64,000 bases of DNA. It comes from Octopus sinensis (taxonomy: Eukaryota). The notes under the pieces were generated by a model. That model saw only the letters and a program-made list of their open reading frames with translations, was not told the DNA's origin and did no database searches. Numbering within the stretch: position 1 is the stretch's first letter; every line of letters starts with the position of its first letter. This document shows positions 1 through 64,000 of the stretch, one piece after another. Location: assembly GCF_006345805.1 (NCBI RefSeq), contig NC_043016.1, positions 32,612,001-32,676,000 on the forward strand, given 5' to 3'. The translations under genes were made by a program, and so were the position numbers.

Positions 1-311
1 CTGTACTGTGGCAGTATTGAAAGAGTGTGTATGGAGAACTAGATTGGAAGGTCTAGTGAAAGGGTCCTTTATCTCTGGCCCCCGTTTGTTAAAATACTTC
101 GGATATCATCTGAAGAGCAAGATGGGGTTGGAGAAGAGGAGCCTGCCACAGAAAGAGTATATGGAACGTTGGAAGGATGTGATGAGAAAGGTGGGTGAGA
201 GTAACCCAGCTTAATCATCGAGGAAATGAAAAATCAGCTGCTGGGATTTATAGGCTCCCATTCCCTTTCACTGTACATAACTGTTTAAAATAAAGAAATA
301 ATAAAAAAAAA
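1..311 (+). mobile_element. 3' end of a Tx1/L1-clade-like non-LTR retrotransposon (ORF2 C-terminus, 3' UTR, A-rich tail)
   Basis: Frame open to 214 (AVLKECVWRTR...LLKYFGYHLKSKMGLEKRSL...YMERW) resembles Tx1 ORF2 C-termini; followed by AATAAA and an A run ending near 311. Confidence 0.5.
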
Positions 312-685
312 GAAAACATACGCACTAAAAGTTCTCGTGATAAAGGCAAAAGTAAGCCAAGTTTTCGTTCAAGTTACATAAAATTTTATTTTTGTAATTT
401 TTATAATTTCATTCGAACTCGCATAGCATTTTTGTAATTGTTTTGTCCTGCAATGTCCCCTTCTATGTTAGATCACTTGATCATAATAAAGATAAATCCA
501 ATCGAAGACCGGTGTTTACCATACGTTGACGAGAGGCAAAAACCTCGAAACTATAGTCGTCGCGGTTGTGAGATCGAATTCGTTGGTGGAAGCGGTTGCG
601 GCATTGGGGATTTTTTTTCTCAAAAATTTAAACCCAAACGTATGCGGGAGCGGCAGGCAAGGGCCTGGCTGCGAGCGAACTACAG

Positions 686-1639
686 TTGGAAGAAGTTACA
701 GTCGAGAAGGAGATTTTGAAGAATTATTTCGACAGCTTGAAGAGAGAAGGTGACTGTGTGAGGATCACACCACCTGAAGAAGAAGCGAAAGACGCAGAGA
801 AACATATTATAACATACAGAACGTGGAACGTGGCTTCAAAGAAAGTAGAAGTGGCACCGATAGAGGAAATTGAGCGCTGTCTGAATGGAGTTGAAGGAGA
901 ACCTACCTTCTATAATAGAGGTAGAAAATACGCAACAGTGGTCGTTCATTTTAAAAACGAAGACGAAGCGAAGAAGAATGCCACGCAAATACTGAAAACA
1001 GAAAAATGGATGTTATTACCAAGTTATCGTGGAAAAAGGGCAGTAAGAATACGAATCAGTAAGATTTCGCCGAAGCTGAACATGGAAAGAATCTTAGCGG
1101 CAGTGGTATTCAACGGCAAAGAAAGCGTTGAAATATTGAAAGTAGAAAAATCGAAAGATGTACAGTGGTGGGGTTATGCGGTGCAGGCTTTGGTTCATAT
1201 AACCATACAAGACCTGTATAACATCCCAGAGGAGTTGGTGTTCCCCGACGAGACTCGACTCAGAGTCGTGGTGGAGGGGAGACCACCAGTGTGCTACAAG
1301 TGTAAAATTAGAGGCCACATGAAAGATGTATGTCCGACGAGAACATTGGAAGCTCGGACAGAAATATTGCAAATGGCGGATGAAAAATGTGTAAACACAG
1401 AAAATGTGGAAAGTGGTGACGAGTTGGAGAAAGAAAAGGAAAGAACAGAAGGAAAAGAAGATAGAAAGAGAGCGAGGGTGGAATCACCACCTAAAGTTCA
1501 AAAAAAGAAAAAAGCGAAAAATAAGACTACAGACGAGATGGAAGATCGAACGTGCGAAGATAAGAATACAAAAGCGAAGGCTAGAGAACCGGCAAATTTA
1601 ACGGCAGACCAAGAATGGGGAAGAAGAGTGGAAGAATAA
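686..1639 (+). CDS. Tx1-like ORF1 (gag-like protein with CCHC zinc knuckle), 3'-truncated by a LINE insertion at about 1632
   Basis: CYKCKIRGHMKDVC is C-x2-C-x4-H-x4-C, followed by a K/E-rich tail. The frame extends upstream (TYAGAAGKG) to a stop at 629. Confidence 0.7.
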   Translation: MEEVTVEKEILKNYFDSLKREGDCVRITPPEEEAKDAEKHIITYRTWNVASKKVEVAPIEEIERCLNGVEGEPTFYNRGRKYATVVVHFKNEDEAKKNATQILKTEKWMLLPSYRGKRAVRIRISKISPKLNMERILAAVVFNGKESVEILKVEKSKDVQWWGYAVQALVHITIQDLYNIPEELVFPDETRLRVVVEGRPPVCYKCKIRGHMKDVCPTRTLEARTEILQMADEKCVNTENVESGDELEKEKERTEGKEDRKRARVESPPKVQKKKKAKNKTTDEMEDRTCEDKNTKAKAREPANLTADQEWGRRVEE

Positions 1640-3717
1640 AAGCACTCATCAGGCGCATCAAAAGACTCAACAAAAAAATCAACCAATTAAGATATTCCCT
1701 CATACAACATCCACATTCAACAACAATGAAAAGGCTAGAGCTGGAAAAACTTCATCTGCAGACCGACATGAAAACCTCCATTGGAAATGAAAGAGCTGTG
1801 GAGGAACAGTGGGTAATCAAAAACATCAAACAGAACCCAAAAGTGTTCTATTCTTATGCAAATAAGCATAGAACCACTGTCTCACCCATTGGGCCATTGA
1901 TTGATGATAACGGCATTCCCCAACACGATGCTAAAGAAATGGCAGAAATACTGCAGAAACAATACTGCTCTGTCTTTAGTGTTCCCACTGATATTGACGT
2001 AAGAGAAGCGAACGAAGTTGACTCCCAACATAAAATCTCAGACATAACCTTCACTGCCACTGACATCGTAGCAGCAATAAATGAGGTCAAATACAACTCT
2101 GCTGTAGGCTCTGATAGATTCCCCGCTAGTCTCCTGTAGGAATGTAGACACCAACTTGCAGTCCCTCTGACCAACCTCTGGAGAAATTCGTTACACGCAG
2201 GTTATATACCGAAACAGTTTCTATCCCAGTCAGTCATCCCGGTTTTCAAACAGGGAAGCAGATCCCTCGCTCTCAACTATCGCCCAATCTCACTCACCTC
2301 CCACATCATTAAAGTGTTTGAAAGAGTGTTAAGATCAAGGATAGCTGACTTCCTGGAGACCCACAAACTCCTAAATGCAAATCAGCATGGCTTTCGCTAT
2401 GGCAGGGACTGTCTAACACAGCTCTTACACCACATTGAAGATGTACTCAAAGCCTTGGGAACAGGTTCGAACTCTGATGTCATATATCTTGACTTCAGTA
2501 AAGCGTTCGACAGGGTAGACCATAATATCCTACTCTCAAAATTGGCAAACGTTGGAATCCGTGGAAAAGTTCTACACTGGATTAAGTATTTCCTGGCAAA
2601 TAGAACACAACATGTTGTAGTTGATGGAGTCCACTCAAGCCCAGCAAAAGTCACCAGCGGTGTCCTCCAGGGGACTGTCTTGGGTCCGCTACTCTTCATA
2701 ATTTACATAAACGACCTTTCCAGTGTCGTACATTACTGCAAAGTGAAAATATTTGCTGATGACACTAAGCTCCAGCAAATCGTCAATGAAGAAGCAGATC
2801 GAACTCAACTCCAGTCTGATCTATATGCTGTGAGTCAATGGGCAGACAGAAACAAAATGCAACTGAACGAGGGAAAATTTGAGCTGATGCATTTTGGAAG
2901 AAACTCCTCACTAAAACAGCCATACTCTCTTCCTTCAGGGGAACCGCTCACAGCCTCTAACAATATCAGAGACCTGGGTGTAATTGTTGATGACGATCTC
3001 AGTTGGAGTGCACACATCAACAAGAAGGTCGATATAGCTAGGATGAGTTCCTGGATCTTAAGAACTTTCCGGTCCAGAGAACAAGGTGTCATCATACCAC
3101 TTTTTTCTCCTTTGTACGGCCACACCTCGAATACTGCTGCCCACTGTGGTCTCCCCATACAAGACAAAACATCTCGAGAATTGAGTCACCCCAAAGGGCA
3201 ATCACTAAACGAATTGAAGGCATGGCTGCTCTCGATTATTGGGATCGCCTTAAAGCCTTGAAACTTTACTCTCTCCAGCGTCGCCGTGAGCGGTACATCA
3301 TTTGTACGATGTGGAGAATATACCGTCAACTTTGCCCAAACTACCTGAACATTAGCTTCAAGGTTCATCCAAGACTGGGACCACGGGCCATACGTCCCCT
3401 GCTCAATTCAAGGTCACAGCATACATGTACACTGCAACATAATTTGTTTTCCCCAACAGGCCCCGCCCTATTTAACATTGTCCCGAAAGAGATCAAAGAG
3501 GAAAAGGATCCCATCAACTTTAAACGGAGTCTGGATAGATTCCTTCAAAGAATACCAGATAAGCCACCCATAATTGTATACAACTCACCCAACAAGAACT
3601 CACTACTTGAATGGACCATAAACAAAACTTGACTTATACAGGATTCGAATAATCCTATCAGGTGGTGCTATTAATTTAGACATGGCCTAAGAAACATATC
3701 TAAGTTTATCTAAGTTT
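1632..3717 (+). mobile_element. CR1/L2-group LINE family A, copy 1 (5'-truncated, RT region, disrupted)
   Basis: YLDFSKAFDRVDH, SGVLQGTVLGPLLF, FADDTK and RDLGVIVD motifs; stops and frameshifts; highly similar to copies 2 and 3. Confidence 0.95.
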
Positions 3718-3734
3718 ATATATATATATATATA

Positions 3735-4657
3735 TATTATATTGAGGGTACTATAATTCGTAGATACCAACACGCTAAGAGCGACCAATGCGGTCAAAAC
3801 TACTAAAAATAAACAAAATTTTACCGAATGCAAAACTTCAAAACACATCATTTTAAAAAAGAATTCAGTTACATATCACATGTGATTTCGTATTTAATGC
3901 AGAATATCCATTTTATGTTCATCAGTGCAACAAACTCAAGAAATATAAGAGAAAAACATAACATTACAAGCTCTATAGCCAACCGTAGAATTCGTCGTAG
4001 CATGTACGAATGTTTATCTTTACATATCTATGAAAATGGCGGGCTTATTCGCAATGCATTTCGGTGACAAATTGTCTAGTCGGAATAAAAATTCAGTATT
4101 GAACTATTCCGGTGAAAAATATAAATTAACAATTGAGGATAAAATCTTTAAAAGAAATTATCAGTAGTCAGCGTGAAAAACCTCGTAAGAGAAAAATCCG
4201 TAAATTCTTCCTCTTTGGTATTGAAATGCATTGCGAATAAGCCCGCCATTTTCATAGAGATGTAAAGATAAACATTCGTACATGCTACGACGAGTTCTAC
4301 GGTTGGCTATCGAGCTTGTAATGTTATGTTTTTCTCTTATATTTCTTGAGTTTGTTGCACTGATGAACATGAAATGCATATTCTGCATTAAATGCGAAAT
4401 CACATGTGATATGTAACTGAATTCTTTTTTAAAATGATGTGTTTTGAAGTTTTGCATTCGGTAAAATTTTGTTTATTTTTAGTAGTTTTGACCGCATTGG
4501 TCCCTCTTAGCGTGTTGGTATCTACGAATAGTAGTACCCTCAATATAATATAAATGAATATTTTCAAAGAGGAAGAATTTACGGATTTTTTCTCTTACGA
4601 GGTTTTTCACGCTGACTACTGGATAATTTCTTTTAAAGATTTTATCCTCAATTGTTA

Positions 4658-4664
<7 letters not shown>
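3735..4664. repeat. Interleaved inverted repeats A-B-A'-B'
   Basis: 3735-4062 is the reverse complement of 4223-4550; 4119-4217 is the reverse complement of 4565-4664; flanked by (TA)n. Confidence 0.9.
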
Positions 4665-4719
<55 letters not shown>

Positions 4720-4721
<2 letters not shown>

Positions 4722-5910
4722 TAGCTGAAGGTGACCCGCTCTACGCGCGGGTAAGAGTGTAGTTGTTAGTTTCTGTTACTTCCTTTCAGCACGTAAAAAG
4801 CACCATCCGAACGTGGCCGATTGCAGCGCCGCCTTGACTGGCTTCTGTGCCGGTGGCACGTAAAAAGCACCAAATGATCGTTGCCGCTGCGAGCCCCCCT
4901 GCAACGTGTGCCGGCGGCACGAAAAAAGCACCCACTACACTCACAGAGTGGTTGGCGTTAGGAAGGTCATCCACCTGTAGAAACACTGCCAGATCAGACT
5001 GGAGCCTGGTGCAGCCTCCTGGCTTCCCAGACCCCGGTCACACTGTCCAACCCATGCTAGCACGGAAAACGGACGTTAAACGATGATGATGATGATGATT
5101 CTCCCTCTTTGTTTCTCTCTCACTTCTCCACTCTCTTACTTTTCTTTTCTCTCTGACTCTCCCTCGCTTTCTCTTACTCTCTATCTTTATCTATCTCTCT
5201 CCCATTTATAAACAACAGAAGATCTTGAGTAAGTTGAGAAATAAAATATTTTGAAAGATCAATAATAAATATCAGGCAGTGGCAAGGAAAAGGTCTGCTT
5301 CAAGGCAGACAGCAAAACGCTAACATTTAAAAGGGACAGACGAACTTGCGAGCTGAATAAAAATAATAAAATATTGGAAACCAAAGTTTGAAGGGATTGA
5401 ATCTGAGGATAGTAGAGTCACCATGGCTGGCATTTCTTAACGACGGACAGCAACGTATTGACAGTTAAACGGCTGGCGTAAAATTTTGAACTTGATGTAA
5501 AAGAAAATTCGTAAACACCAAGTTTTGAAGTGATTCTTTCTCACGACAGTAGACTCACCATGGCAAGCATTCAAAACTTCTTTATCATGGACGGCAACAC
5601 ATTGACGATTCAAAAGCTGGCGCAAATTTTTTAGCTTGATGTAACAGAGAATTCCTAAACACTCGCTCCTTTAAATTTTAATCCCCTTCCAGCCCCATTT
5701 AGACCCCTTTTCACATTTTGGTTAATATAACCCGATTTCATTCGGGTCTACTGGGGTCACATTTTATAAGATGAGGAATTTTGTCCTAGAGGTGACGCCT
5801 TTCATTTGAGAAAAAAAATAGTTGTCATGCAAACTTGCCAGCACTTTTAACATAGGTGTGCATATTTTCAGCTGAATCGACCGACTATGTAATGCACACA
5901 TTATATATAT
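4720..5910 (+). mobile_element. Possible Helentron/HINE-like non-autonomous element containing a ~138 bp internal direct repeat (5408-5665)
   Basis: Starts CTAGCTGAAGGTGACCCGCTCTACGCGCGGG after (TA)n and contains an imperfect internal duplication; boundaries are approximate. Confidence 0.35.
4790..5098 (+). mobile_element. RTE-type LINE 3' tail ending in (GAT)n; related copies at 27505-27770, 58400-58660, 59950-60260, 39020-39095(-), 63880-64000(-)
   Basis: Shared GGTGGCACGTAAAAAGCACC...CCCATGC..G...GGACGTTAAACGATGATG. At 58205-58660 this tail follows an RTE-like ORF2 C-terminal remnant (RKMWDKVVRKDLQMLGL). Confidence 0.7.
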
Positions 5911-6833
5911 ATGTGTGTGTGTGTGTGTGTGCACGCATTATATATACAAATGTATACAGATGAGATATATATCTGTATAAATTAAATTAGAGATAAAACT
6001 ACTAATAGGCAAATCAAACAGTGAAAAACCAAAAACAAAAACATTAAAAAAAAATAATATATAAAATATATAAAATATAAAATTGAAAAATTGAAATTAT
6101 TTAAATTGAAAATAAAAATTATTAAATTATATTTATAATTTGTTTAAAAATATATATAACTATGAAAAAGTATGAAAATGTTTAATATACATAAATACAG
6201 ATATATACACTTTGTATATATACATTATATATACATATTTATATATAGAACACACACACACGTACGTTATATATACATATTTATATATAGAACACACACA
6301 CACACATACGTTATATATACATATTTATATATAGAACACACACACACACATATAAATGAACGCAAGAATATCTGATTCATAATGTTTGTTCTCATGCTCG
6401 TGTGTTGTTGGTGACAGACAGATACATCAAAGAACGCCGACGTGATGGAAACAGAGTGAGTGAAACAGAGAGGAAATAGCGAGAGTGAGCGCGTTGACAG
6501 GTAGACAATAGAATGCGGCGCTATGGCGATGGAATATTTGTTTCTCTCTATATATGCAGACAGATACATGAGTAAAAGTTATGGGAAGCTAAGAAACAGA
6601 GTGAGTGAAAAAGAGAGGAAATAGCGAGAGTGACAGATACTTTAAATAAGGTCGTGGACTTCTGAAAGTTATAAATGAAGGGGAGTAAGAGAGGGAAAGG
6701 AGGAAATAGCGTGAGTGAGGAAGATGGCCCCTAGCAACCACACCTTTTAAGATAGGGATTTCTAAGGTAGTCCACGAGCATCGTCACCTCATTCAACATG
6801 TCCATGTAAATTTTGGAGCGAATCGGACGGGAT

Positions 6834-9800
6834 ACTGTTCTAAATACAGTGTCCATGGTCCTGATCCCAAATATGGATGCACAAAAGGCAATAGATGCAC
6901 CTTCTTTCATCCTAAACTGTGCCAAACTTCTGTGTCACTAAGGATGTTTCTGAACACACAGGATGCAACCACCACCATCTGAAGGGCACAAAACGATCGC
7001 AAAATAAATATAAACAGCAACAGAGATCTACGACAACAACAAAAACAATAGACAACCACGTTTCCCCTCCTACAATCAAACAACGAAGACAGAACCATGA
7101 AAAAACACCAAATAACGCCAACATGAAATATGTATCCTCCGACCAAGTGGCAAACGCCGAGGTGAAAATAAAAGATTTTACCATTGTTCGTACGGATCGC
7201 ACAGACCGAAATAAGAGAGGGACAGCCATCTTTATCCATGACTTCTTTTCACTTGATGCCAAGGACATATTTTCCAATGGCTAGTGTGAATCGGTACCAC
7301 TATTCAGCAAGGCCAAGGACATAATCATTGTTGGTCTTTACAGGCCTCCCCAAGCACCTCTAAAGTGCTTTGAAGAGTGCCTTAGCAAAGTCAAGTCCTT
7401 CCTTCGGAAGTATAACTCCGGAAACATACTAGTGATGGGTGATTTTAACATCCCTCATGTGAACTGGCCCACAAATACTCTGAAGTTAGGCAAATGCTCT
7501 ACATCAGATAGAGCAGCAGCAGAACTGCTCTTTAATCTAATGAATGAATACTTCCTGACTCAACTAGTGCTCGAACCAACGAAACAGAATAAAACGATCT
7601 TGGATCTGGTATTGACCAATCACTCTAGCTTCGTTCACAGTATTTCAGTTGAAAAAACTCTCCCCTCAGACGACGACATGGTACTCTGCAATTTTAATTC
7701 CCGAAATATAAAAAACAAACCAGCCAATACCACTCCATGGCACTCATTTGACAACATAAACTTCCACAAAGCGGATTGGGGAGCAATCAGAAAGGATCTG
7801 CCTTTCATCGACTGGTCTTTTACTTACAATTCCACCCATATTGAGACCGCATGGCAGCACTTTGAAAACATTGTCATCTATACATGCTCTAAACACGCTC
7901 CCACGAAATCTACTAACACAAACAGAAACCGGCTCCCTAAAAAGAATAAAAGCACTCATCAGGCGCATCAAAAGACACAACAAAAAAATCAACCAATTAA
8001 AATATTCCCTCATACAACATCCACATTCAACAACAATGAAAAGGCTAGAGCTGGAAAAACTTCATCTGCAGACCGACATGAAAACCTCCATTGAAAATCA
8101 AAGAGCTGTGGAGGAACAGTGGGTAATCAAAAACATAAAAACAGAACCCAAAAGTGTTCTATTCTTATGCAAATAAGCATAGAACCACTGTCTCACCCAT
8201 TGGGCCATTGATTGATGATAACGGCATTCCCCAACACGATGCTAAAGAAATGGTAGAAATACTGCAGAAACAATACTGCTCTGTCTTTAGTGTTCCCACT
8301 GATATTGACGTAAGAGAAGCGAACGAAGTTGACTCCCAACATAAAATCTCAGACATAACCTTCACTGCCACTGACATCATAGCAGCAATAAATGACGTCA
8401 AATACTACTCTGCTGTAGGCCCTGATAGATTCCCCGCTAGTCTCCTGAAGGAATGTTGTAGACACCAACTTGCAGTCCGTCTGACCAACCTCTGGAGAAA
8501 TTCGTTAGATGCAGGCTATATACCGAAACAGTTTCTATCCCAGTCCGTCATCCCGATTTTCAAACAGGGAAACAGATCCCTCGCACTCAACTATCGCCCA
8601 ATCTCACTCACCTCCCACATCATTAAAGTGTTTGAAAGAGTGTTAAGATCAAGGATAGCTGACTTCCTGGAGACCCACAAACTCCTAAATGCAAATCAGC
8701 ATGGCTTTCGCTGTGGCAGGGACTGTCTAACACAGCTCTTACACCACATTAAAGATGTACTCAAAGCCTTTGGAACAGGTTCGACAGGGTAGACCATAAT
8801 TTCCTACTCTCAAAATTGGCAAATGTTGGATTCCGTGGAAAAGTTCTACACTGGAGTAAGTATTTCCTGGCGAATAGAACACAACCTGTTGTAGTTGATG
8901 GAGTCGACTCAAGCCCAGCAAAAGTCACCAGCGGTGTCCCCCAGGGGACTGTCTTGGGTCCGCTACTCTTCATAATTTACATAATTTCCAGTGTCGTACA
9001 TTACTGCAAAATTAATATATTTGCTGATGACACTAAGCTCCAGCAAATCGTCAATGAAGAAGCAGACCGAACTCAACTCCAGTCTGATCTATACGCTGTG
9101 AGTCAATGGGCAGACAGAAACAAAATGCAACTGAACGAGGGAAAATTTGAGCTAATGTATTTTGGAAGAAATTCCTCACTGAAACAGCCATACTCTCTTC
9201 CTTCAGGGGAACCGCTCACAGCCTCTAACAATATCAGAGACCTAGGTGTAATTGTTGATGACGATCTCAGTTAGAGTGCACACATCAACAAAAAGGTCGA
9301 TATAGCTCGTAGGATGAGTTCCTAGATCTTAAGAACTTTCCGGTCCAGAGAACAAGGTGTCATCATACCACTTTTCTCCTCCTTTGTACGGCCACACCTC
9401 AAATACTGCTGCCCACTGTGGTCTCCCCATACGAGACAAAACATCTCGAGGATTGAATCACCCCAGAGGGCACTCACTAAACGAATTGAAGGCATGGCTG
9501 CTCTCGATTATTGGGATCGCCTTAAAGCCTTGAAACTCTACTATCTCCAGCGTCGCCGCGAGCGGTACATCATTTGTACGATGTGGAGAATATACCGCCA
9601 ACTATGCCCAAACGACCTGAACATTAGCTTCAAGGTTCATCCAAGACTGGGACCATGGACCATACGTCCCCTACCCAATTCAAGATCACAGCATACATGT
9701 ACACTGCAACATAATTTCTTTTTTCAACAGGCCCTACCCTATTTAACATTGTCCCGAGAGAGATCAAAGAGGAAAAGGATCGCATCAACTTTAAACGGAG

Positions 9801-9989
9801 TCTGGATAGATTCCTTCAAGTAATACCAGAAAAGCCAACCATAATTGGATACAACTCACCCAACAAGAACTCACTACTTGAATGGACCATAAACAAAACT
9901 TGACTTAAACAGGATTCGAATAATCCTATCAGGTGGTGCTATTAAGTTAGACATGGCCTGGACCAATCTTTGGTCGAAACATATCTAAG

Positions 9990-9992
<3 letters not shown>
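6834..9992 (+). mobile_element. CR1/L2-group LINE family A, copy 2 (partial ORF1, APE and RT; multiple deletions and frameshifts)
   Basis: APE motifs (MGDFNIPHVNW, TILDLVLTN) and RT motifs; ~370 bp deletion near 7157; 40 bp deletion near 8783; ends ATCTAAGTT followed by (TA)n. Confidence 0.95.
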
Positions 9993-10039
<47 letters not shown>

Positions 10040-10092
10040 AGAGTAACTGGTTTTGTTGAATTTTCTGCTGCTTTAAATAAAGTATATATATA

Positions 10093-10380
10093 TACTGTAA
10101 ATTTGGCCCCAGCGGCAACAACAACAAGGGACGCTGTGCTTTTTCCCATCCCACCCTATGTCGTAGACTTGTTAAGGGCACCTGTCCATACGGAATAACG
10201 GGAAAAACTGCCCTCACCTCCACCCCAAATACTGTCCTAAATACAGAATCCATGGTCCTGATCCCAAATATGGATGTACAAAAGGCAATAGATGCACCTT
10301 CTTTCATCCTAAACTGTGCCAAACTTCTGTGTCACTATGGATGTGCCTGAACCCAGAATGCAACCACCACCATCTGAAGG
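10093..10380 (+). CDS. ORF1 remnant with tandem CCCH-type zinc fingers
   Basis: YCKFGPSGNNNKGRCAFSHPTLCRRLVKGTCPYGITGK[shift]NCPHLHPKYCPKYRIHGPDPKYGCTKGNRCTFFHPKLCQTSVSLWMCLNPECNHHHLKG; partly repeated at 6834-6990. Confidence 0.75.
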
Positions 10381-10647
10381 GCAGAAAACGATCGCAAAAT
10401 AAATATAAACAGCAACAGAGGAGATCTACGACAACAACAAAAACAAAATACAACCACGTTTCCCTCCTACAATCAAACAACGAAGACAGAACCATGAAAA
10501 AACCATAACACCAAATAACACAAACATGAAATATGTATCCTCCGACCAACTGGCAAACCAAAGTGGTAACTCTTTTTTACTGACTTACCTAGAAAATATG
10601 AAGGCCGACCTAAGCCAGGAGATCCAACGAGCTATCAGCAACCACCT

Positions 10648-13600
10648 ATGCAAATCACAAGGACCACACACCCACTACCAACAAGAAAATCATACACACA
10701 CAGCTCCATACAAGAACTACCAACATTGTTACCACTGAACAACTTAGAACAATGCAAACATCAAACTTCACTTACCTCAACATTCCTATTAAATGTACGT
10801 GGCATCAACCCATCAATTATTGCCCAAAAATGGAAAATCCCATATATAGAGAGTTGGCTTGCCGAAACGGCACATTGCTTCCCTTTCTTTATCCTTACCG
10901 AGACTCACCTGAACAACACCCATATGGACGCCGAGGTGAAAATAAAAGATTTCACCATTGTTCGTGCGGATCGTACAAACCGAAATAAGGGAGGGACAGC
11001 CATCTTTATCCATGACTCCTTCTCACTTGATGCCAAGGACATATTTTCCAATGGCTATTGTGAATCTGTATCACTATTCAGCAAGGCCAAGGACATAGTC
11101 ATTGTTGGTCTTTACAGGCCTCCCCAAGCACCTTTAAAGTGCTTTGAAGAGTGCCTTAGCAAAGTCAAGTCCTTCCTTCGGAAGTACCACTCCGGACACA
11201 TACTAGTGATGGGTGATTTTCACCTCCCTCATGTGAACTGGCCCACAAATACTCTAAAGTTAGGCAAGTGCTCTACATCAGATAGAGCAGCAGCAGAACT
11301 GCTCTTTAATCTAATGGATGAATACTTCCTGACTCAGCTTGTGCTCGAACCAACGAGACAGAATAAAACGATCTTGGATCTGGTATTGACCAATCACTCT
11401 AGCTTCGTTCACAGTATTTCAGTTGAAAAAACTCTCCTCTCAGATCACGACATGGTACTCTGCAATTTCAATTCCCGACATATAAAAACCAAACCAGCCA
11501 ATACCACTCCATGGCACTCATTTGATAACATAAACTTCCACAAAGCGGACTGGGGAGCAATCAGAAAGGATCTGTCTTTCATCGACTGGTCTTTTACTCT
11601 CAATTCCACCCATATTGAGACCGCATGGCAGCACTTTGAAAAGATTGTCACATATACATGCTCTAAACACGCTCCCACGAAATCTACTAACACAAACAGA
11701 AATCGGCTCCCTAAAAAGAAAACACTCATCAGGCGCATCAAAAGACTTAACAAAAAAATCAACCAATTAAAATATTCCCACAAACAACATCCACGTTCAA
11801 CAACAATGAAAAGGCTAGAGCTGGAAAAACTTCATCTGCAGAACGACATGAAAACCTCCATTGAAAATCAAAGAGCTGTGGAGGAACAGTGGGTAATCAA
11901 AAACATCAAACAGAACCCAAAAGTGTTCTATTCCTATGCAAATAAGCATAGAACCACTGTCTCACCCATTGGGCCATTGATTGATGATAACGGCATTCCC
12001 CAACACGATGCTAAAGAAATGGCAGAAATACTGCAGAAACAATACTGCTCTGTCTTTAGTGTTCCCACTGATATTGACGTAAGAGAAGCGAACGAAGTTG
12101 ACTCCCAACACAAAATTGCAGACATAACCTTCACTCCCACTGACATCGTAGCAGCAATAAATGAGGTCAAATACTACTCTGCTGTAGGCCCTGATAGATT
12201 CCCCGCTAGTCTCCTGAAGGAATGTAAACACCAACTTGCAGTCCGTCTGACCAACCTCTGGAGAAATTCGTTAGATGCAGGTTATATACCAAAACAGTTT
12301 CTATCCCAGTCAGTCATCCCGGTTTTCAAACAGGGAAACAGATCCCTCGCACTCAACTATCGCCCAATCTCACTCACCTCCCACATCATCAAAGTGTTTG
12401 AAAGAGTGTTAAGATCAAGGATGGCTGACTTCCTGGAGACCCACAAACTCCTAAATGCAAATCAGCATGGCTTTCGCTGTGGCAGGGACTGTCTAACACA
12501 GCTCTTACACCACATTGAAGATGTACTCAAAGCCTTGGGAACAGGTTCGAACTCTGATGTCATATATCTTGACTTCAGTAAAGCGTTCGACAGGGTAGAC
12601 CATAATATCCTACTCTCAAAATTGGCAAATGTTGGAATCCGTGGAAAAGTTCTACACTGGATTAAGTATTTCCTGGTGAATAGAACACAACATGTTGTAG
12701 TTGATGGAGTCCACTCAAGCCCAGCAAAAGTCACCAGCGGTGTCCCCCAGGGGACTGTCTTGGGTCCGCTACTCTTCATAATCTACATAAACGACCTTTC
12801 CAGTGTCGTACATTACTGCAAAATTAAAATATTTGCTGATGACACCAAGCTCCAGCAAATCGTCAATGAAGAAGCAGACCGAACTCAACTCCAGTCTGAT
12901 CTATACGCTGTGAGTCAATGGGCAGACAGAAACAAAATGCAACTGAACGAGGGAAAATTTGAGCTGATGCATTTTGGAAGAAACTCCTCACTAAAACAGC
13001 CATACTCTCTTCCTTCAGGGGAACCGCTCACAGCCTCTAACAATATCAGAGACCTGGGAGTAATTGTTGATGACGATCTCAGTTGGAGTGCACACATCAA
13101 CAAGAAGGTCGATATAGCTCGTAGGATGAGTTCCTGGATCTTAAGAACTTTCCGGTCCAGAGAACAAGGTGTCATCATACCACTTTTTTTCCTTTGTACG
13201 GCCACACCTTGAATACTGCTGCCCACTGTGGTCTCCTCACACAAGACAAAACATCTCGAGAATTGAGTCACCCCAGAGGGCACTCACTAAACGAATTGAA
13301 GGCATGGCTGCTCTCAATTATTGGGATCGCCTTAAAGCCTTGAAACTTTACTCCCTCCAGCGTCGCCGTGAGCGGTACATCATTTGTACGATGTGGAAAA
13401 TATACCGCCAACTATGCCCAAACTACCTGAACATTAGCTTCAAGGTTCATCCAAGACTTGGACCACGGGTTATACGTCCCCTGCCCAATTCAAGATCACA
13501 ACATACATGTACACTGCAACATAATTTCTTTTCCTCAACAGGCCCTGCCCTATTTAACATTGTCCCGAGAGAGATCAAAGAGGAAAAGGATCGCATCAAC

Positions 13601-13714
13601 TTTAAACAGAGTCTGGATAGATTCCTTCAAAGAATACCAGATAAGCCACCCATAATTGGATACAACTCACCCAACAAGAACTCACTACTTGAATGGACCA
13701 TAAACAAAACTTGA
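10648..13714 (+). CDS. LINE ORF2: apurinic endonuclease plus reverse transcriptase (one 2-nt frameshift near 13190)
   Basis: LLNVRGI, LTETHL, GLYRPP, MGDFH, DLVLTN, SDHDMV, YLDFSKAFD, GVPQGTVLGP, FADD, then VRPHLEYC after the shift. Copy 2 shows the unshifted CCACTTTTCTCCTCCTTTGTACGG. Confidence 0.93.
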
Positions 13715-13880
13715 CTTAAACAGGATTCGAATAATCCTATCAGGTGGTGCTATTAAGTTAGACATGGCCTGGACCAATCTTTGGTCGAAACATATCTAAG
13801 TTCATATATAATTAATATTATATATATCTATATATATATATTATATATATATATAAATATACATATATATATATATATAT

Positions 13881-13912
<32 letters not shown>

Positions 13913-14404
13913 ATATAATATATATATATATATATTTATAATAGGATTAGCTCGTATACGAGTAGGTATATATTTGTAAAAAATGAAGTTCGAAAATGCT
14001 GCTATATTATACAAATTTTTAATTTTTATATATACATTATAACATGTTTCGGTTCTTGAAATGAACCTTATCAAAAAAAGTTATATATAAAAAAAGATAG
14101 TTCATGCTATCAAATATAAAAAATTCATTTATAATACACAATAGAGTCAGACATCAAAAAGTTCATATAGAGTGTGAAGTGAGTTTGTTCATGCTATATG
14201 TTTAAAGTGTCTGATGCAGTGGTTCATAGTGGTGATATGCATTCAATATAAAAAATAGATCAAAGTGGTGATATGCAGTCAATATAAAAAATTGATGTTC
14301 CTGAAAGAGCGAGGAATTCATTTTAGATTTTACCTTTGAGCAACTGTGATGACTTATGGTCGGTGTTCGCTGGATGATTCTGGCAAACCTTGTGAATTGT
14401 TCGG

Positions 14405-14614
14405 GTTTTGTAACACCTGTTAGGTGGTCAGTCCAGCGTAACATGACGTCATCAACGTTTTGACCAATCGTTTCGTTAGGTGGCTTAGTCAAGCAGAACG
14501 GGACGTCCTCAACATTCTGACCAATCGCGACCTATAGCTGTATTAGAACTGCCTCTTGTCTGTATCCTGTTTTGACCAATCGTTTCGTTAGGTGGCTTAG
14601 TCAAGAACGTGACG

Positions 14615-14620
<6 letters not shown>
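14405..14620 (+). promoter_or_regulatory. Repeat module with three CCAAT boxes and two CRE palindromes
   Basis: CCAAT at 14464, 14521 and 14576; TGACGTCA at 14444 and 14610; a ~37 bp direct repeat occurs twice. Function not shown. Confidence 0.35.
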
Positions 14621-14650
<30 letters not shown>

Positions 14651-14737
14651 AAATATCTAAATATATAAATATATCTAAATATCTAAATATATAAATATAA
14701 TTAAATATATAAATATATAAATATAATTATATATAAA

Positions 14738-16006
14738 CGAGAGACGTTCAATAAGTAATGCCTCTGCCCCACTTGCAGTTGTTTGATCTAGCTGAAAGTT
14801 TGTCTGTGCAATTATTTTTATCTCTATAAATTAAGTGGCAAATTACAGCTCTGAAATAATTGTGGTTTCTGATTTACAGGTGTTTGAACTGAGTCAAGTG
14901 TGAAATGGAGCCTGTTGAGTGTCGAGCAGTGATCCGGTTTTCGTATTTGAAAGGACGCACACCACGGGAGACTTTTGATGAAATGAAAGTAACTTATGGT
15001 GATGATGCCTCATCATATGACCTTGTAAAACCCTGGCATCGTGAACTCTTGTCGGAACAAACATGGTTGGAACTCTGTGGAAACAGCTCCCAGATCTGGT
15101 CCTCCCCCCCTTCTGCCATTGATGAGGCATCTGTCCGTCAAGTTGAGGCTGCCATTTTGGAAGATCGACGCATAACAATTCGCCAAATAGCCCATCAGGT
15201 CAAGATTAGTACCGGGTCTGTGGAAACTATCATTCATGACCATTTGCATATGCAAAAGGTGTCTGCCAGATGGATTCCCAGGTTGCTCACACTTTTCCAG
15301 AAGCAAGAACGCGTCGAGTGCTCAAGGATGAATTTGGAGATGTGCCAAGAAGATGAGTTAAAATTTTTCAAAAGACTGATTACACAGGATGAGACCTGGG
15401 TCCATCACTATGATCCAGGGTGCATCACTATGATCCAAGGCAAGGGTGCAGCCCTTCGCTGGCAAGGACATGCTCACAGTCTTCTGGGAACAGGACGGAG
15501 TAGTGATGACAGATTTCCCGGCAAAGGGTACCACAATTACAGGAGCCTATTATGCTTCACTTTTGAGGAAATTAAGAGAAGCTATCAAAATCAAGAGGCG
15601 GGCAAGATCAGCAAAGGCATTCTCCTCCTGCAGGACAACGCTCCGGTCCACAACTCGCGTGTCGCCAGATCAGAAGCACAGGCGTGCGGCTATGAACTCC
15701 TCACCATCCCCCCTACTCTCCTGACGTTGAACCCTCTGATTTTCACCTCTTCCCAGCCATGAAGTTGTTTCTGAAAGGAAAGCGTTTCACAGATGATGCA
15801 GCCTTGATTTCTGAAGTCACGTCGTGGTTGGAGGAACAAGCTGGGGGTCTTCAACAAAAACGGTCTTCAGAGCTGCATCAAACGATGGGAGAAATGCGTA
15901 ACTCTGGGTGCTTCCTATGTAGAAAAATACTAATAACTGTGCTAAGTTTCGTTGCCCTACTGCAATGGTAAGTGGGTCAGGGGCATTACTTATTGAACGC
16001 CCCTCT
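14738..16006 (+). mobile_element. Defective mariner (Tc1/mariner) DNA transposon, ~1.27 kb
   Basis: ~30 bp imperfect TIRs (CGAGAGACGTTCAATAAGTAATGCC / GGCATTACTTATTGAACGCCCCTCT) with TA on the right; transposase motifs WIPRLLT, ITQDETWVHHYDP, LLQDNAPVH and MKLFLKGKRF, frameshifted. Confidence 0.95.
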
Positions 16007-16029
<23 letters not shown>

Positions 16030-16038
<9 letters not shown>

Positions 16039-16239
16039 ATTGAGGTGATCAGATCAGATGGTTCATATTTGTAGATATTTATTTATATATTACATTTTTT
16101 ACATATATATCATATCATTCGGATTAGCGCTGCTCCCATTCTAGTGGGTTTTCAAATCAAATCAGTTGTGGGTAGTTTGAACCTTTTTATAGTTTCGTAG
16201 TAGTGGGTGAGGAGGAAGTGAGACAGAGAGAAAATATGT

Positions 16240-16275
<36 letters not shown>

Positions 16276-16470
16276 GTGTGTGTGTGTGCGCATTTATATC
16301 TGAGAGTGAAGAAGTGTTATTTCCGTTGGTCTGCTGGACCCCCTGTGGTTTTATAAGAACTTTGGCCGTCCATTTCAATGTCACTGAGTGTGTGTTGTGC
16401 ATAGGTTGGCCTGGCAAATGTCATTTGGGGTCACACTTTCTATGATCATTCTGTGGAGGTGTGTGTGTGT
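16030..16470. repeat. Unclassified repeat family; diverged copy at 25965-26530 and a short hairpin derivative at 43388-43487
   Basis: Shared TTAGAA.AAAT.AGGT...CAGA, GCGCT..CTCCCATTCTAGTGGG.TTTCAAATCAAA and ATGATC.TT.TGTGGAGGTG. Confidence 0.7.
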
Positions 16471-16528
<58 letters not shown>

Positions 16529-16543
16529 ATATATATATATATA

Positions 16544-16580
<37 letters not shown>

Positions 16581-16590
16581 TGTATATATA

Positions 16591-16989
16591 TAGTTATCGC
16601 CATACTAATATGGCAGTCTATAAATAAGACTAAAGCTGTCGCTGATTAGCTCCAAGAGGCCATCGCCTCTAGCTAGCAATATGACACACGAACCTGCGTC
16701 CATTACAACCTTCGAGCAGGGGAGGTCAGTAAAAAAAATCTTCGAACAGACGGTCAGTAGCGACACCTGCTGGTTCTGACTACGCTGCATTGATAAAGGG
16801 CAACAACCCTGAAACATGTCTGCAGATGTCTGACTAGCAAGGTGAAGCGGTTGACCTCTCCTGTTCGAAGGTTGTAATGGACGCAGGTTCGTGTGTCATA
16901 TAGCTAGCTAGAGGCGATGGCCTCTTGCAGCTAATCAGCGACAGCTTTAGTCTTATTTATAGACTGCCATATTAGTATGGCGATAACTA
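16591..16989. mobile_element. MITE/foldback element with 138 bp terminal inverted repeats
   Basis: 16591-16728 is the near-perfect reverse complement of 16852-16989; 123 bp spacer; TA context. Confidence 0.85.
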
Positions 16990-17082
16990 TTAATATCCAG
17001 TAACGCTGCCGTAATCTCCTTTAGAGAGAGTTAGTAATTTTAATATTTCTATTATGTATATATATATATATATATATTATCA

Positions 17083-17793
17083 GGATGGCGACAAAGTGCA
17101 GACGACTGGCTGGGTGGATCCTAAGAACATTCAGAACCAGAGATAAGGAAACCATGATGTTCCTCTGGCGGACATTCGTCCTCAGCCGCCTGGATTACTG
17201 CTCACAGCTATGGTCACCCACCAGTGTAAAATTAACAGCGGACCTTGAAGCAATCCAGAGAAGATTCATAAAGAAGATCGTCTCTTTGCAACAGCTCAGC
17301 TACTGGGAAAGGTTGAAACAGCTAAGACTCTACTCCCTGGAGAGAAGACGAGAAATGTATGCAGTAATATATGTCTGGAAGATCCTGGAAGGAATTGTGC
17401 CAAATTTTGGCATTGTAAGCTACACCAATGCTAGAACGGGACGACACTGCATAGTGCCAAAGATCCCAGCAATGCCATCATGCTTCACGACCAGGTTCTG
17501 CAACAGCCTGGATTTCAAGGGCCCACAGCTTTTTAATATTCCCCCCAAAGAGTCTGAGGAACTTGCACTAAGTAGATGTAGCGGTTTTTAAATCAAAGCT
17601 GGACATCTTCCTGTCAAAAGTCCCAGATGAACCTACCTCACGGCAAGAGGTGCAAATGAGAGTAGCTATATCAAACTCCATTCTTCACCAAGTGCCACAT
17701 ATTAGAGGAGGTTCTTCGTAATAATAGTGTAGCACAAAACGGCGGTGCATCAGCATGGCCGCAGCTCTGAGCTGAAACTAGAGAAAAAATAAA

Positions 17794-17799
<6 letters not shown>
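17083..17799 (+). mobile_element. CR1/L2-group LINE family B, 3' fragment
   Basis: LSRLDYCSQLW, YSLERRRE and ARTGRHC motifs; the 3' end matches 22010-22073. Confidence 0.9.
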
Positions 17800-17839
<40 letters not shown>

Positions 17840-17860
17840 ATATATATATAAATATATATA

Positions 17861-17910
<50 letters not shown>

Positions 17911-17922
17911 ATATATATATAA

Positions 17923-17978
<56 letters not shown>

Positions 17979-18009
17979 ATTTTAATCCAAACGGGAAACA
18001 AAAAAACAA

Positions 18010-18560
18010 CAACAATGGAACAATTACAGTATTATTATTAATAGGCGCTCAGGAAAAGGAAGCAGGGAGGTATGACGTTTCGAGCGGAGCTCTTCGTCGG
18101 AAACATAAAGAAGGAAGAGAGAGGAAAGAAAGATCCCAGAGCGGGCAACAGGGAAAGAGAAAAAAGACGACTGGTGTTTACGACTTGCACATGGTGAAAG
18201 GCGGATGTTTAGGAAAACAGAGCAAAGTGGGTTTTTAAAGGCAAAAGAGTGGAAACAAGGTTGGTAACGCAACAGATGTGTGTGTATGTGTGAGTGTGTG
18301 CGTGTGTGTATGTGTGTGTGTGAGGCGAGATGAAAAAACAAAAAAATATATATGTGTGTGTTAGTGTGTGCGTCTGTGTGTAGGCGTGTGAGGTAGGGCG
18401 AGATGGTGGTCAGCTTAGCAGACAAAGGTCAGTAGTAAGAAAAAGAAGGAAGGAGGGGAGGGAGGGGAAGGGGTGGGGGCGTATGTAGCGTGCCAGCGTG
18501 TGTTGAGTAGTAGTGTGTGTGTGTGTCCAGTGTCGTGGTGGTATAAATGGCGAGTAGATT
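18010..18560 (-). mobile_element. Probable PLE 3'/terminal remnant related to 37380-37460
   Basis: Shares GGCGCTCAGGAAA and an ACGTTTCGAGC-type motif with the tail of the 35088-37560 element. Confidence 0.4.
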
Positions 18561-18819
18561 GAATGTGTGTAAGAGTAATGTATATATTTAAGCAATGTGT
18601 GTATATGTGTGCGCGTGTGTGTAACGAAAAAGGGGGGGGTTAAGGAAAAAGGACTCCAGCTGAGGGGAAGATGGAAGAGTGGTCCCGCGGAGGCGGGCGT
18701 GGGAAAACCCAACGACACGCGACGGTCCCAGGAACGGGCGGGAGGTCTTGTCGGTTCCAAGAGCGAGGTGCCTGCGGAGCGTATGCGTGCGCGAACCGGC
18801 GCAAGCGCGTGCGTGCGCG

Positions 18820-19200
18820 CGCCTGCGAGTATGTGCGTAAGTATGTATGTGTGTGGATGTGTGAGTGTGTCTGTGTGTATGTCCGGGTGGCAGTGTGTCC
18901 GATGAATGTATGTGAGTATGTGTGTATGTATGTGTGTGCATAGATGTATGTCCGTGTGTGTGTGTGTGTGTGTATGTGTGTGAATGTGTATGTATGTACG
19001 TGTGGGTGTGGGGAAGTGTGTGTATGTGCATGTGTGTGCGCGTACATACAGGTGTGTGAGTGAGTGTGTGTGTGTGTATGTATGTGTGAGTGTGTATGTA
19101 TGTGTGTGTAGGATGCATGTATGTGTATGGGTGTATGTATGCGTGTGTGTATGTATGTATGTGTACGTGCGTGTGTGTGTGTGTATGCGTGTAGGTGTGA
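18820..19200. repeat. Degenerate (GT)n/(GTAT)n microsatellite block
   Basis: Direct inspection. Confidence 0.9.
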
Positions 19201-19217
19201 TATATATATATTAATAT

Positions 19218-22073
19218 AGAAAGGAGTTTTGGAGGAGTTGCTATGTACATCCGTGAGGACCCCACACCCCAAGTCCTTTTGTCATACTCAAACTCGGTGT
19301 GTGACACACTAATGGTACACATAAGGCAACTTGATGTAGTTGTGTGTGCTACATATCGCCCTCCAGATGCCCCAAGCCATGTAGGCAAGTTTGAAGACTG
19401 CCTTATGAAAATAGAAGTTCTAATCACATTAGAACAACACATAAGTGTTCTTCTTATGGGAGACTTCAATCTACCCAATGTCAGATGGCCCGAGGTCCTT
19501 TCTCTCCCAGGAATGACACGATGTGAACGAGGACAGGCGAGTTCCCTCCTGAACCTTATCAACACTCTGTACATGGAGCAAGTAATACTCCAATCAACCA
19601 GGGCATGTAACATACTGGATCTCTGCTTCACAAATAATATGGATCTCATCCATAATGTGAAAGTGACACCGACACTACTCTCTGATCGCAACATGATAGA
19701 GCTGACCATGTACGGGCCAAAGGAAAACATGGACATGCAGCCTACAAGAAACTCTCAGAATCTTTTCAGCTTGAACTTCCATAAGGCAAACTGGAAACAA
19801 ATTGAGAAAGAGATCCTCAAACAAAACTGGCCTGAATGTCTCTCCTCGCCAAACATCGACATCGACATCGACATGAAACTTCATGTCTGTAATGCAAGCC
19901 ATATGCTATAAAAGTGTTCCAGAGAGAAAGGCCACTGTACACAAGAACAAAATCCCCAGAGAGAGGAAAATTCTAACGAGACGACGTACAAAAGTTTCAA
20001 ATCGCCTAAACAAACAAATTGAAAGCAGTGAAAAGTCCCGTCTGAAATTAAAACTGTTGGAAATTGAAAAATGTCTGCAACTCTCCCATGAAAAGGAAAG
20101 AGCAGACAAAGAAGCCTGGGCTATAGACAACATAAAAACTAACCCCAGAGCTTTCTACAGGTATGCCAAAGAAACAGTTATGGTGCACTGTAGGATAGGG
20201 CTACTCCTTGAAAAGGGTGGCACACTCACAGGAAATCCAATGAGGATAAGTGAAATACTAAATGAGCAATTCAAGAGTATTTTCACTCCACCCCAAGGGC
20301 ATTTTCAAGTCAGCAATCCAACTAACGTCTTTACCACTGCAGATATAAAATCAGAGGCAGCGATGATTGATTACATCAATATAAAGGAAGACGATGTAAT
20401 AAAGGCTATAGATGAAATGAAAACAAACTCAGCAACTGGCCCCGATGGATTCCCAGCAATCCTTCTAAAAGTATGTAAGAGAGTCCTAGCAAGACCACTG
20501 CAGTTCCTTTTTCAGAGCTTCCGTGCAACTGGCAAACTTCCAAGAAAACTGAAGGAAGGTAAAATATGCCCTATTCATAAAGGTGGTAGCAGAGCGGAAG
20601 CCAAGAACTACAGACCTATCTCTATGACCTCACACATCAGGAAGGTCATGGAATGAATAGTCAGAAGGAAACTAATCACATTCCTTGAAGAAAATGACTT
20701 GCTGCCTGACACCCAACATGGTTTCCGACCAGGAAGAAGCTGCTTAACTCAGCTCCTACATCACTATGACTGGGTGCTGAAACGACTGCTCAACCACTCA
20801 AATGTGGAAGTCACATATCTCGACTTTGCAAAGGCCTTTGATAAAGTCGATCATGGAATGATACGTCACAAACTGCGTGATCTTGGCATAGTTGGAAAAT
20901 TGGGAGAATGGCTTCATGACTTTCTGAAGGATAGAAGTCAGGTGTTAGTAGCCAATGGGGCCACTTCCATTAACATGCAAATAGTGAGCGGTGTTCCGCA
21001 AGGCATTGTTTTGGGACCACTACTGTTCATAATGGCCCTCTCAGACATGCCCTCAGCCACGCGGAGAGCCACGATCACAAGTTATGCAGATGATACAAAA
21101 GTTTCACAGGCAATACAGAACCCTGAAGACACTAAGCACCTGCAATGTGAGCTGGACAAAATATACAAGTGGGCTGAAAAGAATAGCATTCAGTTCAATG
21201 CTGAAAAGTTTCAAGCTTTATGCTATCAGCATGCAAAACTAAATGCAATACCCAATAAATATACTGGACCTGGAGGGATTGCAATCCCAGAGGCACAATC
21301 AGTGCGAGACCTGGGTATTTACATGAGTGATGATGCAACCTTTCATTGCATGTTGCTAAATTGGCAATGAAATGTAGGCGGCTGACCTGATGGATTCTTA
21401 GAACCTTTAGAACAAGAGGCCAGGAAACCATGATGGTCCTCTGGAGGACACTTGTCCTAAGCCACTTTGACTATTGCTCTCAGCTATGGCCACCATCCAG
21501 TGTCAAGTTAATCACAGAACTTGAGGCGATCCAACGAAGAAGATAGCCTCTGTGCAGCATATAAGCTACTGGGAAAGACTCAAGAGATTAAAACTCTATT
21601 CCTTAGAGCGTAGGCGAGAAAGATATGCCATAATATACATCTGGGAGATCCTAGAAGGACTTGTCCCAAACTTGGGCATCGAGAGTTACACAAATGCTAG
21701 AACTGGGCGCCACTGCATGGTGCCAAGGACTCCAAATTTGCCATCAAGATGTAGGACAAGATACTGTGATAGCCTGGGCTTCAGAGGCCCACAGCTCTTC
21801 AATATCTTCCCGAAGAACCTGAGGGACCTGCATGGGGTGGATGAAGATGTCTTTAAAATAAAACTGGATCTCTTCCTGTCAGGTGTCCCAGATGAACCAA
21901 CTTCACGGCTGGAGGTGCAGATGAGGGCAGCTGCATCGAACTCTCTCATGCACCAAATGGCAATTGCTAAAAAGTATTCATGAAGTAAAATCATGTAGCC
22001 ACAACAAATGGCGGTGCCCCAGCATGGCCACAGCTCTTGAGCTGAAACTAGACAAAATAAAATAAAATAAAAT
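19218..22073 (+). mobile_element. CR1/L2-group LINE family B (5'-truncated ORF2: APE and RT, frameshifted)
   Basis: TYRPP, MGDFNLP, ILDLCFTN, YLDFAKAFD, GVPQGIVLGP and YADDTK across four frame pieces; (AAAAT)n tail. Confidence 0.95.
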
Positions 22074-22133
22074 ATTTATATATATATATGAATTAAAAAA
22101 ATGGAGTTAACGCAGGTGTAATTAAATATTTTT

Positions 22134-22219
22134 ACTTTCGACACATGTTTCGAAAATTCCACTGATACTATTTAAAAGAATAAATGGTATAAACAATGCA
22201 ATCTTCTCCTCAGGAAAGT
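22134..22219 (-). ncRNA. Type I hammerhead ribozyme motif (intact core)
   Basis: Stem I ACUUUC/GAAAGU; CUGAGGA; stem II GAAGAU/AUUUUC; GAAA; stem III AC-AUGU-GU; GUC cleavage triplet at 22142-22140. Confidence 0.8.
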
Positions 22220-22401
22220 GAAAAAATCGGAACTCGTCAATAAGACATTTTAGCAAAAAATGATGGATTTGTATAGCGATAGACAGAACGCTATTAATAT
22301 TGTTTAAAAAAACGTTATATGATATAACGTCATAAGTAGCTAACAGAAACAGTAGGGATATTAATAGTGAATGTTAAATATAATGGAAATTAAAGTTTAA
22401 A

Positions 22402-23987
22402 TGTATATATATAAAAGTGAAGTTGTGTGAGTGTCTGTCTCCTACGATTTAGATTCCTAACTACTCCCACATTTTGCGGTGCAGTTTAACCAAAACCGGG
22501 TATCTTATAGTCGTGATTCATATCGAGCCTTTCTGGGTAATAGCGCGCGTCTACGATGAGTCTACGATTTTAAAAATAATTTACCATATTTTTTTTTCCA
22601 TTTTAAAGCATATTTTTTGGGTTCTTCCAATTTTTTCGTGTGTCGATGGCGGCGGAATTGGCGTCCATGCTCACACCTGCACCTGTGTTGCTTCTCCCCT
22701 TTCTTCCCTCCCTCGTGAAGCTGTGGGGAAGGGAGTGTAAGGAAATCAACGTCGTAAAGCGTTGTCAAGGAGACCAGCGTTCTTTTAGAACAACGACTTC
22801 ATGGCTTGAAAACACCAAAACAGAAATGGCTAAGAAAGCCCGAAAGCAAATTCTACAAAATCGGGAAACACGCCACACAAGGCAGGTTTCCTGTGCAAAC
22901 AATTTGCACAACCGAATGTTTTAGTTGTTGCACAAATCTTTATATATAAAAGTCAAGTTGTGTGTCTGTCTCCTACGATTTAGATTCCTAACTACTCCCA
23001 CATTTTGCGGTGCAGTGTAACCAAAACCGGGTATCTTATAGTCGTGATTCATATCGAGCCCTTCTGGGTATTAGCGCGCGTCTACGATGAGTCTATGATT
23101 TAAAAAAAATTTACCATCATTTTTTCCATTTTAATGCATTTTTTCGCTATTATATAAGAGAAGTAACTCTCTAAAAATGTCTACGATGAGTCAACGATTT
23201 AAAAAAAAATTTACCATCATTTTTTATTCCATTTTTAATGCATTTTTTTGCTATAACTCTCTAAAAATGCTTATATAGTTATTTCCCTTACAAACCCGAG
23301 CAACGCCGGGCGATACTGCTAGTCTATATATATAAAAGTGAAGTTGTGTGAGTGTCTGTCTCCTACGATTTTGATTCCTAACTACTCCCACATTTTGCGG
23401 TCCAGTTTCACCAAATTCGGGTATCTTATAGTCGTGATTCATATCGAGCCCGTCTGGGTATTAGCGCGCGTCTACGATGAGTCTACGATTTTAAAAATAA
23501 TTTACCATAATTTTTTTCCATTTTAACGCATATTTTTTAAAGGCTGTGGGGAAGGGAGTGTAAGGAAATCAACATCGTAAAGCGTTGTCAAGGAGACCAG
23601 CGTTCTTTTAGAACAACGACTTCATGGCTTGAAGACACCAAAACAGAAATGGCTAAGAAAGCCCGAAAGCAAATTCTACAAAATCGGGAAACACGCCACA
23701 CAGGGAAGGTTTCCCGTGCAAATAATTTGCACAACCGAATGTTTTAGTTGTTGCACAACTTTTACTTAAAAAATATTATCCAAACACAAACTTTTGAAGG
23801 CAATATTGTATGGCGATGGTACTTGTGAAATATGGTAATGGATTTAGTAGCCAAAAGGAGAGAGCAGAGGCATAGTATAGTGGTGGTGGAGGCGGTGGTA
23901 GTGGCAGCGGTGGTGGCGGTGGTGCTGGTAGTGGTGATGGTGGTCGTGGTCGTGGTGGTCGTCGTGTTTGTGGTGGTGGTGTTGTTG

Positions 23988-24019
<32 letters not shown>

Positions 24020-24865
24020 GGTGGGGGTGATGGTGGGGGTCGTGGTGATGATGGTGATGGTCGTGGTGGTCGTGGTGGTCTTCGTGATGGTGGTGGTGCT
24101 CATGGTGGTAGTGGTGATTGTGTTGGTGGTGGTGGTGGTGGCTGAAGCTGTCGTCTGGGTTCTTCCAATTTTTTCGTGTGTCGGTGGCGGCGTTGGCGTT
24201 CATGCTCGCACCTGCAACTGTGTAGCTCCTCCCCTTCTTCCCTCCCTTGTGAAGCTGTGGGGAAGGCAGGGTAGGGAAATCAACGTCGTAAAGCGTTGTC
24301 AAGGAGACCAGCGTTCTTTTAGAACAACGACTTCATGGCTTGAAGTCGCCAAAACAGAAATCGCTAAAAAAGCTGAAACAGATCCACAAAAACGGCAAAA
24401 ACCGCCACAGAGGGCAGGTCTCGTGTGCAAACAATTTGCACAACCGAATGTTTTAGTTGTTGCACAAATCTTTATATATAAAAGTAAGGTTGTGTGTCTG
24501 TCTCCTACGATTTAGATTCCTAACTACTCCCACATTTAACGGTGCAGTTTAACCAAAACCGGGTATCTTATAGTCGTGATTCATATCGAGCCCTTCTGGG
24601 TATTAGCGCGCGTCTACGATGAGTCTACGATTTAAAAAAAATATTACCATAATTTTTTTCCATTTTAATGCATTTTTTCGCTATTAAATAAGGGAAGTAA
24701 CTCTCTAAAAATGTCTACGATGAGTCAACGATTTAAAAAAAATTACCATAATTTTTTATTCCATTTTTAATGCATTTTTTTGCTATTTTTTGGCTATAAC
24801 TCTCTAAAAATGCTTATATAGTTATTTCCCTTACAAACCCGAGCAACGCCGGGCGATACTGCTAG
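22402..24865 (+). mobile_element. Composite non-autonomous Helitron-like array
   Basis: Inserted between A22401 and T24866 with no TSD, judged from the intact mirror arm. Sub-units 22937-23322 and 24469-24865 start with TC and end with a CCCG..CGGG hairpin plus CTAG. Confidence 0.85.
23875..24150. repeat. Composite (GGT/GTC/GTT/GAT)n trinucleotide microsatellite
   Basis: Direct inspection. Confidence 0.9.
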
Positions 24866-25842
24866 TTATATATAATGATAGAGACTACTTATATGCACTA
24901 AATGTATGTTTTTGCCAATGCTTACATCTGTATGCTCGCTCTATAACCGTGTTTACTAGGGTATTTTTAGAAAAAATAATGAAAAATAGCTCAGAATTGC
25001 AGAGAAGACAGAATTTCTTGCCTTTGTCATATGGTATCGAAATTGAGAGAATTAACCATTCTAAATGAAATTGTTCATTGTGGTCTTTTAAATCCCAAAT
25101 CAGTTTGCTGAAATAAACGGAATAGTACCAGTCTCAGCAAACTGATTTGAGATTTAAAAGACCACAATGAACAATTTCATTTAGAATGGTTGATTCTCTC
25201 AATTTCGATACCATATGACAAAGGCAAGAAATTATGTCTTCTCTGCAATTCTGAGCTATTTTTCATTATTTTTTCTAAAATACTCTAGTAAACACGGTTA
25301 TAGAGCGAGCATACAGATGTAAGCATTGGCAAAAACATACATTTAGTGCATATAAGTAGTCTCTATCATTATATATAATTTAAACTTTAATTTCCATTAT
25401 ATTTAACATTCACTATTAATATCCCTACTGTTTCTGTTAGCTACTTATGACGTTATATCATATAACGTTTTTTTAAACAATATTAATAGCGTTCTGTCTA
25501 TCGCTATACAAATCCATCATTTTTTGCTAAAATGTCTTATTGACGAGTTCCGATTTTTTCACTTTCCTGAAAAGATTGCATTGTTTATACCATTTATTCT
25601 TTTAAATAGTATCAGTGGAATTTTCGAAACATGTGTCGAAGTAAAAATATTTGATTACGCCTGCGTTAACTCCATTTTTTAAATTCATATTATTCAAAAT
25701 ATTCAACGTAAACACGAAGTTTCTACCTTTATAAACAAGGAGTTACAACACCTTTACTTGTGAGATTTTTGCTGCCCTGGTAACTATTTATTTATTTTTT
25801 CCGTGTTAATTGTTAACAAGGTAAAAATACACTCATCTATTT

Positions 25843-25908
<66 letters not shown>

Positions 25909-25920
25909 ATATATATATAA

Positions 25921-25963
<43 letters not shown>

Positions 25964-26559
25964 TTATATTAGAAGAAATGAGGTACTCAGAAGATCGGAT
26001 GGTTTATATTTACAGATATTTATTTATATATTACATTTTTTATATATATATATCATATCACTTAGATCATTAGCGCTTTCTCCCATTCTAGTGGGGTTTT
26101 CAAATCAAACTAAGTTCCTGTGTGGGGAATTTTGATCATTTTATAGAATTTCGTAGTGGTGGGGAGGAATATAAGACAGTACAAGAGGATGATGGATGAG
26201 GTGAAAGTGAGAGAGAGAACATGTGTGTATGTGTGTGTGTGTATGTTTGTATCTGAGGTGAGTGCTAAAGAGAAAGAGGTGAAGGGAGAGGGAAGATGAA
26301 GGAAAGAATTTCTTTTTTGGTCTGTGCTGGATGGAATATTGACTCCAAGGGGGTTCTAAGGCCTTAGGAAAAAAAAAGAATTTCAGCTTTAACCACTTCA
26401 CAGTGTCACTGAGTGTGTGGTGGCGGGGAGGCAGGCCATAAATTATATTTCCTTTTATCATTGTGAGAATGGTCAAATGCTTTTTTTGGGTTTAAGAATT
26501 CTTTCCACTTTTTATGATCGTTTTGTGGAGGTGTGTATATGTGTCTGTGTGTGTGTGTC

Positions 26560-26596
<37 letters not shown>

Positions 26597-26709
26597 GCGT
26601 ATGTGTGCGTGTGCGTGTGTCTGTGTATTTGGAGACGGGAAGAGAGAAAAAAAGAAAAAGAAAGATAAGGGAGGAAGGGGAAAAAATTGTGTTGATATTT
26701 ATACCACTA

Positions 26710-27465
26710 TATATATATACATGCTTATACATGAAATATTAGGGAAAAAAACACCTTTTATCGATTCAAAATGAACAACTAAATTACACCATCTTGAAAA
26801 TTGTATATCATAGGAAGGTTAAAATTAAAGTGACAATTAAAAAGTAAAGATGAAGTAAATTTTCAAAAATAATATAATGTATATAACAGGCAATATATAT
26901 ATACACACACACATATATATATACATATACACACATATACTAAATGTTCTACTATATTAAATTGTAAATCGAAAGATGTGTCCTTCAATGTCAGTATATA
27001 TATATACATGCTTATACATGAAATATTAGAAAAAAAACACCTTTTATCGATTCAAAATGAACAATCAAATTACACCATCTTGAAAATTGTATATCATAGG
27101 AAGGTTAAAATTAAAGTGACAATTAAAAAGTAAAGATGAAGTAAATTTTCAAAAATAATATAATGTATATAACAGGCAATATATATATACACACACACAT
27201 ATATATATACATATACACACATATACTAAATGTTCTACTATATTAAATTGTAAATCGAAAGATGTGTCCTTCAATGTCAGTATATATATATACATGCTTA
27301 TACATGAAATATTAGAAAAAAAACACCTTTTATCGATTCAAAATGAACAATCAAATTACACCATCTTGAAAATTGCATATCATAGGAAGGTTAAAATTAA
27401 AATGACAATTGGCACGTAAAGATTAAGTAAATTACAAAAATAATATAATGTATATAACAGGTAAT

Positions 27466-27496
<31 letters not shown>

Positions 27497-27764
27497 TACA
27501 TATATGTGCCGGTGGCACATAAAAAGCACCATCCGTTCGTGGCCGTTTGCCAGCTCTGTCTGGCACCTGTGCGGGTGGCACGTAAAAAGCACCCACTACA
27601 CTCTCGGAGTGGTTGGCGTTAGGAAGGGCATCCAGCCGTAGAAACACTGCCAGATTTGACTGGGCCTGATGAAGCCTTCTGGCTTCACAGACCCCAGTAG
27701 AACCGTCCAACCCATGCTGGCATGGAAAACGGACGCTAAACGATGATGATGATGATGATGATGA

Positions 27765-27815
<51 letters not shown>

Positions 27816-27870
27816 TATTAAATGTTCTACTATATTATATTGTAAATCGAAAGATTTGTCCTTCAATGTA
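26710..27870 (-). repeat. ~287 bp tandem repeat (three units; the third interrupted by an RTE tail), contiguous with the PLE 3' end
   Basis: CATGCTTATAC at 26720, 27007 and 27293; the third unit resumes near 27805 and abuts the PLE stop codon at 27885. Confidence 0.85.
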
Positions 27871-27884
27871 TGACGAGTAAAATT

Positions 27885-29795
27885 TCAGCCATTTAATTTG
27901 GGGGAGAACTTAGCTATGAAATATTTTTCCATATTCCTCCTGAAAGAGGTGTCGTTCTTCGGACATTTGTAGAAGGGAAAGATCTTAAATTTTCCTTCTC
28001 CACACGTAGCTAGGTGTGTACTTAGTGGTATTTTGCGTAGTTCTTCCAGCCGAATATGTTGTCGGTGAATCCTGGCTCGCTGGCACAAAGAATTCTCCTT
28101 GCACGCGGGGCAGGTTATGCAGTATATAACGTTCTGCGTCTTGCAGTTCATATCTGCATTTACTTTGAATACGTAACCACTTTTAAATCTCATCTCTCTG
28201 TTTCCCTCTATGTATTTGTTGGTGGGGTTGCTGCAGATCCCACATCTACCATCTCCGCACTCTTTTGCAAAGAATTCCGTTTTACTTTCTGAAGAGAATT
28301 TCGCTCTTGTTAGGTGTTTCTTTAGGTTTTTGTCCTGTCGTCTACTGTTTTTTATGCTATATTTGTTTAATATGTTTTTCATTTTGGGGCTTTGTAAGGC
28401 TATTGGTAGGTTTGAATGTATGGTTTGGAAGATGTTGGTAACTCCAGGGTTGTGCGTGTTTATAAAAGGGATAATGTTTTCTTTGATTTTTGTTTTGGGT
28501 GTCCTGAGATGTGCGATGTCTAGTTTTAATGCTCTTGTGATTCCATTTTCTATTAGTTTAAGGGGGTATTTTTGCTCTAGGACGAAGTTTTTGAGTTCAT
28601 CTAGTCTTATTAATCGTATTTGTGAATCAGTTACTATGCTACATATTCGTCTTGCCATACTATATGGGATGTTTCTTTTTGTGTGGGATGGGTGGCATGA
28701 GTGGAAATTTAAATATTGGTGTGTGTCAGTTTTTTTGTAGTGGGTGTCTGTTGTGACGATGGAGTTGTGTATTTTGATGTTGATGTCTAGGAAGGGAAGT
28801 TCGTTGTGGCTGGTATCTATTGTGAAGTTGATAGATGGGTGCAGCGTATTGAGGATGTTGTGGAATGTTCGTAGGTCTTCCTCTGATCTGTTCCAAAAGA
28901 TGAAGCAGTCATCGAGGTAGCGTTTCCACTTTTTCTTGATGTCTTCTCTGAAGTCGTGTTCGAAGACTTTCCCTATTTCATCGTATAGTTTGTTCTCCAG
29001 GAAACCCATCACCAGGTTGGCATATGAAGGTGCGAATTTTGTACCCATAGCCGTGCCTTTTATCTGTCGATGAGAATGTATTTTCTTCGAGTATTAATTG
29101 GGTGGCTTGGGTGATAAAGTTTGTCTTAAAGCGTTCGTCTATAAGTTCTCTGTATTTTTCTATCGATTGTTTTATTGCTTCTAGACCTAGGGTGTGTGGT
29201 ATGTTTGTGCATAGATTTGTGACATCAAAGCTTGCAAGTATGGTGTTTTTCGGGACTGTATTTGGATTGTGTGTGAGGAAGTCTATGTCATCCCTTATGT
29301 AGCTTGGTATCTGTGGGCATAAAGGTTTGAGGAGTATATCTATGAAGTGGCTTAGTTGTTGTGTTGGTGCCTGGAGTCCTGCCACTATTGGTCTCATTGT
29401 GAGGTCTGCAGGCCTTTGTATTCTTATATAGTGGTTCCTCTGTTCCTTTATGGCTCTCTGTATTTCAGAGCTTTTATGAATTTTAGGTAATCCATAAAAA
29501 TTGCTTTCTTTGGTTCTTGAGTTGCATAGACACTCTTTCTACTTATCTGTAAAGGAGTTCTGGTATTAATTGACTAAAGTTCTAATTTTTTTTATTGTTG
29601 CTTTCTCCGGTGGTGTTGGTTCCTCTTTATAGTATGTCTGGTTGTTCAGTAACTCCAGTATCTTTTCTTTGTAGTAATCTGTATCCATAATTACTATTGC
29701 TCCACCTTTGTCAGCTTCTTTTATAATGATTGACTTATCATTTTTCAGTTTTTGTAAGGCTTGTTTTTCTCCTCTGCGGAGATTCTATTTGCATT
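27885..29795 (-). mobile_element. Penelope-like element (RT, Cys linker and GIY-YIG remnant), 5'-truncated and frameshifted
   Basis: KEADKGG, YGLPKIHK, RPIVAG, MGTKFAPSYANL, RYLDDCF, HPSHTKRNIPYS, CGDGRCGIC and NVIYCITC; the YIG half appears deleted. Confidence 0.93.
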
Positions 29796-30542
29796 TGTGT
29801 GTGTGGAGAGGGAATTTATATATATATTTATATATATTTATATATATATATATATTACTGGAAAACGGCTGAATGGATTTTCACCAAATTTGGCAGAAAT
29901 ACTCATTGGGTGAGTGGCTCGAACTCATTATTATGGTTTGATTATCTTCAAAACAGGCGGATGGGTGAATCAAGATGTCATTTTTCTTTGTTACATAGGC
30001 ATAAACAATAAACAGGGGGAAATAACTGTTGATGCAATTTTGTTGAAATATGAATTCGTCTGAGAATATATTTATTAAATTAAATTTTATCCTTATGAAT
30101 GCGCATTGTTTTGAATTAATCATGCTTTATTTGTTTTTACATTGAGATTTTGATGATGTGCTTGCATCATTTTTAGTATGACATCGCAGGGTAGGCGTGA
30201 GAGGCTGAAAAATGGCCAGATATGGCTGGTTTAAATGCCTAAGTATTGTTTGTAAAGAATAAAATGTTTTGAATGGTACAACAATGCACTATAATATAGA
30301 TAATTCTTATTTAAGAATATCTGAAGAAGGAATGTAATTCTGAAACATCATATCAGATCATGGATAACTAAATTACAACAGGTAAATAGCCCATTGTCTA
30401 TATTATAGTACATTGTTGTACCATTCAAAACTTTTTATTCTTTAAGTATTAGAATAGCAGGCATCAATAAACTCAAAATATCCACTCACATAAGAATTTA
30501 TAACATAAGAACAAACAAAGGTGAAAATTCCTTTGAAATTAC

Positions 30543-30711
30543 CTGAAGGTTTTTTGGGGATGATATTAGTTTGTACCTGGACATCGATGACAGCTTTTAA
30601 GGCACTGCTATTGACAAGTTTTTGACTGACAGCATTAGCCGTTTCTTCAACAAGATCTTTTAAGGTAGAAATCAGGGTTCCTGAATTATCATTGTGCTTC
30701 ATATCCAGTGA
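30543..30711 (-). CDS. Ser/Jag: Jagged exon (exon 25 equivalent), 169 bp, juxtamembrane
   Basis: [56 protein letters not shown]. Confidence 0.9.
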
Positions 30712-32214
30712 CTGAAACGTTAAAGAAAAGAGAATGCAATTAATATTATGCAGACAATAATATATTTCACAGTGTGCACTCTCTACTGCTCAGATATTTT
30801 GATATATGGAGTGGGCCCAAAGTCATGAGCCAAATAAGTTCAATATGATTTGGAATTATGAAAGACAAGGTTCAATTTTTCTAAAAATTGAATAAAATAA
30901 ATAAAATTATGATGAATACACATGTAATGTGTATTCAAGTACATGATGAACAAAATGAATGATAATAATAAATGTAATAAGGAATGTCACATGTTTTGGT
31001 ACATGACTTTTGGCACACACACAGATATAAACACGCCTGCAAACAATTGTAATTACCAAGCATACGATTGCCAGAGCTGTTAGAATGCAGCACAAAGTGC
31101 AATGTTGTGTTCATTCCAGTTCCTTATATTTTGAGTTCACCTGCATCAACAATGCTAGCGCTAAACTGTTTCGTTTCCACTTGGGCAAATTCAGTTCATA
31201 ACAGCTAGTTTTCCATTACAAAAATGAATAAATAAATAAATAAATAAAACAAAAAGATCTTGCCCAGGCCAGCAAATCCTTCTGAGTGATGAAAACAGTA
31301 AGAAGCTCATTGTATGTGTGTATGTGTGTCACTGTTGCTTGACAACCAATGTTGATGCGTTCACATACCCATAACTAAGTGATTCAGTAAAAGAGACTAA
31401 TAGAATAAGTACCATGAAGTTAAGTCATTTGACTAAAAATTCTTCAAGGCAGTGCCCCAGCATGGGCACAGTCTACTAACCGAAACAAATAAAAGATAGG
31501 AACAAAAGTTAACTTACCAGTGTAATTTCAATGGAGTCAGCTCTTCGAAGTTGGATAGCACATAGAATAATAATCGTTTCTTTCTTGGCATAAGCTTGCA
31601 CTTTGGGGAAGGCTCGAAGAGAACTGCAGATATTGCCAACAGATACACCCTGTAAAATAAAAGAATCAATTGTAATAGTCAGGTCTACAGACTGGCAATT
31701 ACTAAACTCAGATTCAACATGTGAATTTTAAAATTTCTTTGTAAAGTTTCATATTTTCCTTTGGTGCCTCTTATTACTTAGTTTTCAGGAATTTGGTCAC
31801 CATGATTTTCAAAGAACTTTTCAGCTATTGCAAAAGTCTGTTGAAAACTGATGTGTTTAAATTCCTGAAAACCAGCTTGAAACCATGTTGTAAATGCCAT
31901 AACAACGATGATGGAGTCTCCAGTCAAAGATGATGTATAAGTGTTCATATTTTGCCTGACGACTGGCACAAATGATTTGTTTTATAGCAATCAAATGTAT
32001 GTGCTGTATATTAATTAACTCACTCTCTCCATTAAATAAACATTGCCCACTCAAATGCATGGCGGACCACATGTCAGGTGTTAAAAATGATTGCAAAGCA
32101 ACAACATGAGACAAAGTGTTTTGTCCAAGAACACAACATATCACCTGGTCTAGGAATTGATACCATAATCTCACAATTGTGAATGCAACAACCTAACCAT
32201 TAGGCCACACACCC

Positions 32215-32269
<55 letters not shown>

Positions 32270-33661
32270 CCTTTCTACTAAAGGCACAAGCCCTGAAATT
32301 TTAGAGAAGGAGACTTATCAATTATATCAACCCCATAATAATTTGTAACATGCAACAGAAAGAGTATTAGGTTAAAATAGCAATAGGTGTATCATACATA
32401 AAGCAGATATATTAGTGAAATCTTAATTTACTGCAGTGTTCATCCTGAGATAGCATCTGTTATGATATCAGAAATATCAGCAACAGATGAAAATCTAACA
32501 GAAGTGGCAGCAGTGTCATTGAGTAATATGAATTTTTACCCAGAGAAGAATTTAATTCCAACTTACTTTTGGCATCCGAGATTTGTCAAAGAGAAGGTTG
32601 ATTTTTGCACAGTTATTACTGATTTTTGCTTCATTTGGTATACAGTTGGTTTGTATATCTCTGGGAGCAGAATCTTCAATCTTTGATATATGTTTACAGT
32701 GACCCCAAGGCAAGCAGGGTGGTGTAAAGCATGTCTGTGTTGTTTTTACAACACACGTTTCATCATGTGCACATATATCGACTGGCTCAGAAACATTTGG
32801 ATGGCTCAAGCAGTTTTTGGGTCCGCACCAAACCTTCAAATATAGAAATATTCCAATGATAATATTCATAAACAAACCAAAACAAAACAAAAGAAAAAAG
32901 AAAAAGAAAAAAATATTATGGACCGGATGATTCCAGAAATATTTTAATGATAATAATAATTAATGCCACAATACTAGTTAAATTACAATTAATATGGCAT
33001 GAATTATATCATCATCACTGTTTTAATGTTCCCTCTCTTCCATGCCTGCAAGGGTTGGATGAAATTTGTTGAGATTTTCCACAACTGGGTGCTCTTCCTG
33101 TCACCAACTTTCACTTGTTTCCTATTGCTGGACATGACCTTGCAGAAGACTGGAAATGAATGACACTGCTCACACAATGGTAATGCTTGCAATTTATTTT
33201 GCTATGTCCTCACAAGGAAATGATAACAGACACAGATATATATATATATATATATATTGAGCTGTGTGTTGTGTTCTTGAGCAAGACACTTTATTTCATG
33301 TTCTTCCAGTTCACTCAGCTGTAGAAATGAGTTGTGATGTCACTGGTACCAAGCTGTATTGGCCTTTGCCTTTCTCTTGGATAACACTGGTGGCATGGAG
33401 AAGGGAGGCTGGTATGCATGGACAACTTCTGATCTTCCATAAACAAACTTTGTGCCGCAGAAGGGAACTTTCTAGGTGCAATCCCATGGTCATTCATGAT
33501 TGAAGGGGAACTTTTATATATATACATTATCATCATTTAACATCTGTTGACCATGCATGGGTTGGATGGTTTGACTGGGCTGGCATGCTGGAAAGCTGTA
33601 CCAGGCTCTAGTCTGATTTGGCATGGATTTTTAAAAAATTGTCAATTTTTATTATATTCAT

Positions 33662-33709
<48 letters not shown>

Positions 33710-34994
33710 CATTGTGTACAGTGCTCAGGTGCACTACAACTCATCTAAAGTGTATGTATAATCAGGTGTAGTTTCGGCGGATTTCGGAAAGCATGAGGGC
33801 CTTAAAGGATGCAGTGTCATGGCAGTCAACAACTGACGCAGGCAGTTTGTTCCATGCTTCAGCAACTCTGAGCGTGAAAAAATGTTTCCGAAAGTCATGG
33901 GAGCTGTGTTGTTTTCTGACTTTGTAGGCATGTCCACGTGTGTTAGACACATGAAGATCAAAAAGGTGTTCAGTGTTGTTTTTATATATATTGTTTCCAG
34001 TATAAATTAATATATTACTAAGAATATTACCAGTTGCTGGCACATTGGAAAAAAAACCTGCCAGTATGCCACATTAGATAGTTTGAGAAGCACTGGTTTA
34101 GAGTACTCTATGAGCAAGGGAAAAAGATAGGAGGTTCATGGCTGGAATGTCTTTTACCAAAGATCAGGATTGACTTGTGGTGCTAAACAACAACAACAGC
34201 AGCAGTAGAACTAATATGTAACAACAACTTGCTGGGTTTACAGGATAAATTCCTTACCTTTGTACAATGAACGCGACCGTTGTTGCAATGACAAGAATTG
34301 CACTCATGTTTCCATGAGCTTTTGTCAGAGTAGGCATGTTGTTTGAAAATACAGGAATTAGGAGAAGGCAAATGTCCAATAACTGAAAATATAACAGAAA
34401 AGAAAAAACTGAAAGAATTACCAAATGTTTTATTGGAATTAAGACAGGCTCTTGTAACCAAAAAGATATGTTAATCCTTAGACCCACCAGAACCTGTTTA
34501 TATAGGTATATGTTTTAGCCTTTAGCATTTACATTATTCTGTCAGATGTAATGCTTATTTGTTCATATTGTTTTGAATTAATCATACATTATCTCATAGC
34601 TTTGAGATTTCAATGATGTGGTCGTTTAGTTTCAAAAGAACATTACGGGGTTGGTGAGAGGCTGAATCTGGTCAGTAGGAACACGAAACAGGTAGAATAT
34701 TTTTGGCCAGATATGGTCAGTTTAAATGCTAAAGGATTGATTTAAATACAACAGAAATTTAATTTTGATTAATTAACAAGTTTACATAGATACATGACTA
34801 ACCATTTTCACATTGATTTCCAGTTCTTCCGGGAGGACAAATACATTTATAGCTACCAATTTCATCAATGCAAGTACTGCCAAAAGCAGATGGATTCGAA
34901 GTACATTCTTGTATATCTGCAATTTCAAAAATATGAGTTATTATGTTACTCTAAAATGTTTTTTATATACAGCACCGTTTTTACATTCCTGTAA

Positions 34995-35031
<37 letters not shown>

Positions 35032-35042
35032 GATACATATGC

Positions 35043-35083
<41 letters not shown>

Positions 35084-38000
35084 GATACACATGCATCTCT
35101 ACAGGGCCGAGGCTTTCCGCCAACTCAATGACACCTCCTTCTACTCCCCTCTGTCCTCTAACCCCACACGTAGCTACCAACAGACGGTATCCTCTACTGT
35201 CCGCGACCTCATCTCGTCCTCCCGTCTCCCCCACACCACATCCAACCTAATTGTGCGAACCCCACGTACCCCCACCATTTACTTCCTCCCCAAAATCCAC
35301 AAACCCAACAACCCTGGCCACCCCATCGTCTCCGCCTGTAACTGCCCCACGGAGCTCATCTCTAAATACCTCGACCGTGTCCTTGCCCCCCTAGTGGCAT
35401 CTCTTCCCTCCCACATCCACGATACCAACCATGCTCTCTGGCTTTTCAACTCTTTCTCCTTTCCTCCCGGCTCCTCCAAAATCCTTTTTACTATGGACAT
35501 TCAGAGCCTCTATACCGTTATCCCTCACCACGAAGGACTGCAGGCACTTCAACACTTTCTTGACCTCCGCTCCAACCCTGAACCTGACACCTCCACACTC
35601 ATTCGTCTGGCCGAACTTGTCCTTACTCTTAACTGCTTCTCGTTCACGGGCGAGTTCTACCATCAGGTCTCGGAAGTGGCCATGGGAACGCGAATGGGCC
35701 CCAACTATGCGAACCTGTTCGTTGGCTATGTTGAGGCCCAAATATTCTCTAATTTCACTGGTCCCACTCCTGAACTATATGGTCGTTACATTGACGACAT
35801 TATCGGTGCCACCTCACTCTCCCGTGAACATCTAGATTCCTTCCTCTCTTTTGTTCAATCTTTCCATCCAGCCCTCCACTTCACTTCCACTATCTCCTAC
35901 ACCTCTGTCTCCTTCCTCGACATTTCGGTTAGCATTTTTCACTCCACTCTTACCACCTCCATTCACTACAAACACACAGACTCACACTCTTACCTCAACT
36001 TCTCTTCCTCCCACCCAGAACACACCAAGCTTTCCATCCCCTATTCCCAATTCCTCCGTCGACGTAGGCTCTGTAGTGACGACCATGACTTTGAGACTCA
36101 GTCTCAACGTATGGCTCACCACTTCATCCTACGTGGATACCCCCTCACCACTATCCACACCACCCTTGCCAGAGCACGTTCCGTGGACCGTGTATCTGCT
36201 CTCTCTCTCTCCCCGAACCCACCCTGTAGTCTACCGCCTCCCTTTTCCCCTCACTTACCACCCCACGACCCTACCTCTCCAACGCACCATTCTTCGAGCT
36301 TTCCGTCATCTCCAGTCCGACCCGTCCACTTCACACCTCTTCCCTAACCGACCCCTCCCCTCTTTCAAACGAGCCCATAACCTTCGAGACCTTTTGGTCC
36401 ATAGCTCCTTCCCTGACCCTACCTCCCAACCTGGCTCGTTCCCCTGCTCCCGCCCACGTTGCCGCACTTGCCCTTACCTCTCCAACACCACCCTCCTCAC
36501 TGGCACCCATCATCGACCCTTTCGCATCATCAACTCCTTCACCTGCACCTCCAGCAATATTATCTATTGCGTCTCTTGCTCTCTCTGCCATTCCCTGTAC
36601 ATTGGACAAACGGGACGCCGCTTGGCTGACCGGTTCGCGGAACACCTTCGTGACATCCACCTTGCGAACGACACACCGGTCTCACGCCATTTCCGCTCCA
36701 CCGGTCACTCCTTGCAACACCTGTCTGTGTTCGGTTTGTCCTTACACAGAGGCCATCCGGATTCCCGTTTGCGCCGTGAACAGGAATTAATCTTCTCTCT
36801 TCGCTCTTATATGCCATTTGGTCTCAACTCGCCCCCCTCCCCCTCCTCATCTAACCTCCCCCCCGACCCCTACTTCTCTTCAGTCCTTCATCCTTTCACC
36901 CCTACTTCTCTTCCCTTCTTCCCTCTTTCTCCCTCCCTCCTTCTTCCCTCTTCCCCTTCCCTCTGCTCCCTCACTCCCCTTCTCTCTCTCTCCCCCTCCC
37001 CCTCTCCCTCTATCCTCCCTCCTTCCTTCTCCCCCTCTTCTCCCCTTTCCTTCTTCCCCCTCCCCCTTACCCCCTTCTTCTCCTCTCTCTACACTATACC
37101 ATACGACTTTACACATCACATCATATATACATACACATGTCTAGACCTCTCATACGCACTAATACTCTCTCATACACACACACACACTCTTCTCACACAC
37201 ACACACACACACACACTCTTATGTTTGAGCGGGGGTCATTCAACCCTATTATCCCCCCTAATTTCGCTCTTGCGTCTCATGTTTGATCTTTGACTTCTGG
37301 CCGAAATCAGATCGCCATGTTGATTCGCTAGCTTTTGCACGCATATTTTTTCTCTCCTTCTTTCTGTGTTTTTTTCTCTGTGTATCTTTCTGTTGAAGAG
37401 CGTAGGCTCGAAACGTTAAAGACTTGTTTCATTTATATTTCCTGAGCGCCATACTAATACAATTGTTTGTCTGTATTCCACCTGCCTTCGTCTTTTGTTT
37501 ATTTCCGTAAACCTGCCTTCGTCTTTTGTCTATTTTCATAAAGCTTACCGTTATATATGTGTGTATGTATATATATATATATATATGTGTGTGTGTATGC
37601 GTGTATATATATATATATTTTATATAGCTTTCATAACGTATATAAGAATAGTGTAGTGTGTGTGGTGGTGGTGGTGTGTGTGTGTGTGTCAGTGTGCACT
37701 CATGCAAATGTGAGTGAATAGGATATGTAGTCATGGTTGACTTGGCCGACAGAAGTACTGTGGTAAAGAGTAGTCACCAGCAGCAGCAGCATATAGGTGG
37801 TGGTGGTGGTGGCGAAGGAGAGGGGCAGATCAAGCCAGAAGTCAGAACTGGGAACAATATGATCAAGAGGAGACAACTAACAGTACAAATGACGTAAACT
37901 AGGTTAGTGTCAAGGACAAACAGGTGGAATAAGTAAGACGCTCTTACTTCATCTGACAACAGATTTCCCACAGATAGATATACAGGTACACACACACACC

Positions 38001-38268
38001 ACACACGAATTTCCTTCAACTCTCTTCAAGTGCATAAAAGCCGAAATTGATGTGTAACAAACAGAGATTAGTTAGCGATGCAAAGAGGACCTCACACCCA
38101 TGCACATTTACGTGTGCATGTATGTGTATTATATATCACAATTCTGCTTAGCGCTATAGAAATGCCAAAAACCAACTGTGAGAACTCATTATACTTATGC
38201 TTAATGATTAATTATGTAACTCTCGTTCTTTTGTCATTATTGATATATAAACATATATATATATATAA

Positions 38269-38311
<43 letters not shown>

Positions 38312-38598
38312 GTAACGAAAGGGGAGGAGAAGAATTTCAATTATCCTCCACATGGTGAGTTGTGATACAAAATATATATATAAAATAGAAGAAGGAAAAT
38401 GCACACAGTTCACATAGTTTTAATATATTTTATAAGTGAAAGTGTATTGTGTTTGTCAACAGGTTTTGCTTTCGCTCGTCAGTATATTGTCAATGTATCA
38501 TATACCCAAAAAGCAGCACACTCTAAAACATAAAGTAGTAATGTATTTATGTAGTTAAGTCTATGTCTGGTCACTATATGACTGGACATAGATTTAAC

Positions 38599-38655
<57 letters not shown>

Positions 38656-38963
38656 TGTTGTATTTAGGAATGGTAATTTTGCCAGTTTAGCCAATAAAAA
38701 CACACGCACTATATATTTGGTGTTACTTTGCTTCAGTGTTATTTATTTTTTACATTAATCTTAATCTTAATCTTATGGCCGAAATAAGATTAAGATTAAT
38801 GTAAAAAATAAATAAGACTAAAGCAAAGTAACACCAAATATATAGTGCGTGTGTTTTTATTGGCTAAACTGGCAAAATGACCATTCCTAAATACAACAAT
38901 ATCTGTTTCAACACACGACTTCACATAAAAAATCTTGCACAACAAATATTTAAACGTATATAT

Positions 38964-39053
<90 letters not shown>

Positions 39054-40823
39054 GTTTAGCGTCCGTTTTCCATGCTAGCATGGGTTGGACGGTTATATAA
39101 TCATCTTATAATCATCTCATAATAATGACTTTTATTACTACCTCAGTCCATCTAAATGTATATATCTGTCATTACCTTTCATAAAAAGCCTTTTTTATTT
39201 GCAATGTGTATTTTCGTTGATTTTTTCATATTTTAATAGAATTTAATAGAATAACTGTTATTATCAGGCTGGTGATTAGAACATAAATTAACATGAAATT
39301 TTGATGCTAGATTTTAATTTAGATCACTTTAATTACCTTATTGTTACCAAATTTCTTATTTCTTTAGTGCCCACAAGGGGCTACACACAGAGGGGACAAA
39401 CAAGGACAGACAAACGGATTAAGTCGATTATGTCAATCCCAGTGCGTAACTGGTACTTATTGAATTGACCCCAAAAGATGAAGGGCAAAGTCGTCCTTAG
39501 CGGAATTTGAACTCAAAACGTAGTAGCAGACGAAATACTGCTAAGCATTTCACCCAGCGTGCTAACGTTTCTGCCAGCTCAACGCCTTGTATTTGTTACC
39601 AAATTTCTATTGAAATACGCTATCTTTGTCTCAATTAATTTCGAAAATGGTGAAGAATTTTATAAAATAACTTTGTCAGTCATTATTGAGCTGGTGTTAG
39701 TTTGGAATATAAAATTAACATGAAATTTTGATAGAAGGATTTGATTTAGATCACTTTAACCTTTTTGTTACCATATTTCAGTTGACATAACCTGCCTCTC
39801 TCTCTCTCTCACAACTGAATTTGAAAATAATGTAGAGTACAGTAAGATAAACTTTTTTATTATTAGGCTGGTGTTTAGAACATAAATCATCATGAAATTT
39901 TAATTTAGATCACTTAAAACAAATTCTGTATTGTAAAACCAGGGCACTCTCTGGCAAGCTAGAACCAAAAGGGTTTTAACACCTAAACATAAACACAAAT
40001 ATATATATTTCTTTACTACCCACAAGGGGTTAAACACAGAGGGGACAAACAAGGACAGACAAACGGATTAAGTCGATTACATCGACCCCAGTGCGTAACT
40101 GGTACTTAATTTATCAACCCCGAAAGGATGAAAGGCAAAGTTGACCTCAGCAGAACTTGAACTAGGAACGTAACGACAGACGAAATATGGCAATGCATTT
40201 CGCCCGGTGTGCTAATGTTTCTGCCAGCTCACCGCCTTATAAACACAAATATATAGACAGACATACTCAGGTATACATTGATTAAGTGATATGAATCATT
40301 AACCAATACAGAACCTATGCAAGATGAAATAACAGCTGGTAGAATGAAACGCTTACTTATTCTGCAGTCTGGTCCAGCAAAGCCTTTGCTACAGTCACAC
40401 AAGTACCAATTTACACCATCAATACACTGAGCACCATTGTAACTGAAATGGAAAAACAACAACAACAATAATAATAATAATAATCCTTTCTACTAAAGGC
40501 ACAAGGCCTGAAATTTGCAGGGAGGGGACTAGTTGATTACACTGATCCCAGTACTTAATTTATCAAGGATGAAAGGCAAAAGGTGACCTTGGCAGAATTT
40601 GACCGCAGAATATAAAATGGATGAAATGCCGTTAAGCATTTTACCAGGCATGCCAATGATTCTGCCAGTTCACCACCTTAGCAGTGGTAATAATTTGGTA
40701 GAAAGCCAGTAATTTTAGTTTAGAAGATAAGTCAATTATATCAACCCCAGTGATCAACTGGTACTTATTTCAATGATCCTGAAAGGATGAAAGGCAAAGT
40801 CAACCTCAGTGGAATTTGAATAA

Positions 40824-40858
<35 letters not shown>

Positions 40859-41477
40859 TTAATAATAATAATAATAATGATTCAGTACCAGACAGTGGCT
40901 CTCATGGCATGCCCTGATGCAGTACCAAGCAGTGGTTCTCGTGGCTTCTGATCTTAACTGATTGGAAGTGTTATCATGTACATTGTTTTGTCTTGGTATA
41001 AAAGATGAGCTACAGCAAATATTCTGCTCAATACCACAGATTTGCTTGTCAGTTGTTTGACCTTAACCAGTTAAGAATGTCCCTTAGTGGCTGACGATAT
41101 GTGCATCTCTGATCACAAGCAGAAGTAGTGGAGGAGCATCATAGCCATGTGATGAGAGGAATTTTTTGGGGTTTGAATAATTCACCTCTGGAAACATGGG
41201 TGTTTCGTTCAACATCCTTAAACAACTCTTATTCAGGGACCTTTTGAGCGGGATGGGTTACTCGACCAGAAGAAAATTCTAACTGGGCCCCACTTGCAAG
41301 GTCATGCACTGTTTATCTTGATATGAGATCACCCTGTCGCGCACATATTGTTGCGATGCATGTGCCTAGTGTACCCTTATCGGATGGGTAGTCATGATGG
41401 GTATTCTGGGCTTTGTATATTTTACCCCAGTGTCACTTAGATGGCATGCACTGCTCTCTCACTCAATAATAATAATA

Positions 41478-41524
<47 letters not shown>

Positions 41525-42567
41525 TGGCATAGTTACCAAGGAAACGGGTAGCAATCATTAATGTTCTGCTCACAGACATTGCCTTCAAATCCCTCCTTAC
41601 AAAAACAAGTGAAGCTGTCGCCAGAATTGACACAGGTTCCTCCATTCTGACAAGGGTTTGAATCACAGCTGTGCCAAGAAGCTTTGAAAGAAAATTTTAA
41701 ATAATTTTTTAACAAAAACAAAAAATTAAAATTCAATATTGTTTAACATTTTGTGTCTATATTTTTAACAAATATGCTTGGGCCATTTATTTCAAAAGAT
41801 TTTCTTAAATAGTCAAGAATTTGGAAGGAATTTAGTAACTTAAGAAAGAGTTTCCAAAAAGTTTTCCTTATTGTTGTAGTAACTAGTATCTCATTAGTAT
41901 TAATTGCAACCCTACATTGTTGTTGTTTGTCCCTTCTTGAGCCATACCTGGCTCATAAGGGCCGGTTTCCCAGTTTCATTGGTATATAGGTTCCCCACCT
42001 GGATGGGACACCGATTTATCACAGGTGAGCTGCTAGATGCAGGAGGAAAAAATGAGAGAAAGTTGTAGCGGAAGAGTCAGCAGAAGTTTGCCGTTACTTT
42101 CTGCCAGAGCCACATGGAACTTAAGTGTTTCGCTCATAAACACACACATCACCTAGTCTGAGATTCGAACCCATGATCCCTCGACCATGAGTCCACTGCT
42201 CTAACCACTAGGCCATGTGCCTCCACACACCCTATATGGGAGTAATTAACTCTTCTGTTACCATATTTCTGTTGAAATACACTGTCTTTGTTTCAATCAA
42301 TGATGAACACACTGTATATTCACAACAGTGAAGGGTTTTGTAACAGGAAGGGCTTCTGGCTGTGATGCCCCAACAAATGCTAGTATGGTAAAATGGATAC
42401 AAAAAAAACCAGAATAAATTTTTATATCAATTAATACCTAATCTGTAAATAATGCACAAGATTAATATTTTGTATTTTAACATTAATCTTTCCTTATGTA
42501 ATTTATCATTTTCAACATCATAGTGACTAGAAACAAGGAAAATATTACAAATTAGTTAAAAATACAT

Positions 42568-42644
<77 letters not shown>

Positions 42645-43270
42645 TAGATAGATAGATAGATTCTTATCAATATTTAGCAAAAGCAACAGAATGACTCAAG
42701 ATCCGAGTGTTTCATGCATTAGCATTTATCAAATGCACGAAACTCACAAACCTTGAATTACTCTCTTGCTTCTGCTAAAAATATTAATATATTCATATTT
42801 TGAGTTCTATTTTTCCTGTTTTCATCACCATATCTCTCTCATATATGTTAATAATAACAATAATCCTTGGGTGGAATTTGTAAACATTTAATGCATCGCT
42901 ACATATGCTTCCACAAATTCCACCTGAAGAAATGAACCAATGGCAATGATCAACTGGATGTTCACGGATACTACAGACTACACTGTAATTATCGCAGGAT
43001 TACAGACTACGATCTTAAGAGACATGTAATTTGTGAAAACACATGTAGCGATATAAATAAATGTTTATAAATTTCGTCCAAGGATTATTTTTGATATTAT
43101 AATTTACATGTATCCCACATTATAACTTGATACAACTTGATGCAACCTTGAAAAACTAGTTCACCAGTCAGCATCATTTGACTGTGGCTGGCATAATGGA
43201 ATGGGAGCTTTATATGCATGTGCAAAATGTTTCCCATAAACAAATTTAAAAAATGTATGTATGTGTATAT

Positions 43271-43347
<77 letters not shown>

Positions 43348-46300
43348 TATATATATATAAGAAGGTTTGGAGGTGATATAAAGGCATTATATATTAGAAG
43401 AAATAAGGTACTCAGAAATCTGGATGGTTTTACATTTACATGTAAAACCATCCACATTTCTGAGTACCTTATTTCTTCTAATATATATATATATATATAT
43501 ACATACACACACAAAAAAAAATGTGTATGTATATATACTTCTGCATATGTGTGTGTAAGTATTTCTTCTTGAGTGAAATGTTCTGACTTTTTTTTTTTTA
43601 CAGTAATGCAACGAATTAGTAAAAAAACTGCAGTCATGTCAATTTGCTTAATTACCTATTTGACAGGTATCGCCATAGAATCCATCTGGACAGAGACATT
43701 GAAATGATGCGCCACGATCCTGACAAGTTCCTCCGTTGGAACATGTAAAACAATCACAGACTCACTTCTGTAAAATAACAAAGAAAGAACAAAAATATTC
43801 AATAGTAGTAGTAGCAGCAGCAGCAGTAGTAGTAGTAGTAGTAGTAATAACAACAATAACAGTTGGAGAAGGGGACTAGTCGATTACATGGACGCCAGTG
43901 TTTCACTGACCCTTATTTCATCTACCCTGAAAGAATGAATGGCAAAGTTGACCTCGGCAGAATTTGAACTTAGAACACAAAAATGGATGAAATGCTGCCA
44001 AGCATTTTGTCTGACACGCTAATAATAATAATAATAATAATTAATAACAATCATAAACTTCAAATGCAAAAGAGTATAATTTCACCATATAAGACATGTA
44101 CCGTTTTCATTTTATTTCCTTTTGCAGTGAAGTATATCTCAAAGACCATCACAGTAATCTCTTTGCACAAGCACCATTAATGAGATTTCTGTGAAAATCT
44201 CTTAAATCTTTTATTTCTAAAAAGTTCTATGCATCAAAGACAAATAGATTCTTCTCACAGGCTTCAGAAATATTTAATCCTTCATTTTTCAGTGTGTGTG
44301 TATCTGCGTGTATAAATATATATATACATATACATACACACATACATACAAACAAAAAGCATAAAGACACACACGACAGGCTTTTTTCAGTTTCCATCTA
44401 CCAAATCCACTCACAAGGCTTTAGTCAGCCCAAAGGTATTGTAGAAGATTCTTCTCCAAGGTGCCACACAGTGGGACTGAAACTGGAACCAAGTGGTTGG
44501 GAAGCAAGCTTCTTACTGCATGGCCATGTCTGTACCTAAAGCCACTATTTTTAGAATGATAATGCAAGAATGGTATGAGATGTCAGATTTGGCTGGTTTG
44601 AATTTAAAACGAGTAGAATATTTGGGTTGGATATGACTCATTTAAATGCTACTAACTCATGTAGAGATTGCAACATTGAACAGTAATATCTATTAATTAA
44701 TCATTAAACTAATTAAACCATGTTAAATTAGTTCTTGCTTCCCAACCACATGGTTCTGGGATCAGTCCTATGTGGCACCTTGGGAAAGTGTTTTCTACTA
44801 TAGCCTCGGGCTGACCAAAGCCTTGTAAGTGGATTTGGTAGATGGAAACTGAAAGAAGCCCATCACATATGTGTGTGTGTGTGTATGTGTGTATGTATGT
44901 ATGTATGTATGTATGTATGTATGTATGTATGTATATATCTGTCTGTATCTTTGTGGTTGCATTTGTCCCCCACCACTGCTTGATAACCCCAGCGTTGGCA
45001 TACTTACCTGCCCCGTAATTTCGCAGTTCAGCAAAACAGAGACTAGTAGAATAAGTACAAGGCTTAAAAAAAAGTCCTGGGGTCAATTTCTATTACTAAA
45101 ACCCTTTAAGGCGGTGCTCCAGCATGGTTGCAGTCAAATGACTGAAATGAGTAAAAGAAACAAAAAAATAATAGAATAATCTCTTACTTGAATTGCATGT
45201 TTTCCCTTTCCATCCTTTGGGACACACAGCAGAAACCGTTTATTCTGTCAGTGCAGATGCCATGATTTTGGCAAGGATTTGGACTACAATCATTGGTGTC
45301 TGGAAATATTTCAAGACAAAAACATATATATAAATATATTATAATAAATATCTCAAGACAAAAATATATAAATAATACATATATATATATATATAATATA
45401 TATATATATATATCTTTAAAATTTTGGAATAATGTTACTTGATAAGGTGCATATAACTCAGAGGTCTACAAGTATCTACAGTTTGAGCAACTATTTCTCT
45501 GATTTGTGGGGTCGAACAAGAAAGAGATGGTTGGATAATGTCCATAATCTCAATCAGTCACATTTGGGAATCCAGCTGGAGAGTCTAATGATGGTTGCTT
45601 CTCATAGGACCCTATGAAGAAAGAGGTACTTGAGGACTCTACTTCCATGACCCATCCAGTAATAGTGGGTGAAGAAAACAGATGGCTGGACAGATGATTT
45701 AATTGGAAATTTTTCTTATCCTTCCTTTTTCTCAGATGGTAATGTGTTATCTGAGGAAATTTGGATGCTACTTTTGTAGCATGTAGTGACTCCCTTATCG
45801 GCTTGAAAGAGAAATATGATTCTTACACCACAGAAAAGCTTCTTTCAAACTGGAAGGGGTTTGCATGGTTAAGCGTAACCTCTAAACTGCAGAACAACAC
45901 TTTAGATGTTACACGGCAGCCATTATTACAAATGTTTTAATTTGTTTTATCCAAATTATTAAAATTTAGATTTACATAATGAATTTATATTCTTAATTTT
46001 TATGATTAGTCTATAAAATTGTATTATTTTTATAATTATTGAGTTATCAGATAAATTTGCTTTCTTTCTTTCTATTTGGTACTTCAGTTTGAAAAGAAGT
46101 AAAACTTTATCCAAAAGTTGTAGAAGAATAGAGCTCCACAAAAACAAAAAACAATAAAAATATTTTTCGTGTTAATTCAAATAACATTGGAAAGAAAGGA
46201 TTAAGATAAATGGGACAAAAAAAAAAAGTAACTAATTTATCTGATAATCCAATCTTTTTTATTCTAAAAAATAATTCTTTCTATTAAAGGCACAAGGCCT

Positions 46301-48472
46301 GAAATTTTGTTCAACTCCAGTGTTTAAGTGGTTCTTATTTTATCAACCCCAAAATGATGGATGTAAGGTAAAATTGACCTCGGCAGAATTTGAACTCAGA
46401 ATGTAAAGATGGATGAAATTCCACTGAGCATTTTGCCCAGCATGCTAATGATTCTGCCAGCCAAAAATAATATAAAAATAATAAATAATAAATCATAAAA
46501 AAAAAAGTGTTACTCACTGCGGCTACAGCTACTACCTTCCCATCCCGGTGCACAAACACACCGGTAAGATTGTACTCCATCAATGCAAGTCCCATGGTTA
46601 CGACATGGATTTTGCAAGCAGTCATTTATGTCTGAAATTAGAAAATAGAAACGGAAATAGAGAAATGTTTGGAATTTTGAATGGTTGGGTAGGTGGGCCT
46701 TCCTTTTGTAGATAACAGATGTGGGTTCTGAAATTTTTTGCTGAATACAATCTGCACAGGTGATTTTCTAATAGTGCTCCAATATTTGTGCTGCACATTA
46801 AGTTCACACTTTCCCTCCATCCCCCTCAATCAAATTGGTGTTGTTTGTACAGGTGCTTGGTGTGGTGTGCCACATGTCAGATGTCAAAGTAATTGCAAAA
46901 CAAAACGAAAAAAATACCCCCTCCTCAAGAACACAGAGGCGCTGCCCAGTCTGGGAATCAAAACCACACACACACAAAAGCATGCATGCATACACACAAA
47001 CACAAGTTTCTCCTGAAAGCCTATTTAAGTCTCGTCAAGCCATTAGGTAAGACTCAGGTAAAAAGTGTTTTGCAAGAAATCTAACTCCACTTTTCAGAAC
47101 AGGGCTTCCTTATCAATGAATATTCAATTTTTATTGTTATATTTCGGAATGCAAATTTTGCCAGTTTAGCCAATAAAAACACACACACTATATATTTGGT
47201 GTTACTTTGCTTCAGTGTTATTTATTTTTTACATTAATCTTAATCTTATTTTGGCCAGAGTTCTTTCGTCACACTCCTGTGATGCGGTCACAGGAGTGTG
47301 ACGAAAGAACTCTGACCGAAATAAGATTAAGATTAAAGTAAAAAATAAATATCACTGAAGCAAAATAACACCAAATATATAGTGCGTGTGTTTTTATTGG
47401 CTAAACTAGCAAAATGACCATTCCGAAATATAACAATATCTGTTTCAACACACGATTTCACATAAAAAATCTTGCACAACAAATATATAAACGTATTATT
47501 CAATTTTTAGTTAAAAGACAAAAAAAAAAAAAACTACTTTAAAATGAGAGAGAAAGAGAGAGGGGAGAGAAAGATATATATATATATATATGTATATGTA
47601 TACACACAAACAAGGACAGACAAAGGGATTAAGTCAATTACATCGACTCCAGTGTGTAACTGGTACTTATTTAATCGACCCCACCACCACCACTACCCAT
47701 GAAAGGCAAAGTCAACCTCGGCGGAATTTGAACTCAGCTTGCCGCCTTCACAAACACAACTTGCACACATGTCAGGTTTCTTTCAGTTTCCACGTACCAA
47801 ATCCATTGAGAAGGCTTTGGTTGGCTCAGGATTATTATAGAAGGTACTTGCCCAAGGTACCATGTAGTGGGACTGAACCATAGGCTGCATTGTTGAGCTT
47901 TACACATGTTATACACACTGAACAAGGCCCATAACTCTGTTAGCTCCGACTGCTTGAAAGACAAAGATTTATCTTGCTACTTCACCACTAAATGGCTTAA
48001 TCATAGCAAAAACATTCAGTTGTGGAAAACAACTGTTTGGACAAATAAACTATTACATATAAATCTATGCAACAAACAATGTGAAGACATAAACCAGCAA
48101 ATAAAGAAAAAAAGAAAAAAAAAAGAAATATTTAAAAAATTCTGATGTCTTACTTTCATGACAATATGTTCCCTGGTAGCCTGACTGGCATTCACATACA
48201 AAACGACTTCCAGCCTGGCTTCGACAAATTCCATGTTTACCACAGATGTTGGATGATATTGAACGCACCTCCCCACTAGTTCGGTTGGACGGAACAGTTA
48301 TGGTACATTGGTCAATAACTGTTGATAAACAGGTGAACAAGAAATAATAATTTTTGAAATGACCGGTTTTTAAAGTTTTATTTGAACCATCAATCAGCAC
48401 CACCATGTTTCTTACTGCCACCACCAACACCACAAAGTTACTAAGTATTTTTATAAAATTTTCTGAACCTAA

Positions 48473-48503
<31 letters not shown>

Positions 48504-51500
48504 TCACACACACATACACACACACTCACACACACACACACACACACACACACAAGAAAGATGACAAAGGAATAAATGATAATCTTATGAAATACAATAG
48601 CTTACAGCTGTTTCTACTACAGTGGAAAGATTAGACGAGTGTTTGAATAATGCATCATAGCTTCATCAGAGCCTTGAATATGAAGTACAATATATTTGGG
48701 GAAAAAAATGGTTGGCTTTTAAATGGGAAACCATGACCTGAATGGAAGATAATGGCAAGTAGAAGAAATGGACAAACTTGAAGCTAACCTTCACAAGAAC
48801 CATTTGGACAAATTTTCTTCTTTTTTTCACAAGTTTTTCCTTCAAAACCAGGCTGACAATGGCAGTAGAAATCTCCTCGCATATCATAACATGTAGAACC
48901 AGATCTGCAAGGGTTTTGTTGGCACAAATTGATAGCAATCTAGTAATAGAAATAAAGTAATATTGTATGAATTCATTTTGGTTTTTAAAGAATTTATATT
49001 TACAAAGAATAGCATTATTTGGTTTAGAAATAAAAAAAAAACAGAAGTAAATAATCAAAGACACTCATTACAACAGAAAAATATCCACAGATTCTAAAAT
49101 TATATCCTTAATCTTTACCATATTTCAATTGAAATACACTGCTTTTCATTTTAATTGATTTTGAAGATAAAGAATTTAATAAAATAACTTTCTTATTATC
49201 AAGTTGGAGTTTGGAACATAACATGATATTTTGATAGGTTTTTATCTAGATCACTTTAAGCCTTTTGTTACCATATTTGTTGAAATATCGTGTTATTATT
49301 TCAATTAATTATGAAAATAATGAAGAATTTTATAAATTAACTTTGTCATTATCAAGTTGGTGTTTGGAACATAAATTAAAGACAAAATTTTGATAGAAGG
49401 AACTTTTAACTTAGATGACTTTAAAACAAGGATGTTGTCTCATAGAAACAGAGCTGATCTCAAGCAGGTCGATATCAAAAGAGTTAATGATGAAGTGAAT
49501 TAGACAGATTTCTGTAATAATCTTTTTCAAGCAAATTCTTATCAATCTTCATTAGTTTAGATCCCTCTAATTTAAGATCCCCACAAGTCTCCAGCTCTCT
49601 CTTTCGTATTTTCCATTCTTCCTATTCTTCAATTTCTTCAATAAATCAAGATATGCCTCTTGTTGTGTCTACGGAGAGACATTATGCAAATATAATTAAC
49701 ACATGCACTGGTCCTGTTCAATAGGTTGCAGGTAGCAATGAAAGATTCTTTCACAAACAAAGACAAAACAAATTAAGTAATCAATTAGTTAGTTGGTTAT
49801 TTAACCAATTGACAAATGAAGGAATGAAACTGAACCAGTGTTTGTGTTAATTATATTGGCAAAATGGCTCCCCTTAGACACAATAAAATTTGTTTCAATA
49901 CATGAATTCAAATAACAGATCTTACAAACCAGATACAAAAATCAAGATGCTTTCTTTTAACAATTCATTGAGATCTTTATTGAACATTTCTGGTGAGGCT
50001 TGACACAAACTAAGATGAATGTCCATGAAACAACAACAGCTGCTGCCATGACCACCACCATCACTCATGGCTGAGCGCTTGTGTGTATAAAGGTACAAGA
50101 AGATTGTTTGTGAGTAGACTAGAGTTAGAAGATGGCACCTACCTGACACTGCAAACCAACATAGCCTGAGGGACACTCACACCTGAAGCCATCGTTAAGG
50201 TCGTGACATACACCTCCATTTAGACAAGGTAGGCTATGGCACCCATTTATCGCTGCATCACAGTGCCGCCCTGTAAAGCCTGGTCTGCACTGACAACGGT
50301 AATCATTCACAAGGTTCTACAAACAACAACAACGTTACACATATAGATACATATATACATTTATAAATACATATATACATACATACAGACATACAATTAG
50401 TGGCAATTGAATTTTTGCTTTTTGATTTTATATTGCAGATAGCCACCTAGCCACCTTCATTATCATATATAAATATATAGCTATCTATCTATATCTATCT
50501 ATATATATATATATATATATATATGTAAATGCAGCTTCAATAATGGACAGAGTCAACATCCATTGACAAGGATGCAAAAGTAATGAAAATTTTGGAAGAA
50601 AAAATATAATGAGTGGAAATGGAACCAGTGAGTGTGTTTTAAGCCATTAAGACAATATGACTCTCCCCAGATGCAACAAAATTTGTTTCAATGCATGAAT
50701 TTACATGAAGAATCTTGCAAACCAGATACAAAAACAATATATATATATATATATAAGCTGTCCTTCTTATCACTTTATGGTCAAACAGGAAATGTGGGAC
50801 CTGCTTCTATTTATTTACTTTTTTATTTTGTTTAGCCAGGTAAACTGGAACAAAGAGACTGACACTCATTCATGAAGGGTACATTAGAAGAGGTTTGAAC
50901 TCATGCCCATGTGGTCAACAGTCCAGCCCAATAAGCCTCACTGTTATTGATGCAATGAAGAAGCCACAATGCAGTTGCTTCTTGAACTGCTAGAAACAGC
51001 AGCAAAATCTCAACCTACTCTTGGATGCCCCTAGAAAAAAAAAACTCGACAGAATAGTCCCAGTTGGAAAGCCTTACATCATGCATGACTGTTTAGGTGA
51101 CCACCCTGAGTTAAACACCAATGACAGCCACAGTCACTGTGCTGAGCATTAAATATGAAACAAAAAATTTTTTAAATTTAAAAAATAAAAATGCCAAGAT
51201 GTAAACTCACAACGCATGTAGCACCATTGTGACACTGACCAACACAATCAATGATGTCTGCAAGAGAAGAAACAGTTGAGAGAATATTAGAAAGCTTATT
51301 CCATATGTGGTCATCTGGCCTAAAAGAGCAAGAAATGACAACGGAAGAGAATTTATCATTATCATCATCATCATCACAAGCAAAAAAAAAGAAAGAAAAA
51401 AGAAAAAAGCAAAACGAAAAAAAACAACTTAGATTTATTAGAAATATACTTTATAAGGTAACATTGGAAAATAATGGGAACTAATACATTGATTAATTTA

Positions 51501-53971
51501 CCACCAAAAATCTTAATTAGAAATGCAGATTAAATAATTAATTAAGATTCTGTTTTCACAAACAAGTATTTAAATACTTATGTATGTACAACTCCAGTGC
51601 ATAAGTACAACTGCTCTTTCTCTCTCTCTTTCATTCTCATAGTCAGCCCCTCTCCCTCCCTCCCTCTCTCTCTCTCACACTACACACACACATGTATACA
51701 AACACTCATGCACACACATACATACAGTCGCACACGCACAAACACACTCGCATGCACACATGCTCACACACACAAATAGACACGGACACATAAATATACT
51801 CACACACATGTACACACATGCAAGTACCCCCCCATACACACAAGTGTACAAAAAAAAAAAGGTTATTAGCTTTGGATAATACTCCTAAGATGAAACAGTC
51901 CAAGATGTATACTTACTCATATCACAGTTTTTCCCAGTCCAACCTGCCTGGCACTGACATTCATAGCTACCTTGAAGATTCCGACAGTAGATTGCATTCA
52001 CACAGGTGCTGTCTTTGCATTCATCGACATCTAGCTGGCACTGAGCCCCTTGCCAGCCAGGACGACAATGGCATTTGTATCCATTAACTTGATCTTCACA
52101 CCAGCCATTATTCATGCATGGGTTTGATGCACACTCGTCAATATCTGTTAATTTAGATTAATGCAATAAATATATTCATTTCTTTTTAAACTAAACACAA
52201 GGCCCACTCTTGGAGAAGAGGGATACAGCATATTACATATACACACACATCACATATATAATATGTATAATATATATATATACCGGAGTAAACACATAAA
52301 TGTGAAACAAGGTGGAAAAAAGAGTACTCAAATACCAGTGGTAGAGTAATATGCTTTATTTAAAGCAGCGTCCGACAAACGGGAACGTGAAACTCAGAGT
52401 AACAGGTTTTGTTGAATTTTCTGCTGCTTTAAATAATATATATATTATACATATTATATATATAATTATTCAAAATTATAATTTAGGGTATCTAAGAGAC
52501 ACCAGCACACTGGAAATAGCAGTCAAAACTTGACTCTAAAACCACATTAAATGTTCATACATCTTGCTAACTCCCTGTGATTACAGTAAATCCAAGGTCA
52601 AAACAAGGTTATTTCCCTTCGAGAATGTAACCTGCACTCCATACGTAATAACAAGCAAAACAACAATAACAATAACAACAAAGCATATTTAGTGATGAGA
52701 TGAAGTGAGTTCATAATATTATTTACATACCAGTTTCACACAAAGATCCAGTCCAGCCAGGAGCACAAATACAAGACACTCCATTTGCTGCAATTACACA
52801 TGTGCCACCATTTTCACATGGATTAGTTTCACAGTCACGATCAACTACAAGGAAACAGTAAGCAGATTAAAGTATGTTTATAGATTAAAAACACTCCAGA
52901 TTATCAAATCCACAAATCCAATGAGATATTAAATCTACCAAACAAATTGTCAAATCCATCCCATAAGTTGTTAAAGCCATTCATCCAACAGTAAGCAGAT
53001 TAAAGTGTGTTTATAGTTTAAAAACACTCCACAGATTATCAAATCCACAAATCCAGTGAGATATTAAATCTACCAAACAAATTGTCAAATCCATCCCATA
53101 AGTTGTTAAAGCCATTCATCCAACAAGCTGCCAAATCCAACCAGTAGTTATTAAATCCCTTATCCATTCCCAACAAATTATTGTCAAATCCACCTCCAAA
53201 AATTGTCAACTTTACACCTATAAGTTGTTAAATCTACCCCATCAAATTCATCCCACAAGTTGCTAAATCCACCCCTCTAACAAGTTAAATCCATTCTACA
53301 AGTGTTAATCCACCCCTTCAAGTTACAGTAAATTTATCCAATGTGATTTAGCTCAAACTGAAAGCATATGTCATAATTTTTCTATTTCCGTATATTTATA
53401 GTCAGAAGAGAAACAATAGCAAACTCTGGTCCCTTTTCAGGGTCCCCAAAACTTGTCGAAAGAAGTTATTCTCAAACTGAAAATCTAGACTAAAAATGTT
53501 TACAGCAGAGCAGACCCAGTCAAAGACACCAAAGAACCAGGTGCTGATGGTGCAAAATCAGTCATCAGCTTCAGTTTCTCAGTCCCAGAACAAGAATGGT
53601 TCCTCTGAGTGCCTAAGGTGCTGAATATCGCTTGCCAGACCATAGCTGACTTAAAGCTATGGTAGCTTTTCCCAAGGTGCCACACAGTTGATTTGAACTT
53701 GGAAAGACGTAGTTGTGAAGTAAATCTTCATAACAACACAGCCATGAACCAGTATTGAAGAATTTCATAAATATTTGAAAATACAAATATATATATAGGC
53801 GTAGGAGTGGCTGTGTAGTAAGTAGCTTGCTTACCAACCACATGGTTCTGGGTTTAGTCCCCACTGTGTGGCACCTTGAGCAAGTGTCTTCAACTATAGC
53901 CTCGGGCTGACCAAAGCCTTGTGAGTAGATTTGGTAGACGGAAACTGAAAGAAGCCTGTCGTATATATGTA

Positions 53972-54027
<56 letters not shown>

Positions 54028-54208
54028 GTGAATTGAAGAAATGGAGTTGAACGAAGATTGAACAGAAATCGTTTTATTGCATTCTACATGTGTTTCGAAA
54101 GGCACAATTTACCAAATTCCGATTGAATAAGGAGACCATATTGTGTCTTTCTCTTCAGGAAGAAACTTTTGATTAATCTGCAACAAGATTATTCATCTTT
54201 CTATTTCA

Positions 54209-54252
<44 letters not shown>

Positions 54253-55220
54253 GTGTGTGTTTGTCCCCGACCCCAACATCGCTTGACAACCGATGCTGGT
54301 GTGTTTATATTCCCGTAAGTTAGCAGTTCAGCATAAGAGACTAGGCTTATAAAGAATAAGTCCTGGGGTCAATTTGCTCGACTAAAGGCGGTGCTCCAGC
54401 ATGGCCACAGTCAAATGACTGAAACAAGTAAAAGAGTAAAAGAGAGTAATATATATAGCTGCTATTTCTAGTACTTTAAGCAACAATATAGATGCCACAC
54501 TTGTTTTGATTAAATATGTAATTATTAAATACGTATCAATTAGATATGCATTAATTAGAATGTACTGGTCTGACAGATGCCAACATGGAAAATGGACATT
54601 AATGGATGCTGATGCTGATGATGATGCTGATGATGCAATAATTCCTGATAGTAGCACAAGGCTGCACATTTTTAGACAAATATAATCTGAGACTGAATAG
54701 AGGCTCTCTTCTAGCACTGCTGCTGCTGCTAATTTTACGGATGCCTAGTAGGGAGTAGGGAAGAATGAAAGGGAAACACACCCCTAGTAATATTTGGACT
54801 TGGAATGTTGAGAGAGGAAAATAAATGCTAGTACATGCGTAATTTGACACAGCGTTTTTCTGCAACTCTAAATGAATTCATTAGACACACTAACGAGTAA
54901 AACTTACATCAAGGGAGACACTAATTACAAATATTGTAATTGCTTACTTTGATAATATTTAAGACATTTATTCAGTTTTTTTTTCCCTTTTACTTTTTCT
55001 TGTTTCACTCATTATTAGACTGTGGCCATGTTGGAGCACGTCCTTGAAGAATCTTTAGTTGAATGAACTGACCCCCAATACTTATTATTTTTCTCTAAAA
55101 GCCAGGTACTTATTCTATCATTCACTTTGCTGAACTGCTAAGTTACAGGGATGTAAACACACCAGCACTGGTTGTCAAGCAGTGATGGCAGAAAACACAG
55201 GCACAAAGATACACACACAC

Positions 55221-55273
<53 letters not shown>

Positions 55274-55276
55274 TAC

Positions 55277-55335
<59 letters not shown>

Positions 55336-56891
55336 ATGGGCTTCTCTTAGTTTCCATCTACTAAATCTACTCAAAAGGCTTTGGTTGGCCTGAGGTTATA
55401 GAAGAAGACACTTGCCCAAGGTGACACACAACAGGACTGAACCTGGAACCATGCAGTTGGGAAACAAATTTCTTACCACACAGACATGACTGCATCTATA
55501 GACAGTCAGGAAAAAAAAAAATTCTGAAGAGATGGACAAGGGAATGCGTAAGACTAATTGCCTTGTTACTTCAGCAAATTACAGGTATTTCTTTTATCAG
55601 TTAATTGAAGAGAGAAAAAAAAAAAGAGAGAGAGAGAGACACACACAAACAGTTGTCAGACAGAGTGAAAGCAAAGTAGACATCAATAGAACAGCAAGGG
55701 CCAGAAATTAAAAAAAAAAACAAAAGCAAAACCTTGAAGTTGAACATCATCAATAACAACATTTTAACTACCACTTCTCAATATTTGGATGGCTCAGAGA
55801 AAATTCAGTGTGACAGATTATCTACAGCTGGATGCCCTTCCTGTCACCAACCTGAGCAAGATAATATTTTCTTATGACTAGACGGTGTTTCCTAGGGCTA
55901 AATAACAGTAGCATTCTTCTAAAAAAATAAGTAAAGTAAAAACTGTTGATTTTTAGAATAACATGGTGTTAGATGTAAGACAATAGGACTATGTAAGAGA
56001 TATAGAGACTACATGAGCAACATGTGGGCAGAGCACAATATTGCAGAGCTAAAGAGGAACTAGTCTACATGTTAACTTCCAAGTATTTTTTTTTAATATT
56101 TCCCATCTTCTAAGAATTTATTTTAAGAACAGTATCAATTATTACGTGGCATACAATTTATCAAATTTTCCCCTACATGTGTGTGCATATATATATATAT
56201 ATATATATGAGCATCCTGACAAACAAAATCTTAAATAGGAGAGAGGGGGAAATGCCACCCATGGGCCACCAAGGAACCCTACAGATACCAAGCCCTCCCT
56301 ATTCACCAAGAGTAACACAACAAGTACTCTTCTCTCCTCCATGCTTCTCAGCCATCAGGTGCCAACTTAGAGTAGGTCTGCTCCCTTTCAACAAATTTTC
56401 TGAGGAACAGCACATCCCTGTCAATCAACATCTTTTTCAAATAGAATTTTTTAAAAATTCAACGATGTTCTAAGAGAAGATGCTTGTTGCATCACTCATA
56501 AGTTTGTTGGTTCATATGTTTCAGAGTTGGTTATTTTTGTAATTTTTGTTATAATTCGTTAAAAACCACCAGAACATATAGGGCTGGCTAGTTTGTTTGT
56601 TGTTCCCATCTCAGAGGTGTAAATTTAAAATCATATAACATACAGAAAATAGCATTACTAAAGCACCACACAGATCTTGTGTTAAGTATTTTCAATACTG
56701 CAAAAATAACAACACCAAAACAAACCACAGCACATACCCAAGGCACACAGAGCTGCACTCGGTAGTGCAATGAAAGCATGTGATAAAAATAAGATTACTG
56801 GATCATCATCATTGTTTAACATCCACTTTCCATGCTAGGATGGGTTGAACGAATTGACTGAGGACTGGCGAACCAGATGGCTGCACCGATG

Positions 56892-56943
<52 letters not shown>

Positions 56944-57213
56944 TGATAATAATAATAATAATCCTTCTTTTTACTATAGGTACAAGGCCTGAAATTTGTG
57001 GGGCAGGGGACTAGAAGATTACATTGACCCCAAGTGTTTCACTGGTACTCAATTTACTGACCCTGAAAGAATGAAAGGCAAAGTTGACCTCTGCAGAATT
57101 TGAACTCAGAACGTAAAACCGGACAAAATACTGCTAAGCATTTTTCCCAGCATGCTAATGATTCTGCCAGGTTGCCGCCTTAATAATTATAATAAATAAT
57201 AATAATAATAATA

Positions 57214-57244
<31 letters not shown>

Positions 57245-57251
57245 CATCATC

Positions 57252-57285
<34 letters not shown>

Positions 57286-57517
57286 TAAGAAGAAGAAGAA
57301 GAAGAAGAAGAAAAAGAAGAAGAAGAAGAAGAGGAAGAAGGAATAATAATAAAGAAAGAATAATAATGAAATGTAAATTGACAAACCTTTATTACAGAGA
57401 AGTCCCCCCCAATTCCTAGCACAGTTACATTCCCAAGGTTCTCTACAGGTGCCGTGCATACAGCCTGGATAAAGACTGCATTGATCACAAAGTGGTCCTT
57501 GCCAACCATCTGTACAA
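30543..57517 (-). CDS. Ser/Jag: Jagged/Serrate-family Notch ligand (EGF1-end through the juxtamembrane ectodomain; 17 exons; apparent lesions)
   Basis: Colinear with the JAG1 ectodomain, including the interrupted EGF (VIDQCT...SNICGKHG), the vWC/cysteine-rich region (VWCGP) and the juxtamembrane region; all boundaries are GT-AG. Confidence 0.97.
31518..31649 (-). CDS. Ser/Jag: Jagged exon (exon 24 equivalent), 132 bp
   Basis: [44 protein letters not shown]. Confidence 0.9.
32567..32833 (-). CDS. Ser/Jag: Jagged exon (exon 23 equivalent), 267 bp
   Basis: [12 protein letters not shown]...[12 protein letters not shown]...[17 protein letters not shown]. Confidence 0.95.
33705..33975 (-). mobile_element. 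CR1-type LINE 3' fragment; second copy at 60815-60980
   Basis: [10 protein letters not shown]...[14 protein letters not shown] is a typical CR1 C-terminus. Confidence 0.85.
34258..34382 (-). CDS. Ser/Jag: Jagged exon (exon 22 equivalent), 125 bp, start of the vWC-like domain
   Basis: [42 protein letters not shown]. Confidence 0.93.
34495..34740. mobile_element. Small TIR element (MITE-like, degenerate TTAACCCTTT-type ends); fragments at 30090-30245 and 44560-44655
   Basis: TTAGCCTTTAGCATTTA ... TAAATGCTAAAGGATTGA imperfect inverted ends. Confidence 0.55.
34803..34916 (-). CDS. Ser/Jag: Jagged exon (exon 21 equivalent), 114 bp, with a Cys-to-Ser change
   Basis: (N)[37 protein letters not shown]. 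Confidence 0.93.
35088..37560 (+). mobile_element. Penelope-like element (RT, Cys linker and GIY-YIG), 5'-truncated, intronic and antisense to Jagged
   Basis: [67 protein letters not shown]; frameshift in a (TC)n run near 36200; pyrimidine-rich tail. Confidence 0.95.
38652..38960. repeat. Foldback element with a deleted centre (same family as 47133-47500)
   Basis: Arms 38652-38776 and 38784-38901, plus the shared ATCTGTTTCAACACACG tail. Confidence 0.85.
39190..39980. repeat. Degenerate ~170 bp sub-repeat family (also 49100-49490), probably a non-autonomous DNA element, with SINE insertions
   Basis: Recurrent GAACATAAATT..CATGAAATTTT...TTTAGATCACTTT; ends resemble AAAAGGGTTTTAA / AAAAGAGTTAA. 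Confidence 0.55.
40357..40442 (-). CDS. Ser/Jag: Jagged exon (exon 20 equivalent), 86 bp
   Basis: [28 protein letters not shown]. Confidence 0.95.
40880..41463. repeat. Unclassified interspersed-repeat-like block between (AAT)n runs
   Basis: Higher-GC non-coding block bounded by microsatellites; only weak support without a repeat library. Confidence 0.3.
41537..41681 (-). CDS. Ser/Jag: Jagged exon (exons 18+19 equivalent), 145 bp
   Basis: [49 protein letters not shown]. Confidence 0.95.
43656..43767 (-). CDS. Ser/Jag: Jagged exon (exon 17 equivalent), 112 bp, frameshifted (-2)
   Basis: KVSL[-2][34 protein letters not shown]. Confidence 0.9.
45188..45299 (-). CDS. Ser/Jag: Jagged exon (exon 16 equivalent), 112 bp, frameshifted (-2)
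   Basis: [26 protein letters not shown][-2][11 protein letters not shown]. Confidence 0.9.
46518..46631 (-). CDS. Ser/Jag: Jagged exon (exon 15 equivalent), 114 bp
   Basis: (N)[37 protein letters not shown]. Confidence 0.93.
47133..47500. repeat. Foldback element with 150 bp arms and a 5 nt loop
   Basis: 47133-47282 is the reverse complement of 47288-47437 (loop TGCGG), followed by a unique tail. Confidence 0.9.
48154..48318 (-). CDS. Ser/Jag: Jagged exon (exon 14 equivalent), 165 bp
   Basis: [55 protein letters not shown]. Confidence 0.95.
48789..48939 (-). CDS. Ser/Jag: Jagged exon (exon 13 equivalent), 151 bp
   Basis: [50 protein letters not shown]. Confidence 0.93.
50143..50316 (-). 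CDS. Ser/Jag: Jagged exon (exon 12 equivalent), 174 bp
   Basis: [58 protein letters not shown]. Confidence 0.95.
51211..51257 (-). CDS. Ser/Jag: Jagged exon (exon 11 equivalent), 47 bp
   Basis: (N)[15 protein letters not shown]. Confidence 0.9.
51917..52144 (-). CDS. Ser/Jag: Jagged exon (exons 9+10 equivalent), 228 bp
   Basis: [27 protein letters not shown]...[38 protein letters not shown]. Confidence 0.95.
52731..52844 (-). CDS. Ser/Jag: Jagged exon (exon 8 equivalent), 114 bp
   Basis: (V)[37 protein letters not shown]. Confidence 0.93.
52858..53125. repeat. 133-135 bp tandem duplication followed by degenerate AAATCC-rich repeats to about 53340
   Basis: GTAAGCAGATTAAAG at 52858 and 52991. 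Confidence 0.85.
53798..54445 (+). mobile_element. SINE family 2 with a LINE-like 3' tail; copies near 44720-45160(+), 44290-44530(-), 55000-55500(-), 31300-31500(+)
   Basis: tRNA-like head, a GGCACCTTG.GCAAGTGT core, an internal microsatellite and the tail GGCGGTGCTCCAGCATGGCCACAGTCAAATGACTGAAAC. Confidence 0.85.
54081..54163 (-). ncRNA. Type I hammerhead ribozyme motif (intact core, intronic, Jagged-sense)
   Basis: CUGAAGA; stem II GAAAGACACAAU/AUUGUGCCUUUC (11 of 12 paired); GAAA; stem III AC-ACAU-GU; GUA triplet; short stem I (UUC/GAA). Confidence 0.75.
57180..57365. repeat. (AAT)n/(GAA)n microsatellite at the donor side of the 131 bp exon
   Basis: Direct inspection. Confidence 0.9.
57387..57517 (-). 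CDS. Ser/Jag: Jagged exon (JAG1 exon 6 equivalent), 131 bp
   Basis: [43 protein letters not shown]. Confidence 0.95.
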
Positions 57518-57936
57518 CTGCAAAGAGAAATAAATAAATGCATGAATACATAAATAAATAACACAAACAAAGAATAAAAAAATTGAATTTTAAAAAAAAT
57601 TCTCAAACATAAACTTTAAAACAGGTATAAATTTTTTATGTATATATATAGATACATACATACACTTGTAGATATGTATTTGCTTGCGTGTGTGTGTGTT
57701 GTTAGCAACAGAAGCTTAATTAGTTCAGAATAGCATTCTATATACATGGATATGTTGTAGAAAGCCACAGCACTGTGCTGTTCATATTGAGGAAAGACAT
57801 CATATAGCCATATAGTGCTAAGAAAGCAATATATACGTAATGTACATAAATCTCTGTCGATTCACCAGAAGTGATAAAATACAGGATTCAATACACAAGT
57901 AAAGTATTCTTTAATAATGTGTATGGATGAGGATGT

Positions 57937-58208
57937 GGAGGCACATGGCCTAGTGGTTAGAGCAGCGGACTCACGGTTGAGGGATCATGGGTTCAAATCT
58001 CGGACTGGGCGATGTGAGTGTTTAAGGCAGAAGGTAATGGTGAATTTCTGCTGACTCTTTTGCCACAGCTTTCTCTCACTCTTTCTTCCTGCATCTTGCA
58101 GCTCACCTGCGATGGACTGGCGTCCCGTCCAGGTGGGGAACCTATATGCCAAGGAAACTGGGAAACTGGCCCTTATGAGCCAGGCGTGGCTCGAGAAGGA
58201 ACAAACAA
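57937..58208 (+). mobile_element. tRNA-derived SINE family 3; copy at 41925-42230(-)
   Basis: TGGCCTAGTGGTTAG A box, GGTTCAAATC B box and shared CCGTCCAGGTGGGGAACCTATA / CCTTATGAGCCAGG. Confidence 0.8.
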
Positions 58209-59357
58209 TGGATGAGGATAGTTGCATAAAGAAGTGCTGAGCTCTAATTGTGGAGAGTAACCCAGGAAGATGTGGGATAAAGTGGTGAGAAAGGATCTTC
58301 AAATGCTGGGCCTCATTGAGGAAATGACAAGGGACTGGGAGATGTGATGATTTGCTGTACTTGATAAGACAAGTCAAGCTAAGCAGAATTGCTGTCTTCT
58401 ACACATTCAAGCTTGTCCTTTCAGGTGCTGGTGCCACTTGTAAAGCACCTGTGCCAGTACTGTGTAAATGCAACTGTACAGGTGGCACATAAAAAGCATC
58501 CAGTACACTCTGTTAAGTGATTGGCATTAGGAAGGGCATCCAGCCATAGGAACCATGTCACAACAGACAATTGGAGTCTGGACAGCTTGACTGGCCAGCT
58601 CCATTTCAAAACATCCAATCCATAGCCAGCATGGGAAATGGACATTAAACAATGATGATAATGACAACTAAGATAACTGAAAGGCTCTAATTTCCTGTAC
58701 TCAGTTATTCATTTCCAATCATCAGCTGGTAAATTGACCCTGTTTTCTTATGAATGGTGAAGCTTTTGTTTACAATCAAAGCACCATCACATGAGTACTG
58801 TGGCCATGGTGGGTGGGGCACCACCTTCAAGGGTTTTGTTAATCAATCTGTAATGGCACTTATTACAGATTGGCATTTGATTGATCGTAATTTGTTGAAC
58901 CAAAGTTATGGACTTGGCAAAACACAACATAAACAACTAGAATAAACGCAAACATGCAAAAATGCACACACACACACACACACATAGAGTTTGACCTAAA
59001 GCTATGATGAAAGATATTTGCTCAAGTGAAATAGAATGGAGCCAAATTTAGGAAATAGTGGTTCTGAGACTAATTTTTTAACTTGACAACCAAAATTTCA
59101 GGTTTTCTGCCTATAGAAGAAATTATTATCATTATTTCTATTTAAGGCAGTAGGCTGGCAGAATTGTTAGCATGCTGGCTAAAATACTTAGTGCTGTTTT
59201 GTCTGCTGCTACATTCTGAGTTCAAATTCTGCCAAGGTCAACTTTGCCTTTCATCCTTTTGAGGCTGATAAATTAGGTACCAGTTGCATACTGGGATCAA
59301 TGTAATCGACAGGACCCCTCCTCCTAAATTTCAGGCCTTGTGTCTACAGCAGAAAGA

Positions 59358-59396
<39 letters not shown>

Positions 59397-60571
59397 ATTA
59401 TTATTATTAAGGGGCTAGCGTCGCTGTTTGGTGAAGAAGTTTGCTCTCTAATGGCATGGTACTCGGTTCAGTCCCATTGTGTGGCACCTACGGCAAGTAT
59501 TTTCTACTAAATAACCCTGGTCCAGCCAGTTCATGTTAGAGTATTTGGGAGTTGGAAATTAAAAGCTCATCATAATCAACATCATCATCATCATTATCAT
59601 CAATATCATTTAACATCCATTGGAGAACTACACCATGCTCTAATGTCTGCTATGGCTGGATCCCCCCCCCCCGCCCCAACAGCAATCACTTTATAGAGGG
59701 TACCAGTGTCATAGAGGGTACTGGTGAGGTTGCAATGTAACTCACAAGATGAAAGGGAGAGCACTTTACATTAAGCTGGCAGAATTGTTAGCACGTCGAG
59801 CAAAATGCTTAATTCCACTGAGGTCTACTCAGCCTTTCATTCTTTCGGAGTCAATAAAATAAGGACCAGTTGAATGCTGGAAGGTCAGTGTTATATCAAC
59901 TTACACTCCTTGTCTGAAACTGCCGGCCTTGTGCCAAAATTTCATATCAATATTGTATACATACATATTGTAAAAAGCATCCAGCCCACACTGTGAAGTG
60001 GTTGGCATTTGGAAGGGCATCCAGCTGTAAAAAAAAAACATGCCAGAACTGACCTCACATGCATTGGTGGCACATAAAAAACTCTCAATCCACTCTGTAG
60101 GGTGGTTGATGTTAGGAAGGGTATCCAGCCATAGAAACCATGCCAAAATGGATACAGTAGTCTGGGGCAATGTTCTACCTGGCTGGCTCCTGTCAAACCG
60201 TCCAACCCATGCCAGCATAGAATGTGGATATTAAACGATGATGACGATGATGATGACATATCATATACACATATGTATGTGTGCATGTATGCATAGATGT
60301 ATGTATATATGTTTTTGTCACCCTGTTTTAATGTGTGCTAATTCTAAGCAAGAAACAGCATTCATACATATTTGATATCATTTGCTTTTGATTTTCTGGG
60401 GGAAAAAAAAACTCCATGTGCTGGGAAATATTCCCCTTGTTTGGAAAATAAGTGAGGGTTAGTAACAGTAAGAGCATCCAGTCAGGGAAGGAAAATCTGC
60501 TTCAATAAAGCTTTGTTCGGCCCATGCAAGTGTGAGGAAAGGGATTTAAAGACAATGATGAGATAATGACA

Positions 60572-60610
<39 letters not shown>

Positions 60611-60626
60611 GTAATGATGACACTTA

Positions 60627-60800
60627 AGGCGGCGAGCTGGCAGAAACGTTAGCACGACGGGCAAAATGCTTAGCGGTATTTCGTCTGCGTTACGTTGTGA
60701 GTTCAAATTCCGCCGAGGTCGACTTTGCCTTTCATCCTTTCGGGGTCGATAAATTAAGTACCAGTTATGCACTGGGGTCGATGTAATCGACTTAATACCT
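60627..60800 (+). mobile_element. tRNA-derived SINE family 1; other copies near 39370-39590, 40008-40240, 40480-40815, 43865-44030, 46285-46465, 47595-47750, 56975-57180 (all -) and 59145-59350, 59775-59940 (+)
   Basis: A-box-like TGGCAGAAACGTTAG, B-box GAGTTCAAATTCC and shared GACTTTGCCTTTCATCCTTTC. Confidence 0.85.
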
Positions 60801-62656
60801 ATAATAATAATAATAATAAACATTGTGTACAGTGCTCAGGTGCACCACAACTCATCGAAAGTGTATATATAATCAGGTGTAGTTTCGACGGATTTCGGAA
60901 AGCATGAGGGCCTTAAAGGATGCAGTGTCATGGCAGTCAACAACTGACGCAGGCAGTTTATTCCATGCTTCAGCAACTCTGTCTGTCCTTGTTTGTCCCC
61001 TCTGTGTTTAGCCCCTTGTGGGTAATAAAGAAATAGGTAATGATGACACTGATAATAATGATGTCAATGATAATGATGATAATGGTGATGATGATGACAA
61101 TAATGATGATGTTCCTGATGATAATAACGACTGATGATGCTGATGACGGCGACAATGTTGATGATGATAACAAGGATGATGATAATGATAACGATAATGA
61201 TGAGGAGGAGGAGGAGGACAATGCTGCTACCGCTGACGATGATGATGACAAAGATGGCAGTAGTGGTAGTGGAGTCATTAATTAGATTTTCATTCCTTAC
61301 CTCATTTATATACATATGACGGTTCTGACATGGCCAATAAATTCTTTGGAAATGGCAAATCTAAGTAATTTGCATTCCTTTTCCTGATATTGACAGAGTA
61401 TTTCACTCTCATTTATATACATAGAATGTAAATATTTAAGTCTGCAAAAATTCAAAAAATTCTTAAGCATGATTCCAGTATCCTTATTTATTTCAACTGA
61501 TCAAATTTTAAAAAAAATCTGGGACAACATTATCCCTAATTTAGTAATCTATTTTCTAAACTACCAAATTTGTCACCCTCCCTGCGCTCTCTCTTTGAAT
61601 CTGTCTATATTTTACATTCTTTTAATTTTGCCATAGTTGGTACTCCAAAGCAATACTGCCCCAAGCAAGAACTACTTTGGAGTTCTTCATTTCTAATCTA
61701 AGAAACATCCGTCATACTTCCTCATTCTTCATTCCAACAGCAGCACCACCATCACCACAGTCTTCTCCTCCCCCTCCATTCTGTACACAGCTGTCACAGC
61801 CACCTGGGGTTCCGTATACAGTTTATGACCCCCAATGTGAAAACAAACTAATTCAATCATTTAGTTTTTTTTTTTTTTATTTACATGAGGTAATGGTGGT
61901 GGTGTTTCCAATTCCGAATCTGTATTCCATTGGGTTGGCAGGCATAGTTTCTCCAAGAGTTTGCAAGATTTAAAACTTTTGCAGCAATAACAGCAGACAA
62001 GGTTAGCCTCTACAGTTATTCAACCTGCTAGAAACAACAGTCAACTCTCTTCAAATAACATTCCACCATCTTGAAATAAGGAATGGAATGGACACATAGA
62101 ATAACATAGCCTTATATATCCCTACAAAGATGGGATGGTCACATTTGGAATGCCTTTGATGTAATGCCTCCTACAAATGTGTACCCTAAGGTTCAAGAAT
62201 TCAACAAAACTGACACTCCATCTGCTACAAGTGTTTCAGTTAATCTGATCAACAGATATGATTATACCTGTAAAGGGAACTGGTTGCTTCTTTACACTTT
62301 TGGGGTGCAACTTGGGTGCAACACAATTTCCTTTCTTTTTGTTTATAGAAACTACCAGTCAGGAACGAAACGCAAGTTTAAAAATATATATAATTCTTTA
62401 TTTTCTTTGGTTCAACAATGAAACACGATGATATGCTGATATCCACCTAGTTCAACGCAACAAGGCTGAATTCAAACGTTTGTAAGCTTTACAACAATTC
62501 AGCAGCAGTAGAACAGGTTAAATCCTAAGCGTCTGGGACAGGAGAATAGGCTGATCACAGGTTTCAAAATATACGTCCTTTCTCTTCTATCGCCGTGTCT
62601 CAAGTCCCCGATGCTATTAAGGAACGCTATGGAATTTATTCTTCAGTCTCTAGCGC

Positions 62657-63846
62657 ATGTGCATGAGGGAACTTCCTTATGCCTTTCTAGAAGGTTCCAG
62701 AAGGTTCCAACCCCGCACACGCACACTGAAGAAGGACGTTCCGCACAGGTACACTGAAGAATGACGTTGCGTGTGCGCACACTGGAACATGACGTCACTA
62801 CAAAGGTGACATTCCACACATGCACACTGAAGAATGACGTTGCGTGTGCACACACTGGAATATGACGTCACTACATACCCTTAAATAAGTTCTCAGGGAG
62901 ACTCAGCATGACACAGAATGTGAAAAGGTTGGCCCTTTTCAATTACAGGTACAACTCATTTTTGCCAGCTAAGTGGTCTGGAGCAACCAAAAATAAAGTG
63001 TCTTGCTCAAGGGCACAATTAGCCACTGGGAATCAAACTCATGAGCTTATGGTCTTGTGTTGAATACCCTAATCTAGTGTATTCTCACCCTTTTTATCCT
63101 TGTGTAACCCTTAAAATAAATTACATCTCTCAAGGAACCACTGCACAAAAAATTATATACAATATCTTTCTCATATTTTTCATCATAGTTCACATTGTAA
63201 ATATATATGTGTGTGTGTATAAATATATGTGTGTGTGTATATATATATAATAAAATATTAGGGAGTAAATCCAAACTTACAGGGAAAAATCAGATTTAGG
63301 ATTGAATCCAATTTTATAGTAAAATATTATATTATATTAAATTAGAGATAAAACCACTATTAGGCAAATCATACAATGAAAAACTTAAGCCAATACATAA
63401 GATTAATTAATTTATATTATTTAAATATATATCAAAATTATTAAAAAAGATAATTAATATAACACTACAATCGTTTCATGGCTGTTCAATTCTTAAAATT
63501 TTCGAGTTACAGTCATTCTTCAGGTGGTTTAAATATTTAACTTGGCGAGGTTTAATCAATGTATGATTTGCCTAATAGTGGTTTTATCTCTAATTTAATA
63601 TAATATATATATATAATATATTTCTTATTTAAGGGTATGTAGTGATGTCATGTTCCAGTGTGCGCACACGCAATGTCATTCTTCAGTGTGCGTGTGCAGA
63701 ACGTCACCTTTGTAGTGACGTCATGTTCCAGTGTGCGCACACGCAACGTCATTCTTCAGTGTGCGTGTGCGCAACGTCCTTCTTCAGTGTGTGTGTGCGG
63801 GGTTGGAACCTTCTGGAAAGGCATAAGGAAGTTCCCTCATGCACAT
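62657..63846. repeat. Long inverted repeat (~230 bp modular arms) enclosing a second inverted repeat (63329-63393 / 63542-63606)
   Basis: 62657-62889 is the reverse complement of 63624-63846. The arms are built from sub-repeats containing CACTGAAGAA.GACGT and TGACGTCACTACA. Confidence 0.88.
63461..63529 (-). ncRNA. Type I hammerhead ribozyme motif (intact core)
   Basis: Stem I AACCAC/GUGUU (one mismatch); CUGAAGA; stem II AUGACUGU/ACAGCCAU (7 of 8 paired); GAAA; stem III AC-GAUU-GU; GUA triplet. Confidence 0.78.
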
Positions 63847-64000
63847 ATAATAATATAATATATATATATATATAACATAAAAGCAACATCCGTTCGTGTC
63901 CATTGCCAGCCTCGCGTGGCCCCCGTGCCGGTGACACGTAAAAGCACCATCCGTTCGTGGCCGATTGCCAGCTCTGTCTGGCCCCCGTGTCGGTGGCACG

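Follow-up and report, generated by a model that had tools for sequence, protein, structure and literature searches.

In humans, sequence exchange with the parent gene is known for the unprocessed pseudogenes CYP21A1P and GBAP1, the partners of CYP21A2 and GBA1, respectively. In hominids, the NOTCH2NL genes are partial duplicates of NOTCH2 that have kept the promoter, the signal peptide and the first exons and that encode an expressed and functional secreted protein. We here analyzed a stretch of 64,000 nucleotides from Octopus sinensis (CM016878.1:32,612,001–32,676,000, hereafter the window), which is 100% identical to CM016878.1 (locus L002) and which very probably harbors a pseudogene of the unprocessed, intron-containing type, a partial copy of the octopus gene for the Notch ligand Jagged.

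Like CYP21A1P and GBAP1, this copy retains introns, shares a chromosome with the essential gene from which it derives and has apparently been inactivated by point changes and small deletions. Otherwise it matches its parent almost exactly over long tracts, and such a mosaic is typical of interlocus gene conversion. Unlike these pseudogenes, it is truncated at the 3′ end and, within the available DNA, also at the 5′ end, it has probably been duplicated once more, and neither a phenotype nor the transfer of a disabling lesion to the parent is known for the octopus gene. With NOTCH2NL it has in common that it is a lineage-specific partial duplicate of a Notch-pathway gene with EGF repeats, several copies of which share a chromosome, with putative conversion between parent and copies. 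In contrast to NOTCH2NL, the octopus copies are without 5′ exons in the DNA examined and possess two frameshifts and a premature stop, and they are probably without function. In the literature searched, no paper was found on duplicated or pseudogenized Jagged genes of octopus. A survey of the Notch pathway in lophotrochozoans applied a filter on full domain architecture, which would have discarded these copies.

Architecture and placement of the Jagged copy

The window covers the locus of the predicted protein XP_036367430.1, and the translation of its exons agrees residue by residue with XP_036367430.1 and XP_036367431.1, both of which are recorded as "LOW QUALITY PROTEIN: jagged-1b-like". 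The features of the copy are as follows.

57387–57517, minus strand: end of EGF1 and EGF2 exon, the first recognizable Jagged exon (131 nt)
52731–52844, minus strand: EGF4 exon (114 nt, phase 1-1, same as parent)
51917–52144, minus strand: EGF5-6 exon (228 nt, same as parent)
51211–51257, minus strand: first half of EGF7 (47 nt)
50143–50316, minus strand: second half of EGF7 and EGF8 (174 nt)
48789–48939, minus strand: EGF9 exon (151 nt)
48154–48318, minus strand: EGF10 exon, a long Jagged-type EGF with insert (165 nt; Thr in QCTITVPSN)
46518–46631, minus strand: EGF11 exon (114 nt, intact, same as parent)
45188–45299, minus strand: EGF12 exon, broken (112 nt; TG deletion at ~45229, Arg>Cys at 45231)
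43656–43767, minus strand: EGF13 exon, broken (112 nt; AG deletion at ~43759, Arg>Cys at 43752; TAG 43658–43656 in the shifted frame)
41537–41681, minus strand: EGF14 and start of EGF15 (145 nt)
40357–40442, minus strand: rest of EGF15 (86 nt)
34803–34916, minus strand: EGF16 exon (114 nt; second Cys lost at 34889; one synonymous difference at 34861)
34258–34382, minus strand: first exon of the VWC-like module (125 nt; Asp>Asn at 34281)
32567–32833, minus strand: exon of the cysteine-rich region, WCGPKNC... (267 nt, same as parent)
31518–31649, minus strand: exon of the JAG1 ferredoxin-like domain (132 nt; Asn>Ser at 31624 and two synonymous differences)
30543–30711, minus strand: last Jagged exon present (169 nt; Ile>Thr at 30677)
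29817–29855, no strand: 3′ end of the homology to the parent, corresponding to position 30841 of parent locus L004, ~730 nt into the last intron of the parent
27888–29538, minus strand: retroelement with a weak reverse-transcriptase match, just past the 3′ breakpoint
46382–54816, no strand: 8.4-kb tract from EGF4 to EGF11, near-identical to the parent (1 substitution, 1 small indel), a candidate recent gene-conversion tract
43656–45299, no strand: divergence island at the broken exons (29 fixed differences between copy and parent in 1612 aligned bases)

The stretch that begins with EGF2 and ends with the juxtamembrane JAG1 domain, and which comprises the long EGF10 and the VWC-like module, agrees in exon order and phases with canonical Jagged/Serrate proteins (XP_029648597.2, CAI9734499.1, Argonauta hians GAB1604635.1 and human JAG1). 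The VWC-like and JAG1 juxtamembrane modules thus follow the EGF array in the window copy. The Pfam family JAG1 (PF23575) is recognized with 32.5 bits (cut-off 27) and EGF_DL_JAG and JAG1-like_EGF2 both exceed their cut-offs, while VWC reaches 27.1 bits and stays slightly below its cut-off of 27.6. As the initial annotation had noted, the exons other than the two broken ones retain splice sites and frame: AG/GT splice sites flank 17 of the 17 recognizable exons, and the frame is kept in the other 15.

The initial annotation had also proposed a genome search for a second, intact Jagged. Such a gene exists in O. sinensis (L004, XP_029648597.2) on the same chromosome, 2.9 Mb from the window copy and on the opposite strand, and its EGF12 and EGF13 exons have 114 nt each, its EGF16 reads NPCAFG and its last exon encodes the transmembrane (TM) and cytoplasmic part. 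The window is collinear with this parent over exons and introns from ~55919 to ~29854 with 98–99.4% identity, the O. sinensis parent having an assembly gap upstream of EGF4, and outside the lesions the protein sequences are 99–100% identical. Besides the window copy, a second copy was found in O. sinensis and two were found in O. vulgaris, so that the loci L003, L001 and L005 could be compared; one copy (c1) lies ~22 kb upstream of the window copy. The octopus protein matches were obtained with a 796-aa query, whereas a 189-aa query centred on the broken exons gave no octopus sequence among the matches listed, which seem to extend only to ~1.75 times the length of the query. The O. vulgaris parent (CAI9734499.1, on OX597829.1) contains MNNL, DSL and EGF3 and its gene range spans 210 kb, and the Jagged gene range of O. 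bimaculoides (XP_052829449.1) spans 123 kb.

Unlike canonical Jagged, the window copy is without MNNL, DSL, EGF3, TM segment and cytoplasmic tail. Neither a motif search nor tblastn at low stringency, for which EGF3 of molluscs, human and O. bimaculoides served as queries, revealed an EGF3 exon in the interval 57387–52844, and L001, L003 and L005 did not yield one either. Using the N-termini of CAI9734499.1 and of the Argonauta protein, tblastn detected no DSL or MNNL exon upstream of 57517 in the window, and none was present in the upstream DNA of the copies (10 kb for L002, 18 kb for L003 and 37 kb for L005), more remote exons being conceivable for the copies other than that of the window. 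Similarly, an exon for the TM and cytoplasmic part was absent from the 30 kb downstream in the window, as judged by a hydrophobic-stretch pattern and tblastn, and from L002, L003, L001 and L005, for which up to 39 kb downstream were covered. In the parent L004 this last exon is located at 32611–33057, 2.5 kb past the preceding exon; where the parent has it, the 3′ flank of the copies holds a retroelement. A 2.5-kb intron segment is further present in the copies and missing from the parent. The window copy falls short of a complete in-frame array of 16 six-cysteine EGF repeats: EGF3 is absent, the frame shift in EGF12 and EGF13 leads to a premature TAG, and EGF16 is without its second cysteine.

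Lesions in the EGF exons across copies and species

The initial annotation described the exons 45299–45188 (EGF12, exon A) and 43767–43656 (EGF13, exon B) on the minus strand as having 112 instead of 114 nt, which we could reproduce for both, and it placed a stop at TAG 43658–43656 when the sequence is read as written, which is also what the concatenated exons give. Its statement that both exons miss a TG from a TG run holds for exon A, where TG is lost from a (TG)4 run at ~45229, but not for exon B, where AG is lost at ~43759 and the deletion site is not in a repeat. Exon A possesses a cag acceptor and a gtaag donor, and its frame changes inside the stretch opening GFCCV. Compared with the parent, each of the two exons additionally carries a C>T transition at a CpG, namely at 45231 in exon A (CGC>TGC) and at 43752 in exon B (CGT>TGT), both replacing Arg by Cys, in line with the suggested origin of the extra cysteines by CpG decay. 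The NPSAFG reported for the 114-nt exon 34916–34803 is likewise present, with TCT at 34890–34888 resulting from a G>C change at 34889 (TGT>TCT, Cys>Ser). In sum, one structural cysteine is lost in the window copy and two are gained. Three further replacements relative to the parent are 34281 Asp>Asn, 31624 Asn>Ser and 30677 Ile>Thr. In the outgroup Argonauta hians, both the EGF12 and the EGF13 exon have 114 nt, and EGF12 reads GFRC in Argonauta as well as in O. bimaculoides. A rescue of exon B by splicing to an AG 7 nt inside the exon, giving an in-frame exon of 105 nt, was considered and dropped because the shift in exon A is internal and not removable by splicing and because both exons have 114 nt in the parent.

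The two 2-nt deletions and the two Arg>Cys changes are identical letter for letter in four loci of two assemblies, of which that of O. sinensis is based on PacBio and that of O. vulgaris on ONT reads polished with Illumina reads. Since four loci of two species share these four lesions, they are germline changes older than the split between O. vulgaris and O. sinensis, which is dated to ~2.5 My ago (PMC10700109). Hence, the pseudogenising duplicate of Jagged proposed by the initial annotation is borne out by the intact parent on the same chromosome, the partial nature of the window copy and the lesions in four loci, while the attribute "recently" applies only in a relative sense, as the lesions predate the species split. 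Asn>Ser (31624) and Ile>Thr (30677) are also common to all four copies. The Cys>Ser change at 34889 occurs only in the two O. sinensis copies, and among the copies Asp>Asn at 34281 is restricted to those of O. sinensis as well. Private frameshifts are found in other copies, with a missing G in L001 and an additional A in L005.

Alternative readings of the lesions

The initial annotation had also offered long-read consensus errors, that is, an intact gene whose 112-nt exons are polishing errors in dinucleotide runs. The PacBio basis of the O. sinensis assembly, the position of one deletion in a (TG)n run and the NCBI label 'LOW QUALITY PROTEIN' on the models would fit such errors. However, the same deletions, each beside the same C>T, recur in four loci of two species whose sequencing chemistry differed, Illumina reads were used to polish the O. 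vulgaris assembly, the same runs are read correctly at the parent locus of the very same O. sinensis assembly, and the AG deletion in exon B lies outside any repeat. As identical lesions were obtained from two species with two technologies, private consensus errors are excluded, and an intact gene at this locus is extremely improbable. An allele had been suggested, too, and the very low overall divergence from the parent (0.19% over 14 kb) together with the near-identity of the two O. sinensis copies (7 of 14015 sites differ, 0.05%) could indicate a null allele or alternative haplotype of a single Jagged gene that was misplaced in the assembly. Given the latter value, one of the two O. sinensis copies could indeed be an assembly duplicate. 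Yet copy and parent are 2.9 Mb apart in opposite orientation in O. sinensis, two copies are located apart from the parent gene in the independent O. vulgaris assembly (20.43 and 20.73 Mb), the 3′ flank differs (retroelement and no last exon), the 2.5-kb intron segment is extra, and the divergence of 1.1–1.8% near exons A and B is far higher than elsewhere, which makes a misplaced allele hardly conceivable.

We also considered that the copy still works: skipping of the broken exons might yield an EGF/VWC protein of reduced length, or a regulatory RNA, that has taken on a new role. All EGF exons have phase 1-1, so that skipping preserves the frame, and the splice sites are intact. Moreover, EGF11–13 are skipped in frame by two O. 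vulgaris models, CAI9734458.1 and CAI9734447.1, from an annotation that drew on Iso-Seq and RNA-seq evidence, XP_036367430.1 has a non-homologous terminal exon (991–839) to which it splices from an internal donor (30577), an arrangement that hints at support by transcripts, and the alternative AG in exon B would restore the frame of that exon. Against this, signal peptide, MNNL, DSL, EGF3 and TM exon were not found in the DNA examined, and with these domains absent the predicted product would be unable to bind Notch or to reach the membrane or the secretory pathway. Other copies carry their private frameshifts in addition, the set of cysteines has changed by one structural loss and two gains, and the gene models vary between copies and start at intronic or transposon-derived ATGs, such as the intronic ATG at 57543 with which the Gnomon model XP_036367430.1 begins. 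We thus consider a working copy very unlikely. With an intact parent 2.9 Mb away, the decay of a partial duplicate is ordinary gene decay and not the loss of a core developmental gene, so that a set of lesions that looks alarming in such a gene reduces to the usual fate of a duplicate.

Divergence mosaic and proposed history

In the exons, copy and parent differ by 9 substitutions in 2250 nt, a divergence similar to that of the introns, with 6 replacement and 3 silent changes. The resulting pN/pS of 0.52 is based on only 9 changes and is compatible with 1 or with moderate constraint. Polarization with the outgroup assigns 5 of the 6 replacements to the copy side, while for Asp>Asn at 34281 the side is ambiguous, since Argonauta has Asn, too.

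Divergence is distributed unevenly. Within the island at the broken exons it amounts to 1.1–1.8%, with 18 of the 29 differences being isolated sites (1.1%), as compared to 16 of 14015 sites in the rest of the locus. The exons from EGF4 to EGF11 are the same as in the parent, which alone could suggest constraint; the intervening introns are identical likewise, which fits gene conversion instead. This mosaic of near-identity with an island at the broken exons points to interlocus gene conversion. The sole diverged segment holds both frameshifts, as would be expected if selection purged conversions that brought frameshifts into the parent. In EGF10, Thr is found in the copy and in the O. sinensis parent, whereas Ser occupies this site in Argonauta, O. 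bimaculoides and the parent gene of O. vulgaris. This suggests that, in O. sinensis, the working parent gene received sequence from the pseudogene, a direction of conversion that is read from a single amino-acid site. Whether the copies act as active gene-conversion partners of the essential parent gene is a tentative proposition, which we consider possible.

We propose that the lineage of O. vulgaris and O. sinensis, once separated from O. bimaculoides but still undivided, duplicated a part of the gene that begins with the EGF1/2 exon and ends with the last extracellular exon. The copy would have landed on the parental chromosome at a distance of a few Mb and would have been devoid of the exons for signal peptide, MNNL and DSL and of the TM/cytoplasmic exon, EGF3 being absent as well. 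Released from selection, it would have acquired the two 2-nt deletions in EGF12 and EGF13, the two CpG Arg>Cys transitions and more replacements, and a further duplication would then have led to two copies per species. The O. sinensis copies would later have lost the structural cysteine in EGF16, and repeated conversion between parent and copies may have erased most of the divergence except near the two broken exons. The combination of near-identity with a divergence island at the lesions would make the locus a clean cephalopod example of concerted evolution between gene and pseudogene, which is a modest point. On the practical side, the two truncated pseudogene copies per species should not be counted as Notch ligands, and Jagged copies are unsuitable as probes or markers unless the design is copy-specific.

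The splice sites of the copy are all intact, and annotation pipelines have built spliced models at the locus (XP_036367430.1). Going by these sites and models, the locus may be transcribed.

Lesions of the window copy and the intact parent gene

The window harbors a Jagged/Serrate-type exon series on the minus strand, which runs from the EGF1/2 exon (57517-57387) down to a juxtamembrane exon (30711-30543). All 17 exons of this Jagged copy possess AG/GT boundaries, and most of the EGF exons are of phase 1-1. The initial annotation correctly described three of them as aberrant:

45299-45188, minus strand: exon A (EGF12), 112 nt, internal frame change
43767-43656, minus strand: exon B (EGF13), 112 nt, internal frame change
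34916-34803, minus strand: EGF16 exon, 114 nt, encoding NPSAFG

When the exons are concatenated as written, the reading frame ends at TAG 43658-43656, as had also been stated. The search for a second intact Jagged that the initial annotation had proposed yielded XP_029648597.2, the parent gene, which is located at CM016878.1:29.71-29.74 Mb (locus L004) on the strand opposite to the window copy. In this gene, EGF12 (17 protein letters, not shown) is canonical, as is EGF13 (16 protein letters, not shown); NPCAFG is present, and the final exon encodes a transmembrane (TM) helix and the cytoplasmic tail. Alignment to this parent reveals CGC>TGC at 45231 and a lost TG at ~45229 in exon A, a lost AG at ~43759 and CGT>TGT at 43752 in exon B, and TGT>TCT at 34889 in the EGF16 exon. 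The two Arg-to-Cys changes bear out the suspected CpG decay; the claim that TG is missing from both short exons applies to exon A, and not to exon B.

The O. vulgaris parent (CAI9734499.1, 1090 aa) also contains the N-terminal Notch-ligand domains MNNL and DSL, and EGF3, and in Argonauta hians the EGF12 and EGF13 exons are 114 nt each. XP_029648597.2 is labelled 'partial' because of an assembly gap (L004 5559-5658), situated 418 nt upstream of a repeat region in which the parent possesses three extra tandem copies of an 87-nt intron unit upstream of EGF4 relative to all four copies described below (L004 6077-6500 vs window ~55919-55757). The Jagged models of O. bimaculoides (P0184, P0302, P0307) lack EGF11 and EGF13, one of them also EGF12, with unrelated residues instead, and the O. 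vulgaris parent model (P0303) lacks EGF4; these absences are probably annotation or assembly problems.

Four related copies in two species

Octopus Jagged proteins were retrieved by homology search using the concatenated exon translations of the window. At 90% clustering, the O. bimaculoides Jagged protein groups with three O. sinensis entries and one O. vulgaris entry, and a second cluster contains two more, shorter O. vulgaris entries. Two of the O. sinensis proteins, XP_036367430.1 and XP_036367431.1, are both titled 'LOW QUALITY PROTEIN: jagged-1b-like', match the oddities of the window at every residue (37 protein letters, not shown) and lack EGF3 and the TM segment. The window corresponds to CM016878.1:32,612,001-32,676,000 of GCA_006345805.1 and lies inside the XP_036367430.1 locus (L002) at 100% identity. 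The second O. sinensis copy, c1 (L003, XP_036367431.1), is found 49.4 kb upstream of the window copy and differs from it at 7 of 14015 aligned sites. O. vulgaris likewise possesses two copies (assembly GCA_951406725):

20.73 Mb: copy L001, CAI9734458.1
20.43 Mb: copy L005, CAI9734447.1

The initial annotation had left open whether the lesions mark a pseudogenising duplicate or long-read consensus errors. The 112-nt exons A and B of both O. vulgaris copies are identical to those of the window except for one silent CGT/CGG site, and this assembly of another species rests on ONT reads, with Illumina linked reads used for polishing (PMC10700109), which excludes private consensus errors. Asn>Ser (31624) and Ile>Thr (30677) are also common to all four copies, while both parents and O. 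bimaculoides retain Asn and Ile. Since these changes and the frameshifts are shared by all four copies, the duplication and the frameshifts are older than the split of O. vulgaris and O. sinensis, dated to ~2.5 My (PMC10700109). Cys>Ser in EGF16 and Asp>Asn (34281) occur only in the two O. sinensis copies. The window locus is a genuine Jagged pseudogene, partial and unprocessed; O. vulgaris and O. sinensis each possess two such copies, with the working Jagged gene intact on the same chromosome in O. sinensis. It is now annotated as protein-coding, and we found no description of octopus Jagged pseudogene copies in the searchable literature.

Each O. vulgaris copy also has a frameshift of its own in a homopolymer run: L001 lacks one G in the EGF1/2 exon (~4121), and L005 has gained one A in the last exon (~70666). 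These two changes could be either real further decay or ONT homopolymer errors. L001 also contains ~2 kb of extra sequence (16735-18739), absent from the window, ~100 nt 5′ of the broken EGF12 exon (~window 45400).

Uneven divergence from the parent

While the pseudogene is ordinary as a kind of thing, the mosaic of its divergence from the parent is the sole feature beyond routine interest. Divergence is very uneven along the locus: window 54816-46382 (EGF4 to EGF11, exons and introns) differs from L004 ~8050-16480 by one substitution in 8.4 kb, and the adjoining stretches diverge by 0.3-1.8%. The sites that set all four copies apart from the O. sinensis parent amount to 0/6316 in the EGF4-EGF11 segment, 29/1612 between the two broken exons, and 3/3360 and 13/4339 further downstream. 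Counting isolated sites only, 18/1612 (1.1%) fall between the broken exons vs 16/14015 elsewhere (Fisher p = 7e-10). The O. sinensis copies diverge from the O. sinensis parent by 0.19-0.22% and the O. vulgaris copies by 0.45-0.47%, which conflicts with a simple clock if the duplication is older than the species split. At one EGF10 position, Thr is found in the O. sinensis parent as well as in every copy, while the O. vulgaris parent, O. bimaculoides and Argonauta carry Ser.

The simplest reading of these sequence comparisons would be repeated interlocus gene conversion, with at least one event from copy to parent in O. sinensis. Alternatively, the near-identical 8.4-kb tract might stem from mis-polishing between paralogues in the O. 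sinensis assembly. Under gene conversion, the segment with the lesions would have escaped, possibly by selection removing conversions that bring frameshifts into the parent. Should the 1.1-1.8% island record the true age, and should the copy divergence between species (0.34-0.41%) correspond to 2.5 My, the duplication would roughly be ~7-12 My old.

In an alignment of 2250 coding bases, six replacement and three silent changes separate the window copy from the parent (pN/pS 0.52), counts too small for a formal test, and the coding divergence of the copy is about the same as that in neighbouring introns. Outgroup comparison assigns five of these replacements to the copy; the sixth, Asp>Asn 34281, remains ambiguous, as Asn is found in Argonauta too. 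Three of the six affect the cysteine bookkeeping.

Truncation, flanks and predicted transcripts

In none of the copies was EGF3, present in the parent proteins and a separate exon in Argonauta, found between the exons for EGF2 and EGF4. No MNNL/DSL exon was detected upstream within 10 kb (L002), 18 kb (L003) or 37 kb (L005); for the window copy, c1 ends only ~22 kb away, and almost the whole of this interval was covered by the search. At the 3′ side, parent homology ends at L004 30841 (window ~29854), ~730 nt into the last intron of the parent, and the rest of this intron and the last exon have no match in 39 kb downstream. Since the MNNL/DSL and TM exons are missing, the predicted product could not bind Notch and would lack a membrane anchor even if its reading frame were intact. 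Directly past the homology end lie retroelement ORFs (29538-27888, minus strand; weak RVT_1 match, 22 bits, below the Pfam cut-off), and this element possibly took part in the rearrangement.

The Gnomon model XP_036367430.1 starts at an intronic ATG (57543) and connects a GT donor inside the last Jagged exon (30577) with a non-homologous terminal exon (991-839) 29.6 kb downstream, a predicted join that hints at read-through transcripts of the pseudogene. The O. vulgaris copy models skip EGF11-13 in frame, and one begins in transposon-like sequence. Taken as predictions, these models suggest that spliced pseudogene transcripts exist to some extent; they are mutually inconsistent, and no model encodes a protein resembling a ligand.

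The intron preceding EGF16 contains, in the copies and not in the parent, a 2.5-kb segment (37610-35097) with Gly/Glu/Arg-rich low-complexity ORFs, across which window and L001 are collinear. This segment was either inserted in the copy lineage or deleted from the parent. Downstream of the pseudogene, a ~2-4 kb element whose ORFs have no obvious function occurs three times (13852-10928, 10036-7154 and 3742-1638) in the same orientation at 93-97% identity.
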